A stretch of 63,957 nucleotides of DNA, counting the filler, from Welwitschia mirabilis (taxonomy: Eukaryota), in assembly GCA_051453625.1 (NCBI GenBank). It is 5 parts of one record of this genome, joined end to end, with 100 filler letters (N's around TTAATTAATTAA, not from the genome) between each part and the next. Parts side by side here need not be neighbours in the genome. Positions count along the whole stretch, not along the records: positions 25,096 to 44,186 come from JBOZIK010000001.1; 4 more parts are not named here. One strand, given 5' to 3'. The position numbers and the translations under genes were made by a program. Shown here piece by piece: positions 1 to 63,957 of the stretch. The notes below the pieces were generated by a model. The model was not told the DNA's origin. It ran no database searches and saw only the letters and a program-made list of their open reading frames with translations. The stretch's first letter is position 1; each line of letters begins with the position of its first letter.

Positions 1-147
1 TATAAATCTGGTGCACTTGTTATTTGCTTCCTTTTGTGCTTCTTTATTTTATTTCTATTTGTGTTTAGATCTGAATTCATTGTTATTATAAAATAGTTTT
101 GAAATATCCTATTCACCCCTCCTCTAGGGTGTCTTTCGATCCTAACA
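1..147 (+). mobile_element. 3' end of a SIRE-type Ty1/copia LTR
   Basis: Ends CCTATTCACCCCTCCTCTAGGGTGTCTTTCGATCCTAACA, the same U5 terminal motif seen at 44398, 48703 and 57748 and in reverse at 21537 and 22051. Confidence 0.8.
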
Positions 148-1067
148 CTGAGATGAGTCTAGCAGCTCCAGACTCATTAAACTTGTCAAGTCTACCGAGT
201 CTAGCGAGTTTGGCAAGTTTGCGATTACCAGACTTGTCTCACTTAAAATAGGAGGAAAAAAACATTTTTTAAAAAGTTTTTTCTTAATTTTTTTTTTAAA
301 AATGTTTCCTTAAGAAAACGTTTTTGAAAATGTTTTCTAAACTAGTTTAAAAAAAGTTTTCAATTTTTTTAAAACTAGTTGAAAAAAGTTTTAAAAAGTT
401 TTTAAAAAAGTTTTAAAAAGGAGTTTAAGAAAAGTTTTTTAAAAAAGTTTTTACAAAGGAATTTCTTTTAAGTTAATAAATGTTTAGGCTTGGAGTGGTA
501 TAAAGCAACTGCATTTGACGTTGAAGACTTGAAGCCACTTCCAACACTCGTTTGCAAGATAAAGTGGCAAAGGAGCACAAGAAGACAGTGATGAGTAAAG
601 CATGAAGTTGTGTTAAAGGGATTTGTTTTCTTTAGAATTTGCAACATTTTTTTCTTTTTGCTTCCATTGTGTTCTTTTGAATGCTTTCCTTGTGCTTTTC
701 TTATGGTCTTTAATTCATGGGAAACCATATTGCACTCACTAGGGTCAATGGTTTTCTTGGCTAGATGAAAAACCATCATTGCCCTTGTCAAAAGTTGGCC
801 ACCAGATCTCACTTATGTCAAGTTAACTTTTTGAATTTTTCCCGTTTAGTATTAACTCATTAATATAGCTGTCTAATATTTACAAATACTATATGCCTTA
901 TCTAACTGCATAAAATTTCTTAATCTTTAAAAAAAAATAACAAAATCCAAACTGTCTTGGCCTTCTCGAGTTTCCGCCAAGTTTGCCTAGTCTGTTGATT
1001 TTAGTTAACGAGTCTAAGTCCAGGAAGCCAAACGAGTTTGGTGTTGAGTTCGAATTTTACAACCATG
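148..1067. mobile_element. Decayed hAT-like non-autonomous DNA transposon
   Basis: Degenerate CGAGTC/CGAGTT subterminal repeats at 150-240 and 960-1055; ends in TTTTACAACCATG, a TIR-like end related to the CAGTGTTGTCAGACTCG end at 10976. Confidence 0.5.
255..470. repeat. AT-rich low-complexity array of AAAAAGTTTT-like units
   Basis: Alternating A and T tracts visible directly, e.g. aaaaaagttttaaaaagtttttaaaaaagttttaaaaag. Confidence 0.7.
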
Positions 1068-2639
1068 AGGAAAACCCTAACGATGACCTTTAAAGACCAA
1101 AGAAAACCCTAATTCGAAAGGAGAGGATTCATTTGGTGAAACGAGAGAGGAGAAGTCTTCGAAGCACAAGCAAAACAAAAACCCTAGCCCTAATTCTAGA
1201 GCATCACTGCTATAAAGCACCATCCAAACATTCTCACTACAATGATTCTCCATCAGATCTTGCAGCAAACAGCTCATCCGAGGTCCTCCAACGTATTCCT
1301 CCAAAACCCAACAACCTTTTCTTTGTGAAATAGTTAGCCTCACTCATTCCAACCTTCGTCCCCTTGAAGCTTTAGATCCAACCCCCAACAGACATTTTAT
1401 GCATTCTTTCACATATCCTTAAGGCTTTGAAACTGCACAATATTAGTTAAAGCACTATTTGGATTACTGTTTCAGATTCTATTCCTCTTCTAAGTTCAGA
1501 ATTATGTAAATGTAGCATTTTAATTCATTTAATAGTTGTTTTTTGTTATAACCCTTTTCTTGTCTTTATTTTATTGTTTTCATTTTTATTTTCTATGTTA
1601 TGGCTTAAAAAAATTCATTGTAACCCTTGCAATCAAAACCCAACAAAAACCTAACCCCTATTCTTTGATCTCATCATTATTAAGGTTGATCTACTAACGT
1701 TGAGGTTCTTCCATTCACTTGTAACAATTCTAGCTTCATGTTTTTCACTTTTTACAGGCCAAAAAGTTCACATCTGCATCAAAATCGTAGAAAGATTTAA
1801 TTAGTGGGTTGTCCTCTAACTTAATGTTAACGATAGACATATTAGGATAGCTAAGTTTTTTAAATAACTTTTCCCATATTGTATTATGTAGCATTTAGCA
1901 CACATTCACTTAGTCAAGCATAATGATACTCAAGGAAGATGATGTTAAGAATGTTTTCATGCCCCCTCTTCATAGCCTTAGGAAAGGGAATAGTTACTAG
2001 TTGGGTTCGCCCCTTTTCATTGTAGTTTTCCTTTCTTCAAAATGGTCCTTTTGGTTGAAAAGGAATACACCTTGAATGAGCTATATATACTTAAACAAAA
2101 CAAGATGAAGTCTAGCATGGATGTTTCGTTGGGCTAGGCTTGTATTTGAGGCTGTCCTCGGGGCTAGCCATACAACTATGGTGTTATTAGATGAGGAAGC
2201 ACTAGTTAATACTCTTAAGATGGATATGACATAACTGCTTCTTGAAATGATTGTGAGTTAATTAGAATGACTTCTAGTGGAGGAGGAGTAGGATATTGAT
2301 GGTTGATGTTGTCCAGAAGCATCTAAATAGACATCCAATATGTTGCCACTACAAAAGATGACGGCGACGATTGTCCCTAGTATTGATGATAGTAGCTTGG
2401 CACCAACTCCCTCGAGATATGAGCCTCAAATAAATCTTGTTTCTTCATTAACTAAGGGTCCAATACATTTTCTATAGTTTGGTCTTGCCATTCTAGACAA
2501 TAGTTAAGTATTGACAATTGAATTCACTATTCTTAAAAGGCCCAACAATTTCACTTACCACACTGACCAATATTGACAGCATCAATCGGTTGTTGAGTTC
2601 TCTTTTCCAATTTCAACTCCTTCATTAAAACCTATATAG

Positions 2640-3250
2640 ACTAGAGAGTTGAGTTATCAACAACAAGAGTCCAGTCCTCCTCTTTCAAGGTAAGATTTCT
2701 ATTGAAATCATTCCTCGACCCCATGGATTTCCTTTCCTTAGAAAGCTTAGCCAACATTTCCATCAAGTCACATAGCTCTTTCCCACTCTTCTTCCTAATC
2801 TCACCACAAACTAGGAAGTAAAATTTGTCTATCATTTCTAAATTCAGTGACTCATGTAAAAACTTAATTTGATTGAAAATATGAATTTCATGACCTGAAT
2901 AACCAAACAATTTATGAAATTGCTCCATAGGTTCTAGTCATCGCTTCTTGATCTTCCATTTAAACTCCGACATTTGTCTTCTACAAACAGTATTTTTTTA
3001 GGTGAATTGTACCTAAAAAAGGATTGTCATTGCATTTCATTTCACAAATAACAAATTATGGTGGTACGATTTAATACCATGTTTGAGTAGCATCATGTAA
3101 CATATTCAGAAAGTATCTCACTAACCACCGCTTGTTATTGAGGCCCATGTGAGTCCTAGTGGAAAGACGTGCACCTAAATGTAGCAAAGAATCTTAATAA
3201 GCACACAAATGGAGGGAATAATCCTCTTCATCCCTTCCTCTAAACAATAA
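2640..3250 (-). pseudogene. Degenerate Athila-type Ty3/gypsy gag
   Basis: MEQFHKLF..SGHEI...QIKFLHESL...GEIRKKSGKELCDLMEMLA aligns by eye to the retrotransposon gag pattern AWERFK.LL..CPHHG...Q...FY.GL...GG.FM.KTPEEA..LIE.MA; upstream part is frameshifted. Confidence 0.65.
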
Positions 3251-3899
3251 AAGTTTTGAAGTTTTCAACTCTTTATACCTACTCAATGTTCTACTAGAAT
3301 CTCCACTAGGTTTGACTTACCTACTCTCCTTTGTGATCTATCTTTACATAGTGTGTTCTTTGCTAGGTCAATTGTCTACTCTAAAGTATGGGCAAACAAG
3401 GAATGAACCAACTAGGGATCAGAAGTTGGTTGCTTATATGGTTAAGGACAATTGATTACATGGTTGGGGAGTTATATGGCATAGTCCTCGCAGTTGTAGA
3501 TTTAGCGTATTAATTCTCCAAGGGGTACATTTGTCATGTTTCTGTCTGGATCGATGTTCAAGAATTCATTCCATTCTCTTTCTTGGCTTCTCTTCCTCTT
3601 CCTTATAAGGCTTCTCCATTTCCTTACTGTGCGGTGAGTCTATAATGGTTCTTAAATTTTACACCTCACATATTTGTTTTTCTCGTAATTGAACTAAATG
3701 ATCAACATAAAAATTCTATAGCTAGGGACAAATGACTATACTTGATCAAGCTTAACACATTTCTTGCAAAAGGGACATAGCATCAAACAAATTCTAGCTA
3801 TTGCTAGAAGATCAAGCATATATTCAAATTTAGACTACTTAAAAGTACCCTAAGAACACCTAAAAATGACTATTTGGGAATAAAAACTCAAAGATGCAT

Positions 3900-5390
3900 C
3901 CCTCCAACATCAATGCTTGTCAAGTTGAAATTTGAAAATATTCATCTGCCTCAATGGTATATTAAACAACACAATTTTAGCTTGTTGGAGCTCAAAGAAA
4001 CTCCTTGAGGCATTGCTCCTCGTTGAGGCAGAAGATGTCAAGTCAGTTGTTTGCTATGATAGACATCCTATGATCACTAACAATTAGCAAAAGAAACCAT
4101 CCTCGTCTACTGCATCAATAATTCAATAACGAAATGAGCTACATCACACTATCAAATGATTTGTTTTAACACAAGTTTTTTTGCGCTTTGATGGTATGGT
4201 TGGAAGCTAACACATAGTGATGCCACCTACAAACAATGATTTGTAAACTTTTATATTTTATGATGTGAAGAAAACATGAACAAGCAATGACAAAGATGAA
4301 ATGCATTATAAGAACAACAACTTGGATGCATATCAAAGTATAGTTTACACTCAATGACTAATTCTCTTGCTATAAATATTAAATTTTAGATGATTTATAA
4401 ACTCACTAAAAATCAGTGATTATGCTAAGTAGATATTGCTTACAATAGTGCTCTAAACATCATAAACTTAAAAATTGCAAAATAAACGATTTAAAAAGGT
4501 ATCAATGAAAACATGTTACTAAAGTTACTTGACAAAGATTCACCACTTGATTAATAACAAAGAATTTTCACCTGTGTTTATAAGTTGAGAGCTTTAATGT
4601 CTTAGATTCAAATCCTACAATATGTGTGTTGACTTATGCTTCATATCCATGTATTCAAAGCACAACAAGATGTGGGCTTCAATTTCTTCTATATGAATCA
4701 TAGCCAAGACCTAGACATTTAGTGGCCAACCCTTAGGCCAAGAGAGACCTTCCATAGGCTTTCACCTAGGCAATTAGACCAATGACTTAACAAGTGCGAT
4801 ATGGTTTCCCATAAATTCACTTGATCAAAAGGAAAAAATGCAAGAGTTTCTACAAACATACAAAATTCACTATCCATTGCCCTGAAGATGAACATCATGA
4901 TGTTCAAAATTGCTCTACTTAACTACCCAAACCATGCAAAGCTTTCATCCACGCTTTGTTTTCTAATAGCTTCATTCTCATTCTTCCAAGCTTTGTGTTT
5001 TCTTCAAACTTTATCCATCCTTGGCGCTATTGGTGCTTCATTTTCTTTCTTCCACAAAGGGCATACATGATCATCAATAATCGTAAGTCATGAGTTGGGT
5101 AGTTTAGTTTATTTCCCCACAACTAAGTGATTCAAATGTGCCAAAGGTCATCCTTGCCATAGGTGTTTGGTAAAGGGCATGCACCATAGTCCATAGCTCT
5201 TGGTGTATGAATCACATAAGTTGTGTGAAAATAAACTAAACAACCCAGCTCGCAAACTAGAATTATTGACTGTAAAGCATGTCCTTTGCATATGACGATA
5301 CTACTAGGAAACAAGTTTGCCAATAAATTGAACAAAACTTTATCCAACTCATCTCAAACCATAAAGCTAGCCATATTCTTTTTGGAATTT
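3900..5390 (-). mobile_element. Highly decayed Ty1/copia pol remnant (integrase, RT, RNase H end)
   Basis: Broken motifs resembling HSDVWG (~5140), WGEA..TA.YLIN (~4810) and QLADIF (~4040) in copia order on the minus strand. Confidence 0.55.
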
Positions 5391-7375
5391 TTGTTTTTTA
5401 AAACTTTTCTTTATTAGCAGGTCTCTTAGAAACGATGAGTGTACAGTAAATTTCCTGATCTAGCATTAGCTTTGGTACAAACCTGGTAATAAGAGTTAAT
5501 CTGAAACACCTCATGTTAAGTACTCCCCCACAATGATGGGTGCAACAAGGCTGCTGCTGCCAGCAAACATAAAATATAATAGTTCATTAAGCAGATATGC
5601 TTAATTTTAAAGGAACTAGAATATGACTATTTTTTAATCATAAGCAAATTATGAATAATTTAAGGAATAATGTTTAATTGTACAATGTGTTTAGTTTAAA
5701 ATGTTATGTTAATTAAAAAGTTATTAGTATTATAACAAATAAGAAAGTTATCCTTAAATTAGTACAACATAACATTGCTTAATGAAAATATATTATGTAC
5801 AAAGACAAACCAAAACATGAATTCATGCAGTATGAATGTAATTAACACAGAGAAAAAGGAAATTCGTTTCTAGAAAGGGTTTACCTATTGTTTCCATTTT
5901 AAGATGTTACAAACGATCTCAAGAATGAAGACATGAAAAGAATTGTAATTTAAGCCTTTCTTACTTGTTCATTCCTTTCCTTCTAATGGTTTCTTGGTTA
6001 ACGATGTACTGGATGCAGAGACTTGAAACTACTACACTCGTAGCTTGCTTTAGTCCTTTACTTTTTAGTGTTCTTCTTTTATTGAAACTGTTCTCCTCTT
6101 TCTGACTAATTGCAAACTGATCTTTCAAAAAACTCTCTCAATTTGTCTTAGGAGGTCTTCACTAAGAAGAATTGACTTGGGTCTAAGCTAAATTATAGTT
6201 CAGAAAGTCCCACCCACATTAAATAGATTATTAGAAATACTGTCAATAGAACAAAAGCCCCTGAGTGATAACTACAAGAGATGTAAAGCTGAAGTCAATC
6301 ATGATGGTAAACACTAAGATTATGGTAAAGATGGGGCAGACATGAAGCTTAAGGCAACGGAAACCATAAATCTGAAGTCAATGGTGATTTTCATGGTAGA
6401 CATGAAGCTGATGACATTGATGGTAGATCTGAAGCTCAAGGTAACCATGAACCTAAAAGTGAAGGTGACTGTGAGGATGAGAGTCCCACTAGGTAACTTT
6501 CCATCTCTATAGGAGGGAAAAAAACAAATTAATTTAAAGAATCATCATAGAAACTTGATATCTGACAATAATTGCTTCAATAGTTTTACTCCAAAGACAT
6601 GGTCAAAATCAACACGATACACTGTGAATTTAAATCCTGATGTTATGAAACCAAACACTGAATGGATGCCATACTTTCAAATGACATAAATCAGGAATTA
6701 CCCAGCCAAAGCATACTCCAAGAGTACTCACCAATCCTGGAACACGGTCACTTCCAAATAGATTTATCCTATTAGCATTTCAGGTACTAGTGTGGTGATA
6801 TAAGACACACATATATCAAAGGGGATCAAGCATCTTATGTTTTTCAAACGATATCATGCACAAATGACTCATATAGATTAAGTAATAATGCTGGGTCTAA
6901 GACACCAGGATAAACATCAAGAAAGATTACCTTGGTTGGAGGATATGATAACATAACATAAAAACAAAAAAACCAATCTATAATGGCAATTGGCATAGTA
7001 TTGTTCCAGGATTCATTCGGTAAAAACTTGGAGATTACACATGCTGTTAGATGTCACAAGGGATGCTAGAAAAAGTGATTTTTTGTAGGGTGAATCAAGG
7101 TTTTAGAAAGAAATCTGTTTTAATGTAAGTGCTATGTAACTGATGAGTTACTTGCCAAAAGTTATGGTAACTTCATTAAAACAGAATGAAGGGAAAAGTA
7201 AAGAATGATGAAATGAACTCGAAGTAGAAATCTTTGCAAATTGTTGCTTGCTTTTTGCATTCTTCTCTATTCTTTTTTTCCCTTAACTTTATTTAAAAAA
7301 TGACATGTTAAATCAAGAAACAAATGCTATTTTCTTATTTAAAAATAATAAAAATGCAATATTACATGGATTCAT

Positions 7376-7676
7376 TCATGTTTCAGTCTCTCTGCCACTT
7401 GAATTTGCTGGAAATACTTTTCGAATGAATTCCAAGAAACGCTGTGAATACAATTTGGGTTCAACTGCTGAAATAGAAGCTGAATCAAATTGACATGATT
7501 TGTAAGCATGTTCAATTTTTTTAGCAAGGTTGTATTCCTGTAGGATATCAATGATCCCCAGATAGAGAACTACATCATATGCTTCATCAAATAAGTGCAC
7601 TGTATTTTGGTCTCTCTCTCCTCGTGGTTTGTGGTCTGCTCTGGCAGGCATGTTCACTCCAAGCTGAACTCGTAAT
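7376..7676 (-). CDS. PIP5K: Phosphatidylinositol 4-phosphate 5-kinase (plant subgroup B, PIP5K7/8/9-like), terminal coding exon
   Basis: Encodes [13 protein letters not shown]...[57 protein letters not shown], the PIPK catalytic C-terminus. AG acceptor at 7678-7677; TGA at 7378-7376. Confidence 0.95.
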
Positions 7677-7778
7677 CTACAATTATTTAGAATGACTTAT
7701 TTGGTGCTAATGCTGAACATAAAAGAATTCACAAAATCAGAGAGATTAGAAACTGAATTTTAACGGAGGACCAGTTAC

Positions 7779-7950
7779 CTTGTTGTTCCTGGAAGGAGTA
7801 AATCAACTTCTTTATCATCCACAGCTGATGCTCTTAAAGGATTTCCACGGACATGAGAGCCTTGTACAGCTTCATCTTGGTCAGGCTCGCGAGCAACCAA
7901 TACCAAACCATGAGGATAGCTTGCCATATCACCCTCAATGGATGTTGAGA
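7779..7950 (-). CDS. PIP5K: PIP5K penultimate coding exon
   Basis: 172-nt exon between ttctatacAG and GTaact. Encodes STSIEGDMASYPHGLVLVAREPDQDEAVQGSHVRGNPLRASAVDDKEVDLLLPGTT(R) and splices in frame to the last exon. Confidence 0.93.
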
Positions 7951-8699
7951 CTGTATAGAAAGTAACTCATCAGTTCGCATCTAGGATGCATAAGACGATC
8001 CGTTAGTATTAGCATACACCTTTCACTAATCTATTTCCCAAACCTTTATTACATTGAACAATTGTAATTACGATATTCAAAGATGTATACAACAGTGAAG
8101 CTGGAAAAACGTGAGGATTCCCTAAAAGGAAGGCTCCTTTCATATAATGACTGATCAAATGTATGTCCAGCTTCATCCAAAAGTGACCCAATAACAAGAA
8201 TTAGGAATTGTATATCAGGATATTAAGCGATTTAAGAAGTCTCAAAGACAAGACAGCTGCTTGAGAAAGTTTGATTCACTTTCTATAATGCTTCCAATGA
8301 CCAAATTCTGTTTTTGGGCCCCTAGACCATACTTAATATGCTGGGAATATATCGATACTGTTCTCTCCAAGAGGAGCACTTAAGACATGATTAATTTAGT
8401 CCATGGACCATGTTTGTCCATTCCCAATATCCTAATTCTGTACAATGTACTCTTTTCAACCATAATCTTGACCCTAGTTGTTTAGTTGAATTATAAAAGC
8501 AATTAGTAAAATAGAAGATTCCATCAAAGAATGTTAACACATGCTTTAAAATAAAACAAGAATTTATTTCAATTAAAACTAAAAAAATATCCCTTATCCC
8601 ATAGGATGCCTTATCATTTTAGTGTGACTTATCATATCCCCTAACATTAGAATAAAGTCAAATCTTGAATTGTCTCTTTTGCTCCTTTTTGCAATACTA

Positions 8700-9450
8700 G
8701 TGGTTATGGTATATGTCTGTCCCATATATATTATTACTTTTATGTATGGGGTTATTAAAATTAATTAAATAGGTCAATGTTGGGACATACTCTTAGGGTT
8801 TTAACCCTAATGTTTGCTATAAAAGGGCATGTATGTCTGGTTGGGAGAGATGGGTGTAAGATTCATTTGCCCATCTTGAGTGTTGATGCCCATGTATTTA
8901 GGATTTTTTTGTGTCCTTTACATTTCTACTGTTAATGAGAGCTTTGCATTATTTCACGGGCTTAGGTAGAAAGAGCCCAAACCATATAAATTTTGTGTGT
9001 GTTTTTGCTTGCTCATTTTGTTTTTTGTTTGCTGTTTTCTCTGTTTTCTGCTGCAATTTTTAATGAGTGGTATTAGAGAAGCCAGGATTGGTCCTATGGA
9101 GTTTTAGCAACTACTGTAGTAGTCGCTGATTAGCAAACAGAGTGGAGCCATGTTGCACAGTGGAGCATTGCGAGCCCATGTGCATGTTTTGTGAATGCGC
9201 TTCGATTTTTGGTCGTCTGTACCATCATTTTTTGACATTTCCATAGTTTTGCAATCTCAGTTTATATCGTGGGGTCTTTTAGGAAAAGTAAAATAGAGTG
9301 AATGCAAACAACAAATCAGCTTATTGATCAAAATTAGGACATTTGGAGCATAATGATATTCTTAACCAGAAAGATTGCATTGATGCTTTGGAAATGACAA
9401 AGACTACAGGAATGGAAGATGGAGATTGAAGGAAGAAGAAAACAAAGATC
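8700..9450 (+). mobile_element. Truncated Tnt1-like Ty1/copia: LTR, PBS and gag start
   Basis: LTR-like segment with TATAAAA (~8818), degenerate tRNA-Met PBS TGGTATTAGAG at ~9068, then gag-like ILNQKDCIDALEMTKTTGMEDGD. LTR start is approximate. Confidence 0.6.
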
Positions 9451-9937
9451 CTTTCTTTCACTTATCATTGCCTAATCAATGGGATAAATTTGATAAGGCA
9501 TTTGGATTGGTTCAATTCCATGTATACCAAAAAGTTTTCAATGCAACGATGGACAGAATTACTTTTCAAAATCATTTGGTTAAGACAATGGTGACCTCTG
9601 TCAACTTTGAACAGTATGACATCCCAATACACAATAGACTAATATTTACTTGTGGGAATTTCTCAATTTGCTTAACTCTCAAATTCTTAATTTCTTGACA
9701 AAATGAATAAATGAATTGACTAATTTTTCCTATTAATTATTCCTAAGAAAATTAAGAATTTAAGATACAGTATTGTTCTAAATAAATATCTAACATCACT
9801 TGAGTTAAGACAAAAGAATAACTTGAGATGGATTGACAGAAATAAAAATACCTTATTAACTTAATTCCTTTATAACAGTTGAATGCTTTTACTCGCATAA
9901 TCACATTTTTGTTTTCTTTTTGATAGTCACACGGTCA

Positions 9938-10975
9938 TGGCACCTCGTAAGGTGGACATGATATCTTGAATAAAGACCCCGAAAATGATAGATTTGCCTT
10001 TTGTAAGTTTTGTAATTGCCGCTTCACTTCAGTTGTGGCAACAAGAGTAAAATTTCACATCACCAAGGCAGTCAGAAAAGTCGTGGTTGTTTGTAAAGCT
10101 AATCCAGAAACAGATCCAATATCCAAATTAGCAAAGGAAAAGTGTCAACCACAATTAGTAATGACAGGAAGGATAAAATATGTAAGTTGTACATAAAACA
10201 ATAATATTTGCCAATTGTCAATTTAGTTTCCGTATACTGTACACCAATTTAGTGTATTTTAAATCGTAAACAAGGATGACTAGGCATCACTTCAACAAGA
10301 GGGTCGTAGTGGATCTAGCGTGCCCAGTAGATTCCGTGCTTCTAATGCAACAGTGGAATGGTTTTGAGAACTATATAGTGGCATTTCCTCACAAGGAGAA
10401 GCTGCATCCCTTTCCACACAATTAAATATTGGTTCAAGTACCTCCTTCGAAAAGCTAGAGAATCTTGATAAAATTCATGTTACCAGAACTATTGCAAGAA
10501 GGCAAGCAACATTGCCAAGCATGCCTTTCAATAAAGAAAAAGACGATTATGCCCACGCCTCTGAGGCCGAATTTTGGTATAAGCATATATTGCCTTTCCA
10601 AGTTTTTAGAAATGAAGAATTCTACGAGGTCAGACCATCAGAGATCACATCATTGATGATGTTGAAGGTTTCAAGGTACCTACTTATCATTAGGTGATAA
10701 TGATATGCAATCTGTTTAATTAATTGAAAATGTTTGGTTTCTTTTTCATTATTTGCTAGATATATGTTCATATTTAGTCATCTGATTGTTTTGCTTGCAT
10801 GATTACATCAGTATTTTCTTCGAGGAGATTCCAACCAAATTGTTAGATAATGCATATAGCCATGTTTGAGAGTTTATGAATGCACAATGTTCTTAGGTAA
10901 TTATGGATTGCTCTATAATGATGGACTTATGGTTTGCTAGGAGACATAGACCTCAATTTCTGAGTTGGTTCTACA
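9938..10975 (+). pseudogene. hAT transposase pseudogene (BED zinc finger and DUF659-type region), 3' truncated
   Basis: FCKFCN...TRVKFHI...VVVC (BED finger); AEFWYKHILPFQVFRNEEF; GFKVPTYH; CSIMMDLWFARRHR (cf. GCTIMSDGWTD.R.R). Contains stops and frameshifts. Confidence 0.8.
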
Positions 10976-11080
10976 CAGTGTTGTCAGACTCGCGGCGAGT
11001 CCGGCAAGTCCGCGAGTTCGCGGCTCGCCGCGAGTCTGTTAAGCACAACTCGCAAAGACGAGTCCGGCAGTCGCGGACAT
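10976..11080 (+). mobile_element. hAT-like MITE terminus with CGAGTC subterminal repeats
   Basis: Starts CAGTGTTGTCAGACTCGCGGCGAGTCCGGC; near-identical start at 62778. Confidence 0.65.
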
Positions 11081-14000
11081 CTAGAAAAATCAAACACCCC
11101 AGGCCTGCCACAGTGAGTGTTGTTTTAGAGGGAAACAAAGAGATCAAGAAAGCCTTAATTGACACAAGGGCTAGTGTCAACATCATGCCACTTCATATTT
11201 GTAAGATGTTTAAGTTGAAAAGTAGGATAGAATCAATAAAGATTATGGTGGAATTGGTGGATGCAACTATTAAAGTCATTACAGACTTGGTCATACAAAT
11301 TTACAAAGCTTTTTACCTTATAGATGTTGTTATGATTGAGGTAAAATATAATGGAGGATATCTTTTACTCTTAGGAAAATTCTTTTATATAATAGCCCAT
11401 TGAATTATAGATACACAAAATGGAATAATTGAATTCCATGAATAAATAAGAAATTTATCATTCAATTTTTTAATATGAATGAAAATGATATGTTAGAAGG
11501 TTTTGATCTTGAGTAATAAATTAGGTCTGTCATAATACTTCAACATCACCCCATGAAAGAAAGGATACTTACCTTACATAACTAAACTTTATTTGATGAA
11601 CATAAGAAATGTGAATACATCCTAAGTAGTCTTAAATACTTCATCTCTTATAACCTTAATAATGACATCCTCTAAAACAATTTAGATGAAGAAATGAATG
11701 AGGACTTTAAACCCTCCTTGTTCATGATTTCCAATGTGTTAGATCCATAGAAAACCTTCCACATTAAGATGAATGTACTACAATAATAAACAATGATTAT
11801 GAGTCAAAACTTAAGAAGTTACCTAATGGATTGAAATATATTTTATTAATAATAACCAAAAGAAACTTTTAATCATTAATTCTTGTTATTATGCTTCTTA
11901 AGAAAAGGCACTACTTCAACTTTTTACTTCTAAAATTAATGCTTTTCTTGGACTTTCAGAGATCTTTTAGCAATTCCTTCTTTTATAGTTTAACATAAAA
12001 TCTAATTGGATGACAATGTTAGACACATTAGGTATCCATACAGGATACTTAACCTTGTCCTTAAGTAAGTAGTAAAGAAGAAACCATCAAATTTATGGAT
12101 GCAGAATCATATATTCACTTTTTATAGTGAATTGTTTAATCTCTTAACCATAGTACTGAAAAAGCTAAAAATTGAAGAGTATGCATTGACTTTAGAAAAC
12201 TTAATAATGTCACCAAAAAATACTATTGTCCTTTGCCCTTTCTAGATCAAGTACATGATAAGATCCAAGGCCACTCTTACTATTGTTTCATTGATGGCTA
12301 TAGTGGTTACAACCAAGTTTGCATTGCAAGTGAAGATAAATATAAAATCACTTTTACCTTATATTTTAGTACCTTTTATTTTAGGCAAATGTCCTTTGAT
12401 TTGTGTAATGCTCCTATAACTTTTTAAATGGCCATGATGGATGCTTTTTCTTAATACCATTAAAGAATTTATAAAAATCTTTATGGATGGATTTTCTATC
12501 TTTGATTATTCTTTGAAAAAACCTTATAAAGATTAGAAAAAGTCCTCCATCATTACATATCTAATGGCCTTAATTTATCTTGGAAAAAGAGATAAGTTCT
12601 TGTTAAAAATGAGATAGTATTAGGATATTACATATTTAGTAAAAGAATTAGAATGGATCTAATAAAAATCAATATTATTAGAAACTTACTTTCTCCAACT
12701 AATGTTAAACAAATTAGAGCTTTCCATGCTCATGCTGGTTTTTGCAAAAAATTCATTAAAAAAACTATGTTTAAATATGTAAATTTTTCTATTCAAAAGA
12801 TGTTAAGTTTCATTGAAATGAATACTGTCAACATGCCTTTGAAAAAATTAAGGATAAAATCACTTTAGAACCTATAGTAGGAGGACTTGATTGGGACAAA
12901 GACATTGAACTTATGTGTGATGCTAGTAATGTGGCTATAGGTAGAGTATTGGGATAAAAACATGGGAAAGGCTATAAGGTGATTTTCTACATTAGTAAAA
13001 CTCTCTTAAGAGTTTAACTTAATTATACTACTACTACAACAAATAAAAAAAAAAGGAATATTTTTTGTCATCTTCTATCTTGATAAACTCTAATATTATC
13101 TTTTAGTTTTCATACTAATGTCTATACTAATCATGCTACTAGATGATATGTAATGAACTAAAAGATTTTAGTTCAATACTTATTAAATGAGTTCTTTAAT
13201 GCAAGAATTTAACTTAACCATCATAGAAAAAGAAGGAAAGCATAATTATGTTATTGATTATCTAACTAGAATCTCTTATGAACAACATCCTTTATACTTC
13301 TCTTTTGATATTTCTATGCTTCATGATATGCCTACATTATTAATTATCTTATTACCAAAAAAACTACCCAACATTAAACTCAAAGTCAAAGAGAATTTTT
13401 TCTTCATATAATAAGGGATTATGAGTGGAATAAATCATACTATGTTGTAAATGTAAAGATAAAATCATGCGTAAGTGTGTGATGGACTGGGAACAATGTG
13501 ATATCCTTACCCTTTATACATGGTAGTGTGTGTGGAGGTTACTTTAATAGTCAAAAGAGTTTTATGAAAATCCTACAAATTGGTTTTTATTATCTTATAC
13601 TTTTCAAATATTTACTTGATTTTACTAGAATATGTTATGCTTGTTAATGCTATGGTAGCGTTTCCAAATATGAAGACATGCCCTTCTTACCTACTCTATA
13701 ATGTGAATATTTTTTGTTGGAATAGAATAAAAAATAGAATATCTAATTCCTATCATCCATAAACCAATGATCAAGTTGAGAATTCTAACACGGAAATTAA
13801 AAAAACTCTTCAGAAACTTACTTCTAAAAATAAGAAGTCATGTTTTTTTGAAACCCAATAATGTACTTTGAACCTACTATACTACTTGTGGTAATTCATT
13901 TGATTTTTCGTCTTATAAACTTGTGTATAATAAAATATTTATTTTTCTTATTGATGTGTGTTACAACTCCTATAAAACTATCCATCACCTTAATGTTAAT

Positions 14001-17000
14001 AATTTTGATGAAAAGATTTAATGTATACTTTCATGCTATTCATAGATAACTGATCTAAATTTCCCAAGCCAAATTTCACCATGATAAAAGATTGTAATTG
14101 AATCCTTTTAACCTAATTAATTAGTACTTTTATTTAACACTTCAGTTCATCTACTTCATAACAAGTTTTATTCTAAATGGCTAGATCCTTATCTTATGGA
14201 AAAAGTGCATATTAATGGCTCTTTTGAGATTTTTAACTTAAACTCTTATGAAAAGTTAAAAATTAAATGGACAATGGTTAAATTTATATTAATTTCCAAA
14301 TCATTATCATTATACCATGAATATGATTAAAGTAATTAACTTAAATGATCCTATTATCCCAAAGGAGAATATTACCTCTTTAAATATCTAAATAATTTTC
14401 TAAATGAATCCCTTAATTGAGTTATCTTACTACTTGATCATCCATTCACTTGATTTTATGTTAAACATCATATGATTTTTTATGAAAATAAATCTTTACT
14501 TTTAGGTATTCAAGAATTTAAGAAAATCCAAGATATTCTAGTGTTTATGAACTTTAATGTGTATTATAATTTTGTTTAAGTATTAATTATTTCAAATCAA
14601 TGCTTGTTTATAACTTTGTAATTTGTTAATTTATTATTCTATTAATCAATCAATGTTTCACAAAAAAAGAGGTGAGAAAACATAAATCAATTAATAAAGT
14701 ATGATGTATAAGTGAGATATATAAAAATATATGTATCAACATAACTCTTATTAATACCATGATGTTCCCACTAGAACATTCCATATCTCTTGTGTAGTTT
14801 TTCTTTTGGCTATTTAATTGAATTCCTTCATTGTAAGGACCAAGTAAAGAGCATTCTTTATTTTTGAGTCATATATGAAGGTTGTCTTTTCTTTATCTTC
14901 CTAGTTCCTTCTATGTTTGATTTGCTTGATGGAGTTTCTTGCAGCATCTATAGTGGTTTCTATAGGTTCTAAGTATTTATCTTTAATGATTTGCTAAATC
15001 TAAAACTCATAAGACTATAGGTACATCTGCATCCTTATCTTCCAATAGGTAAAGTAAGTTCCATCAAAGAGAAGAGGTCTAATGGATGAAACCCCTTCCA
15101 TAGTTTACTTAAGAATGTTACTCGTTTTCATAAGTACTTACTTTAATACCACTTAAGGATCATTGAAATTAGAGGATAGTGTTGAATAAGGTGTACTAAA
15201 TAACATTCCTATTAAAAGAAATTAAAAATTACATAATAAAGACCTTATCAGATTAATGTGGTTCCCCACCATAGGTATGCCCACACCTACAGGGTATCTT
15301 CCTTTCACACCTCTAAATATCCTTAACTTAGAGAATCACCAAACTTACATACAACTAAGATGCTTCTCACAAGATAGTACTATCTTCCCCATAGAGATTA
15401 AAATAAACCAAAACAAAGCTTGCTTATAAGCACTCAGGAAACACACCCATATAAGGATTTCCTTATAATTTGGAATCCCAAGCAAGGAATTTTAAGAATG
15501 ATATTAAGTAATGGACTATAATAAATGTATTCAAAAATCTAATAGTGCTATAATTTAAGTACTAATAAATAATGATAAGAAAAGGAAGTAACAAGCCTAA
15601 AAGATATCACTTTAATGGCATGCTTAAGTTCTTCTTGTTATATTCATCCACAAGTATCTAAGATCAGAGTGATGCAATAGTAAGAGAGCCAATGATGAAG
15701 CAATGTATTCAACAAATGGTCCTCATCATCAAGGTTATGAAAAATTTTCATAAAAAGTATAAATCACTTATGTGTGTGTAACTAGTTTTCTTTACACTTT
15801 ATGTCTTTTATACTTTCAATGGCTTTCTTGCCTTTACCCTAGAGAGATAATGATTTGAAAAAAAATTTAAACCTTATGAAACAACTAAAAATGAGTAAAT
15901 TTTTATTATTTAATAGATTTTTTATTTTCTAGTTAATTTTTTAAAATAAATATCTTTTTCACATTAGACATATCTATCAGGTAAACGTCATTATCCTAAA
16001 AGATATCTTTAGTCAAACTATTTAGATTTCAATAAAACTTGAACTAAGCATCTCTAACCCTTGGAGATCATGAATTCATTATGTAAAAATTGCTTGATTC
16101 CTTAGAATGTAAATAATTCATCATAGTATAACTTGTATTTATTAGCTTTTTTTCTTTAAAATAGACATCTTCTATTCTATAAGCATCTTCTAATGGTTAA
16201 AGTAGTATCGATGTCTTTAATTTACTAGATTTCTTTCACCTATCTCAGCTCTTTGGTTTAGTATAGATTTCTTTGACATGATAGACATCCTTCCCTATGA
16301 CAAAGTTTAATTTAGTTTAGATGTCTTTGATATAGTAAATATCTTTAGCATAGATATCTTTATATATGCAGACATCTTTAGTTGATTGTATTTATCCTTC
16401 ATGAATTCTAAGTTTAAAAATTTTTTATACTTTAATATTTTAACTAGCTTAGTTTTATTTGCAATCTGATGTTCTTCAATCAAATTTTTCTTATTTAGGT
16501 ATTAGAGATATCACATTTGAGAAGTGAAATCATTAAAACTAGGATTTTACCAATAGACTTCCTCAATGAGGGATGATTACTTTGTAAATAGATGTAATGT
16601 ATTTTTATTTATAAAAATTAATTTATTTATCGATTTTTCCCCGTCATTATATTTGATGTTAGAATCAATTTAGTTATAATTAGATTTAATTTTTATTTTG
16701 ATATAGTATATAAGGATTAACTTAGGTTACAACAAGTTATTATTCATTCTAACATTATCATTTCATTTCCACTTCATAATTCATTACATTTTATCCATCA
16801 TTGCATTGTTACGGATTTGTCATTCTTAAATTGAATAGAAAATCATTTCTTTCACTTTTTAAATGATTCAATTTTCCTATTAAACATTGAATTTTTCACT
16901 AGTTTGCAACATTGGATTGACTTCCTATACTATTATATGTTGTGTGAATCAGATAGTAGGTTATTATTGAAGAGGATTAATTGATTTTAAAATCAAATGA

Positions 17001-17014
17001 TTTACTTCATAACA
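11081..17014 (+). mobile_element. Decayed Athila-type Ty3/gypsy copy 1 (protease, RT, RNase H, integrase, 3' LTR)
   Basis: KALIDTRASVNIMP protease; LPFLDQV..YYCFIDGYSGYNQV; FMDGFS (Athila FMDDFS); ELMCDAS; CGGYF. 16500-17014 matches the LTR end at 39560-40051. 14760-15850 may include another insertion. Confidence 0.85.
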
Positions 17015-17852
17015 AACATTAATAAAATTAACAATTACATTGGTTGGTTTACTTGAACATGGATTAATGAGGTCATAGTTTGGTTTCCAAGGTGAGTTTA
17101 TTATTCTAAAATGGTCAACTTTGACATATAGTGTAAGCTTTAGATTCTATTTTTATATATTAAAAGATTAAATCTTACCATTAATTGAATTTTGAGAATA
17201 GATGACTAATATTTTTTATGTTCTGAAAACCGTTTATGCCCTGCAAAGCGTTTATGCATTTCATTGTATTGTAGCTGGTATGATCCATGCGATAGGCTGG
17301 ATTCTATCCAACGGGCAGTCGATTGTGTGCCGCATCTTCCAGTATGGCTACCTTGTTATGACTTCACTCCAATCACTAACCCTGCCTTTGTCTTCCCCCT
17401 TCTTGCGATTAAGGTAATAACATAAAGCAGTTGTACGTGCGTAACAGGTTTCAGTTATATTGTTAGCAGTCGTGTGTGCGTCACTCAAGGGCTAGGTGAG
17501 TGGGAACCTTATGTGCCGCAGTCCCAATAACTCCCAGGAGGTCCAGGCCAAACCGGCGATGTGTTTGATGTTCAGGTCGCTTCGGCCACCACCCACCAGT
17601 AAGTCTGAGCCCTAGGAACCAAGACCCGTACCCTATACCATACAAGCCAATTCCTAAGGTCTAAAATCTCAATTCATATTTATGTTGTGTTACATTTTAT
17701 AAGACTTAACATTATACTAGGAAATGCAATTTTGAAAGAATAATTTTGAATCTTGAAACATAAGTAAGAATCTGAAATTAGAAATGAGGTAAAATTTTAT
17801 TTTTAATTTATGTCCTTTGGGTTTTACCTATGGTTTTTGTTAAATTATTATA
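17015..17852 (+). mobile_element. Probable fragment of another gypsy-type LTR
   Basis: GC-richer non-coding island with CAAGGTGAGT and CTAGGTGAGT donor-like motifs, common in Tekay/Del-type LTRs; termini not visible. Confidence 0.3.
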
Positions 17853-20800
17853 NNNNNNNNNNNNNNNNNNNNNNNNNNNNNNNNNNNNNNNNNNNNNNNN
17901 NNNNNNNNNNNNNNNNNNNNNNNNNNNNNNNNNNNNNNNNNNNNNNNNNNNNCTTCATATTTGTAAGATGTATGGGTTGGCAAGTAGAATTGAATCAACA
18001 AAAATTGTGTTGGAATTGGCGGATGCAACTATTAAGAAACCCATTGGAGTTACTAAGGACTTGGTCATACAAATTGAGGAAGCTTTTTACCCTATAGATG
18101 CAGTTATCATTGAGATAAAATATAATGGAAGATATCCCTTACTCTGAGGAAGAGCATTTTGTGCAACAGCTCATTTGTATTATTGATATATGAACCGAAA
18201 TGATGGAATGCCATGTATGAAACAAGAAATTTATTATCCAAGTCTTTGAGGTAGTTAAAAAAGATATGGGAGAAGAATCTAATCTTGAGCAACAGCTTAG
18301 ATCTACCATGCTCCTTCAACATCATCCCATAGAAGAAAGGCTCCTTACTCTACATAACTTTATTTGATGATCATGAAGAATGTGAAAACACCTTAGGTAG
18401 CCTTAATTCCTCCAACCCNNNNNNNNNNNNNNNNNNNNNNNNNNNNNNNNNNNNNNNNNNNNNNNNNNNNNNNNNNNNNNNNNNNNNNNNNNNNNNNNNN
18501 NNNNNNNNNNNNNNNNNNNNNNNNNNNNNNNNNNNNNNNNNNNNNNNNNNNNNNNNNNNNNNNNNNNNNNNNNNNNNNNNNNNNNNNNNNNNNNNNNNNN
18601 NNNNNNNNNNNNNNNNNNNNNNNNNNNNNNNNNNNNNNNNNNNNNNNNNNNNNNNNNNNNNNNNNNNNNNNNNNNNNNNNNNNNNNNNNNNNNNNNNNNN
18701 NNNNNNNNNNNNNNNNNNNNNNNNNNNNNNNNNNNNNNNNNNNNNNNNNNNNNNNNNNNNNNNNNNNNNNNNNNNNNNNNNNNNNNNNNNNNNNNNNNNN
18801 NNNNNNNNNNNNNNNNNNNNNNNNNNNNNNNNNNNNNNNNNNNNNNNNNNNNNNNNNNNNNNNNNNNNNNNNNNNNNNNNNNNNNNNNNNNNNNNNNNNN
18901 NNNNNNNNNNNNNNNNNNNNNNNNACCCTTGTCATCCTATTCAAGAACTTAGATGGAAAAATAAATCAAGGCCTTGAACCCTTCCTTGATCATGATTTCC
19001 AACATGTTAATCCATAGAAAACTTCTTACATCCACATGGACGCACTACAACAATGACTGATGACATTTTAGTTACAACTTAAGGAATTACTAAATGGGTT
19101 CAAATACATCTTCTTCAATAATGACCATTAGGAACCCTTGATCATTAAGAGTTAACTTTACCCTTCCTAAGAAGAAGCACTACTTCAACTTCTCACTTCT
19201 AAAATGAATGCTTTTGCTTGGACTCAGAAAGATCTTTCAGCCATTCGTCCTTCCATAGTTCAACATAAAATCTACTTGGAAGAAAACACTAAACCTACTA
19301 GGCAAACACAAAGGAGGCTTAACACTGGCCTTAAGCAAGTAATAAAGAAAAAAAAATCATCAAACTTATGGATGCAAGAATCATAGATGTCATTTCTAAG
19401 AGTGAATAGGTTAGCCCCTTAACCGTCATACCAAAGAAGGGTGAAAAGTGGAGAGTATGCAGTGACTTTCGAAAATTGAATGATGTCACCAAGAAAGACC
19501 ATTGTCCTTTGCCCTTTCTAGATCAAGTAATTAATAGAATTCAAGGCCACTCTTCCTATTCTTTCCTCTATGGCTATAGTGGCTACAACCAAGTATGCAT
19601 TGCAAATGAAGATCAATCGAAAACCACCTCCACCTCACCTTTTAGCACCTTTGCTTTTAGGTGTATGCACTTTGGCTTGTGTAATACACCTAGAACCCTT
19701 TAAAGAGTCATTATGGGTAGTTTTTCTAATATGTTTAAAGAATTTATAGAAATGTTTATAAATGACTTTTCTATTTTTGGTGATTCCTTTGAACAAACCT
19801 TAGAAAGACTAGAAAAGGTCCTTCATTGTTGCATATCTAGTGGTCTTCATTTATTTTGGGAAAAGAGTCAGCCCCTTGTCAAAGATGGGATAGAATTGGG
19901 ACAACACATATCTAGTGAAGGAATTAGAATGGATCTAATAAAACTTGACATTATTAGAAATCTGCCTTTTCCAACAAAGGTCAAACAAGTTAGATGTTTC
20001 CTTGGCCATGCTGGTTTTTATAGGAAATTCATTAAGAACTATGCCAAAATATGTAAACCCTTCCACTCTTTAATAGAAAAAGATGTTAAGTTTCATTGAA
20101 GTGAAGATTGTCAACTTACCTTTAAAAACCTTAAGGACAAATTCACTTCTAAAACTATAGTAGGAGGAACCAATTAGGACAACGACTTTGAACTTATGTG
20201 TGATGCTAGTACTATGGCCGTAGGTCTAGACAAAAACATAAGAAAAGTTATAAGGTGATTTACTACATTAGTAAAACCCCTTCAGGAGCCCAACTTATGT
20301 ATACTACCATAGAAAAAGAAATGCTTTCTATCATCTTGTATTTTGATAACTTTGACATTATCTCCCTGGTTTCCATCCTAATGTCTATACTGATCATGCC
20401 GTTATTCGATATTTTTTGACTAAGAAAATTTCTAGTGCAAGACTTATAATATGGGTACTTTTAATGCAAGAATTCAACTTGAACATCCTTAATAAAGAAG
20501 GAAAGCATAATTGTGTTGCTAATCATCTATCTAGAATCCCTTATAAACAACATCCTCCACATTTCTCTCCCGATCTTCCTATACAAGACACCTTTCTAGA
20601 TGAGCAACTCTTTTCCATTACGCATTTCTACTCTATCTCTTCTAAGCACCCTACCTTATGGTATACTGACATTGTCAATTATCTTGTTACTATGAAAACT
20701 CCCCAACATTGGGCTCAAAATCAAAGAAAATCTTTTCTCCATAGAACAAGTGATTATAAGTGGCATGAACCACAACTCTACTATAACTGTAAAGATCAAA

Positions 20801-22050
20801 TCATGCGTAAGTGAGTGCCAGAATGTGAACAATGTGATATTCTTACCCTTTGTCATGATAGTGTTTGTGGAGGTCACTTTTGTGGCCAACAGACTTCTAT
20901 CAAAATCCTACATGCCAGTTTTTATTGGCCTACCCTATTCAAAGATTCATTTGACTTTACTAGAAGATGTGATGCTTGTCAGCACTTTGGTAGCCTTTCC
21001 AAATCTCAAGACATGCCCCTCTAACCTATCTTAGAGTGTGAACCTTTTGATTGTTAGGGTATAGACTTTATAGGCCCTCTTAAATCATCTTCGTGGAATA
21101 TAAATTATATTTCAGTGGCCATGAATTATGTGACCACATAAGTAGAACCCATTTTTACAATCACAAATGATGCTAAAACCATATGTTCTTGTCTTTGATC
21201 CAACATTTTCCATGGGTTTGGCTTTTCTGGAATCTTGATTAGTGACCAAGGTACTCATTTTATAATCAAGGTTCTTAGGAAACGTCTCCTTTACATTGGA
21301 ATAGATCATAGAATACCTAGTACCTACCCTTCACAAACCAATGGCCAAGCTGAAAACGCTAATAAAGAAATAAATAAAATGCTCCAAAAACTTATCTTTA
21401 GATATAAGAAGTCAGGGTCTTTGAAACTCAGTGATGTACTTGGGGCTTATTATACTACTTGGTGTACGTCACCTGGTTGTTCACCTTATAAACTCGTGCA
21501 TGCTAAAACTTTGTGTTTTCCTATTGATGTGTGTTATGTTAGGATCAAAAACACCCTAGACGCTAGACAGGAAGTGAATAGGGTTTTTAAACTTTTACAC
21601 TAGAAAATGAACAGTTACATATCAATCTGAAAAAATAAAAGCATATGAAAACTGCACTAGATCTTTTATAGTTGTTCATTTCTCCAACCTACTCCACTCT
21701 TAGAGGGCAGCACAAAGCCTTGAGCCTCCTGGTTCCTTGAAATGAAAAACTTTTTCTTCCAGTACAAGCAACCCTCTATTCTAAGGTTCAGGAATTATAA
21801 TCTTTGCTCCTTTAGAGTAATACAAAGAAGAGAAGAATAGTCTGATGTCTATTGAGTCTAATGAGCATAGATCATCAGCATTGAGTACAACTTGAAAGAT
21901 TAAGATTTACTTAGTTCAGAGCACTGGTCCAATAAGAAAAAGAAGAACTTTCTTTTGATATGATCACAATAGATTTCCAAAGGTCAGACCAGTGGTGTTT
22001 TCTTCATTGATCAATACATTTTTATGTTTAGCACTCAAGGAGGTAAAGAG

Positions 22051-23076
22051 TGTTAGGATCACCAAATACCCTAGAGGGGGGGTGAATAGGGTTCTAAAAA
22101 TCCATTTACAAAACAAATTAAACTTGACAATTGAATACAAGAAACAATACAATAGAAGCACTCTACCGATTTATAGTGGTTCAGCTCTCCAAGCCTACTC
22201 CACTCACAAGAGGCAGCAAAAAGCTTTCAGCCTCTTGGTTGCTTTAAGCAACAGTGCAACACCACCACCCCCCTTTAGCAAAAGGCTCCAATTACAACAG
22301 ATGCTCTTCCCTGAGCAATGATCACAATTGAAAAGAATGATCTGATGATTTGTAAGCCTCCTAGCTTTGATACATCAGTAAGACATACAAGTGGAGAGAA
22401 TAATTTACATCAGTTTGGAGCAGAATGATTCTCCTTATCACAACAAAGTCAAGTTCTCCTTTCTAGTACAACAATTCCGTATTTTCAAAATCTATGAAGG
22501 AAATATTTATAGATGTTATACTGAGGAGACTCTTCTAGGAACCCTTACATAGGTTACAGGGCCAAGCCAGACCTTTGATTAGTCGTTTGTGCTTTGATAC
22601 GAGTGCCCAAGTTCGTTTTCGCTTATTTCCGCACGCCAACGGATAGTCCGTTAGATGTCCCAAGTTAAAAAGTCGGACGTCCCAATTTTAATCAGGATTT
22701 TAGAGGTATTCTGAAACAGGTTCAGACGGCCCGAGAAAGGAGGTTGGACGTCCCAATATATATGTACTGATTACAAGGTCGGATGTCCCGAGGTTGAGAG
22801 CCTGAAGTCCCAGTATATTTTACCAGGTACAAGGTCGGACATCCCAGTATATTTTACCAGTTACAGGGTCAGACGTCCCAAGGCTGATAATCGGACGTCC
22901 CAGTATATTTTACCGGTTACAAGGTCGGACGTCCCGAGGCTGATGGTCAGGGGTCTCGGTATATTTTTCAAATTTTTCTGAGTTTTCTTGACTGATTTTG
23001 CTCTTCAAGATTTGAGCTGTGACTTTGACCTGGGAATAATTTTGTCGTCTTCATCATTGAAATAGACTTGTTCTCA
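22051..23076 (-). mobile_element. Related SIRE-type LTR inserted inside the LTR that starts at 21537
   Basis: Begins TGTTAGGATCACCAAATACCCTAGAGGGGGGGTGAATAGGG, carries a GGACGTCC array at 22650-22950 and ends TCATCATTGAAATAGACTTGTTCTCA like the 36070 end. Confidence 0.75.
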
Positions 23077-25096
23077 AGTGACATGTCTTACACATGGCAC
23101 ATTTCTTGGTGTTGTTTTTTTAAATTCATATCATATACTCTATCTTATTTTAATTTTATATACTTGCTATTTATATCCTAAGTTTCATTGTTATAATGTA
23201 ACACTTTAATCTTAATATGTTTTATATAATATTTGTTTATTATTTACTTCGGAAAAGCATAATTGGAAGTTACATTTTATATTATCTCTCCACAACTCAA
23301 CCTATGCACATTGTGAAGGCTTCTATGAGCAAAATATCATTTTATTTTTAATTAATCTTGTATAATTGCTATGATTATAATACGTTTGTCTAATGACAAA
23401 ATAATATAATGATGTTTTCTTCATATCAAATGTTCTCTAGCTGTTTCATCTCTCATCTAAGATCTATGATTGGCTTTATAAGGTTTTCATCATTACATAA
23501 TGAAAGGTTACAGATTCTTATGGATGGTATGAAAACATACATTATTTGTGTCTTCTTTAACATCTTGATTTAAATTGTTAAGTTTTCTGCGTGTCTTCAC
23601 ATGATAGATCTTTAGTCCATAAGAGGCCTAGACCTTCTACGTCACTTCAAGGAACATACAACATTGTACTTATTGTAGAATTGAATTCACACCAGATTTT
23701 AGATCCTTAAGGACATTCCTAGGGCGTTTTCATCCCCTATCAAATTTTTAAAGGTTTGATTTATTGATGGCACTAGGAAATGATCTTTCTAGGTGGGTTC
23801 ATGGAGTAACCTAAAGTCTCTGCACATTACCATCTCTTTTGGGTGTGAGCTGACTTGAATTTATCTGTATCGATCCTGCTCTAAGAAACATGCTAATCTT
23901 CTCTCTCTTGATCTTGGGGGAAAGATCTTTTCAACCTTCAAGCTTGAAGGTATCTGTGTTTTATGTTTGGGTGCATATGAAGCCAATATGGAAATAAGTT
24001 TAATAGTCTTTTACATTAACTTCTGCTTTTGTTGACATGTCTAATCTGGAGCGATATTAACAAGTTAAACCTAACTCCAAAAATGTGTATTCAAAATGTG
24101 GGATAATTTCTTTTAATCCAGTTTTCACTTCAACATGGTGTGTGAGAAAATCAACAAATGAATTTTGTTTATTTTGTTCAGTGATCAAAACAATCGCGAT
24201 TGGAGATTTATCAGGAGAAGTTCCAGACTAGGAATGGAGATTGATCGAGAGGGGTTCCATGGTGGTATTGAAGATTAAGTAAGCAACAAAAGGGATCAAA
24301 TTGGGAAAAAATTCTGTAACATGCGATAAAATATGAAAAAGAAAGTGATTTTTTAAAAGAATAATTCAACTTGAATATGCTTATACATATTACAAAACAT
24401 GCATAAAAAATACTACTACGCATACAATTTCAATATTTTTAAATCCTATGATAAGATGAATAAGAAACAAATTGAAGGCAAAAGTTTTGTTTTGTTCGTT
24501 CATTACAAAACAACCAAACTGCAAATGAGAAGTGAAATGAAAACATAGAAAGTCAAAATAAGGGTCAACATGAAATAGGGTAAGAAAGCAGAAAATAAGA
24601 AGTCAAAGATACCTAAACTCTGAATCCTAGCAATCTAAAACCCAATGAACATTAAACGAATCAAATTTTGAGTTTGAATTATTCTTTAACAGGTTTCTTG
24701 TTCACCATCAATGTCAACTCTATAGGTTTATGTGTGCAGCAGCTCTCTTCTCAAGGGTCTTTCAACTGGTTTTTTCATAGCAGGTCTCTTCTTAAGATGC
24801 TGGGCAGTGGGTCCAGGGTAGTTTTGTTTGTAGAGATAATTGGTTTCAATGATGAGCAAGGACTAGCAACAACGCATCGTTTCATGTGGAAAATTAGAAG
24901 CTGTGCCAAACGGGACGTCCGCATCTCAAACTTGGATGTCCGACTCTGGACACGGTCCAAATGTATGGGGACGTCTGCCCGGCTAACTGGGACGTNNNNN
25001 NNNNNNNNNNNNNNNNNNNNNNNNNNNNNNNNNNNNNNNTTAATTAATTAANNNNNNNNNNNNNNNNNNNNNNNNNNNNNNNNNNNNNNNNNNNNA

Positions 25097-27183
25097 CCAC
25101 ATATAGAACTCAAATGAGTTCACCACATAAAACTGCATATAGAACTTAATAAAGTTCACCACATAAAAGAACCCAGTATGAGTTCACCAAGTAAAAGAAA
25201 ATGATGGTTTTTTAGTGGTTTTTATAACAGAATCATCCCTAACAATGTGGACTTACTATTACCATGGAACTAACCTAACAACTTACATATAAAGATTAAT
25301 GTCAAGAAAAGTGTCCCATACCACTTTTCATGTCATTATCTTAACATGTAAATTGTATTACACTTGGAACAAGAATGAAACCTCCAAAGCTATGGGTCCC
25401 TTATTCAATTTCAAGCAATCCAAAATACAAACTTAATAACACAAGCACAAAAGAGCAATATTTTGCTTACTAGTAGACATATATCATATCTTTTAACAAC
25501 AAATGACCATCGACAGAAATGTCTTATGTAATAAGAGTTGGAAACTAATTGACAAGAAATCACGACATCATATCATCTTTACATGACCAGTGCTGCAGAT
25601 GGCAAAACAACGCTGAACTATTGTCAAGGAGACATTGATTTTATTTTCATTTATTAGATGATGGGGGCCTGCTGAAAAGATAGTTGACAGAACAAACACC
25701 ACCTAGAATCTCTTCCACATGGAAATGACAAATGGACAAGAAGATCCCTACATTCTCCATCCCCTCAAAAAACTTCTCATGAGCTTGACTTGCTACATAG
25801 TTTTCGTTGATGCAGTTTTGTTCCACGCAGATTGATTCAAGCCTAATGATGATGCAGTCCATCTGGGTAATCCAATGATGATCCATAACTTCATCATCAT
25901 AAAAAGCCACATCATGATTCTGGATTAGCAAAATGAAAATCCCAAAAGATTTTCAGACGTTTTGCGGATTTGTAGTCCTCTCATAAGAACCATTTTCTTA
26001 AACTCGTAGAAATTGACTTTGCCATTGCCATTCTCATCGGCGTTGTGGATCACCTTCTCACTAGTAGCGTCAAACTACCCCTCTGCAAATCCAAAGGCAA
26101 CAAGCACCTTTCCAAGCTCCGCTGTAGAAGTAAATCCAATTTGCACTTCTATGTGTTCAAACCCTTAATAATCATGAAGAATAGCACTAGATCTAAACCT
26201 GCATTCTTATTTCTGGAGAATCCCATTCAACTAATTCCAAGAAATATTCATGCAAATCATAGACATTCCAAATAAAAAACTATGATTCTGCAAACTCCAA
26301 AGGCATTTTGGACCTCCAACACTAAAATAGCAATAGAAATTTCTAACAAGAGAAAATTTCATGCAAATCCAACGTGAACCTTTAGAGAATTGTTAAAAGT
26401 CCTTGATTCTTGCATTGGTAATAGCATGACATCCCTTGGTCTTCATCTTTTTGAGATTCCGACAATACATACCGATGTTGCAGAGTCTGTCATCACTAAT
26501 CCTCAAAACATGTCGATTGCAGCAAAGCATGAAACACATCACATGATCAAATCTTTGACAACTGAATCCTTCCACTTCATACTCGCACTTGCAGACGCAC
26601 AAACCATTTTTGCGATCCAACAATGTGAGGCTGCTAAAATGTGTGAAAGGCACTCATCCAGAAGAGACGTTGAGTAATCACACAACAATGAAAACGAAAT
26701 GTCCTTTGACAACATCAGAACCACCGTGCAGTGCGAAATGCATGAAGTCGTTGCAGTTGTGGTAGTAGAACCATGTGAGTTCATTATTGAAGAAGCAACC
26801 TGTTGTGCTTCATCACCGAGAAGAGGCATCTAATCAGCAGGTAAGCCCTCGGCCCCTCCACATTACTCTTGTGCTTGCCCTCTAAATTTTCACACATGTA
26901 ATTTCGCAGTAGAAGCACAATCGCCACTGTCACCCATAAAACAGAGAACACATCAAGGATTGCAATTCCTTTGTTGCTTCTTTTGCATTTCTGTGGGGAT
27001 CCAAATCTAAAAGCACTTCTGCAAAAGGATGACAATATAGCTAATGCTCGTATTGGCTCTGATACCAATTGTAAGATCAAAAGATCCTTGCAGCACAACA
27101 AGAAGTTGTGGAAGCACCCATAGGGAGCGTGTAGGATTTCTGTGAAAGAACAACTCATTTTTTAATTATCATTTAGGGTTTTA
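25097..27183 (-). mobile_element. Putative non-autonomous LTR element carrying gene fragments
   Basis: Perfect tRNA-Met PBS (rc TGGTATCAGAGC) at 27056-27067 next to a TG LTR edge at 27070. Possible other LTR ends CCCTAACA at 25244. No gag/pol motifs inside; both ends cut by gaps. Confidence 0.55.
25980..26130 (-). pseudogene. Calmodulin-like (CML) C-terminal EF-hand fragment
   Basis: Reads STAELGKVLVAFGFAEG*FDATSEKVIHNADENGNGKVNFYEFKKMVL: canonical 12-residue EF-hand loop DENGNGKVNFYE preceded by the EL..VL..LG helix; one internal stop. Confidence 0.75.
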
Positions 27184-27709
27184 ANNNNNNNNNNTCATGT
27201 TTCAACAAAAATAAAAAAGATCAGGTGGGGGCGAGGGAAATGAGGAGGTGGTTGTAACAACCACTCAATCATAGGGAATGACCAAAAAAATATCCAACAC
27301 CCTGGATGGCTTGTAAGGAAGAATACTTACTCAGTCTGAAGTTGAGCTTCCATTTTTTATTTTGCTAAAGTTCAACTTATAAACAAGAGCTTTGCATGAG
27401 TGTATTGTTCATGTGAAATTAGAGGATTGGTAATCATGATAAAGCATTTGCATCCATTACTAGATTTGTTAGATAAAAGATTGATACACAATTTTGCACA
27501 CTATATATTGATATATGAAAAAAACTTGCATAAGATTGGCACCAAAGTAAAATCTCTTTTTCATTAAGTCAGAAGCATACAAACATTTTAGATAAGTACA
27601 CACAGATGTTCTCCCCCTTTGTCACATTCAAAGTACAACAAGTGAGGTAGGAGGAAGAAGAGACATACAAACAGAAGAAGGTTACTAAAGAGAAATGAGA
27701 AGAAGAGAG

Positions 27710-28793
27710 TTTAGTTAGAGGATTCATCATGATGAGACACTATTGCTTGTTCCCTGTGCTCTTCTTCTTCATTCGAGTCCGACGAAATCTCAAGTCCATA
27801 AGTGGATAGCCCAAATACAATACACTCTACTTTATTGTATACCTTATCTGCTATGGATTATACCTGTAAAGCTATGTCTTTCACTTTTAAAATGGCCTTC
27901 AACAAGTCTTCATTAGTTACAGGGCCTGAGCTTGTTCCTTTGTCCACTATTCTCCATTTCTGAGGCTGAGCAGGAGGTAATTCTACTTTAGAGAATATGT
28001 CCATCTTCTTTAAAGAATATAAACCCCACGGCTTTGGTACTTTCACCAACTCCTCATTCTTCTCAACAACAAACTATTGAGCTTTCAATAAAGCTGTAAT
28101 TAAACCTCCAAATAGTAGACTAGAGTAACTGGTAACAAGGAACTGACTAATGTAGTACATAATGGATTTACAGAGATTAATTCTAATTCCCATGCCAAGG
28201 CAAAACATAGTATAAGCACATAAAGGTAAAGCCTCATTTTTATGCCCTAGCTTTGGAACTAAGTTATGAGTTAAAATCTGAAACACAACTCTATAGAAAG
28301 GTTTGAGCTGATTAGTAGGAATGTTTGCTCTCCTAACAAAATTTTTACCATCAAGTTCTTCTATCAAAGTGTCTTTTGAAACTACTTCTTGAAGTGAACT
28401 AACTGGTTTTATCTCACAAAAGAAGCCCTCATTTGAATATCAAGTAATTAATGAAATGGCTTCTAAATCTATCTCCACTATTCTACCATAGACTCTAGAA
28501 ATAAACTTCCATTCATTCGGTTCAAAAATGGCATTGCAATAAAATAACCTGAACATTCTCATGAAGGCTCTTGTGTTTGGGTCCAAGGCATACATCCATC
28601 CTTGTTCTTCAAATTTTGGAACTAGTCTGAATTCATGTCTTAAGGATTCATAATCAATTTTTCTCATTGGTGCAATGGGCCTTTTGGAGAAGCATCCAAA
28701 CCAATGCTTCCTATGGTCAGGAGACTGAAACTACTTTGTTTCAGAAGTTGGCTCTTTTCCTTTTCTTGAAGCTGGAAACTTGGTCTTCACCAT
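27710..28793 (-). pseudogene. SIRE env-like extra ORF (Transposase_32-like plant transposon protein), disrupted
   Basis: Lies between pol and a PPT-like motif. MVKTKFPASRKGKEP...FEEQGW...RLFYCN...SRVYG...FQILTHNLVPKLGH...INLC...LLFGGLITALL. Confidence 0.75.
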
Positions 28794-29350
28794 GATGAAC
28801 TTGATAAAACAAAGGCTCAAGACTAGAGTTTCAATGAAAATTGAAGAGGGAAACACTCAAGGTCAAATAAGAATAAGAGAAACACGTGAAAAATGGTAAG
28901 AAAAAGGGCTTTAATGGTTGAATAAGCAAGGAAAAAGAGTGGGGCGTCCGTGGATTTGCATCCGCTAAAAGGCCGAATGTCCAAAATTTTTAGACAGGAC
29001 GTCTGGGTTTTTAAACCCCATCACCCAAAAAAAATCCAACTTAAAAAGCTCAGGATGTCCAGGATTTAAAAGTGGGACATCGGGGGGTCATCTTAGCCCA
29101 TTTGAAAAGGGAAAACAGTCAGACGTCCAAAACCCAAAATAGGATGTCCAAGATAAGATTCAGTTTTTAGTGACCCAAACAAAAAATAGTGGGAAATCCG
29201 GGGATTAGCAGTGGAACATCTAGGATCAAGTTCAAGCAGATGATTAAGCAAGTGAGGAAATTTCGAATGCTTAGTTTAAGAATCACTTCAATTGGTCTTT
29301 ACACATCAAGTCTAAGATGATGACAAAGGTAAGAGCATAACCTGAACATT

Positions 29351-32300
29351 TTATGCTAAGACGGGATCAACACATAGGCCTAGATTTTTTCTAAACAACA
29401 CAAATTTCTCTTCACTTAAACTTTTAGTCATGATGTCAGCAATCTGGCTATCAGTTGAAATATATTCCAGTGTGACGATGTTCTTCTGAACATGCTCATA
29501 AATGAAATGATGTCGAATGTCAATACGCTTAGTTCGTGAGTGTTGAACTGGATTTTTTGTGATGTTTATTACACTAGCGTTATCACTATAAATTTTGATA
29601 TTACCTATGTTGATACCAAAGTCTACCATCATTTCTTTCATCCATAGGAGTTATGTGCAGCATGCTCTAGCAACAATGTATTCCACTTCTGTTGTGGATA
29701 GAGATGTAGTGGTTTATTTTCTACTTAGCCAAGAAACTAAACAATTTCCCATATAGAAGCAGACACCAGTAGTGCTTTTCCTGTCATCAACACATCCTGC
29801 CCAATCAACATCATTATACCCTATAAGGTCTAACATTATGTCATGAGCATACCAAAGGCCAAAGTCTTGAGCGGACATGACACACCTTAAAATTCTTTTA
29901 ACTTGGATCAAATAAGACTCTCCAGGATCTGCTTGATATCTTGCACACAATCCTACACTATGGGCAATGTTGGGTATACTAATAGTGACATATAGAAGAC
30001 TACCAATTAGACCTCGATAGAGTTTTTGGTCTACTTTCTTTCCCAGTTCATCCTTAGTAACTTTAAAATTGGTTGACATTGGGTTTTTAGCATCATTTAA
30101 GTCAGACATGTTGTATTTGATCAATACATCGTGAATATACCATCTTTGCCCTATTTTATTTGAAGACCTAAAAAGAAGTTTAACTCACCCACTAAACTCA
30201 TTTCGAATTCATCTTGCATAAGGTCAACAAATTCTAAGGCGAGAGAGTTCTTAGTCGACCTAAACACTATAGCGTCAACATATATCTGAGCAATAAGAAT
30301 GTTTTCCCCATTGTGTTTGATAAAGAGGGTTGGATCTACGTTTCCTTTTGTAAAACCATTCGTTAAAATTAAAGAATTCAATATATCACACAACCTCCAG
30401 GTGCTTAGCTTTATTCAATTTATAAACATGATTAGGAAATTTTGAATCAACAGAACTTGGAGGTTGTGCAATAAAAACCTGCTCATTTATAAAACCATTC
30501 AGAAAAGCGCTCTTTACATCCATTTGAAATAATTTTATTTTGTGAAAGCAAGCACAAACAAGTAACATCCGAATGGCCTCTAACCTGGCAACTGGAGCAA
30601 ATATTCTCACCATAGTCGATTACTTCTTACTGGTAATAACCTTGGGCTACCAATTTTGTACTTTGATTGACAAACAAATATTCCATCTTTGCCCTGATTT
30701 ATTTGATGACCTAAAAAGAAGTTTAACTCACCCACTAGTCTCAATTCGAATTCATCTTGCATAAGGTCAGCAAATTCTAAGGCGAGAGAGTTTTTAGTCG
30801 ACCCAAACACCATAGCATCAACATATATCTGAGCAATAAGAATGTTTTCCCCATTGTGTTTGATAAAGAGAGTTGGATCTACATTTCCTTTTGTAAAACC
30901 ATTCGTTAAAATTAAAGAATTCAATGTATCAAACAACGCTCCAAGTGCTTGTTTCAAACCATAAAAAACTTTATTCAATTTATAAAAATGATTAGGAAAT
31001 TTTGAATCAACAAAACTTGGAGGTTGTGTGATATAAATCTCCTCATTTATAAAACCATTCAGAAAAGCGCTCTTTACATCCATTTGAAATAGTTTTATTT
31101 TGTGAAAGCAAGCAAAAGCAAGTAACATACGAATGGCCTCTAACCTGATAACTAGCGCAAATGTCTTACCATAGTCGATTATTTCTTATCGGCAATAACC
31201 TTGGACTACCAATTTTGTACTTTGATTGACAAACAAATATTCCATCTTTGCCCTATTTTATTTGAAAACCTAAAAAGAAGTTTAACTCACCCACTAGACT
31301 CATTTCGAATTCATTTTGCATAAGGTCAGCAAATTCTAAGGCAAGAGAGTTCTTAGTTAACCCAAACACTATATCGTCAACATATATCTGAGCAATAAGA
31401 ATGTTTTCCCCATTGTGTTTGATAAAGAGGGTTGGATCTACATTTCCTTTTGTAAAACCATTCATTAAAATTAAAGAATTCAATATATTGAACACCACTC
31501 TAGGTGCTTGTTTCAAACCATATAAAGCTTTATTCAATTTGCAAACATGATTAGGAAATTTTGAATCAACAAATCTTGGAGGTTGTGCAATATAAACCTC
31601 CTCATTTATAAAACCATTCAGGAAAGCGCTCTTGACACCCATTTGAAATAATTTTATTTTGGGAAAGCAAGCAAAAGCAAGTAACATACAAATGGCCTCT
31701 AACCTGGCAACTGGAGCAAATGTCTCACCATAGTCGATTCCTTCTTATTGGCAATAACCTTGGGCTACTTGCCTTGTTTTGCATGATATTATGGTTTTCA
31801 TCTCTTTTGTTCTTTAAAAACCACTTCGTTCCTATGACATGTTTTCCATTGGATTGAGGGACTAAGTCCCAAACTTTGTTACACTCAAATTGATTGAGCT
31901 ACTTTTGCATGGCGAACATCCAAGATTCATCGTTTTCTGCTTCCTGAAAATTTTTTGGCTCTATATCAAATAAAGAACAAAGAAAACTATGGTTGATATG
32001 CTTACCACTTCTGGTAGTTGTTTCCATTGAAGGATCGCTTATAATGTTGTTTTTAAGATGATCCCTTTGGGTTCTCAAAGTCAGGGAAGAGCATTTCTAA
32101 AGATCTTTGTCTTCATTGACCTCTCTTGATGTAGTGGTAGTCACGTTAACACTAGCTTGAGAGGAAGATGGAATACATATACTGTCATCATTCTTTTCTA
32201 TGCCTGCATTGCCTAAGTTAAATTCATCAATTCGTACATGAACTATTACTTCCACCTTATAACAACTTTTATTATACACTCTATAAGCTTTACTAGATGT

Positions 32301-35031
32301 AGAATAACCAAGAAAAATACCATCATCGGATTAAGACTTAAGTTTCCCTACATGACCCTTGTCTTTGAGAATAGAACATTTACTTCCAAAAACTTTAAAA
32401 TAATTTACATTTGGTTTCTTACTAAATCAAAGCTTGTATGCCGTCTTTTTCATACTTGATCTTCAGAGCACTCTATTACTTACATAGCAAGCCGTATTCA
32501 CTGCTTCAGCCCAAAAGTGTTGAGGAAGTGCATATTCGTTTAACGTAGTTCTCGCCATCTCAATCAGTACTCTGTTTTTGTGTTTAGCAACTGCAATTTG
32601 TTGCAGAGTTCTTGGAGCAAAGAATTGATGTTGAATTCCATTTGAGTCACAAAACTTCTCAAATTTCTCATTTTGAAATTCCCCTCCATAATCTGATCGA
32701 ATACGCTTTATGGTGTAATCCTTTTCATTTTGTATTCTCCTGCACACCTTAACAAATAGATCAAATGTCTCATCCTTGCAAAACAGAAATGAGACCCAAC
32801 AAAAATTCAATAAGTCATCTACCATAACTAAAAATATTTCTTACCTCCCAAACTTCCTAATTGGGTTGGCCCAACCAAGTCCATATGAATAAGATCAAGA
32901 AGTCGGTTGGAAGTTATACTTGTCTTTAATTTAAAGCTAGACTTTGTAAGCTTACCTTTCATGCAAGACTCACAAACCTTTGCTTGCTGCACATTTAGTT
33001 TTGAGATTCCAATAACTATTTCATTTGAGGAGATTGTCTTGAGATCCTTCAGATTCATGTGTCCAAGACTCCTGTGCCAAATGTTCACTTCATCTTCCTA
33101 CACTATGAAACAACCTTCTCCATTCTTGTCCTAACTGCCAACAACATATATACGCTTGGACCTATTGCTAATTAACACAACATTGTTAGTAGAAGCACTT
33201 TTAATTACACATTTATCTTTATAGAAGGAAACTACATTACCTCTATCACAAATTTGTGAGACACTAAAAAGATTGTGCTTCAAGACCATTTACCCAATAC
33301 ACATCATGAATTATAGGATGATGTTCAATTGCAACAATAAATCCCTTACCAACAATGTGTCCTTTGCTATTATCACCAAAGGTCACTTCTCCTCTATCAT
33401 AATCTTGGAAGGTAGCTAATAAACTTTTGTTACCTATCATGTGTTGTGAACATCCACCATCCAAATACCATTTTGTTGTCTCTTGGACTTTGAATGCAGC
33501 ATAGACAAAAAGAGACTTTGTAGATGCTTTCCATACCCATTGCCAATTACCTTTTCGAGTCTTAGGCTTTATTGACATAGATTGAGTTTTCCTTTGAAAG
33601 CTAAAGTTATAGTTATATCCAAAATACTAAGATTTTTTGTAAGGGCATACAAATTGAATATGACCGTATTCTTGACAAAAATAGCATTTTAGACTATTGC
33701 TTCCAAATGAACGGATACTTAACACTTGTGCCAAAGAAATTTGGAGATAATAACATACCAGAAGAAGTTCCGATTCCAGATTTATTATTTGGCCTCCTCC
33801 CTACTCCCAAGAGGCAGTTCAGGTTCTCCTCCTCCTATGCGAGCCATTCACTCGTTTTGTTGGCTTGATCTAGTTCTTTATTTAGAGCTCTTCTCTTCTG
33901 AGTAGCATTTTTGAGTTTGTCTTCTAATTCACTAACCTGTTTCTTTAGATGCAAATTTTTCTTTCCAAGTTCAAGAGTAACATAATACAACTTCTCATAG
34001 GCAAGTGTCATGTTTCGATCCTCACTTTCATAATCGTTTATCTCATCTTTAAAATCAAATGATTCACTTACCTCTTCAATTACTGAGATTAGCTGCAAAT
34101 TAATGTATCCTTCATCTTCGCTTGATCGAGAGCCTGTCTCATCATCATACCAAGTAGCTTTCAAGGCTTTCTTACCTTTGTTTTTGCTTGGCTTTTCTTT
34201 CCTTTTGTAAGCACATGCAGAAGTAATATGACCATACCCCTTACATTCATAACATTGAATAGAGCAAGAAGAGTTCTTACTTTTGTCCATACCTCGTTTG
34301 AATGATTGCCTCAAAGATCTTCGTCCTTTCTTCCTGAGAAATTTTTTGAAGTTCTTTGCTAGAAGAGCAAGGTCATCATCTTCCAAATCCTCACTAGTTT
34401 GATTGCCTTCTTCATCTTCAGAGCAAGCTTTCAAAGCAATATTTCTTTTTTTTGGATGATCTTCTTTATTTTGCAAGGAAGCTTTGTATGCAATGAGAGA
34501 TCCTTTGAGTTCTTCAACTTTGATTCTATTAATATCCTTGCTCTCCTCAATGGATGTGATTTTAGGTCTAAACTTCTTCATAAGGCTTCTAAGAATTTTT
34601 TTTGAGTACTCTGTTTTGAGGCATAACTTTTCCTAACCCTCGCATGTTGCTCACTATATCATTTATTTTGGAGGTGTAGTCTGCTACTATGTCTAAGTCT
34701 TTCATTTTGATGTTTTCGAACTAAGTTGCAAGTATCTACAACTTTGCATTCTTCACCACATTAGTTCCTTTATGAGCGACCCTTAAGGTCTCCCATTCAT
34801 TTGAGAAGCCTTTTTCTTATCTTGATCCCATTCGCTTCTGGGTTTTGAAACGGTTTTACCATTGACTACTTTTGTCGGAATAGAATATCTGAATTCGACC
34901 ATTTCTCAGATTTCACAATTTAAGGATTGCAGGAAGATTGCCATTTTGGTTTTCCAGTCGGCATAGTCCGAACTTGAGAACAAAGGCGGTCTGAAAATAG
35001 ATTATCCTTCCGTGTAGCTTGACAATGCCAT
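29351..35031 (-). pseudogene. SIRE-type copia gag-pol, disrupted
   Basis: gag (RPKITSIEES, CYECKGYGH), protease WYLDGGCSQHM, WHRSLGH, integrase RSDYGGEF, RT (MDVKSAFLNG, QIYVDD), RNase H (NPVQHSRTK, QIADIMTK). Confidence 0.93.
30140..31768 (-). repeat. Triple tandem duplication of the RT core (559-bp unit)
   Basis: Junction GG(G/A)CTAC|CAATTTTGTACTTTGATTG at 30651 and 31210; three diverged copies of KIKLFQM(D/G)VKSAFLNG...QIYVD...GELNFFLG. Confidence 0.92.
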
Positions 35032-35097
35032 CTTTAAGATAACCTAAAATGACAGAGAAAAAACCCTAATCTAGAGCAACCAGTCTCTGATACCAAT

Positions 35098-36070
35098 TGT
35101 TATGATTAAAAAACACCCTAGACGGTTTCTAAACTTTTACACTAGAAAATGCATAGAAGCTATAGACAAACAGGTACACCTAAAACTGGAAAAATGAAAG
35201 CATAAGCGACGTGCACTAGATCTTTTATCGTGGTTTGCTCTCCAACCTACTACACTCTCACTCCACTCTCAGGGGCAGCACAAAGCCTTCAGCAACTTGG
35301 TTCTCTTAAATCAAAACTTATTCTTCTAATACAAACAACCCTCTATTCCAGGGCTCAGGAATGACAATCCTTGCTCCTTTAGAGCAACACAAAGAAGAGA
35401 AGAATAGTCTGATGTCTATTGAGCTTGAGCCCAATGAGCACATATCATCAGCATTGAGTATAGCTTGAAAGATTGAGATTTGTAGCGTTGTTTTCTTCAT
35501 TGATCAATACATTTATATGTTTAGGACTCAACGAGGTAGAGAGAACCCTAGACAAGGTCTTTTTTGAGTTGTGTGCATTTAGGGATGTTCTTCTAGTTGT
35601 TTTTGACTTTGATTCAGCACCTAACGTTCAGCTGAGCACGCATTTCCGCAATAATAGTCATCTTCTTGGACGTTCCACTGAGAAAAACTAGACGTCACAA
35701 TTTTTAAAATTGCTTTTATAGAAAACTGAGACAGGGTCCAAACGTCCTAGTTTTGAGGGTCGGACGTCCTAGTAGATTTGACTGAGAATAGGTCCAGACG
35801 TCCCAACTTGGAGAGCGGACGTCCCAATATCTTTCATCCGCGAACAGGTTTGGACATCCCAGTGTAGAAGGTCGGATGTGCCAGTACTTCTTGACAGTTT
35901 AAAGGGTCGGACGTCCTAGTTTTGAAGGTCTGACGTCCTAGTACTTCTAAGTTGCTTCAGATCTAGATTTTCACTGCCTTTGTGACTCTAATAATCTCCT
36001 AGGATTTGTAAATGCAATTTGGCTACTTGTTCCAATGCATTGGTCATCATTGAAATATAACTTACCAACA
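35098..36070 (-). repeat. 5' LTR of the SIRE-type element
   Basis: Bounded by the PBS and the TSD; contains a GGACGTCC array at 35670-35940. Confidence 0.9.
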
Positions 36071-36363
36071 TGTTACAACTCCTATTAAACCATCCATCAA
36101 CTTAATGTCATTGATTTTGATTAGAATCTTCAACATAGACTAGCACAACTTCAACACCTTGATGAGAAACAAGCTCATGTTGTTCATAGACAACACATCT
36201 AAAAGGCCCGAGCCAAATTTCACCATGTTAAAAAGCTTATACCTAAACCCTTTCAACCTGGTCAATTGGTGCTTTTGTTTAACACTCGAGTGCATCTACT
36301 TCATAACAAGTTGACTTCTGAATGACTAGGTCCTTATCTTATAAAGAGAGTGTATATTAATAG

Positions 36364-36810
36364 CTCTATTGAGATTTTTGACTTAAACACCAATCAAAAG
36401 TTTAAAAGTAAATGGACAACTATTGAAGTTATACCAATTACCTGATGATTGTCGTTATACCCTGGATATGACTAAAGCAAATCACTTAGATGATCCTCTT
36501 ACCCAAGAGGAGAATCTTCCCTTTGCCATTGTCTAAATAATTTCCTAGTTGGATACCTTGGTTGAGTCATCTTATTGCTTGATCATCTCTATTGAGATTT
36601 CTGACTTAAACACCAATCAAAAGTTTAAAAGTAAATGGACAACTATTGAAGTTATACAAATTACCTGATGATTCTCATTATACCGTGGATATGACTAAAG
36701 AAAATCACTTAAATGATCCTCTTACCCAAGAGGAGAATCTTCCCTTTGCCATTGTCAAAATAATTTCCTTTTGGATACCTTGGTTGAGTCATCTTATTGC
36801 TTGATCATCT
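36364..36810 (+). repeat. 223-bp tandem duplication at the end of gypsy pol
   Basis: CTCTATTGAGATTT.TGACTTAAACACC starts at 36364 and again at 36587. Confidence 0.9.
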
Positions 36811-37129
36811 ATCCACTTGATTTTGTGCTAAACTTCTTTTGAGTTTTTATGAATGAAAGTAATTCTTTACTTTGGGGTATTTAAAATGATAAAAATTGGA
36901 TTTCAGCTACTCCAAGACATTCCCATGTCTATGAACTTCAATGTCTATGATAATTTTGTTTAAGTATTAATTATGTCAAATCAGACACTTCTTTGCAACT
37001 TTGCACTTATTTAATTTTTTATTTCAATGATAAGTCAATGTTTCAAAAAGGGAATCCAAGTTGACTAATAAAATAATATGGCTAAGTTGAGAGAAAAAAT
37101 TATGTATCAACATACTCTCATTAATTCCA

Positions 37130-38200
37130 TGACGTCCTACCAAAAGTATATTGAGATGGATCCTCAATGCTCATGGATCACATTACACCAGAAAGATCCA
37201 TGAGCTCTATGAAAAATCCATGACACGATGCATATAGAGGTCTAACCAGACGCACAAGGAGAGATGATAGATACAATCATTGCTAATAGATATGATCATT
37301 GAAATAGTAAGCAGTCACTAGGTAGCCATCTTTCTAAGGCACATTAGCTAGGTGGCAGGGATGGGTGCCTTGGGCACCTCACACATCCACTCATCCGGAT
37401 CAGAGGGAGATAGACAAACATACTGTACTCTCTTGGACATACCACAGGAGGCTGCAAAGGATCGTAGAGGAGTACTAGTTACCCATCTCTCTCTGGCTTA
37501 CAGATTACTACATCGAGCCTTGATCCACAACATTAGTCCATCGTTCGGTTGTAATCACTGTACAGTTACACACCTTTAGATTTTGGTTATCTTCAGACAA
37601 GTGGAGTAGATGGATTTACTTTCATTCATGTGGAGGAGGTTGAGGATGATAAGCAAGCCCAGATCCCTCTAGACTTTGGAATTCCCTTGTCTCCTCTAAG
37701 CGATCTTCCACAAATATGGCATTCCAGAGCTTGAGGGTGTCTAGGCATAGAGACACTTGCATACCATAAGTTAGATACCTTCAGGATATGAGCATTCAGA
37801 TACCCTAAGCAACTAAGATTCATAGAGCTCCTCCCAGAGCAGGTATTGCAGGAGGTGTCACCCTACAACAAATATAGGAGCTACTTGTCGGCATGGATCA
37901 GAGGATGATCAATTAGATGGGTAGGTCAAAGACTCAGGTGATGGACAAGATCGATGCCCAAGACAAGAGGATAATGGCTATGGAGTACAGAGTCCCACGT
38001 ATTAGAGCAAAGTGTTATAGTCAACATCTCGGAGGAGATCCGCACTCAACATACGAAGACGACAAGAGCGTTACTTGAGCATGTGAGCTCTTAAAATTTG
38101 ATGGTAGAAGAGCGCACATCATCTGCCCATTGCCACCTCCACAATCTAATGCAGAGTTTAGGATTCTACCTCGATAGGATGGATGATTGTATTAACGCTT
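37130..38200 (+). pseudogene. Remnant of the Athila env-like extra ORF
   Basis: LSLAYRLLHRALIHNISPSFG resembles the L...YR.LF.I...NL.P..G motif of the SIRE extra ORFs here; lies between integrase and PPT. Confidence 0.5.
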
Positions 38201-41200
38201 TGCGTCATTTTTGTATGTACTCTCTAATATTTGTACTCAAAACTCCATTTCACACACACATGTACATATCTATCAAGTTTGAGACCCATTTTATGATATT
38301 TGCACTCCATGTGTGATTTTTGAGTACTTCACATTTCCATTTCTACAATGCCATTACTGGCAAATGTATAAGTGGGGGCTGATCTACTAAAATCATAATC
38401 ATTTTGATGTCAAGTTTATATTCTAGGAGAGTTTATAGGATTTTTACAAGTGTTTAGAGAGTAACTTACCCTCCAAAGGAGTCAAAAGAAAATCTAATTT
38501 CAAAAAGAAAATCTAATTTCACAAAGTGATTAAAAATGTCATCGTCTACTTCATTGTCTGGACAACGTAGGTGGATAACAATCACTATTCATACATTTTC
38601 GAGAGATGACATCACATCTAGTTGAATTTGGCCTTGGAATTGCATGGTAAAGTTAGTGGAACTCAATCTATCCATCTGTTTGATTATTAACCCTTGTCAG
38701 TTTGACATCGCAACATAATTATCTGCTTGCCTTATCAAAGACTAACAGATGCTAAGTGGGGGGCTATATTGCATGGCCAAATTGCCCCTATTTAACAATG
38801 TTTTGAAACATGTTTTTAGGTTGTATTAATAGCTTTCCAAAGAATTTACAATAATCATGCATAACCACCGTGAGGATTACAAAAAGCATGAATTTTCAAC
38901 ATAACTGACCACTTTTGGATGTTGTCAAGGATTTCTCTATTCTTGACCCTTCTAAGAGATCATAGTCAAGAGGCATGCCAATTACAACATCACAATGACC
39001 CCACGAGCATCAACATAACTTACAGAGATATTTAAAAGCCTATTTGAACAGTCCTTCAAAACCAATTTAACACCAAGGGAAGCTGATTAGAGCTAAGGTT
39101 ATTGCAAAGAGTGTGGTCCACCTACTCATTTGGATGACACTTGCAAGATGACACACAGTGTAAGTTCACAAAAACCTCATTGTTTCTTGAGGATCGTCCA
39201 CTACGGTGGTTCAGATAAAGCTAGGCAGACGATAATAAGCAGATACACTAGGAAGGCACATAGAGGGCAGTTAGTGGTAGTTGAATGATCATCCCCTATG
39301 GTCATCTGGATGATACCAATGAGGAGACTGCCCTAACTGATGTAGAACTAATCCTATTTGTTATGAAATTGTTAATCTAATTGCATCTTTTCGCTTCCTA
39401 CCCCTTGGTGTCCTCAGTTACCAATTTAAAACTATAAATACCCTCCTTTGTCATCCATTTTAGGCTATCCATTGTATATTAAGTGTTCTTGTGATGATTT
39501 GGACACCAATTGGCCAAGGGATCCATCTAACTTAGGAGGGAAGCTTTCCTTGGTGTTGGGATAAGACTCCTTCACTGAGGGGTGACTATTTGTAAGTGGA
39601 TTTAATACTTTGTCATTAATAAAAGATCAAGTTGTTTATTCAAATTTCTCTCTTCTCTTCTTTAAATTCTACGTTGGAATCAAGTTAATTGCAATTAAAG
39701 TTAATTTTGGTTTTGATATAGGATATAAAGGCCAACTTGGGTGATAATAAGTTCATAAACTTGGTTAATCAATCGCATTTAGGATTGCATTAAATTCTTG
39801 CATTGTCATTTCATCTTATTTTCATATCCATCATTGCATTGTTATCTACTTTCTACTCTAAAATTGAATAAAAGATCATTCCCTTTTTCAATGAGTCAAT
39901 TTTCCAATTAAGCATTGAATATCCCACCAGTTTACGACATTGGTTTGTCTCCCTATACTAGTATTTGTTCATGTGAATTAGATATTTAAATTGCAAGTTA
40001 TCATTGAAGAAGATTAATTGATTTGAAAAGCACACGACACACTTCACAACAAGTAGCAAGAGCGAGTCTTCCCACGTCTTGTTGGGTTGTAGCAGTTATC
40101 ACTACTGCATAACTCATTAACATGTCACCTCATTCAACACTATACAGATAGATTCTAAAAATTCTATCGAAAGGAAAGGAAATCTCCTATCAGCACTTGA
40201 TACTCTTTGGCTATGAAGCTTATGTTAATGTATAGAAATCTCACAGGTCCAAGTTGGATTATAAGGCATGCAAATGTATCTTTGTTGGTTATGGCAATAA
40301 TAATTATGCACATACACTTTGGCATGCTGGTTGTAAAGAAGTGGTTACATCCCAAGGATGTGATCTTCAAAGAAGATTCTCTATTTTATTTGAAGCAACT
40401 TGAGAATTAGAATGGGAAAACATCTACTTTTGGCTTCTCTTCGAAAGAGTATACCAAAGTATTTGCTCATGACAAAAATGATGAAAATGAGAAAAAAGAA
40501 GATATTTCTAGCAATTAAGACATTCCTCGTGGTGAACAAGAAGACAGATCAAGAATAGGAAAAGAAAGATGCTAAAGATTTAGAAGAATAGGCTCCTCTG
40601 AAGGGTTTTAAATCCCTTAAAACGCAGACAGAAATATGTGATGAGCATTAAGAGGAGAGTGCATCATGCATACAAATTGAAACTAAGCTAATACATCAAC
40701 CATGGAGGCCCCATCCCCTAGCCATTCTGAGGACAACAACTAGGCATGTTCTTCATTAGCATTGCAATAAGAATTTAAGCATGAGGCCGTAGAAGTGCTT
40801 CCCATAATATCCTCACTTAGATCCATATTTCATGGATCTCTTTTCATCATCCTTCTATGTTTGGATCTTTGACTTANNNNNNNNNNNNNNNNNNNNNTTA
40901 CATAGTTGATTGTCTAATATATTTGTCTTTTCTATCTTTGATTTTCATACCAACATTAAATTGTTGGCATTACCCAAAGAAAGTTCCAACATTTTAATGA
41001 CAGCCTCTTGATGTGTGCACTATGCAATTTCATGTCACACATCATTTGCAATTCACATATTTCGAAAGGTCAATTATGTTCTCCTTCCAATTCTTAAAGG
41101 AGTTTTCCAAACATGGTATTAAGGACTCTTCCCTCAGTCCTCGTTCACTCTACCTCTTCCTCTTGTAAAGTGGAACACAAACCATGTAATATGAGTGTGC

Positions 41201-41887
41201 CCTTTCCTTGCTTTGGGCTACACATTAAACCAGCTTCTTCGCCTTGAAGCTACATTCATGCCTCTCTCATGGGCATCTTAAAACATATAACTCCTTTACA
41301 TCACATTTTTGCTCAAACAAATACTAAAGGGGATAGAAAGGTACCTTCTTGATATTCTAGGTAACTTTTATCCTAAATGGGGTTATAAATGTGGAATTTA
41401 AAATACCTTACCAAAAAAATTTAATAGTTTACCCCCTTAATAGTAATGAGAATTTTGGATAAACAATGTTAACAATAAAAATTTTAAGAATCAAACCACT
41501 TTTAATGGCATAGTGTTCCTCCACTCCATGACACTTCACTGCACTTCCATATCCCTCCTCTTCTTCTACTTTAGTCATACCAGAAGAATTTCATGTGCAT
41601 TTCATCGATCTGGGTAGTAATTTCTGTGTTTCTTTAATACTCTATAACCATGGTAACGAGATTCTCAATAAATTGAGTATTTTCATCTGCCCATTTTTCC
41701 ATAGGCTCCATGAGATCAGCCACCACAATTGGTTGCACAGGCAACGTGAACGAATTAGCTTCCATTTGGCTAAAGACAATAACAAGCATCTACGTGAGCG
41801 ATGCTTTGGCTGTCCTTGGATGTGGTGGCCGTTTCTCAGGCTCCTCGCTTGATCCCTTGTCCATTTTCACAAGAAAACTCTGAGATC

Positions 41888-42144
41888 AAACAACAACGAG
41901 GGCATTCTCAAGCTAAGAATGAAAACCCTCGCCTTTGGGATAGTGACGCATGATCTCTGCAAAGCGCTAGAACTCCAACGAACCGTTGATATTCTTGGTT
42001 TTCATGATAGATTTGAGCTCCACTCGCATAGAGTTTTCACCGAGAGCTCTGATGACCATATCGAGATTCGTTGGTGTCATGTGGCCATCCTTGTCCGAGT
42101 TGAAAAGACTAAAGGCCTCTCGCATTTTCTCCTCTTCATTTGGT
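41888..42144 (-). pseudogene. CML13/CML14-like calmodulin-like fragment
   Basis: EEEKMREAFSLFNSDKDGHMTPTNLDMVIRALGENSMRVELKSIMKTKNINGSLEF*RFAEIMRHYPKGEGFHS*LENALVV parallels MKEAF.[64 protein letters not shown]. Confidence 0.85.
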
Positions 42145-42278
42145 GATTGCTCCAGATTTTGATTTGGAATTGAACCTATGGCAAGTTTATTACTTAGAGT
42201 CTTGCATTCTTGAACAAGCTTTTTTTTTAATTTAATCTTAAATTGTTGCAAAATGCCGGTATTTTGTTTAGGGCTCAT

Positions 42279-42540
42279 TTCCCGACAAAGTTGCTCTTCG
42301 CCGATGGCTCTTATGCCACCTGCATTGTGCACCGCTTCATGACAAAGCTGCAACACAATGACACGACCACCGCGCTGGTCTTTTGCACAACCCATGCCGC
42401 CTCTGACGATGCCTTCTTTACAGCTATGGAGGAACTTGGCCTGCACATGATCACTGGCAAAGTGTTAATCGGCTGCAACGCACCGCCCGCACTAATGGAC
42501 ACAACGGGTACTGCCATTGGTACTTCAAAAAAGCATTTGA
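42279..42540 (+). pseudogene. guaD: Internal fragment of a bacterial-type guanine deaminase (amidohydrolase superfamily)
   Basis: FPTKLLFADGSYA...FMTKLQHNDTTTALVFCTTHAASDDAFFTAMEELGLHMITGKVLIGCNAPPALMDT is collinear with the bacterial GuaD pattern FPTE..F.D..YA...F...LLRNGTTTALVF.T.H..SVDA.F.AA....RMI.GKV.MDRNAP..L.DT. Confidence 0.88.
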
Positions 42541-44286
42541 AGATGACAGAGATAAGCAGAGTCTTCTCTCTTGGAAATTGATGTGTGGTCCATCCCAAAT
42601 TGGATTGTGGAAGATGAGCTCTGAGGATGAGCTCTGGCCGCTTTCACTCAAAAGACCCAAGGAAAAAATCTGTTCAAGAGAGAAATGAACACCCAAGTGG
42701 GTGAATCAGAGACTGCACTTGTAGCAGTGGTCCATTCATGCTCCATTCATATTGAATCTTTGTAGCCAAGAGGATCCTGACTGTAAATCCTTTCTGCCAT
42801 TGTCTTCCTATTTCGTATTTGCAAGGACTCCAATGCAGTCCTGTAGACAATGGATGAGATCTTTCTTTATGATAGCTCATTTGGAATGGATCTTTACTGC
42901 GTCTGGCAGCTAAGCCAACAACTTAAAAGACTCTGATACCATATGAAGGGTTTCAAATCCCTTAAAATGCAGACAGAAATACATGAAGAGCATTAAGAGG
43001 AGAATGCATCATGCATAAAAATTGAAACTAAGCTAATACATCAAACATGGAGGCCCTGGCCCCTGGCCATGCCTAGGACAATGGTTGGGCATGTTCTTCA
43101 TTAGCATTGCAATAAGAACTTATACACGAGGCTGTAGAAGTGCTTCCCATAATATCCTCACTCAGATCCATATTTGATGGATCTCTTTTCATCATCCTTC
43201 TATGATTGGATCTTTGACTTAGCTTCCCGCTAAAGTGGGAAGTTACGTAGTTGACTGTCCATTATATTTGTCTTTTCTATCTTTGATTTTCATACCAATA
43301 TTAAATTGTTGGCATTAACCTACAAATATTCTCCTCCTTTAAATTATGTTTAACTAACTAATCAAGGAAAACTAGAAACTATTTTAAAAGTAATTCATGC
43401 AGTAATTGGAAGCAGTGGGAGGTTGCAATGCATGTTTAGTTGAAATCACCCATGGCTAATCACACATTGGAATTGGTGTAGGTATCAAACAGTAAGAAAG
43501 CACAACACAACTGATGATGCTTTTAGCTAAAGGAAGATCTACATGGTTTTACTAAGTATGAGACAAGACTTATGGTAAAGGGTTTTGAATAGAAACCTGG
43601 TATTAGTAATTTCTCTAATTGTTAAGTAATATTCTATTAGAATCGCTTTGTCTTTGACTACCTATTTAGATCTAGAACTAGAACAACTAGAAGTTAAAAC
43701 TACATGTTTGGATGTGGATCTGGAAGGAGAGATCTATATGATCCAACAAGAAGGCTTTGTGGATCCCAAGCATCCTAATTTCGTATGTAGACTAAGAAAA
43801 AGTCTGTATGGTCTTAAACAACCCCTCAACAATGGTACAAGAAGTTTGATTCATTTATAAAAGTACAAATAGAATTGCAAAAGCAAAATAAACCACTATA
43901 TTAACTTCACTGACCAAATGGGAGATAAGTTCATTATGTTATTATTATATGTTCATGATATGGTTATAACAAGAACTAATAAGGGTGAAATTAAATGCCT
44001 AAAGCATGACATGGGTAGGACTTGGAGCTAGCCAAGCAAATTCCTAAGATGAAGATAATTAAGGACAATAGCCATAAACTATTGTGGCTCAGTCAGGTAG
44101 ATTCCATCTTCAAGGTTTGGGAGTGTTTTTTCTTTTTTTTTTCCTTTTTATAATTTTTTTGGGGTAGATGGAGTGTGCTCATAGTANNNNNNNNNNNNNN
44201 NNNNNNNNNNNNNNNNNNNNNNNNNNNNNNTTAATTAATTAANNNNNNNNNNNNNNNNNNNNNNNNNNNNNNNNNNNNNNNNNNNN

Positions 44287-44398
44287 TTGTTTAGTTTTAT
44301 TATTTTTTTTTGAAATATTTTTAAATAACCCTATTCACCCCCTACCCCCATCCCCCCCCCCCCCCCCTTCCCCCTCTAGGTTATTTGTGATCCTAACA
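44287..44398 (+). mobile_element. 3' end of a SIRE-type LTR with an expanded C tract
   Basis: CCCTATTCACCC...CCCCTCTAGG...GATCCTAACA. Confidence 0.75.
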
Positions 44399-44620
44399 GA
44401 CGAAACCTAATCCGGATGGATTTCTTTTGTGTACTAATGCTCCTCACATAATGATGCACACCTTGATGGTTCGTTTGCAAGCTTTAGTCCATGTTTGTCA
44501 TAGATCGATAAAGTGTTAGGNNNNNNNNNNNNNNNNNNNNNNNNNNNNNNNNNNNNNNNNNNNNNNNNNNNNNNNNNNNNNNNNNNNNNNNNNNNNNNNN
44601 NNNNNNNNNNNNNNNNNNNN

Positions 44621-44885
44621 TCTTTGGGTCCTGAGGTTTTTTGAACTCGCGAGTCGGGTGAGCAAAAACGCGTCGAGTTTGGGTCAGCTCCTGAAACTCA
44701 CGAGTCTCGACGAGTCTTGGCGAGTCTTGGCGAGTCTTAGCGCATTTTGGTGAGTCTCGGCAAGTCTATACATGAAACTCTCTTGTGAATCTTTTTTATT
44801 CCTGAGTCTGTTCTGAGTTAGCGCCTAAGTCGAGCTGAGTCACGAGCTTTTTCCCCTAGTCGAGTCGGGTGGCGAGTCCAAATCA
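44621..44885. mobile_element. hAT-like subterminal CGAGTC repeat block
   Basis: Many CGAGTC/ACTCG motifs including tandem CGAGTCTTGG. Confidence 0.6.
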
Positions 44886-45419
44886 AGGTATCTTATTTTG
44901 GAATATATTTAAGCGTATGTGCCCAAATACATTTAGGCTTTCTAGGTTTCATTGCCTCAAGTGTCTATGTAAGCTTGCTTGAGGATTTGTTGTGAATGGT
45001 GAGAAGTAGAGTGATTGATCTCCACAATAACGATCATATCTAGAAACCTACCATCAGGTGTTGGTGTTGTCTGACCATCTCTACTTACAACTAATAAGAA
45101 ATCATTGCATTGCTTTCTTATAATTTTGATTGTTTTTCTTCTTCTTGAACCAGCATTACATTTCTGTACTAGTGGATAAACATTTTGATCTACTTCTATT
45201 GCATGTTTTTGTATCATGTGCTTAGAGGGAATTGATTTGTTATACGTTCCTAATTTAGTTGATGACTTAATTTAGATCTATTTTCTATGTCTAACTAGAT
45301 ACAAACCACTCTATTGTTGTCTTCACCAAAAAAACAATGATGCACTATTTTCCCATTTTCATTATAGATATTTCCATTAACAAATTCTTTTAGCTGTGTT
45401 TGCTTTACGTACTGCAGAA

Positions 45420-46790
45420 TCTTAATGAAAAGGAGTTAAATTTTGGAAGCAGATTCTCATAAATGAGGAATTTCATGTTTGTTCCACTCATATGCCCAAG
45501 CCTTCTATGCGAAAAAGGCCCCTTCTGGTCTCCAGGCACAACAATAGTACCTTCCATTGCATCTATGTGCAATGTTACAGAGTTCCTTCGTTGTGTTCAC
45601 ATGGAAGAACCATGGCTCCTTTATTAATCTTGCAACCTTCAGCTTCAAAGAATAGATCTACAACATCCAATTGGCCTGCTCAAATTAGATTCTTTGCAAG
45701 TTGCAATACATGAACTTTTTGTAAATGCAATTTCTACCATCAGTTCCTTGCAGCATGATAGATTTGGCATCCTTGATATCACGACGTCAATCATCACCCA
45801 AAAAGATGTATTTGTTAGAAGCTTTGATGCATGAACAATATACTGAAGTGTCAAGGTAGACATGAGACAAAGAACTAGAATCTAAAATTCAAACATTTGA
45901 ACTACAATATGGTAATACACTTCCTTATGACATCTACGTGCAATGTGTACATGGTCCCTTCCTTTTGTGCATGTGCAAGAACCATGGCACCTCTGATACT
46001 CTTCCAACCTCCAACTCTAAGGAATACAGAATAGTGCCCAACATCCAACTGACATGCTAAAATTAGATCCTTTGGAAGCCACTACATATAAACTTCTTGC
46101 AAATATAATTTTCTGCCATCAATTCCTTCAAGCATGAAAGATTCAACTCCCTTGATCTCACATCAATTATCACCCAAATAAACACACTCGCTAGAATTTC
46201 ATTTGATGAATAGAACCCTAAAACATCTGAGTATGCTGAAAAGAAAGCGCTGAAACCTAAAATCTAAACATTTGGATTAGCATATTATGAGATATTTACC
46301 TCATCGTCACTGGCAATTAATAACATTAACATCTTTAGGTGTGTTGATCAATCTCTTTGTCTTGTTAATTGCTACCTTTGTTGTTGGTAGTGCTGCCTTT
46401 GGTGGCTTTCCATTTGAATCTATTCTTCAAGTTCTAAGGTCTTCACATAGACGGAATTTCTCCTTGTAGTACCAACACTCTAAGATTTTGTTTGTAAACC
46501 TCCCTTTGCTTTTTCTCTCTTCGTATCTTCCACCTCTATTCTAAGAACATCCTCTTCTAACATCAAGAGCCTTACCAAAAGAATATACAACTTTTGTCTT
46601 TTCTACATCTAGCAGCTTTGAAATGGCAACGTTCAAAGAGAACATCATATTTGAGGTAGTTGTCAGGGTTGTCCATATGGTTCAGTGTGCAATACTTGTT
46701 CATTCCATTAGGTTGGTCATATTTCTCCTTCAACATCTCCCAAAGAACATGTTGTTACGATAATGTCAAAAATAAAGAAGTTTCAATGAT
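45420..46790 (-). mobile_element. Decayed copia gag to pre-integrase remnant with an internal duplication
   Basis: HRRLGHMS at ~45485-45510; a KGAMVL-like segment present twice (45540-45830 and 45905-46180); zinc-knuckle-like remnant near 46470. Confidence 0.5.
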
Positions 46791-47581
46791 GAACACTCGG
46801 AGCACCAGAATAGGATGAAACAACAAAATAAACTCAAATCAGACAACCTATGCATGGTGGGACATCCAACCTCCCCCAATGGGACATCTGGCACCCTTCA
46901 CGAATTTAAAACAGAACTGCTTTTAGAATAGGATGTCTGACACATCACATTGGGACGTTCGATGTGCCATATTCAAAGTGGGACGTCCGAATTTTTATTT
47001 GGGACGTCTGAGTGAATCTCACGTCAAAAAGTTGGGACATCCGAGTTTCAAAGTGGGACATCAGAGAAGTTTCTACATAAAAAATATGGGACATCCGACC
47101 AGAAGAACGTTACAGTGGAAATTCAGATCCGTTTGGCTGCCCAATGTGTTTTTCCCATATAGAANNNNNNNNNNNNNNNNNNNNNNNNNNNNNNNNNNNN
47201 NNNNNNNNNNNNNNNNNNNNNNNNNNNNNNNNNNNNNNNNNNNNNNNNNNNNNNNNNNNNNNNNNNNNNNNNNNNNNNNNNNNNNNNNNNNNNNNNNNNN
47301 NNNNNNNNNNNNNNNNNNNNNNNNNNNNNNNNNNNNNNNNNNNNNNNNNNNNNNNNNNNNNNNNNNNNNNNNNNNNNNNNNNNNNNNNNNNNNNNNNNNN
47401 NNNNNNNNNNNNNNNNNNNNNNNNNNNNNNNNNNNNNNNNNNNNNNNNNNNNNNNNNNNNNNNNNNNNNNNNNNNNNNNNNNNNNNNNNNNNNNNNNNNN
47501 NNNNNNNNNNNNNNNNNNNNNNNNNNNNNNNNNNNNNNNNNNNNNNNNNNNNNNNNNNNNNNNNNNNNNNNNNNNNNNNNN

Positions 47582-50459
47582 AGGTCTTTGATCTTCTAAT
47601 CACAAGCCCAACGCCCAATAAAGAGCCGTTGAAAAATTAAAACCCGCGGTTAACGTCTATAAACGGCTAATTTCTGCGTCAACAAATATAAGCCCGCATG
47701 TCCCATCGAGGAAATTCGGACGTCCCGGTTTTTAATCTCCTTGCCCAGAAAAACCGAATACAGGGTTGGACATCCTGATTTCACAGAGCGGACGTCCCGA
47801 TATGGCAAGCCGTATACAGGGTCAGACGTCCCAATTTCTCAAGGCGGACGTCCTGGTATAGCAAACCCATATACAAGGTCAGACGTCCCGGATTCATAGT
47901 GCGGACGTCCCAATATAGAGAATCAAATATAGTTCCGGACGTCCTAATTTATCAAGGCAGATGTCCTAGTATATAATACTGCATACATGGTCGGGCGTGC
48001 CAATTATATAGGGCAGACATTCCGATCTAGAGAAAGCTTGTTTTCTAACTGAGAATCTTCATCATTGAAAACATATGATGCACTAGTTACAAGAGAAATT
48101 CAGATTCGTTATTTGAATGTCTGGCCAGAAGAACGTTGCAGCAGAAATTCAGATTTGTTTGGCCGCCCAACGCGTTTTTCCTATATAGAAATGGGTCTTT
48201 GTTGGTCTGCAATACGGTTCTTCCTTCTAGGAAGACTACAACAATTATTTCTCTTTGAAATGTTTAAAGAGAGTGCACTTGATCTGATCTAGTGCAACTA
48301 TGCTTATATTTGTATTATCCTACTTCAAAGAAAAACAACTCTGAACTAATGTACTGTGCATTGTTAAGGCACTCTTCCACTAGACTCTCTCTCTCTCTCA
48401 GAACCCTCTGATTCGATTTGCTCACTGGGTTGAGCATCGTTGTGTTGTCCTCCCTCTTATCTAGTGGTGCGGAAGAAGGAGGTGACTAAATGGATCTATT
48501 AAGCTAATAGAACTAGGAGACTAATAGTAGTTGTTGCCCCTTAAGAGTGGAGTAGGCCGTTTGCCGAACCACTACAAAAATCTAGTGTCCTCTTTGTTTT
48601 CAACATTTTTATTTTCTTTATAGAGTTGTGATCATAAATTGTTTAAATTTTTTTAAAAATACTCTATTCAACCCCCCCTCTAGAGTGCATTTCGATCCTT
48701 ACAATTGGTATCAGAGCCTAGTTGCACTAAATTAGTTCTTTTCTTTCTTGTTGTTTTAGATCTACAGGATGGCCTCTTCAAGCTTTACTGAAGGACAATC
48801 AATCTCAAAACCTCCACTCTTCTTTGGAAGTAACTATGCTCACTAGAAGTCGAAGATAATATTTCTTACATCTCTAGATGTGGACATTTGGGAAATGATC
48901 ATAAAGAAATATCAGACCCCCACGATGATAGATGCAAATGGAGCAATTTCTAACGACAGGAAGTAAGCCTAACTAAATGCGCAAGCCATGAACACATAAT
49001 ATGTGTTCTTGCACCAGATGAAATATGATCGTTTTGTCCAGTGCACTACAGCACAAGAAATGTGGGAGCCTCTGAAGATAGGACATGAAGGGACAAACAC
49101 AGTGGAGAACACTAAACTACAATTACTGGCCACCCAGCTCGAGAATATCAAGATGAAAGAATTTGAAACTATTGTCAAATACACTACTAAGATCACCAAC
49201 ATCACAAACCACATGTGGGAACTGGGTGAAAAGCTTCCAAAGAACAAAAGCGTATGCAAGATTATGAGAAGTCTAACAAAAAGATTCAGACCCAAAGTGA
49301 TAGCCATTCAAGAAAGCAAAGACATTGACACCATCAAAATAGAAAAGTTGAAAGGATCGCTCATAGCCTATGAAGCCACCTTTTTTCCAAAAGAAGAAGC
49401 ACCCAAGAAAAGAAGCATAGCTCTCAGAGTCGGCAAAGAAATCGAAAAAGACTCATCATCTGAAGAAGCTAAAGATGAGGACCTAGCCTTACCAGGAATT
49501 TTAAAATATTTCTGAGAAGGAAAAAGGAAGGAAGACCTCTCAAAAGATCATCAAAATGTGAAAATGAAAAGGATAAGCAAATCTCTAACTTTATTCATGT
49601 CTTGAATGTAAAGGTTTTGGTCATGTAGCCTCAGAACGTTCCAACAAAAGAAAGGAACAAAGTTCAAAAGGCAAGGAGAAAAGGGCTCTAAAAACAACAT
49701 GGGACGACTCTGATGAAGAACTAGACAACTTAAATGAAGACGATGAGGTATTGAACTTTGGACTGTTATCATTCATAGATGAGTCAAACCTTGGGCTTAT
49801 AGCAGTAGAAGAGGATCAATAAAATGATCAGGCATGTTCAGCAAGTGATTACAAAGAATGCTTTGACTTAGACTATAATGATCTTATTGATGCCTACGAG
49901 AAACTATACAATGTTAGTATTGGACTAGGAAAGAAAAATGTTCTCAAAGAAAGCGCAAAGGATCACTGAACGATTGCTGCAGGGAAAAGAGAACCTTAAC
50001 AAGCTCTTAGGAAGTGGGAGATCCCCATTTGACAAAGCAGGACTTGGAAGCACCCCAGGCACCTCTACCTCCTTTCATAATTTTTAGACTAGAATAAGAT
50101 ATCAATCTTTTGGAAAGAAATGCTTTTATTGTAATAAAGTAGGTCATGTTCAATCCTTTTGTCCATATAAGAAACCTCTTTTCTTTGGTTATACTTGCAA
50201 TTTTCAGTTTGAAAACAGATCTCACTTGGTTAATCATAAACCTAGCAAAATGAAATGGATTAGGAAAAATTCAACAACCACCCTCTTCGCCCACGCTGCC
50301 TTTAAAGTTTAAGATAAAACTAAATAGTATCTTGATAGTGGATGTTCTCATCATATGACTGGAAATAAAAGTCTCTTGAGTTCCTTTCAAGAATACAATG
50401 GAGGTGAAGTAAGCTTCTGAGACAATGGAAAGGGACACATTGTTGGAAAAGGATCAATA
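47582..50459 (+). mobile_element. SIRE-type copia 5' LTR, PBS and gag-protease, cut by a gap
   Basis: LTR ends GATCCTTACA at 48703; PBS TGGTATCAGAGC at 48706; gag ATG 48769 (MASSSFTEGQSISKPPLF); RFRPKVIAIQES; YLDSGCSHHMTG. Confidence 0.9.
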
Positions 50460-52012
50460 NNNNNNNNNNNNNNNNNNNNNNNNNNNNNNNNNNNNNNNNN
50501 NNNNNNNNNNNNNNNNNNNNNNNNNNNNNNNNNNNNNNNNNNNNNNNNNNNNNNNNNNNTGGAATCCATCACCGAATATGCAACCAAGGTCATGGACATT
50601 GTAAACACAATGTGGGGTCTTAGAGAAAAGGTTCCAGAGCAAAGAGCTGCGAGGAAAATCCTGAGGAGCTTGCCTAAACGCTTCAGACCAAAGATTACTG
50701 CAATTAAAGAGAGCAAAAATCCGGACACCATGAGTCTGGAGGAGCTCAAAGAATTGTTGATCGCTTATGAAGCTACCATTCTTGAAGATGAAGGACCCAA
50801 GACAAAGAATATTGCCTTGAAATGCTCCAATCAGGGCAAGGAAGGATCTAGTAATGAAGAGAATGATGAGGACTAGCCTTATTGGCGAGAAACTTTAGAA
50901 GATTCTTAAGAAAACAAAAAGACTACAGAAGAACAAGATTTAGTGCAAATAAGGAACAGATGGAGAAGAAAAATTCCTTCAGGAACTTTAGCAGAAACAA
51001 GAAACCATTACAATGCTTTGGGTGCAAGGGATTTGGACACACAGCGGCTGAATGTGCCAACACAAGAAAAGCTACAAACAAAGGGAAGACGGCTCTCACA
51101 GCATCTCAAAACGAAGAAGAGGACTGCAGGTTGCTAGTCATCACTGAAGAATATTCATTAATTTCAACTACCAAGGATGAACAAGCAATCTCTAATGAGA
51201 ACAAGGTAGTCACTGAACATTCTGAAAATATCGAAGAAGCTTGTGAATAATAGTATTTCCACTGTGAAGTCCTAACTTGTAAAAATAAAGATTTAAGATC
51301 TGAATTACTTTCTTTACAAACTAAACTTGACTTAGACAACAAAGAGCTAGATAAGGCTATTGAAAATCTTGCAAGTGCAAATAAGACAGCCTCAATATTA
51401 ACAAGGGATTTAGAGGCTACAAGGAAACTCAATTTGGCTACCTCATGGCACTCCAACAAGGTAAATACGAGTCACAAGAGGTATGCACTAAAGTCTGACA
51501 ATTCAAAGTTCTTTAATATTCGCTATTTCTATTGTGGAGGTCTAGGACATCTTAGATTTTCTCATCCCATCAAAAAGGGAAATTTTTTCCGTTATAGAAG
51601 TGATAGGTTTCTGTGGAGATCAAAAGTAATGAACAATCAGCCTCTCATCAAACAAAGATGGGTTAAGAAGGAATCTCTCAAAAGGCTATTCATTCAAACC
51701 GCTATAAAAGCAAAGGAGCATCCGAGATGGTTCTTGGACAACAGTCGTTCAAGACATATGATAGGTGACAAAAGAAGATTTCATACACTCGTTAACTATG
51801 ATTGAGGACAAGTATCCTTTGGTGACAACCGAAAAGTAGCCACCAAGGGAAAAGGAATGGTATGTGAATATAATCTTCCCAAATTGACGATGTTTTGTAT
51901 GCAGATGGTCTTAAGCACAATCTTTTAAGTATTGCCCAAATGTGTGATAAAGGGAGTACAGTTATTTTTGATAAAAATAAGGGTGTCGTAAAGAATATTT
52001 CTAGCAATAAGG

Positions 52013-52152
52013 TGTTAGTATCGTACGATCACCCTGGGGTTGGGGTGGGGGGGGAGGGGGGGGGGGGGGGGAAGTTGAATAGGGTTATAGTAAATTTCTT
52101 ACTAATTTTTGCAAAACTATACTTCTAAAAAAAAATTAAACAAGGAACAGTA
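52013..52152 (-). mobile_element. End of a nested SIRE-type LTR with an expanded G tract
   Basis: TGTTAGTATC...CCCTGGGG...G(n)AAGTTGAATAGGG interrupts pol just before a gap. Confidence 0.65.
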
Positions 52153-55100
52153 NNNNNNNNNNNNNNNNNNNNNNNNNNNNNNNNNNNNNNNNNNNNNNNN
52201 NNNNNNNNNNNNNNNNNNNNNNNNNNNNNNNNNNNNNNNNNNNNNNNNNNNNAGTGCAAAGTCTACGAGGTAAGAGATATTTTATGGTGGCTGTTGATGA
52301 TTTTACTAGATATACCTCGGTTGAATTTTCGCATTCTAAATCTGATGGATTTGATAAGTTTTGTCATCTTTGCAGAAGAAATCAAAATGAAAAGAGCCTC
52401 ATGATAAAGAAAATCAGGTCCGATCATGGAGGTGAGTTTGAAAACGAAAGCTTTATTAACTTTTGTGATAACTATGGGAAATTTCATTAGGTTTCAGCTC
52501 CTCGAACACCATAGCAAAATGGGGTGGCAGAAAGGAAGAATAGAGTTTAATAGAAATGGCAAGGACAATGCTAGGAGAACACAATCTCCCAAGATGGTTT
52601 TGGGCTGAGGCAGTAAATACTACTTGCTCCATATCCAATAGGATCTTCCTAAGGACCGTTACTCAAAAGTACGTCTTATGAACTTTGGAATGGTAAGAAG
52701 CCAATGGTTAAGTATTTCAAGGTCTTTGGTAGTAAAAGTATTATTTTGAATGACAAGAGTCTTGGTAAATTCCAGCCCAAAGGTATGCATGGTATTTTTA
52801 TTGGATATTCTTCAAGAAGTAAAGCCTATAGAGTTTTTAACTATGATTCAAATAAGGTTGAAGAATCAATTCATGTTAAAATTTTAAAGATTGACAATGG
52901 CAGCAAGATGAACAGAGAAGATGAGGATAAATCCATACCCACTCTTAACAATGATACTCAAAGTGATCCACAAGATGCTACAAACAAAGTTGATGAGGAG
53001 GAAACTGATGCTCTTTCCGAAACTACTGCTCCTCAAAAATGCTCAACTCTTCCCCTCAGAACTAGAAGGGATCATCCAACTGATCAAATCATTGGGAATC
53101 CAGATTCACGGATAAGCACCAAACGAGGTATTAACAATATTTGTGCTCATTTCTATTTCGTATCTCATATTGAACCTAGAAATATAGCTGAAGCAGAGCA
53201 GCATGAGGAATGGTTGAAAGCTATGCAAAAGGAACTATAGTTTAAAAGAAATGGAGTGTAGTAAACACATTATTGGCACGAAACGGGTTTATAAGAAAAA
53301 ATTAGATGACTTAGGCACAATAGTTCAGAACAAAGCTAGATTGGTAGCACAAGGGTACAGTCAAAAAGACGGCATAGACTACACGGAAACCTATGCACCA
53401 GTAGCTAGGCTTGAATCTATTAGATTACTGTTAGCTAACACTTGTGCTATGAACATTAAACTGTTTCAAATGGATGTAAAGAACGCTTTTTTAAATGGCT
53501 ATATTGAGGAAGAAGTTTACGTTAAGCAACCATCGGGGTTCATTGACTCCAACAATGCAGAACATGTTTTTAAGCTAAAGAAGGCCTTATATGGACTCGA
53601 GCAAGCTCCAAGAGCCTGGTACGAAAGATTATCGAATTTTTTGTTAGAAAATGGTTTTAAAAGTGGCAATATTGATCCCACCTTGTTATTAAAAGAACTA
53701 ACAAAGACATTCTTATCTTACAAATCTACGTGGATGACATAGTCTTTGAGCAACCAATGAAAAACTAATTATAGAATTCTCTAAGATTATGCAAAGTCAA
53801 TTTGTAATAAGCATGCTTGGAGAGCTCAATTTTTACTTAGGATTACAAATCAAACCACTCAAGAATGACATTAGTCAATCAGAGTACGTGAAGGAGCTCT
53901 TAAAGAGATACAAGCTTGATCAAGCAAAAGAGGTCTACACTCTCATGTCTACATCAACAAAAATCAGCAAGGATGAATCAAGTAAATCTGTAAACCAAAC
54001 AATGTATAAAGGTATGATTGATTGTTTGTTATATTTATCATCTAGTAGACCTGATATTGCATTTAGTGTTGGTATATGTGCTCGATATCAATCTGATCCT
54101 AAGGAACCTCATCTCTCTTTTGTTAAAAGGATTTTTAGATATCCTAAACATACAAGTAATTTTGGTATTTGGTTTCACCGTAATACCTCACTCAATCTAG
54201 CTAGGTATAGTGATGCAGATTGGGCTGAATGCACTGATGATAGAGAGAATACAAGTGGAGCATGTTACTTTCTTGGGAATCGTCTAGTTGCTTGGAGGTC
54301 CAAGAAACAAAGTTCGATATCCCCCTCCACTGCTGAAGCTAAGTACATATTAGCTGGAGCCTACTACATTCAATTGTTGTGGCTGATGCACACTTTACAC
54401 GACTATGGGGTTGAGATGACAAGTAGTCAACTCTTGTGTAATAATATCAGCGCCATTAGCATTGCTAAGAACCCTGTACAGCATTCAAGAACTAAGCATA
54501 TCGACATCAGGTATCATTTCATTAGAGAACACGTTCAAAGAGGAGCAATCAAGCTTGAGCATGTCTCTACAGACAAACAACTTATCGATCTATTTACCAA
54601 GCCTCTTTCAGGAGCAAGATTCGAACTTTTAAGAGTCAAGTTGGACATAGGAACATGCCCAACCGAGGTATGATTCCTTGTGTTTTTGAACAATACCAAC
54701 ATCTATACATATTAATCAAAAGTTTGAGTATATTAAGAGCATAGTCTACGTCTTTCTAGTGTCTTCTCACGTCTTGTAGTCATCTTCCGATCAAACCCTG
54801 TCGCTTTTGTCTTTTTTTGCTCTTTTCTAGACCAATTCGGAGTATCGTGGTTCCGGACGTCCGCACTCTAAAGAGGCTGTTCATCTGCACGTCTATTAGT
54901 GGCTCTCTAGGCCGAATGGAGGGTGGACATCCGCCCTTCAAAGGCTCGGATGTCCACGCACCTGTGTGGACGTAAACTAGCTCCTTAAATCCGCCTAAAT
55001 CGCGAATTTGGTCATTCGCCTCTATATAAACGGACATCCCCTCTTTTCTTTTACCCTATCCTGTCATATTCAGTGCCCTAGTCTCAAGAAGTGTCTTTTT

Positions 55101-55168
55101 CTCAGCTTGTTCATCTTTTCTTTTTTCTTAGCTAGCTTGCAAATTTCTCTACTTCTCTTCAAATCCAC

Positions 55169-56186
55169 CATGCCAAGGCAGAAGATTCCAATATCAAGGA
55201 AATATAGAGGCAAAGAAAAAGAAGGGGAACCAGTATTTGTGACTCCTAGGGCAAAGGCCATGTGGAACCAAAGCTTCAATAGGAAGCCTCTTACTCCAGA
55301 GAGGGTTATTCTGCACAATACCTTCAGGCATTACTTCAATCTTTTGCCCTAGTTGGAAGCGATGAGTTGGACATACATTTTCAACCCTAACACTCACACT
55401 CTGGTAAATTTGGTTCACATGTTTTACTGTAATGGCTCTTACCAACTTGAACAAAATCAGTTTGTGTCAAATTTATATGGCGTTGACATTAAGGCTAATC
55501 CTGAAATGATTTCCAAAGCTACTGGGTTTCCACTATTCTATAAAAAATATGTGCATGTTACTTGAGTTTCAATTTTAGACCATCTAGTTCTCAGATATGA
55601 ACTCACAGAAGTCTTGTGTGAAAGACAAGAGGCATGGAGAACCACAATTCCTACTCAGATTTTACAGCTAATTTACAAGGTACTCTTTCGCATTATTTTC
55701 AGCAATCTCAATCCGAAGCTCGGCCACATGGATGAAGTGTCTCCTCTGTGTGCTTACGGCATGTATTGTTACACCTAAAGCATCCAAATCAACTTACCTT
55801 AGCTGATTTTACAAAATATGGCTTTGTACACATCTACAAGTTCAGCAACACTACCATACAAAGGTCTCATTACCAACATGTGTCATGACTAGGCAGCCCT
55901 ACCAAAGGTAAAGGATGAAATTCTGAAAATGGCTAAGCCATTTGATGAGTCCTCTCTTATTAGAATGAAAATTGTGAAAGGCACTGCTCCTACAGCTCTG
56001 TCTTCTCCTCCAGGTAGTTCAAGTGCATGAGACATGGTGAGTCTTCAAGGGGTACTTCATTGACAAAGAAGTAGCTCAAAAGGATATCCTCCCAACTTTC
56101 CAAGATAAAGAAGGCTCTAGCACATTTCGGGTTGAAGGTGGCCTCCACCTCCTGCAGCAGCAGCGATCATGTGGTGGAATCTGATT
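55169..56186 (+). pseudogene. SIRE env-like extra ORF (Transposase_32-like), disrupted
   Basis: MPRQKIPISRKYRGKEK...LEAMSW...HMFYCN...FRIIFSNLNPKLGH...INLP...LPYKGLIT; homologous to 27710-28793. Confidence 0.75.
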
Positions 56187-57748
56187 AAAATGCCTTTTAA
56201 ACTGTCTCCCTTTTCCTCTAACTCTTATCTCTACTGTTACCCTTTTTGTTCTCCATTGTACTTGTGTGTTTTGTAGTCTTCATCTGTCAATCCATTTGCT
56301 CTAGGTCTTATGTATACCGAACTATGATGAATATGTAAACCATCTATTTGCTTAATAGTTAAGGCAATTTCCTTTTGTTTCCTTTAAAATTATTGTTGTT
56401 CACATACTGTTTATAGTTTTTTTTGGTATCGTTTGTTTCCCTTCCAAAATCAGTGATACCAAAAGGGGGTTATGATTGCAAATAATGATAGCTTAACCAT
56501 TTTAGTTTTCTTCAAAGGGATATCAAACTCAAGGAGAGCAAGTCTACATAGCAAGGGGAGGTTATTTCTTAGAAGTACTTTCAGACATCGAATTTGTCAT
56601 CACTAAAAAGGGGAGATCGTGAGTAGAAGGTTTCAATGATGCCAACAGTCGCAAGGATAAGTTTAAAAGGTGGCAATCTTCAATCACAATCAGTTTATGA
56701 AAAAGGGAAAAGCCCTCTTTCAAGTACAAATGTCCCCACTCAAGACTGGATGGACGTCACCACTCACAAACATGATGGACGACCCCACTCAGACAGGGCA
56801 GACATCCCCTCTCCTATTGGAAAAAAGTGTGACTGTGAAATATTTTAGGCCTAGAAGTCCCCACTCCAAGCAGCCCTGGCGTCCCCCTCCTCAGTCTGCG
56901 CCTGTGTGACACGTGCAGACGTCCGCACCAATTCAAGGGTGGACGTCTCCACTTTCCCAGTAGTGCGGATGTCCGCACCATCCAAAGGGCGGACGTCCGC
57001 ACCCCTGCGAGCACAGACGTCCCCACATTTTTAAGGTAAACGTTCCCTCTCCTGAACCATTAGAAAACGGTCAGTTGCAAGCAAACGCGCGGCAATTTTC
57101 AACAACTATTTCTTCTTGTGCCTCCTTCAACCATGTTGTGAACCACATTTGTTTGAAATCTCAGATAATCACGTCTTGGAATCAAGATTCTGAGATTTTC
57201 TCCAACAACTATTTTGTCTCCTCTTTAGAAGGACTCAAAAGTTAGATGTTTTTTCATGAAGTGAACAGTAAACCTATCTTTGGTAATCTTTGTAATCTGT
57301 GAGCTAATCTCGGGTGATCATTCTGAATAGCACCCACATTGTTCCATCAGTGCTTGAGGCACATTCTCACTTCCTCATCTTGTTTTTGTGGTCGAGTCTG
57401 AGCCTTCGAAAGACTTCAAGTTGTTAAAGGTTGNNNNNNNNNNNNNNNNNNNNNNNNNNNNNNNNNNNNNNNNNNNNNNNNNNNNNNNNNNNNNNNNNNN
57501 NNNNNNNNNNNGGAACCATGGAAGATGTCACTACTGTCTCTCCTTGAAGAGTGAAGTACGCACATTGTCAAACCACTATAAATCTTGTGGGCTGATAATT
57601 TTTCTGATTTGCATATGTTTTTATAGATCTATTATCTTTTGCAAAGCTGATTAATATTTTTAAAGAATAGGCTTTTGATTCAACTTGTTTATTACTAGCC
57701 CTATTCGCCCCCCTCTAGGACTTTCATCCATCAGACTACTTCTTAACA

Positions 57749-60700
57749 ATAGAACAAATCACACACAATGACTTCACTGATGTCAACCCAGTGCATCAAC
57801 AAGGAATCAAGGTTCAATGACTAGCAAGAAGACCAAAAATAGATGTTCTTGGAATGTGCAGAATAGGCAATGATTGGTAGGATAAAGAATATGCATACAA
57901 AACATAGACAGGAAGCCAATGGAATGGGATGGATGCTCTACAAATATGAACAAGAAAAGTAAACAAGACAGATAGTAACCTATTAAGTAGGATGATAAAG
58001 AAATGATGAGAAAGAACAATGGCCAGAATGATGGATGAAAAGTTGTTGGCAAACAAACAATTAGAAGGGTTTGATTAGGATAAGTAGAAAGCTCAAGAAG
58101 ATGAGCAAAAGCACTCCATAAGAGCCAATTTAATTGTTATGGATAGATGATTGGAAGCATTTGTATAGGATAGGTGGATGAATCCTAAAAAAGGATTGGA
58201 ATTATTTGTGTTGGATGGGGAAATGGCTTACATGGGCAGTCAAAGTGTTTATGTAGAAAGCATTGTTGGCTATAGGTTAAAGACTGAGGATGGCTTTAAA
58301 TGGGAAAGTGCACGAATGTGCTTCGAACCTAGGGCACACACTATAGGTTAGAATGCAGAGGGTAGCTCTGGCAAATGTGTGAGAAGTAGATGGATGCACT
58401 AACTGTAGAGATGATAGATTTCAATGATGAATGAAGAAACTGGTTTCAGCACATTGTTACTTGCAGAAATTCAGAAGCTGTGCCAGACGGGACGTNNNNN
58501 NNNNNNNNNNNNNNNNNNNNNNNNNNNNNNNNNNNNNNNTTAATTAATTAANNNNNNNNNNNNNNNNNNNNNNNNNNNNNNNNNNNNNNNNNNNNTTCGA
58601 TCTGGATTTGTTTAGATATTACAGTAAGCACAAACCCAGGGATTAAACTCTAGTGTTCAATTGATTTCGGGTCTTTCAATTCCTTTTTTGAAAGAACTCT
58701 CAAGAAATATCGCAAGGTTTCAAAATGATCTAATGACAAGTGTCTAGTAAAAATTTCAGCTAATTGATCTTGAGTGGAAACATATTCTAAGGATATTACC
58801 TTCTTTTCTATCAGATCGCTAATANNNNNNNNNNNNNNNNNNNNNNNNNNNNNNNNNNNNNNNNNNNNNNNNNNNNNNNNNNNNNNNNNNNNNNNNNNNN
58901 NNNNNNNNNNNNNNNNNNNNNNNNTCAAGAAATATCGCAAGGTTTCAAAATGATCTAATGACAAGTGTCTAGTAAAAATGTCAGCTAATTGATCTTGAGT
59001 GGAAACATATTCTAAGGATATTACCTTCTTTTCTATCAGATCGCTAATAAAATGATACCTGAGTTCGATGTGCTTGGTGCGGGTATGTTGAACATGATTG
59101 TGAGAGATTTGAATTACACTGGAATTGTCACACAATATAGAAACTTCTGATATTACCACTCCAAAGTCTTTAAGAGCTTCTTTTATCCACAAAGTTTGAG
59201 TGCAACAGGCCCTGGAACCAATATAGTCAGCCTCTGCAGTTGACAAGGATATGAAACTTTACTTTTTGCTATGCCATGCTGTGAGACAACTACCAAAAAA
59301 GAAGCATCCCACACTCGTGCTCTTTCAATCATCTCTACATCTTGCCTAATCCACATCACTCTATCCTATTAAGTTTAAAGTGTTTTTACATGGATACCAT
59401 ATTCCAACATCAATTGTACCTTTGATGTAGCAAAGCATCCTTTTTGCAGCTATCAAATCTGATTCCTTGGGCTTACCTTGATATCTAGCGCATAGTCTAA
59501 CACTAAAAGATATGTCAGCTCTACTAGCTGTTAAGTTTAGCAGGCTTCTAGCAATGCTTTTATATAATTTTTGATCAACATCTTTGCCACCCTTATCAAG
59601 AGCGCATTTGACATTTGTAGCTATGGGAGTGTTCACAGACTTTGTATTATCCAATTTGAACTTCTTAATTAAGTCCATAGAATATTTCTTCTAATTTATA
59701 AAAAACCCATTATTAAGTTGTTGAACTTGAAGTCCTAAGAACATGTTTACTATTCCTACCATGGTCTTTTCAAATTCAGAACTCATTAATTTTGTGAGAT
59801 CAATTAACAATTTTTCATGTGCTCATCCATATACGATATCGTGCAAATAAATTTGAACTAGAATGAACTCATTGCTTATGGTTTTTTCTAAAGAGAGTTC
59901 TATTTAACAGATCCTCTAACAAATCCATTTTAAAGCAGACATGAGGATAGTTCATCATACCAAGCTCTAGGGTCTTGCTTCGGCCCATACAATGCTTTGT
60001 GCAATGTATAAACATGATCTGGGTAGTGAGGATCCACAAAACCTTATGGTTGTTTAACATAGACTTCTTCAGCAATGCTTCCATGTAGGAAGGCACTTTT
60101 TACATCCATTTGAAAAACCTCAATTTTCTTAAAACATGCAAATGCAAGAAACATTCGAATGGACTTGAGGCTAGCTACTGGTGCAACAGTGTCACCACAA
60201 TCAATTATTTCAATATGNNNNNNNNNNNNNNNNNNNNNNNNNNNNNNNNNNNNNNNNNNNNNNNNNNNNNNNNNNNNNNNNNNNNNNNNNNNNNNNNNNN
60301 NNNNNNNNNNNNNNNNNNNNNNNNNNNNNNNNNNNNNNNNNNNNNNNNNNNNNNNNNNNNNNNNNNNNNNNNNNNNNNNNNNNNNNNNNNNNNNNNNNNN
60401 NNNNNNNNNNNNNNNNNNNNNNNNNNNNNNNNNNNNNNNNNNNNNNNNNNNNNNNNNNNNNNNNNNNNNNNNNNNNNNNNNNNNNNNNNNNNNNNNNNNN
60501 NNNNNNNNNNNNNNNNNNNNNNNNNNNNNNNNNNNNNNNNNNNNNNNNNNNNNNNNNNNNNNNNNNNNNNNNNNNNNNNNNNNNNNNNNNNNNNNNNNNN
60601 NNNNNNNNNNNNNNNNNNNNNNNNNNNNNNNNNNNNNNNNNNNNNNNNNNNNNNNNNNNNNNNNNNNNNNNNNNNNNNNNNNNNNNNNNNNNNNNNNNNN

Positions 60701-62777
60701 NNNNNNNNNNNNNNNNNNNNNNNNNNNNNNNNNNNNNNNNNNNNNNNNNNNNNNNNNNNNNNNNNNNNNNNNNNNNNNNNNNNNNNNNNNNNNNNNNNNN
60801 NNNNNNNNNNNNNNNNNNNNNNNNNNNNNNNNNNNNNNNNNNNNNNNNNNNNNNNNNNNNNNNNNNNNNNNNNNNNNNNNNNNNNNNNNNNNNNNNNNNN
60901 NNNNNNNNNNNNNNNNNNNNNNNNNNNNNNCATTTTGTGCTAATGATATTCTTTCCAGTAACGTTTAGGACAAGTGACCATACTTAGTTACGAGTAAGCT
61001 ATTCTAATTCCTCTTGGATTGCTATCATCCAACATGGATCCAACTCTCCTCCTTCGAAATTTCTTGGTTCAACTTGTGATAGGAATGAGACACGTGCACT
61101 GAAGTTCTTGAGAGAGCTTCTTATTATGATTTTTGTTCAATGCTTCCAAACACTGAATCCAAAGGATGTTCTTTGAGCTCTTTCACTTTCTAATGTTAAT
61201 AGACCTTATCATAATAGAATGTTGATGAAACCAAGTCTATGCTAGCATCTGAAATGGTAGTTGTATCAGGAACATCATGAATTCTTACATTGACTTACTC
61301 CTCCATATGTAAAGTACATTTCTTGTATACTCTATAAGCTCTACTGGTTGAAGATACCCTAGGAAAATTCCTTCCTCTAATTTGTAGTCAGAGTTAGCTA
61401 GATCTTCCCTATCTCTCAAAATGAAACATTTGCTACCAAAAGTTTTAAAATATGATATATTGGGATTCTTACCCTTCCAAAGCTCAAAAGAAGTCTTAGT
61501 AGTTCCAAGTCTCAGGTATACTCTATTGATGATATGACAAGCTATCTTTACTGCCTCTACCCAAAATCTATTTGGGGTATCTTTGTCATCTAACATTACC
61601 CTAGCCATACCCCATAGAGTACAATTATTCCTTTCAGCTACCCCATTCTGTTGAATTGTTTTTGGAGCTAAAAAGTCATGCTCAATGCCATTGTTGTTGC
61701 AAGAATTCTCCAATTTTTCATTTTCAAATTCCCTACCATGATCACTTCTAATTTTTCTAAATGACATAACCCTTTTCTGTTTGTAAATTCTTGGATATTT
61801 TTACAAAATTGTCATAGGTATCTGATTGTGTATGCAAAAATGTTACCCAAGAAAATCTGGAGTAGTCATCTATTGATACATGAAGCCAAATTTTCATTTT
61901 CTAACGTCCCTAATGTTATGTTTTATGTTGGCCCCACTTTAATATTGTAAAAGGAGGATTCTATTTTAAAATCGTCCTTGCAGGCGTTAGGTAGAGACGG
62001 GACATGTATTAAGAGAGGGATGATACCCTCTTTACGGTTTTGGCTTGTAGCCCTAATTGGTTGCAACCCTTGGCCTATTTAATGGTGGTGTGAAGGTTGT
62101 TTAAGATAGAGCTAAAAGAGTTCTATAAGGCATTCTTGCCTGAAGCCTATTGTTAGCCTGAAGCCTATTCTTGGCTCATAATCTTTAAAAAAGATAATAA
62201 AGCTCTACATTGCTTTCTTGTGGTTTTTCTCCTCATTAGGATGTTCCACGTAAATTGTTGTGTCTTTGTGTTCTCTTGCTGCTTTCTTTAATTGCTTTGT
62301 TTTTGTGTATTTTCGTAACATCATCAACCATAACCAAGAAAGAATGCTTACCTGATAGACTAGTAGTCTGAATTGGTCATAGAAGATCCATGTGAATAAG
62401 ATCCAAAGGCTTGCTTGTAGTAATGTTGCTACTTCCCTTGTATGATGTCATTGTTTGTTTTCCTTTTGGCAAGCATCACATAAACCTTGATAAGTAAAAG
62501 GAATTTTTGGTAGACCTCTAACAAACTCACCATGGCATAGTTTCTTCAGGTCGTTGAAGCTTAGGTGACCCAATCCCATAGGACATCTTCTTGTATTCAG
62601 GCTATCACACAGACAGGGTTCATTTGATTGATTGACACAGTACACATTGCCTTGTCTTTTTGCTTTTAGTAATATTTGATCAATTTCACCATGCATTACA
62701 ATACACTTGTTAGCGTCAAACAAAACTTTATGTCCCTTGTCACATATGACTAATACTCAATAAATTGTCCTTGAGAC
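57749..62777 (-). mobile_element. Another decayed SIRE-type copia (pre-integrase, integrase, RT, RNase H, env-like remnant)
   Basis: LGHLSF...CDACQ; RSDHGREF...QQNGVAER; MDVKSAFL; STAEADYI...HTRTKHIELRYHFI...QLADIFT; env-like traces at 57800-58450. Confidence 0.85.
61871..62320 (+). mobile_element. 450-bp solo LTR with 5-bp TSD TCATC
   Basis: TCATC at 61866-61870 and 62321-62325; ends TA(TG)...CA; removal restores integrase LVMVDDYSRFSWV. Confidence 0.88.
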
Positions 62778-62816
62778 CACTGTCGTCAGACTCGCAGCGA
62801 GTTCGGCGAGTCCGGC
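62778..62816 (+). mobile_element. hAT-like MITE terminus
   Basis: CACTGTCGTCAGACTCGCAGCGAGTTCGGCGAGTCCGGC matches the 10976 terminus; truncated by a gap. Confidence 0.6.
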
Positions 62817-62936
62817 NNNNNNNNNNNNNNNNNNNNNNNNNNNNNNNNNNNNNNNNNNNNTTAATTAATTAANNNNNNNNNNNNNNNNNNNNNNNNNNNN
62901 NNNNNNNNNNNNNNNNTGGACAACAATTAAGAATAC

Positions 62937-63957
62937 ATTAATAATTATCATCATACTTTTAGAATGATATAAGCAATTAAGTAAGAAAACCTCCTTAATC
63001 GAGAGGTAAGTCTTCCCTTCACCTTTACCTAAATGACTTCTTAGTAGGATCTCATTGTTACATCATTTCTTTGTTTGATTGTCTATTCATTTGGTCCTCT
63101 ATTAAACCGCATTTGAGTTTTCATGAAAGTAGTTTTCTACTTTAGGGCATTTACAGTTGTAATATTGGATTTCCTCCAATCTTAAGACATTTCCATATTT
63201 ATAACACTTGATGTCTTATGTTGTTCTATTTTAGTATTAATTATATTAAATTTGATGCTTGTTTTTAAGAATGAATCTTGAAATTTACCATTTTAATAAT
63301 CAATCAATGTTTCCCTGTCCCTCCACCCCCACCCTCCTCTCTTATAAAAGAAAAAAAGGAGAAAAGAAAAGAAAAGAAAAGAAAATTCAAGTTAATTGGA
63401 AAAATATTAATATCATACACCAGGGGAGAAAAAAAAAAGGGGATTCATGATGTCCTATTGCAAGTGCACCAGGGCAAACATTCCTGAGAGGCACCTTTGA
63501 CAATGTGGTATGGTAGCTATGAGAACTCCACTAGGGTGTGTGTTAGTCAAGATTTGGTTTCGGCTTACAGATCCTTACACTCTTAGAAGTGATTGCACTC
63601 TCCTCACCATGATGGATGATGTTTTCTAAAAATTTCATTAGCTCAATTTTCTATGATTTTGAAGCTATGACTTCGTGAGCTTTAAGAACATATTGATTTT
63701 TGGATGGTAAGTTGGAAGGCATTACTTACTCTCGCAGTTAACAGTTGGATTAAGTTGTAGTCCTGACATTATATTGATACCTCACAGAATGGTCATAAAT
63801 ATTATCATAATCACTGCCCTTATTACATGATATTCTATAGTGTTTAGGATCAAACTACACATTAATGACATCGATCACCTTTATGACTTATATTAATAGA
63901 CCTTGCTAGGTTGGTATTTAGAGGTGTAGAAATCAATCTTCCTCATACCCCTGTTTG
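62937..63957 (+). mobile_element. Third Athila-type copy: post-pol region and start of env-like remnant
   Basis: 63020-63310 is similar to 36720-37050 and 14390-14660 (e.g. AAGACATT.CCAT...TAGTATTAATTAT). Confidence 0.6.

Follow-up and report, generated by a model that had tools for sequence, protein, structure and literature searches.

The analysed window, a stretch of 63,957 nucleotides (filler included) from Welwitschia mirabilis, contains a non-autonomous LTR retroelement of about 2.7 kb (40599-43317, minus strand, 2719 bp) with no genes of its own. It sits inserted in a decayed copia element. An SH3-like domain of the copia pol is found in the left flank (40236-40400, plus strand; PF25597, E 1.1e-8) and a reverse transcriptase in the same orientation in the right flank (43630-43857, plus strand; PF07727, E 1.9e-10); the two are colinear across the insertion. 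The 5′ LTR (42944-43317, minus strand) is 374 bp in length and has TA...CA termini; its end at 43317 was set by the loose ends of 38 contigs (run X1), 24 contigs (X5) and 148 reads (X21). The 3′ LTR (40599-40972, minus strand) also has 374 bp and contains 21 N. The original prediction placed paired ~385-bp LTRs in an element at 40599..43320; the pair and the start are retained, whereas the LTRs are shorter and the end lies at 43317. The LTR divergence check that it proposed gave 33 differences in 353 comparable bases (90.7% identity, K2P 0.10).

A primer binding site, TGGTATCAGAG (42931-42941, minus strand), is located 2 bases inside the 5′ LTR and, as predicted, presumably matches tRNA-iMet. 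The termini and the primer site suggest a helper of copia type; the window contains no second match to the element, and no helper element or autonomous copia with the same LTR was found there. TA...CA termini are a known type of LTR end, mostly of copia elements, according to passages of PMC9804982. The polypurine-tract position before the 3′ LTR is pyrimidine-rich with a GGG end, and the family consensus of loose ends is the same. The target-site duplication is poor (tcctc on the left, accta on the right, 3/5 match). The incomplete duplication and the atypical polypurine tract both speak against the reading favoured below. The expected absence of gag and pol is borne out: no Pfam family was detected at E ≤ 0.1 in any of 18/18 frames read through stops (40973-41541, 41538-41853 and 42510-42931), and the central part, 41854-42509, between the scanned stretches, consists of calmodulin-like (CML), BIG and guaD sequences. 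An Rfam search gave three chance-level matches only (E 0.44-0.53), and there are no tandem repeats of note.

In DNA run X21, depth over the LTR and the 3′ interior exceeds that of the central cargo by a factor of about 100-130, and it drops stepwise inward from both element ends. Given a depth ratio of ~130, most relatives in the family lack this cargo and may have ordinary gag-pol interiors; collection of varied cargo by the whole family, part of the original prediction, is a hypothesis. The family 3′ interior (40973-41339, minus strand) is high-copy and non-coding, with a mean X21 depth of 291 and no purine-rich tract before the LTR. It adjoins a segment of medium copy number (41340-41639) with no Pfam match and with a summed X1 depth of 68-187 over 41334-41600. 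A phospholipase D C2-like match at ~41430-41510 (PDB, E 0.076) has three stops in 27 codons and was treated as chance; a LINE piece at 41640-41530 found no support in Pfam, PDB and Atlas searches. At the opposite end of the interior, the segment 42510-42930 showed no Pfam match, no PDB match below E 1 for one frame and no Atlas match for one open frame; its reading as a PPR piece was likewise unsupported by the Pfam, PDB and Atlas searches. The stretch 42847-42935 is common to tens of relatives, 42807-42853 (47 bases) matches one transcript, and 42510-42757 is almost without RNA cover (total depth 0.1-0.3). The part 42510-42690 may be an intron of the guaD parent. Two of the segments that the original prediction left unexplained are now assigned to a BIG ARF-GEF and to a second CML piece.

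The interior is a mosaic, as had been proposed, with CML and BIG pieces between the LTRs and guaD probably as a third gene. BIG piece 1 (42132-42221, minus strand, sense) covers approximately residues 31-60 of protein P0152; tblastn aligned residues 20-60 at 42254-42132 (59%, E 7e-8), and the clear match starts at 42221. It is preceded by an AT-rich spacer (42222-42271) that includes a run of 9 A on the element strand; bases 42254-42271 also occur in an X5 contig. An intron comprising the whole of 42180-42271 was considered and dropped because 42221-42132 is BIG coding sequence. CML piece 1 (41899-42134, minus strand, sense) overlaps BIG piece 1 by one codon, in frame, and contains codons 7-85 of a 143-aa calmodulin-like protein. 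The sense CML fragment of the original prediction is recovered here, with EF-hand matches and 72% identity over 82 aa to protein P0001. CML piece 2 (41840-41894, minus strand) contains codons 1-8 together with 30 bases of the 5′ leader, sequence that precedes piece 1 in the parent mRNA. BIG piece 2 (41640-41813, minus strand, sense) corresponds to residues 196-253 of P0152, perhaps from 193 (41822), with 44/58 residues identical (E 1e-27) and one internal stop. Two CML pieces in swapped order are therefore set between two BIG pieces. The CML halves are circularly permuted, with the cut at codons 7-10; piece 2 runs to codon 8-9 and piece 1 begins at codon 7-10. Welwitschia is the source of the nearest CML and BIG proteins found. 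Both kinds of piece contain stops, and the cargo has no uninterrupted chimeric frame. Among the 20 of 35 repeat families listed, no direct repeats of at least 10 bases flank any cargo piece.

Parent-like transcripts of CML, BIG and guaD are present in a host RNA run. In RNA run X18, 416/455 aligned reads are less than 90% alike and so derive from the parents and not from this copy, which shows no sign of transcription (0/455 reads at ≥99%). RNA reads exit the window sequence at 41901, continuing in CML sequence, and the joint 42067-to-41840 is represented by 19 RNA reads (8 starts) and one DNA contig. CML piece 2 starts at 41894, which is also a terminus of 5/10 and 6/11 RNA molecules, a pattern that the 5′ end of a transcript would give; with 11 molecules from one library, this pile-up could be an alignment edge. 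Two contigs of X5, which comes from another study, give gap-free matches across the cargo junctions, one over 41623-41989 (81.7%) and one over 41855-42177 (81.4%). The presence of the same junctions at 81-82% indicates that the mosaic was copied after it had been put together. An X1 contig is identical to 42161-42692 (0 differences) across the boundaries of BIG, guaD and the segment from 42510 on; X1 may be the window's own sample and so is not independent.

The guaD piece (42272-42507, plus strand, 236 bp) is antisense to the element, as predicted, and is bounded by AG at 42270-42271 and GT at 42508-42509. Such bounding of the match is expected for about 0.1% of random intervals, by criteria chosen post hoc. 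The corresponding intron sites in the parent would be in phase 2 (42271/42272) and phase 1 (42507/42508). The piece is a 78-residue decayed fragment that matches E. coli GuaD 6ohb (E 4e-14); with 56 bits against 6ohb and 17-18 bits against 2uz9 and yeast 6oh9, it is nearer to the E. coli type than to animal or fungal guanine deaminases (GDAs). A protein search gave a best identity of 48%; 19 of the 150 proteins listed were source-checked and none was labelled plant. The named close relatives are all bacterial. In a tree of 168 rows and 76 columns, five rows of which were mis-extracted, the fragment is placed on a long branch in no supported group, and no donor can be named. At the protein level, the best candidate for a bacterial donor reached 54% in the best 80 of 593 genome stretches and the best metagenome candidate 53% in the best 80 of 550; two sets of 401 proteobacterial genomes gave maxima of 55% and 53%. 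The best ungapped DNA identity was 63% in 160 loci, and 0/190 bacterial or metagenome loci showed ≥80% over any 70 bases. Searches with the fragment alone gave 0/121 genome-contig stretches, 0/77 candidates of a word-based protein search and nothing in plasmids by blastn. Since no searched bacterial relative exceeds 55% amino-acid identity and the match has AG/GT bounds, the piece is probably one exon of a resident gene; a resident plant gene is a more likely source than a foreign one. Compared with GC-rich relatives, the piece shows an excess of C-to-T and G-to-A changes (33 vs 7 in the comparison with L019), the pattern that a stay in methylated DNA would leave.

The guaD parent is visible as reads and contig alignments only. 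RNA cover of the piece amounts to about 10 reads (1217 read-bases) from an oligo-dT library. At position 42406, 7/7 RNA reads and three X5 contigs, all with more than 80% identity, share one difference from the window. RNA cover stops where the guaD match does, whereas a DNA copy runs on past that point. One X5 contig matches 42254-42690 at 86.5%, past the putative donor site and into unexpressed sequence.

According to these data, the element is likely to have arisen by Bs1-type capture from co-packaged host RNAs through repeated template switching, and was then likely re-transposed via a copia-type helper. Reverse transcription would have proceeded from the 3′ to the 5′ end of the element, so that BIG residues 253 to ~193 would have been copied first. 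The enzyme would then have entered the CML mRNA at codon 8-9 and run to the mRNA 5′ end, jumped to CML codon 85 and copied as far as the place where it had first come in, at which the template would already have been lost to RNase H. It would have returned to BIG upstream of its exit site, copying residues 60 to 31, and finally have continued onto antisense, unspliced guaD sequence. The RNA route, which the original prediction raised as a possibility, is supported by the four sense pieces, which are all coding or 5′-leader sequence of expressed genes. The antisense orientation of guaD and its seeming intron flanks argue against capture from spliced mRNA, which cannot give these. The near lack of RNA cover over 42510-42757 and the lack of a helper in the window also count against the reading.

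These same features of guaD fit an unlikely alternative, in which an ordinary element suffered breaks, had them filled with short stretches of DNA copied from different places in the genome, and transposed in its patched form. Such filler may be scrambled, and the X5 contig that covers 42254-42690 crosses the putative donor site into unexpressed sequence. However, 4/4 sense pieces are exonic or leader sequence of two expressed genes, while random filler would rarely be exonic in a repeat-rich genome, and one piece begins at an apparent transcript 5′ end. It is quite improbable that guaD came straight from a bacterium (as endophyte RNA or DNA, with no host gene) and that its RNA reads are bacterial or stem from transcribed element copies. 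The lack of any matched plant protein among exclusively bacterial named relatives, together with the few reads over the piece, would agree with such a source, yet none of the 190 loci reaches 80% over any 70 bases, a level exceeded by all seven reads and the three X5 contigs. The oligo-dT library, the stop of the RNA at the match end and the AG/GT bounds also point away from it.

A slightly smaller probability is assigned to later, separate insertions of the pieces, such as retrocopies made by LINEs, into a normal element that already stood here. The rarity of the cargo among relatives and the 9-A run adjoining BIG piece 1 would be in keeping with such insertions, but the same junctions occur in contigs that are 18-19% diverged, about twice the LTR-LTR divergence (9%). 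Moreover, the pieces are internal fragments with an in-frame overlap and no flanking repeats seen, and gag/pol is replaced rather than interrupted. An assembly or contamination artefact, which the gappy assembly and the N inside the left LTR might suggest, is highly improbable in view of the zero-difference X1 contig (X1 being perhaps the same sample), the diverged X5 contigs that span other junctions and the C-to-T/G-to-A excess in the guaD piece. Capture from host RNAs by template switching is the reading retained here.

The chances are about even that this seed plant carries a spliced, expressed proteobacterial-type guanine deaminase gene, one exon of which was copied into the element, next to sequence that records, step by step, the path of reverse transcriptase around a single captured mRNA. 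The apparent expression of such a bacterial-type enzyme in a seed plant is the main interest of the locus. Outside moss and algae, plants have been described as lacking guanine deaminase; a passage of PMC12541418 calls it absent in plants, and for rice an amidohydrolase has been put forward as a plant GDA (PMC8360030, in part). The alphaproteobacterial-origin guanine deaminase of Physcomitrella is likewise a bacterial-type GDA in a land plant; in the relevant part of PMC3493653, the bacterial type is listed for moss alone and Arabidopsis is without a homologue. The literature searched, which excluded most subscription papers and, for the enzyme, genome-paper supplements, contained no description of a guanine deaminase in gymnosperms or gnetophytes, nor of the element itself. 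If true, the finding would imply long retention or separate horizontal transfer of a proteobacterial-type gene in a gymnosperm and a second purine nitrogen recycling route in a seed plant. The swapped order of the CML halves, together with the return to BIG, would document template switching that was forced at the 5′ end of an mRNA and that took place within a single molecule; such cases could be counted across the family.

Multi-gene capture by LTR elements is already known, and the element is a new, unusually readable example. Among gymnosperms, Welwitschia being one of them, copia and gypsy elements have widely captured exons (PMC13477047); that work is a genome-wide count, and its available passages do not contain this element, permuted donors or guaD. 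The label TRIM/LARD in the original prediction is a poor fit for 2.7 kb and 374-bp LTRs. TRIMs are usually <1 kb and, with cargo, 1.2-1.45 kb in the pertinent part of PMC4717578, a range that excludes 2719 bp; this length falls inside the loose range of up to 4 kb in PMC6696364 and below the >4 kb required of LARDs there. Soybean GmaRetroS15-type TRIMs are alike in being non-autonomous, in carrying 5′ leader and exon pieces of several genes and in being re-copied after capture. Gene-capturing TRIMs are 1.17-1.45 kb in size and exon-only, with 5-bp target-site duplications (both comparisons from portions of PMC4717578), whereas the present element has 2.72 kb, a probable intron-flanked antisense piece and a 3/5 duplication. 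Capture by template switching is described for Bs1, a four-gene mouse retrocopy and yeast (PMC5131818, in part) and, by the same mechanism, for a three-gene soybean TRIM (PMC4717578, in part). The retrocopies that LTR elements have produced in animals and yeast (Tan et al. 2016, as far as its passages go) resemble the element in an interior replaced by partial mRNAs, in short sequence shared at the junctions (judged here at the protein level only), in multiple switches and in secondary retroposition. The present element is found in a plant and has copia-type ends. Maize Bs1, with pieces of three host genes, is similarly LTR-bounded, with partial multi-gene cargo, low copy number and shared switch points (portions of PMC5131818 and PMC13317346). 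In contrast to Bs1, the element in Welwitschia has neither a continuous chimeric frame nor a sign of transcription of this copy, and possesses one circularly permuted donor and one antisense donor with likely intron flanks.

The element is a non-autonomous LTR retroelement of 2719 bp on the minus strand (40599–43317). Its paired LTRs, also on the minus strand (5′ LTR, 42944–43317; 3′ LTR, 40599–40972), were correctly foreseen in the original prediction, but they measure 374 bp each rather than about 385 bp. They differ at 33 of 353 comparable bases, 23 of the differences being transitions (K2P 0.10); at substitution rates of 2.2 × 10⁻⁹ to 1.3 × 10⁻⁸ per site per year, insertion would date to about 4–23 million years ago. 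Loose ends at 43317, found in 38 contigs of run X1, 24 contigs of run X5 (a different study) and 148 raw DNA reads of run X21, run on into the 3′ interior of the family; the start of the LTR is thereby fixed, and the termini are TA...CA. Passages of PMC9804982 describe such ends mostly from copia elements. The primer site, read from the sequence as TGGTATCAGAG, starts two bases past the 5′ LTR on the minus strand; the tract preceding the 3′ LTR is not purine-rich, and the target-site duplication matches at 3/5 positions. The flanks encode an SH3-like domain (left) and a reverse transcriptase (right), both on the plus strand, so the element is inserted within a decayed copia. As predicted, no remains of gag or pol were found in any of the 18 frames of its non-cargo interior.

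The copia remains elsewhere in the window, on the plus strand at 48900–54700 (remnants of gag, SH3 and reverse transcriptase) and on the minus strand at 29700–34600 and 58600–61800, have no sequence in common with the element. At 30062–31721, a copia reverse-transcriptase stretch occurs in three tandem copies (about 560 bases per copy, 79–93% alike). Arrays of a unit of about 56 bases with a GGACGTCC core occur in several copia-like elements (22636–22991, 35723–35946, 47751–48030 and 56726–57029). The decayed pair 11269–13317 and 18043–20582, whose members are related at about 80% likeness and separated by 7.3 kb, is probably gypsy-type, judging by an RT_RNaseH match at 20356. The 100-base gaps filled with the TTAATTAATTAA spacer (24996–25097, 44187–44286, 58496–58595 and 62817–62916) are a source of spurious repeats.

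Along the element strand, the primer site is followed by an unassigned segment (42930–42510), a bacterial-type guanine deaminase (guaD) piece antisense to the element (42507–42272), a 50-base spacer, a BIG ARF-GEF piece (residues ~31–60; 42221–42132; 59%, E 7e-8), calmodulin-like (CML) piece 1 (codons 7–85; 42134–41899), CML piece 2 (5′ leader and codons 1–8; 41894–41840), a further BIG piece (residues 196–253; 41813–41640), another unassigned segment (41639–41340), the family 3′ region and the 3′ LTR. The sense CML and antisense guaD fragments of the original prediction are both present. The CML cargo, presumably of the CML13/14-like family, matches the calmodulin-like protein P0001 (72% over 82 aa), and both BIG pieces match the BIG ARF-GEF P0152 (44/58 residues identical, E 1e-27, for residues 196–253); these Welwitschia proteins were each the sole match of their search, which makes a gnetophyte the probable host. 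The CpG observed/expected ratio is 0.6–0.9 in guaD, CML piece 1 and the second BIG piece (41640–42507) versus 0.1–0.3 in the LTR and flanks. A 17-base inverted repeat (82%; 42208–42224 and 42663–42679) flanks the antisense guaD block, and several repeats of this size occur in the interior by chance.

Four of 24 sequencing runs were aligned to 40978–43620 at 80% likeness. Mean X21 depth is 291 in the 3′ interior, 219 in three LTR bins and 2.2 in the centre; the ratio of about 130 gives an order of magnitude, since X21 is a capture library and most reads are <90% alike and aligned only in part. Contig depth also drops stepwise from both element ends towards the centre, so the LTR family is abundant and the guaD/CML/BIG cargo rare. 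X5 contigs run gap-free through the BIG/CML 2/CML 1 junctions (41623–41989, 81.7%) and through CML 2/CML 1/BIG (41855–42177, 81.4%, diverging past both ends); a third covers 42254–42690 at 86.5% before diverging, and an X1 contig is identical to 42161–42692. The mosaic cargo is genuine and present in more than one copy. At 41179–41290, relatives carry a tandem repeat of ~96–101 bases (joints back 96–101 in X1, X5 and X21), of which the element has one unit.

RNA coverage of CML, BIG and guaD was found in the oligo-dT library X18, where 0 of 455 aligned reads are 99% alike to the element and 416 are <90% alike; the reads therefore derive from parent genes. Total depth reaches 150 over CML, about 6–17 over both BIG pieces and about 3–6 over guaD, falling to 0.1–0.3 across 42491–42757. 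A joint from 42067 to 41840 in 19 reads shows that, in the mRNA, piece 2 of CML precedes piece 1. RNA molecules begin or end at 41894 in 5 of 10 and 6 of 11 cases; together with the joint, this shows that the first 85 CML codons are circularly permuted across the two pieces. The cut falls within about 9 bases, and piece 2 starts at the apparent transcript 5′ end. Two translated RNA loose ends are identical to P0001 at 20/20 residues. At 42807–42853, 47 bases match one X18 transcript with uniform loose ends on either side (17 and 16 reads); the match may be fortuitous or mark a capture from a fourth gene.

By similarity, the guaD piece is of proteobacterial type, scoring 56 bits to E. coli GuaD versus 17–18 bits to 2uz9 and yeast GDA; the Atlas clusters matching it are bacterial. 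In a sample of bacterial guaD, no close donor was found: amino-acid identity is at most 55% among the matches listed, and none of 190 loci is as much as 80% identical across any 70 bases. Above 80% likeness are about 10 X18 reads and three X5 contigs; at 42406, in a conserved stretch, 7/7 RNA reads and 3/3 X5 contigs encode valine and the window aspartate. DNA similarity to bacteria extends from ~42278 to 42507, the match being bounded by T-rich AG (42270–42271) and G|GT (42508–42509). Both bounds occur in about 0.1% of random intervals, by criteria set after the sequence was seen, and RNA cover of the region is confined to this interval. Most simply, the piece would be a single exon, together with flanking sequence, of a gene resident in the plant that is spliced and expressed at a low level. 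Several points speak against this: in a collection that includes a Welwitschia proteome, no plant protein came up among 77 candidates of one search or among the 19 of 150 listed proteins of another whose source was traced, RNA reads are few and from a single library, and the guaD tree branches without resolution. The chances that a seed plant has a bacterial-type guanine deaminase gene appear evenly balanced. Moss has such an enzyme, according to passages of PMC3493653, cited again in PMC9667741; parts of PMC12541418 place GDAs in Chlamydomonas and describe plants as lacking them, an excerpt of PMC8360030 proposes a rice amidohydrolase as a GDA, and excerpts from PMC12448838 make no mention of a plant bacterial-type GDA.

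Template switching during reverse transcription is, with reasonable confidence, the most likely mechanism of capture. An enzyme copying co-packaged BIG mRNA would switch into CML at codon 8–9, run off the 5′ end of the CML mRNA and restart at codon 85; copying would halt at its own CML entry point, where RNase H would have removed the template, and the enzyme would return to BIG upstream of its departure point. This model accounts for the exact CML permutation and the order of the BIG pieces. The same order could also arise from a tandem duplication and two subsequent deletions, provided that both deletions end at the same codons. DNA-templated filler is a live rival, because the antisense guaD piece could only have been copied from DNA or from an antisense RNA that had not been spliced.

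Template switching, as originally proposed, is favoured, but the accompanying Pack-like family is not established, and by the definitions in passages of PMC6696364 the element is not a LARD and no clear-cut TRIM. Its value lies in a readable record of template switching and in a clue that a seed plant may have a guanine deaminase of bacterial type. In gymnosperms, LTR elements commonly capture exons (passages of PMC13477047). Template-switch retroposition in Bs1, animals and yeast, as outlined in parts of PMC5131818 and PMC13317346, agrees with the model, as does the multi-gene cargo of a TRIM in an excerpt of PMC4717578; the element is best read as a Bs1-type capture, an already known process.

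What the first reader, a model, noticed from the sequence alone, without database searches (positions are those of the whole stretch)
42279..42540. Bacterial guanine deaminase (guaD) fragment inside a plant LTR retroelement: candidate bacterium-to-plant transfer
Seen: ~87 codons collinear with bacterial GuaD motifs (FPT..FAD..YA, L.(R>H)N(G>D)TTTALVFCTTH, (R>H)MI.GKVL..(R>C)NAP..L.DT). The DNA is locally GC-rich (acg acc acc gcg ctg gtc) and gap-free with plant sequence on both sides, between a PBS and an LTR. Several departures from consensus are single G>A or C>T changes (cgc>cac, ggc>gac, cgc>tgc). Established: flowering plants deaminate guanosine with GSDA (cytidine deaminase family) rather than amidohydrolase-type GuaD, and TTTALVF/GKV.MDRNAP is the bacterial rather than fungal or animal signature. 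Inference: bacterial nucleic acid was captured by a retroelement and then decayed under plant methylation, which argues against fresh contamination.
Basis: partly seen in the sequence, partly recalled or inferred. Interest (0 to 1): 0.92.

Follow-up and report, generated by a model that had tools for sequence, protein, structure and literature searches.

The report
Decayed guanine deaminase fragment in retroelement
A dead, roughly 280-base piece of a bacterial-type guanine deaminase gene lies inside an old plant retrotransposon; it is genuine genomic DNA, but whether it came straight from a bacterium cannot yet be told.

Summary
Window 42264-42542 (+) encodes 89-93 gap-free, stop-free codons that match residues ~92-190 of guanine deaminase (NCBIfam E 3e-21; E. 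coli GuaD 4e-14, against human 0.03 and yeast 0.07). No other part of the gene is in the window.

The piece lies antisense in a 2.7-kb non-autonomous LTR element (388-bp LTRs, K2P 0.116, tRNA-iMet-type PBS). A calmodulin-like fragment lies beside it. It is not contamination: 14 runs from 5 studies and two organism labels hold the stretch, and an independent contig bridges both junctions without a difference.

It is a pseudogene relic. 9 of 28 strongly conserved columns are changed, which in simulation needs about 0.15-0.25 substitutions per site.

Its source is unresolved. Nothing in four large searches is more than 55% identical, and the best hits are Proteobacteria. The tree gives no supported placement.

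Literature shows that a bacterial-type guanine deaminase exists in a moss and in Chlamydomonas. An old plant or other eukaryotic donor therefore cannot be excluded. I could not bring such sequences into the session, nor establish the host lineage.

Direct bacterium-to-plant transfer stays the favoured but unproven reading (about 0.45). The case is of moderate interest.

The parts
42264..42542 (+). Guanine deaminase (GuaD-type amidohydrolase) pseudogene fragment. It covers 93 codons, equivalent to residues ~92-190 of a ~435-aa enzyme. The secure core is 42279-42530.
   Evidence: Matches. All 36 full-length queries match only here. 9 of 28 conserved columns are changed. GC 0.513, GC3 0.61, CpG O/E 0.78, TpG+CpA O/E 1.55.
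42231..42581 (+). Open stop-to-stop frame (116 codons) that contains the GuaD fragment. It is not a gene.
   Evidence: In simulation an open frame survives in 41% of draws at d=0.2.
41970..42131 (-). Calmodulin-like EF-hand fragment (N-lobe, about CaM residues 10-60), ending in a stop. It is in sense orientation relative to the LTR element. Weak likeness may continue to about 41880.
   Evidence: Pfam EF-hand_7 E 4.5e-4 and EF-hand_6 5.9e-4. PDB calmodulins reach E about 1e-13. GC3 0.61, CpG O/E 0.88.
42944..43331 (-). 5' LTR of the element (the element reads on the minus strand).
   Evidence: Direct repeat of 40599-40986. 367 comparable sites, 25 transitions, 14 transversions, no indel, K2P 0.116. 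Contig depth is in the hundreds to thousands.
42931..42941 (-). Primer-binding site. It is an 11-nt match to the complement of the tRNA-iMet 3' end (motif recalled) and lies 2 nt from the LTR.
   Evidence: There are 4 such 11-mers in the window (3 minus, 1 plus), each beside retroelement sequence.
40599..40986 (-). 3' LTR of the element. It holds 21 N at 40877-40897.
40987..41535 (-). LTR-proximal internal part of the element that is repeated in the genome. It has no recognisable polypurine tract.
   Evidence: Contig depth in X5 is 6921 to 1870 over 40990-41353, falling to 42 by 41535. CpG O/E 0.19.
41536..42930 (.). Low-depth internal segment that carries the two gene fragments. No gag or pol is present.
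   Evidence: Contig depth is 0-75 against hundreds to thousands on the LTRs. 10 other ORFs had no Pfam hit better than E 0.056. No second copy in the window.
40594..40598 (.). TCCTC, left copy of a possible 5-bp target-site duplication.
   Evidence: The same pentamer directly follows 43331.
43332..43336 (.). TCCTC, right copy of the possible target-site duplication.
   Evidence: Caveat: the LTR end at 43331 is not the canonical dinucleotide.
42220..42228 (+). Run of 9 T (A-run on the minus strand) in the spacer between the calmodulin-like and GuaD pieces.
   Evidence: Read directly.

Best explanation
The segment is dead cargo. It is a roughly 280-bp, promoterless, non-functional relic of the coding sequence of a proteobacterial-type guanine deaminase. 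It lies antisense in the internal region of a degenerate, non-autonomous 2.7-kb LTR retroelement (40599-43331, minus strand), beside a decayed calmodulin-like fragment.

Shown: it is real nuclear DNA shared by several samples and two organism labels. It covers only about a fifth of the enzyme. It has lost residues that every sampled relative keeps.

Inferred: it lost selective constraint at about 0.15-0.25 substitutions per site ago. That is earlier than the divergence of this element's LTRs (0.058 per copy).

Inferred: it reached its place either by template switching or read-through during reverse transcription of the element, or as filler DNA at a break repaired inside the element.

Inferred, and the weakest step: the ultimate donor was a bacterium (a Pseudomonadota-like guaD) rather than a eukaryotic gene. 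My sub-odds are: relic carried in an LTR element 0.9; direct bacterial donor 0.45.
For: Family assignment. NF006679 scores 3.3e-21 and TIGR02967 7.4e-20, against 3.7e-4 for the next family. E. coli GuaD scores 4e-14, against 0.028 for human and 0.074 for yeast.

Isolated fragment. All 36 full-length relatives match only 42255-42542; the next best hit anywhere in the window has E 0.22.

Relic status.
- 9 of 28 columns that are >=90% conserved in 54 bacterial sequences are changed.
- 7 of these carry residues seen in none of the 54.
- 5 of the 9 are reachable by one G>A or C>T step from the consensus codon (the codon reasoning is inference).
- In simulation from the 54 bacterial DNAs, 9/28 is reached in 0.2% of draws at d=0.058, 5.6% at 0.1 and 58% at 0.2.
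- The frame stays open in 41% of draws at d=0.2.
- The LTR pair shows 39 substitutions and no indel, so a gap-free relic is not odd here.

Genuine and old.
- The stretch 41950-42940 is held by 14 runs of 5 studies and 2 organism labels.
- A 618-nt contig of X12 (42075-42692) bridges both junctions with 0 differences.
- A 387-nt contig of X6 (42302-42688) bridges the right junction with 0 differences.
- LTR K2P is 0.116.

Bacterial leaning.
- The named best hits are Pseudomonadota: Acinetobacter, Pseudomonas, Caballeronia, Acetobacteraceae.
- Mean identity to bacteria is 0.463. Divided by the simulated retention of 0.67-0.73, this gives about 0.63-0.69, at or above the between-class bacterial mean of 0.60 (inference).
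- The motif TTTALVF occurs in 24 of 30 gamma-, 1 of 8 beta- and 0 of 12 alpha-proteobacterial rows.
- GC3 is 0.61 and CpG O/E 0.78. The host PIP5K exon has GC3 0.27 and the LTRs have CpG O/E of about 0.2.
- Guanine deaminase is described as absent in plants, with Arabidopsis named (PMC12541418, passages).
Against: No donor was found.
- Maximum identity is 49% among the 150 listed of 324 representative hits.
- It is 55% over 69 aa and 51% over 85 aa among the 80 loci listed of 591 confirmed bacterial genome loci.
- It is 52% among the 120 listed of 7268 proteins.
- It is 53% among the 80 listed of 576 confirmed metagenome loci.
- It is 44% among 4 viral loci.
- Three of these lists were capped, so a closer relative may have been missed.

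The tree gives no supported placement: the end branch is 2.25 against a median of 0.24. A clade with the alpha-proteobacterial group is not rejected (AU p 0.436).

A bacterial-type guanine deaminase exists in a moss (PMC3493653) and in Chlamydomonas (PMC12541418). No eukaryotic guanine deaminase other than the human and yeast PDB entries could be compared.

The host lineage was not determined.

The adjoining, clearly eukaryotic, calmodulin-like fragment has the same GC3 (0.61) and a similar CpG O/E (0.88).

The piece is antisense to the element, which a simple switch to a sense mRNA does not give.

The possible target-site duplication rests on an LTR end that lacks the canonical dinucleotide. 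Loose ends of other family copies suggest the LTR ends a few bases further on.
Confidence: 0.45

Rival explanations
1. The fragment comes from the plant lineage's own guanine deaminase gene. That gene is itself of ancient bacterial ancestry, as reported for a moss. A transcript or pseudogene of it was captured by the retroelement before or while the lineage lost the enzyme. There was no recent bacterial transfer.
For: Yue et al. 2012 list a Physcomitrella guanine deaminase acquired from alpha-proteobacteria (PMC3493653, passage and Table 1). LTR elements routinely capture host gene fragments, with Bs1 and the rice and sorghum surveys as examples (PMC13317346, passages). The neighbouring cargo is a eukaryotic calmodulin-like piece with the same GC3 and CpG level. 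Part of the cargo (41797-41962) has a roughly 92% paralogue elsewhere in the genome (table 8). A clade with alpha-proteobacteria is not rejected.
Against: None of the 150 listed hits of the exhaustive search exceeds 49% identity. The 20 that I looked up are bacterial or metagenomic. An expressed or annotated gene of the host or a close relative should have stood out at well over 60%. The decay estimate implies a constrained source within roughly the last tens of millions of years (rates recalled), whereas the enzyme is reported absent from Arabidopsis. The TTTALVF motif is seen in 0 of 12 alpha-proteobacterial rows. The GuaD piece shows no second, diverged copy in the laid contigs.
Confidence: 0.3
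2. The fragment, perhaps together with the calmodulin-like piece, came from another eukaryote that has a bacterial-type guanine deaminase and GC-rich codons. Candidates are an alga, oomycete, fungus or nematode. That would make it eukaryote-to-plant transfer.
For: The two adjoining fragments share GC3 0.61 and CpG O/E 0.78-0.88, unlike the host PIP5K exon at GC3 0.27. Calmodulin is eukaryotic. Bacterial-type guanine deaminases are reported in Chlamydomonas and, by title and abstract only, in C. elegans (PMC13419446, search listing).
Against: Nothing in the searches points to any particular eukaryote. The region next to the calmodulin-like piece (41797-41962) has a paralogue in the same genome, which suggests a host source for that part. 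Calmodulin-like genes can be GC3-rich in plants (recalled, not tested).
Confidence: 0.1
3. The open frame is a functional exon or a small protein under selection, such as a divergent amidohydrolase-derived domain. It is not a relic.
For: 116 codons are open in AT-rich surroundings, with no indel against the family.
Against: Only a fifth of the fold is present and no further exon is in the window. 9 of 28 conserved columns are lost. The open frame is expected in 41% of neutral simulations at d=0.2. No read of the oligo-dT RNA run X19 lies on 41991-42627 (about a quarter of that run was read). The piece lies antisense inside a transposon.
Confidence: 0.03
4. Bacterial contamination or a chimeric assembly joined bacterial DNA to plant sequence.
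For: The GC content differs from the flanks. The window has many N runs.
Against: The stretch is held by runs of 5 studies and two organism labels. Contigs from independent studies cross the junctions without a difference (X12 crosses both, X6 the right one). The sequence is less than 55% identical to any bacterial protein and carries pseudogene-type changes.
Confidence: 0.02

Closest known systems
Bs1-type LTR retroelements with transduced gene fragments (maize Bs1; captured fragments in rice and sorghum LTR elements)
   Same: It is a non-autonomous LTR element whose internal region holds pieces of unrelated cellular genes instead of gag-pol. Here there are two pieces, calmodulin-like and GuaD-like. 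The mechanism and examples are as reviewed in PMC13317346 (passages).
   Different: The two pieces lie in opposite orientations and form no hybrid reading frame. No transcript was seen. The cargo part has low contig depth, so there is no sign that the chimeric element multiplied. One piece is of a gene family reported absent from seed plants. That review contains neither 'bacteria' nor 'horizontal' (0 occurrences each).
Proteobacterial guanine deaminase GuaD (NCBIfam NF006679 / TIGR02967; E. coli GuaD, PDB 6ohb)
   Same: The fragment is collinear and ungapped with residues 104-192 of the E. coli enzyme. It retains FPT, TTTALVF, DAFF, GKV, NAP and DT.
   Different: It is only about 21% of the protein. 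The metal-binding HxH and the C-terminal half are absent from the window. Identity to any relative is 40-55%. 9 of 28 conserved columns are changed. It scores 75.6 bits against a cut-off of 351.
Guanine deaminase of Physcomitrella patens, acquired from alpha-proteobacteria (Yue et al. 2012, PMC3493653)
   Same: It is a bacterial-type guanine deaminase sequence in a plant nuclear genome.
   Different: The moss gene is reported as a complete, presumably functional gene of ancient acquisition. Ours is a decayed fragment in a transposon. I could not compare sequences.
OsGDA1, the rice amidohydrolase reported as a plant guanine deaminase (PMC8360030)
   Same: It belongs to the amidohydrolase superfamily and is claimed to have guanine deaminase activity in a flowering plant.
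   Different: In the passages read it is described as most similar to S-adenosylhomocysteine deaminases. The fragment instead matches the GuaD equivalog at 7e-20 and the nearest such deaminase model (NF005557) only at 3.7e-4.

Membership tests
Guanine deaminase (TIGR02967 / NF006679, EC 3.5.4.3) | Significant, collinear sequence match to the family model. | tested here: met
   E 3.3e-21 and 7.4e-20 over profile positions 99-186/433 and 73-161/401. There is an ungapped match to E. coli GuaD.
Guanine deaminase (TIGR02967 / NF006679, EC 3.5.4.3) | Whole-protein score above the curated cut-off, meaning a full-length (about 430 aa) TIM-barrel enzyme with its metal site. | tested here: not met
   75.6 and 71.3 bits against cut-offs of 351 and 375.4. 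All 36 full-length relatives match only 42255-42542 in the window.
Guanine deaminase (TIGR02967 / NF006679, EC 3.5.4.3) | Family-conserved residues kept within the covered region. | tested here: not met
   9 of 28 columns that are >=90% conserved are changed (E>K, A>V, L>Q, G>D, V>T, A>T, M>I, D>G, R>C). 7 carry residues seen in none of the 54 bacterial rows.
LTR retrotransposon (non-autonomous, Ty1/copia-like priming) | Two direct long terminal repeats. | tested here: met
   40599-40986 and 42944-43331 are 388 nt each. 328 of 367 comparable sites are identical, with no indel.
LTR retrotransposon (non-autonomous, Ty1/copia-like priming) | Primer-binding site complementary to a tRNA 3' end next to the 5' LTR. 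| tested here: met
   An 11-nt match to the tRNA-iMet-type motif (motif recalled) lies at 42931-42941 on the minus strand, 2 nt from the LTR.
LTR retrotransposon (non-autonomous, Ty1/copia-like priming) | Polypurine tract before the 3' LTR, and canonical TG...CA LTR ends. | tested here: inconclusive
   The PBS-side end is canonical (CA on the minus strand). The other end, as delimited by homology, is not. No purine tract lies next to 40987. Loose ends of other copies hint at a purine tract that this copy has lost.
LTR retrotransposon (non-autonomous, Ty1/copia-like priming) | Target-site duplication. | tested here: inconclusive
   TCCTC lies directly on both sides of 40599-43331. The chance is 1 in 1024 for fixed ends, but the right end is uncertain.
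LTR retrotransposon (non-autonomous, Ty1/copia-like priming) | gag/pol coding capacity, which would make the element autonomous. | tested here: not met
   None of the 10 other internal ORFs has a Pfam hit below E 0.056. The only recognisable internal pieces are the EF-hand and GuaD fragments.
Bacterium-to-plant horizontal gene transfer | Foreign sequence physically joined to host DNA in independent samples. | tested here: met
   Runs of 5 studies hold the stretch. The X12 contig 42075-42692 and the X6 contig 42302-42688 have 0 differences.
Bacterium-to-plant horizontal gene transfer | Phylogenetic nesting inside a bacterial clade with support. | tested here: inconclusive
   The tree has 55 rows and 90 columns. 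No starred set holds the fragment and its end branch is 2.25. AU p is 0.436 for a clade with alpha-proteobacteria. No eukaryotic rows were available.
Bacterium-to-plant horizontal gene transfer | Absence of the gene from the recipient's relatives. | not testable with these tools
   No genome is held for the window. The host lineage is not determined. Only literature statements are available.
Bacterium-to-plant horizontal gene transfer | An identifiable donor lineage with high similarity. | tested here: not met
   The best identity is 55% over 69 aa (a Steroidobacteraceae MAG) and 51% over 85 aa (Acinetobacter). Other searches gave <=53%.

The most novel reading that the evidence does not exclude
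A piece of a proteobacterial guaD gene entered a plant nuclear genome directly from a bacterium some millions to tens of millions of years ago. It became part of the internal region of an LTR retroelement and has since been inherited, decaying under methylation-type mutation, in at least two plant taxa. That would be a datable footprint of bacterial DNA reaching the plant germ line through, or into, a retrotransposon.
Probability: 0.4. Interest if true: 0.6.

Novelty: new member of a known kind. Interest (0 to 1): 0.4.

Why it matters
If the donor was a bacterium, this would be a rare, physically anchored and roughly datable trace of bacterial DNA entering a plant germ line. Its location in a retroelement would suggest a route, either co-packaged RNA or break repair. 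Such traces say how often foreign DNA arrives, as opposed to how often it is kept as a working gene.

If the donor was the plant lineage's own guanine deaminase, the fragment would instead mark when that lineage lost the enzyme. That bears on the guanine versus guanosine deamination question in plants.

Either way the fragment has no function, so its value is as a marker, not as biology of the host.

Tried and rejected
Protein searches.
- The word-index search with the ORF ('longer') scored none of 209 candidates.
- The same tool found no candidate for the EF-hand piece.
- blastn of the fragment against E. coli genomes gave no match.

Tools that were not available.
- No whole genome is held for the window. 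Other GuaD-like copies and the host's own gene set could therefore not be searched.

Null scans.
- Rfam at gathering thresholds gave 0 matches and tRNA scanning gave 0 genes in the window.
- ESM Atlas gave only generic leads: amidohydrolase clusters, mostly Pseudomonadota, and EF-hand clusters.
- The control genomes of the genome search are all prokaryotes, so they say nothing about plants.

RNA. No RNA holder is listed for the stretch.

Eukaryotic comparison. I could not bring any plant, algal or other eukaryotic guanine deaminase into the session apart from the human and yeast PDB entries. The decisive comparison was therefore not made. The 20 hits looked up by name were bacterial or unnamed metagenomic.

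Host lineage. Whether the host is a flowering plant was not determined. The evidence is limited to a PIP5K exon and Ty1/copia and gypsy-like remnants.

Other structural checks.
- No polypurine tract was found.
- Organism B's run X5 showed no contig on 42355-42627 in the lay. Only about 57% of that run was read, and the index gives it 0.92 of the words of 41950-42940. I read the hole as incomplete reading, not absence.

Rejected readings: chance similarity (E-values), contamination, and a functional exon (see rivals).

Literature. Full-text searches for 'guanine deaminase' with 'retrotransposon' (12 papers), with 'horizontal gene transfer' and 'plant' (24 papers, 15 listed), and with 'land plants' and 'lost' (3 papers) showed no report of such a fragment. 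A date-palm paper's 'guanine deaminase-like' gene is a cytidine-deaminase-fold gene. Supplements were closed. Yue et al.'s guanine deaminase tree (their Fig. S6) may bear on the alpha-proteobacterial claim and was not seen.
Full report
WHAT IS THERE

The frame 42231-42581 (+) is open for 116 codons. Its residues 14-102 (42264/42279 to 42530/42542) match guanine deaminase.
- NCBIfam NF006679: E 3.3e-21.
- The equivalog TIGR02967: E 7.4e-20.
- The next family, a 5'-deoxyadenosine deaminase model: only 3.7e-4.
- Pfam sees just a weak Amidohydro_1 signal (E 0.011).

Six PDB sequences reached E<=1. E. coli GuaD (6ohb) stands out at 4e-14 in one ungapped stretch (chain residues 104-192). Human guanine deaminase scores 0.028 and yeast 0.074.

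An exhaustive phmmer run over 1.84 billion cluster representatives found 324 proteins at E<=1e-3 and 17 at <=1e-10, the best at 7.5e-14.

IT IS AN ISOLATED FRAGMENT

I ran tblastn with the 36 hits of at least 380 aa against the whole window. All 36 matched only 42255-42542, corresponding to about residues 92-190 of a roughly 435-aa enzyme. The next best hit anywhere had E 0.22. The metal-binding N-terminal motif and the whole C-terminal half are absent, so this cannot be a working enzyme.

SURROUNDINGS

Two 388-nt direct repeats, 40599-40986 and 42944-43331, flank the region. Over 367 comparable sites (21 N in the left copy) they differ by 25 transitions and 14 transversions with no indel, giving K2P 0.116.

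Two bases from the right repeat, on the minus strand, lies an 11-nt match to the tRNA-iMet-type primer-binding motif (42931-42941; the motif is recalled knowledge). The element therefore reads on the minus strand. The right repeat is its 5' LTR.

The GuaD piece is antisense to the element.

On the sense strand, at 41970-42131, lies a calmodulin-like EF-hand fragment. It scores Pfam EF-hand_7 4.5e-4 and PDB calmodulins at about 1e-13. It ends in a stop.

Ten further ORFs of the internal region gave no Pfam hit better than E 0.056. There is no gag or pol, so the element is non-autonomous.

TCCTC lies directly on both sides of 40599-43331, which may be a target-site duplication. However, the LTR end on that side is not canonical. 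Loose ends of other family copies suggest that the family's LTR runs a few bases further. I call this inconclusive.

The window as a whole is plant-like repeat-rich DNA. It holds a PIP5K exon (E 9e-23) and several Ty1/copia RVT_2 and gypsy-like remnants.

IS IT REAL GENOMIC DNA?

The stretch 41950-42940 is held by 14 runs from 5 studies, under two coded organism labels. One of those studies may be the source of the assembly.

In the lay, three contigs matter:
- A 618-nt contig of run X12 covers 42075-42692 with no difference and so bridges both junctions of the GuaD piece.
- A 387-nt contig of X6 covers 42302-42688 with no difference.
- A 372-nt contig of X5 (organism B) covers the right flank 43290-43661 with no difference.

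X5 showed no contig on 42355-42627. Only about 57% of that run was read, and the index credits it with 0.92 of the sampled words of the stretch. It could not reach that share without most of the GuaD piece. This last step is inference.

Summed contig depth is in the hundreds to thousands on the LTRs and on 40990-41353, but 0-75 on 41536-42900. The tool warns that depth is not a copy number. Even so, the contrast indicates a repeated element family with low-copy cargo.

Contamination or misassembly is thus very unlikely.

No read of the oligo-dT RNA run X19 lay on 41991-42627 (about a quarter of that run was read).

IT IS A RELIC

I aligned the fragment with the same region of 54 named bacterial genomes. 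Among those bacteria, 28 columns are >=90% conserved. The fragment departs at 9 of them: E>K, A>V, L>Q, G>D, V>T, A>T, M>I, D>G and R>C. At 7 of the 9 it carries a residue seen in none of the 54. From the present codons, five of the nine need only one G>A or C>T step. This last point is inference.

I simulated neutral substitution, with the LTRs' transition share, on the 54 bacterial DNAs.

| d (substitutions per site) | Draws reaching 9 of 28 | Frame stays open |
|---|---|---|
| 0.058 (the per-copy LTR divergence) | 0.2% | 73% |
| 0.10 | 5.6% | 63% |
| 0.15 | 27% | 52% |
| 0.20 | 58% | 41% |

Three conclusions follow.
- The open frame is no evidence of selection.
- The lack of indels agrees with the LTR pair, which has 39 substitutions and 0 indels.
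- The piece lost constraint earlier than this copy's LTRs began to diverge, or it mutated faster.

With recalled plant rates of 0.7-1.3e-8 per site per year, the LTRs give about 4-8 My. The relic gives very roughly 10-35 My.

Composition fits partial CpG decay of a once CpG-rich sequence. In the piece, CpG O/E is 0.78 and TpG+CpA O/E is 1.55. The LTRs have CpG O/E 0.17-0.22 and the window 0.37.

WHERE DID IT COME FROM?

This is the open question. Nothing close exists in any collection I could search.

| Search | Scope | Identity to the fragment |
|---|---|---|
| Representative library | 150 listed of 324 hits | 31-49% |
| Region-profile search of 5.8 billion proteins | 7268 of 8000 scored at E<=1e-10, 120 listed | 44-52%; named ones mostly Pseudomonas |
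| Metagenome contigs | 576 of 595 confirmed, 80 kept | 40-53% |
| Viral contigs | 4 of 32 confirmed | 42-44% |

Of 20 hits looked up by name, the named ones are guanine deaminases of P. aeruginosa and Caballeronia/Burkholderia or IMG entries. The rest are unnamed metagenome or run assemblies. The top 40 hits are 52-98% identical to named Proteobacteria.

In an ML tree (55 rows, 90 columns) the fragment has an end branch of 2.25 against a median of 0.24, and no supported position. Forcing it together with the alpha-proteobacterial group costs 4.1 log-likelihood units (AU p 0.436).

ARGUMENTS FOR A BACTERIAL DONOR

- All best hits are Pseudomonadota.
- The fragment's mean identity to bacteria is 0.463. 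Corrected for simulated decay (retention 0.67-0.73), this gives about 0.63-0.69, no lower than the 0.60 that bacterial classes show to each other (a rough inference).
- The motif TTTALVF occurs in 24 of 30 gamma-, 1 of 8 beta- and 0 of 12 alpha-proteobacterial rows.
- GC3 is 0.61 against 0.27 in the host's PIP5K exon.
- Papers describe guanine deaminase as absent from plants such as Arabidopsis (PMC12541418, passages; PMC3493653, Table 1).

ARGUMENTS AGAINST A BACTERIAL DONOR

- A moss has a guanine deaminase of alpha-proteobacterial ancestry (PMC3493653). Chlamydomonas has two (PMC12541418). So 'bacterial-type' does not mean 'from a bacterium'.
- I could compare no such eukaryotic sequence, and Yue et al.'s tree is in a closed supplement.
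- I could not establish that the host is a flowering plant.
- The adjoining calmodulin-like piece, which is certainly eukaryotic, has the same GC3 (0.61) and a similar CpG O/E (0.88). Composition therefore does not single out the GuaD piece.
- The stretch 41797-41962 beside it has a roughly 92% paralogue elsewhere in the genome. At least part of the cargo is host-derived.
- The rice 'OsGDA1' (PMC8360030, passages) belongs to a different, SAH-deaminase-like branch. It is not the source type.

MECHANISM

The closest known thing is a Bs1-like LTR retroelement carrying transduced gene fragments (PMC13317346, passages). Such cargo is thought to enter by read-through or by switching of reverse transcriptase to a co-packaged RNA.

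The opposite orientations of the two pieces, and the antisense position of the GuaD piece, fit less well with a single switch to a sense mRNA. They fit better with several events, capture of an already mosaic locus, or filler DNA at a repaired break inside the element.

None of these steps is shown; they are inference.

The fragment itself does nothing detectable.

VERDICT

The fragment is a genuine, old, decayed GuaD fragment in an LTR element, and it is not contamination. A direct bacterial donor is the favoured origin (about 0.45) but is unproven. The main rival is an origin in the plant lineage's own guanine deaminase (about 0.3). Another eukaryote as donor comes next (about 0.1).

Interest is moderate. 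This is a molecular fossil whose value depends on settling the donor. That needs the host genome, its relatives and eukaryotic guanine deaminases, none of which were available here.

Noticed in passing
window 7379-7696 (-): The last-exon-like ORF of a phosphatidylinositol-4-phosphate 5-kinase (Pfam PIP5K E 9.2e-23, profile 212-287 of 288). It is the only clear host gene piece seen in the window, and its GC3 is only 0.27.
   Followed up: partly
window 30062-31744 (-): Part of a Ty1/copia reverse transcriptase is tandemly repeated three times with a period of about 559 nt (families D1 and D2, 79-93% identity). Two successive ORFs, 30607-31185 and 31253-31744, encode the same stretch; the first was scanned and hits RVT_2. 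Internal tandem duplication of a pol segment is unusual.
   Followed up: partly
window 29.7-35.1 kb (-) and 48.7-54.7 kb (+): Two related copia-type elements lie in inverted orientation around the finding. Inverted arms I1-I3 are 70-78% complementary. Their tRNA-iMet-type primer-binding motifs are at 35085-35095 (minus) and 48706 (plus), and a further one is at 27057-27067 (minus).
   Followed up: partly
window 24996-25095, 44187-44286, 58496-58595, 62817-62916: Four times the same pattern of N runs recurs: 44 N, 12 bases, 44 N. There are also several runs of exactly 100 N and longer ones (417-713 N). The recurring 44-12-44 pattern suggests a masked repeated motif rather than ordinary assembly gaps.
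   Followed up: no
window 41797-41962: Contigs of two runs (X5: 700 nt; X6: 455 nt) match only this 166-nt stretch, with 14 differences. It therefore has a roughly 92% paralogue elsewhere in the genome. It adjoins the calmodulin-like piece and may mark that piece's parent gene or a third captured fragment.
   Followed up: no
window 19704-21603 (+): Remnants of a Ty3/gypsy-like pol. RT_RNaseH scores E 1.8e-5 at 20356-20811, and the neighbouring integrase-like ORFs have no Pfam hit at E<=0.001.
   Followed up: partly
window 36364-36769: A 183-nt unit is repeated in tandem (36364-36546 and 36587-36769, 96% identity, spacing 223).
   Followed up: no
run X12 (coded), window 42075-42692: A small run of only 221 million letters, guessed to be RNA, holds a clean 618-nt contig across the GuaD piece at depth 4. 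This could mean transcription, a targeted library, or DNA. It could not be decided.
   Followed up: no
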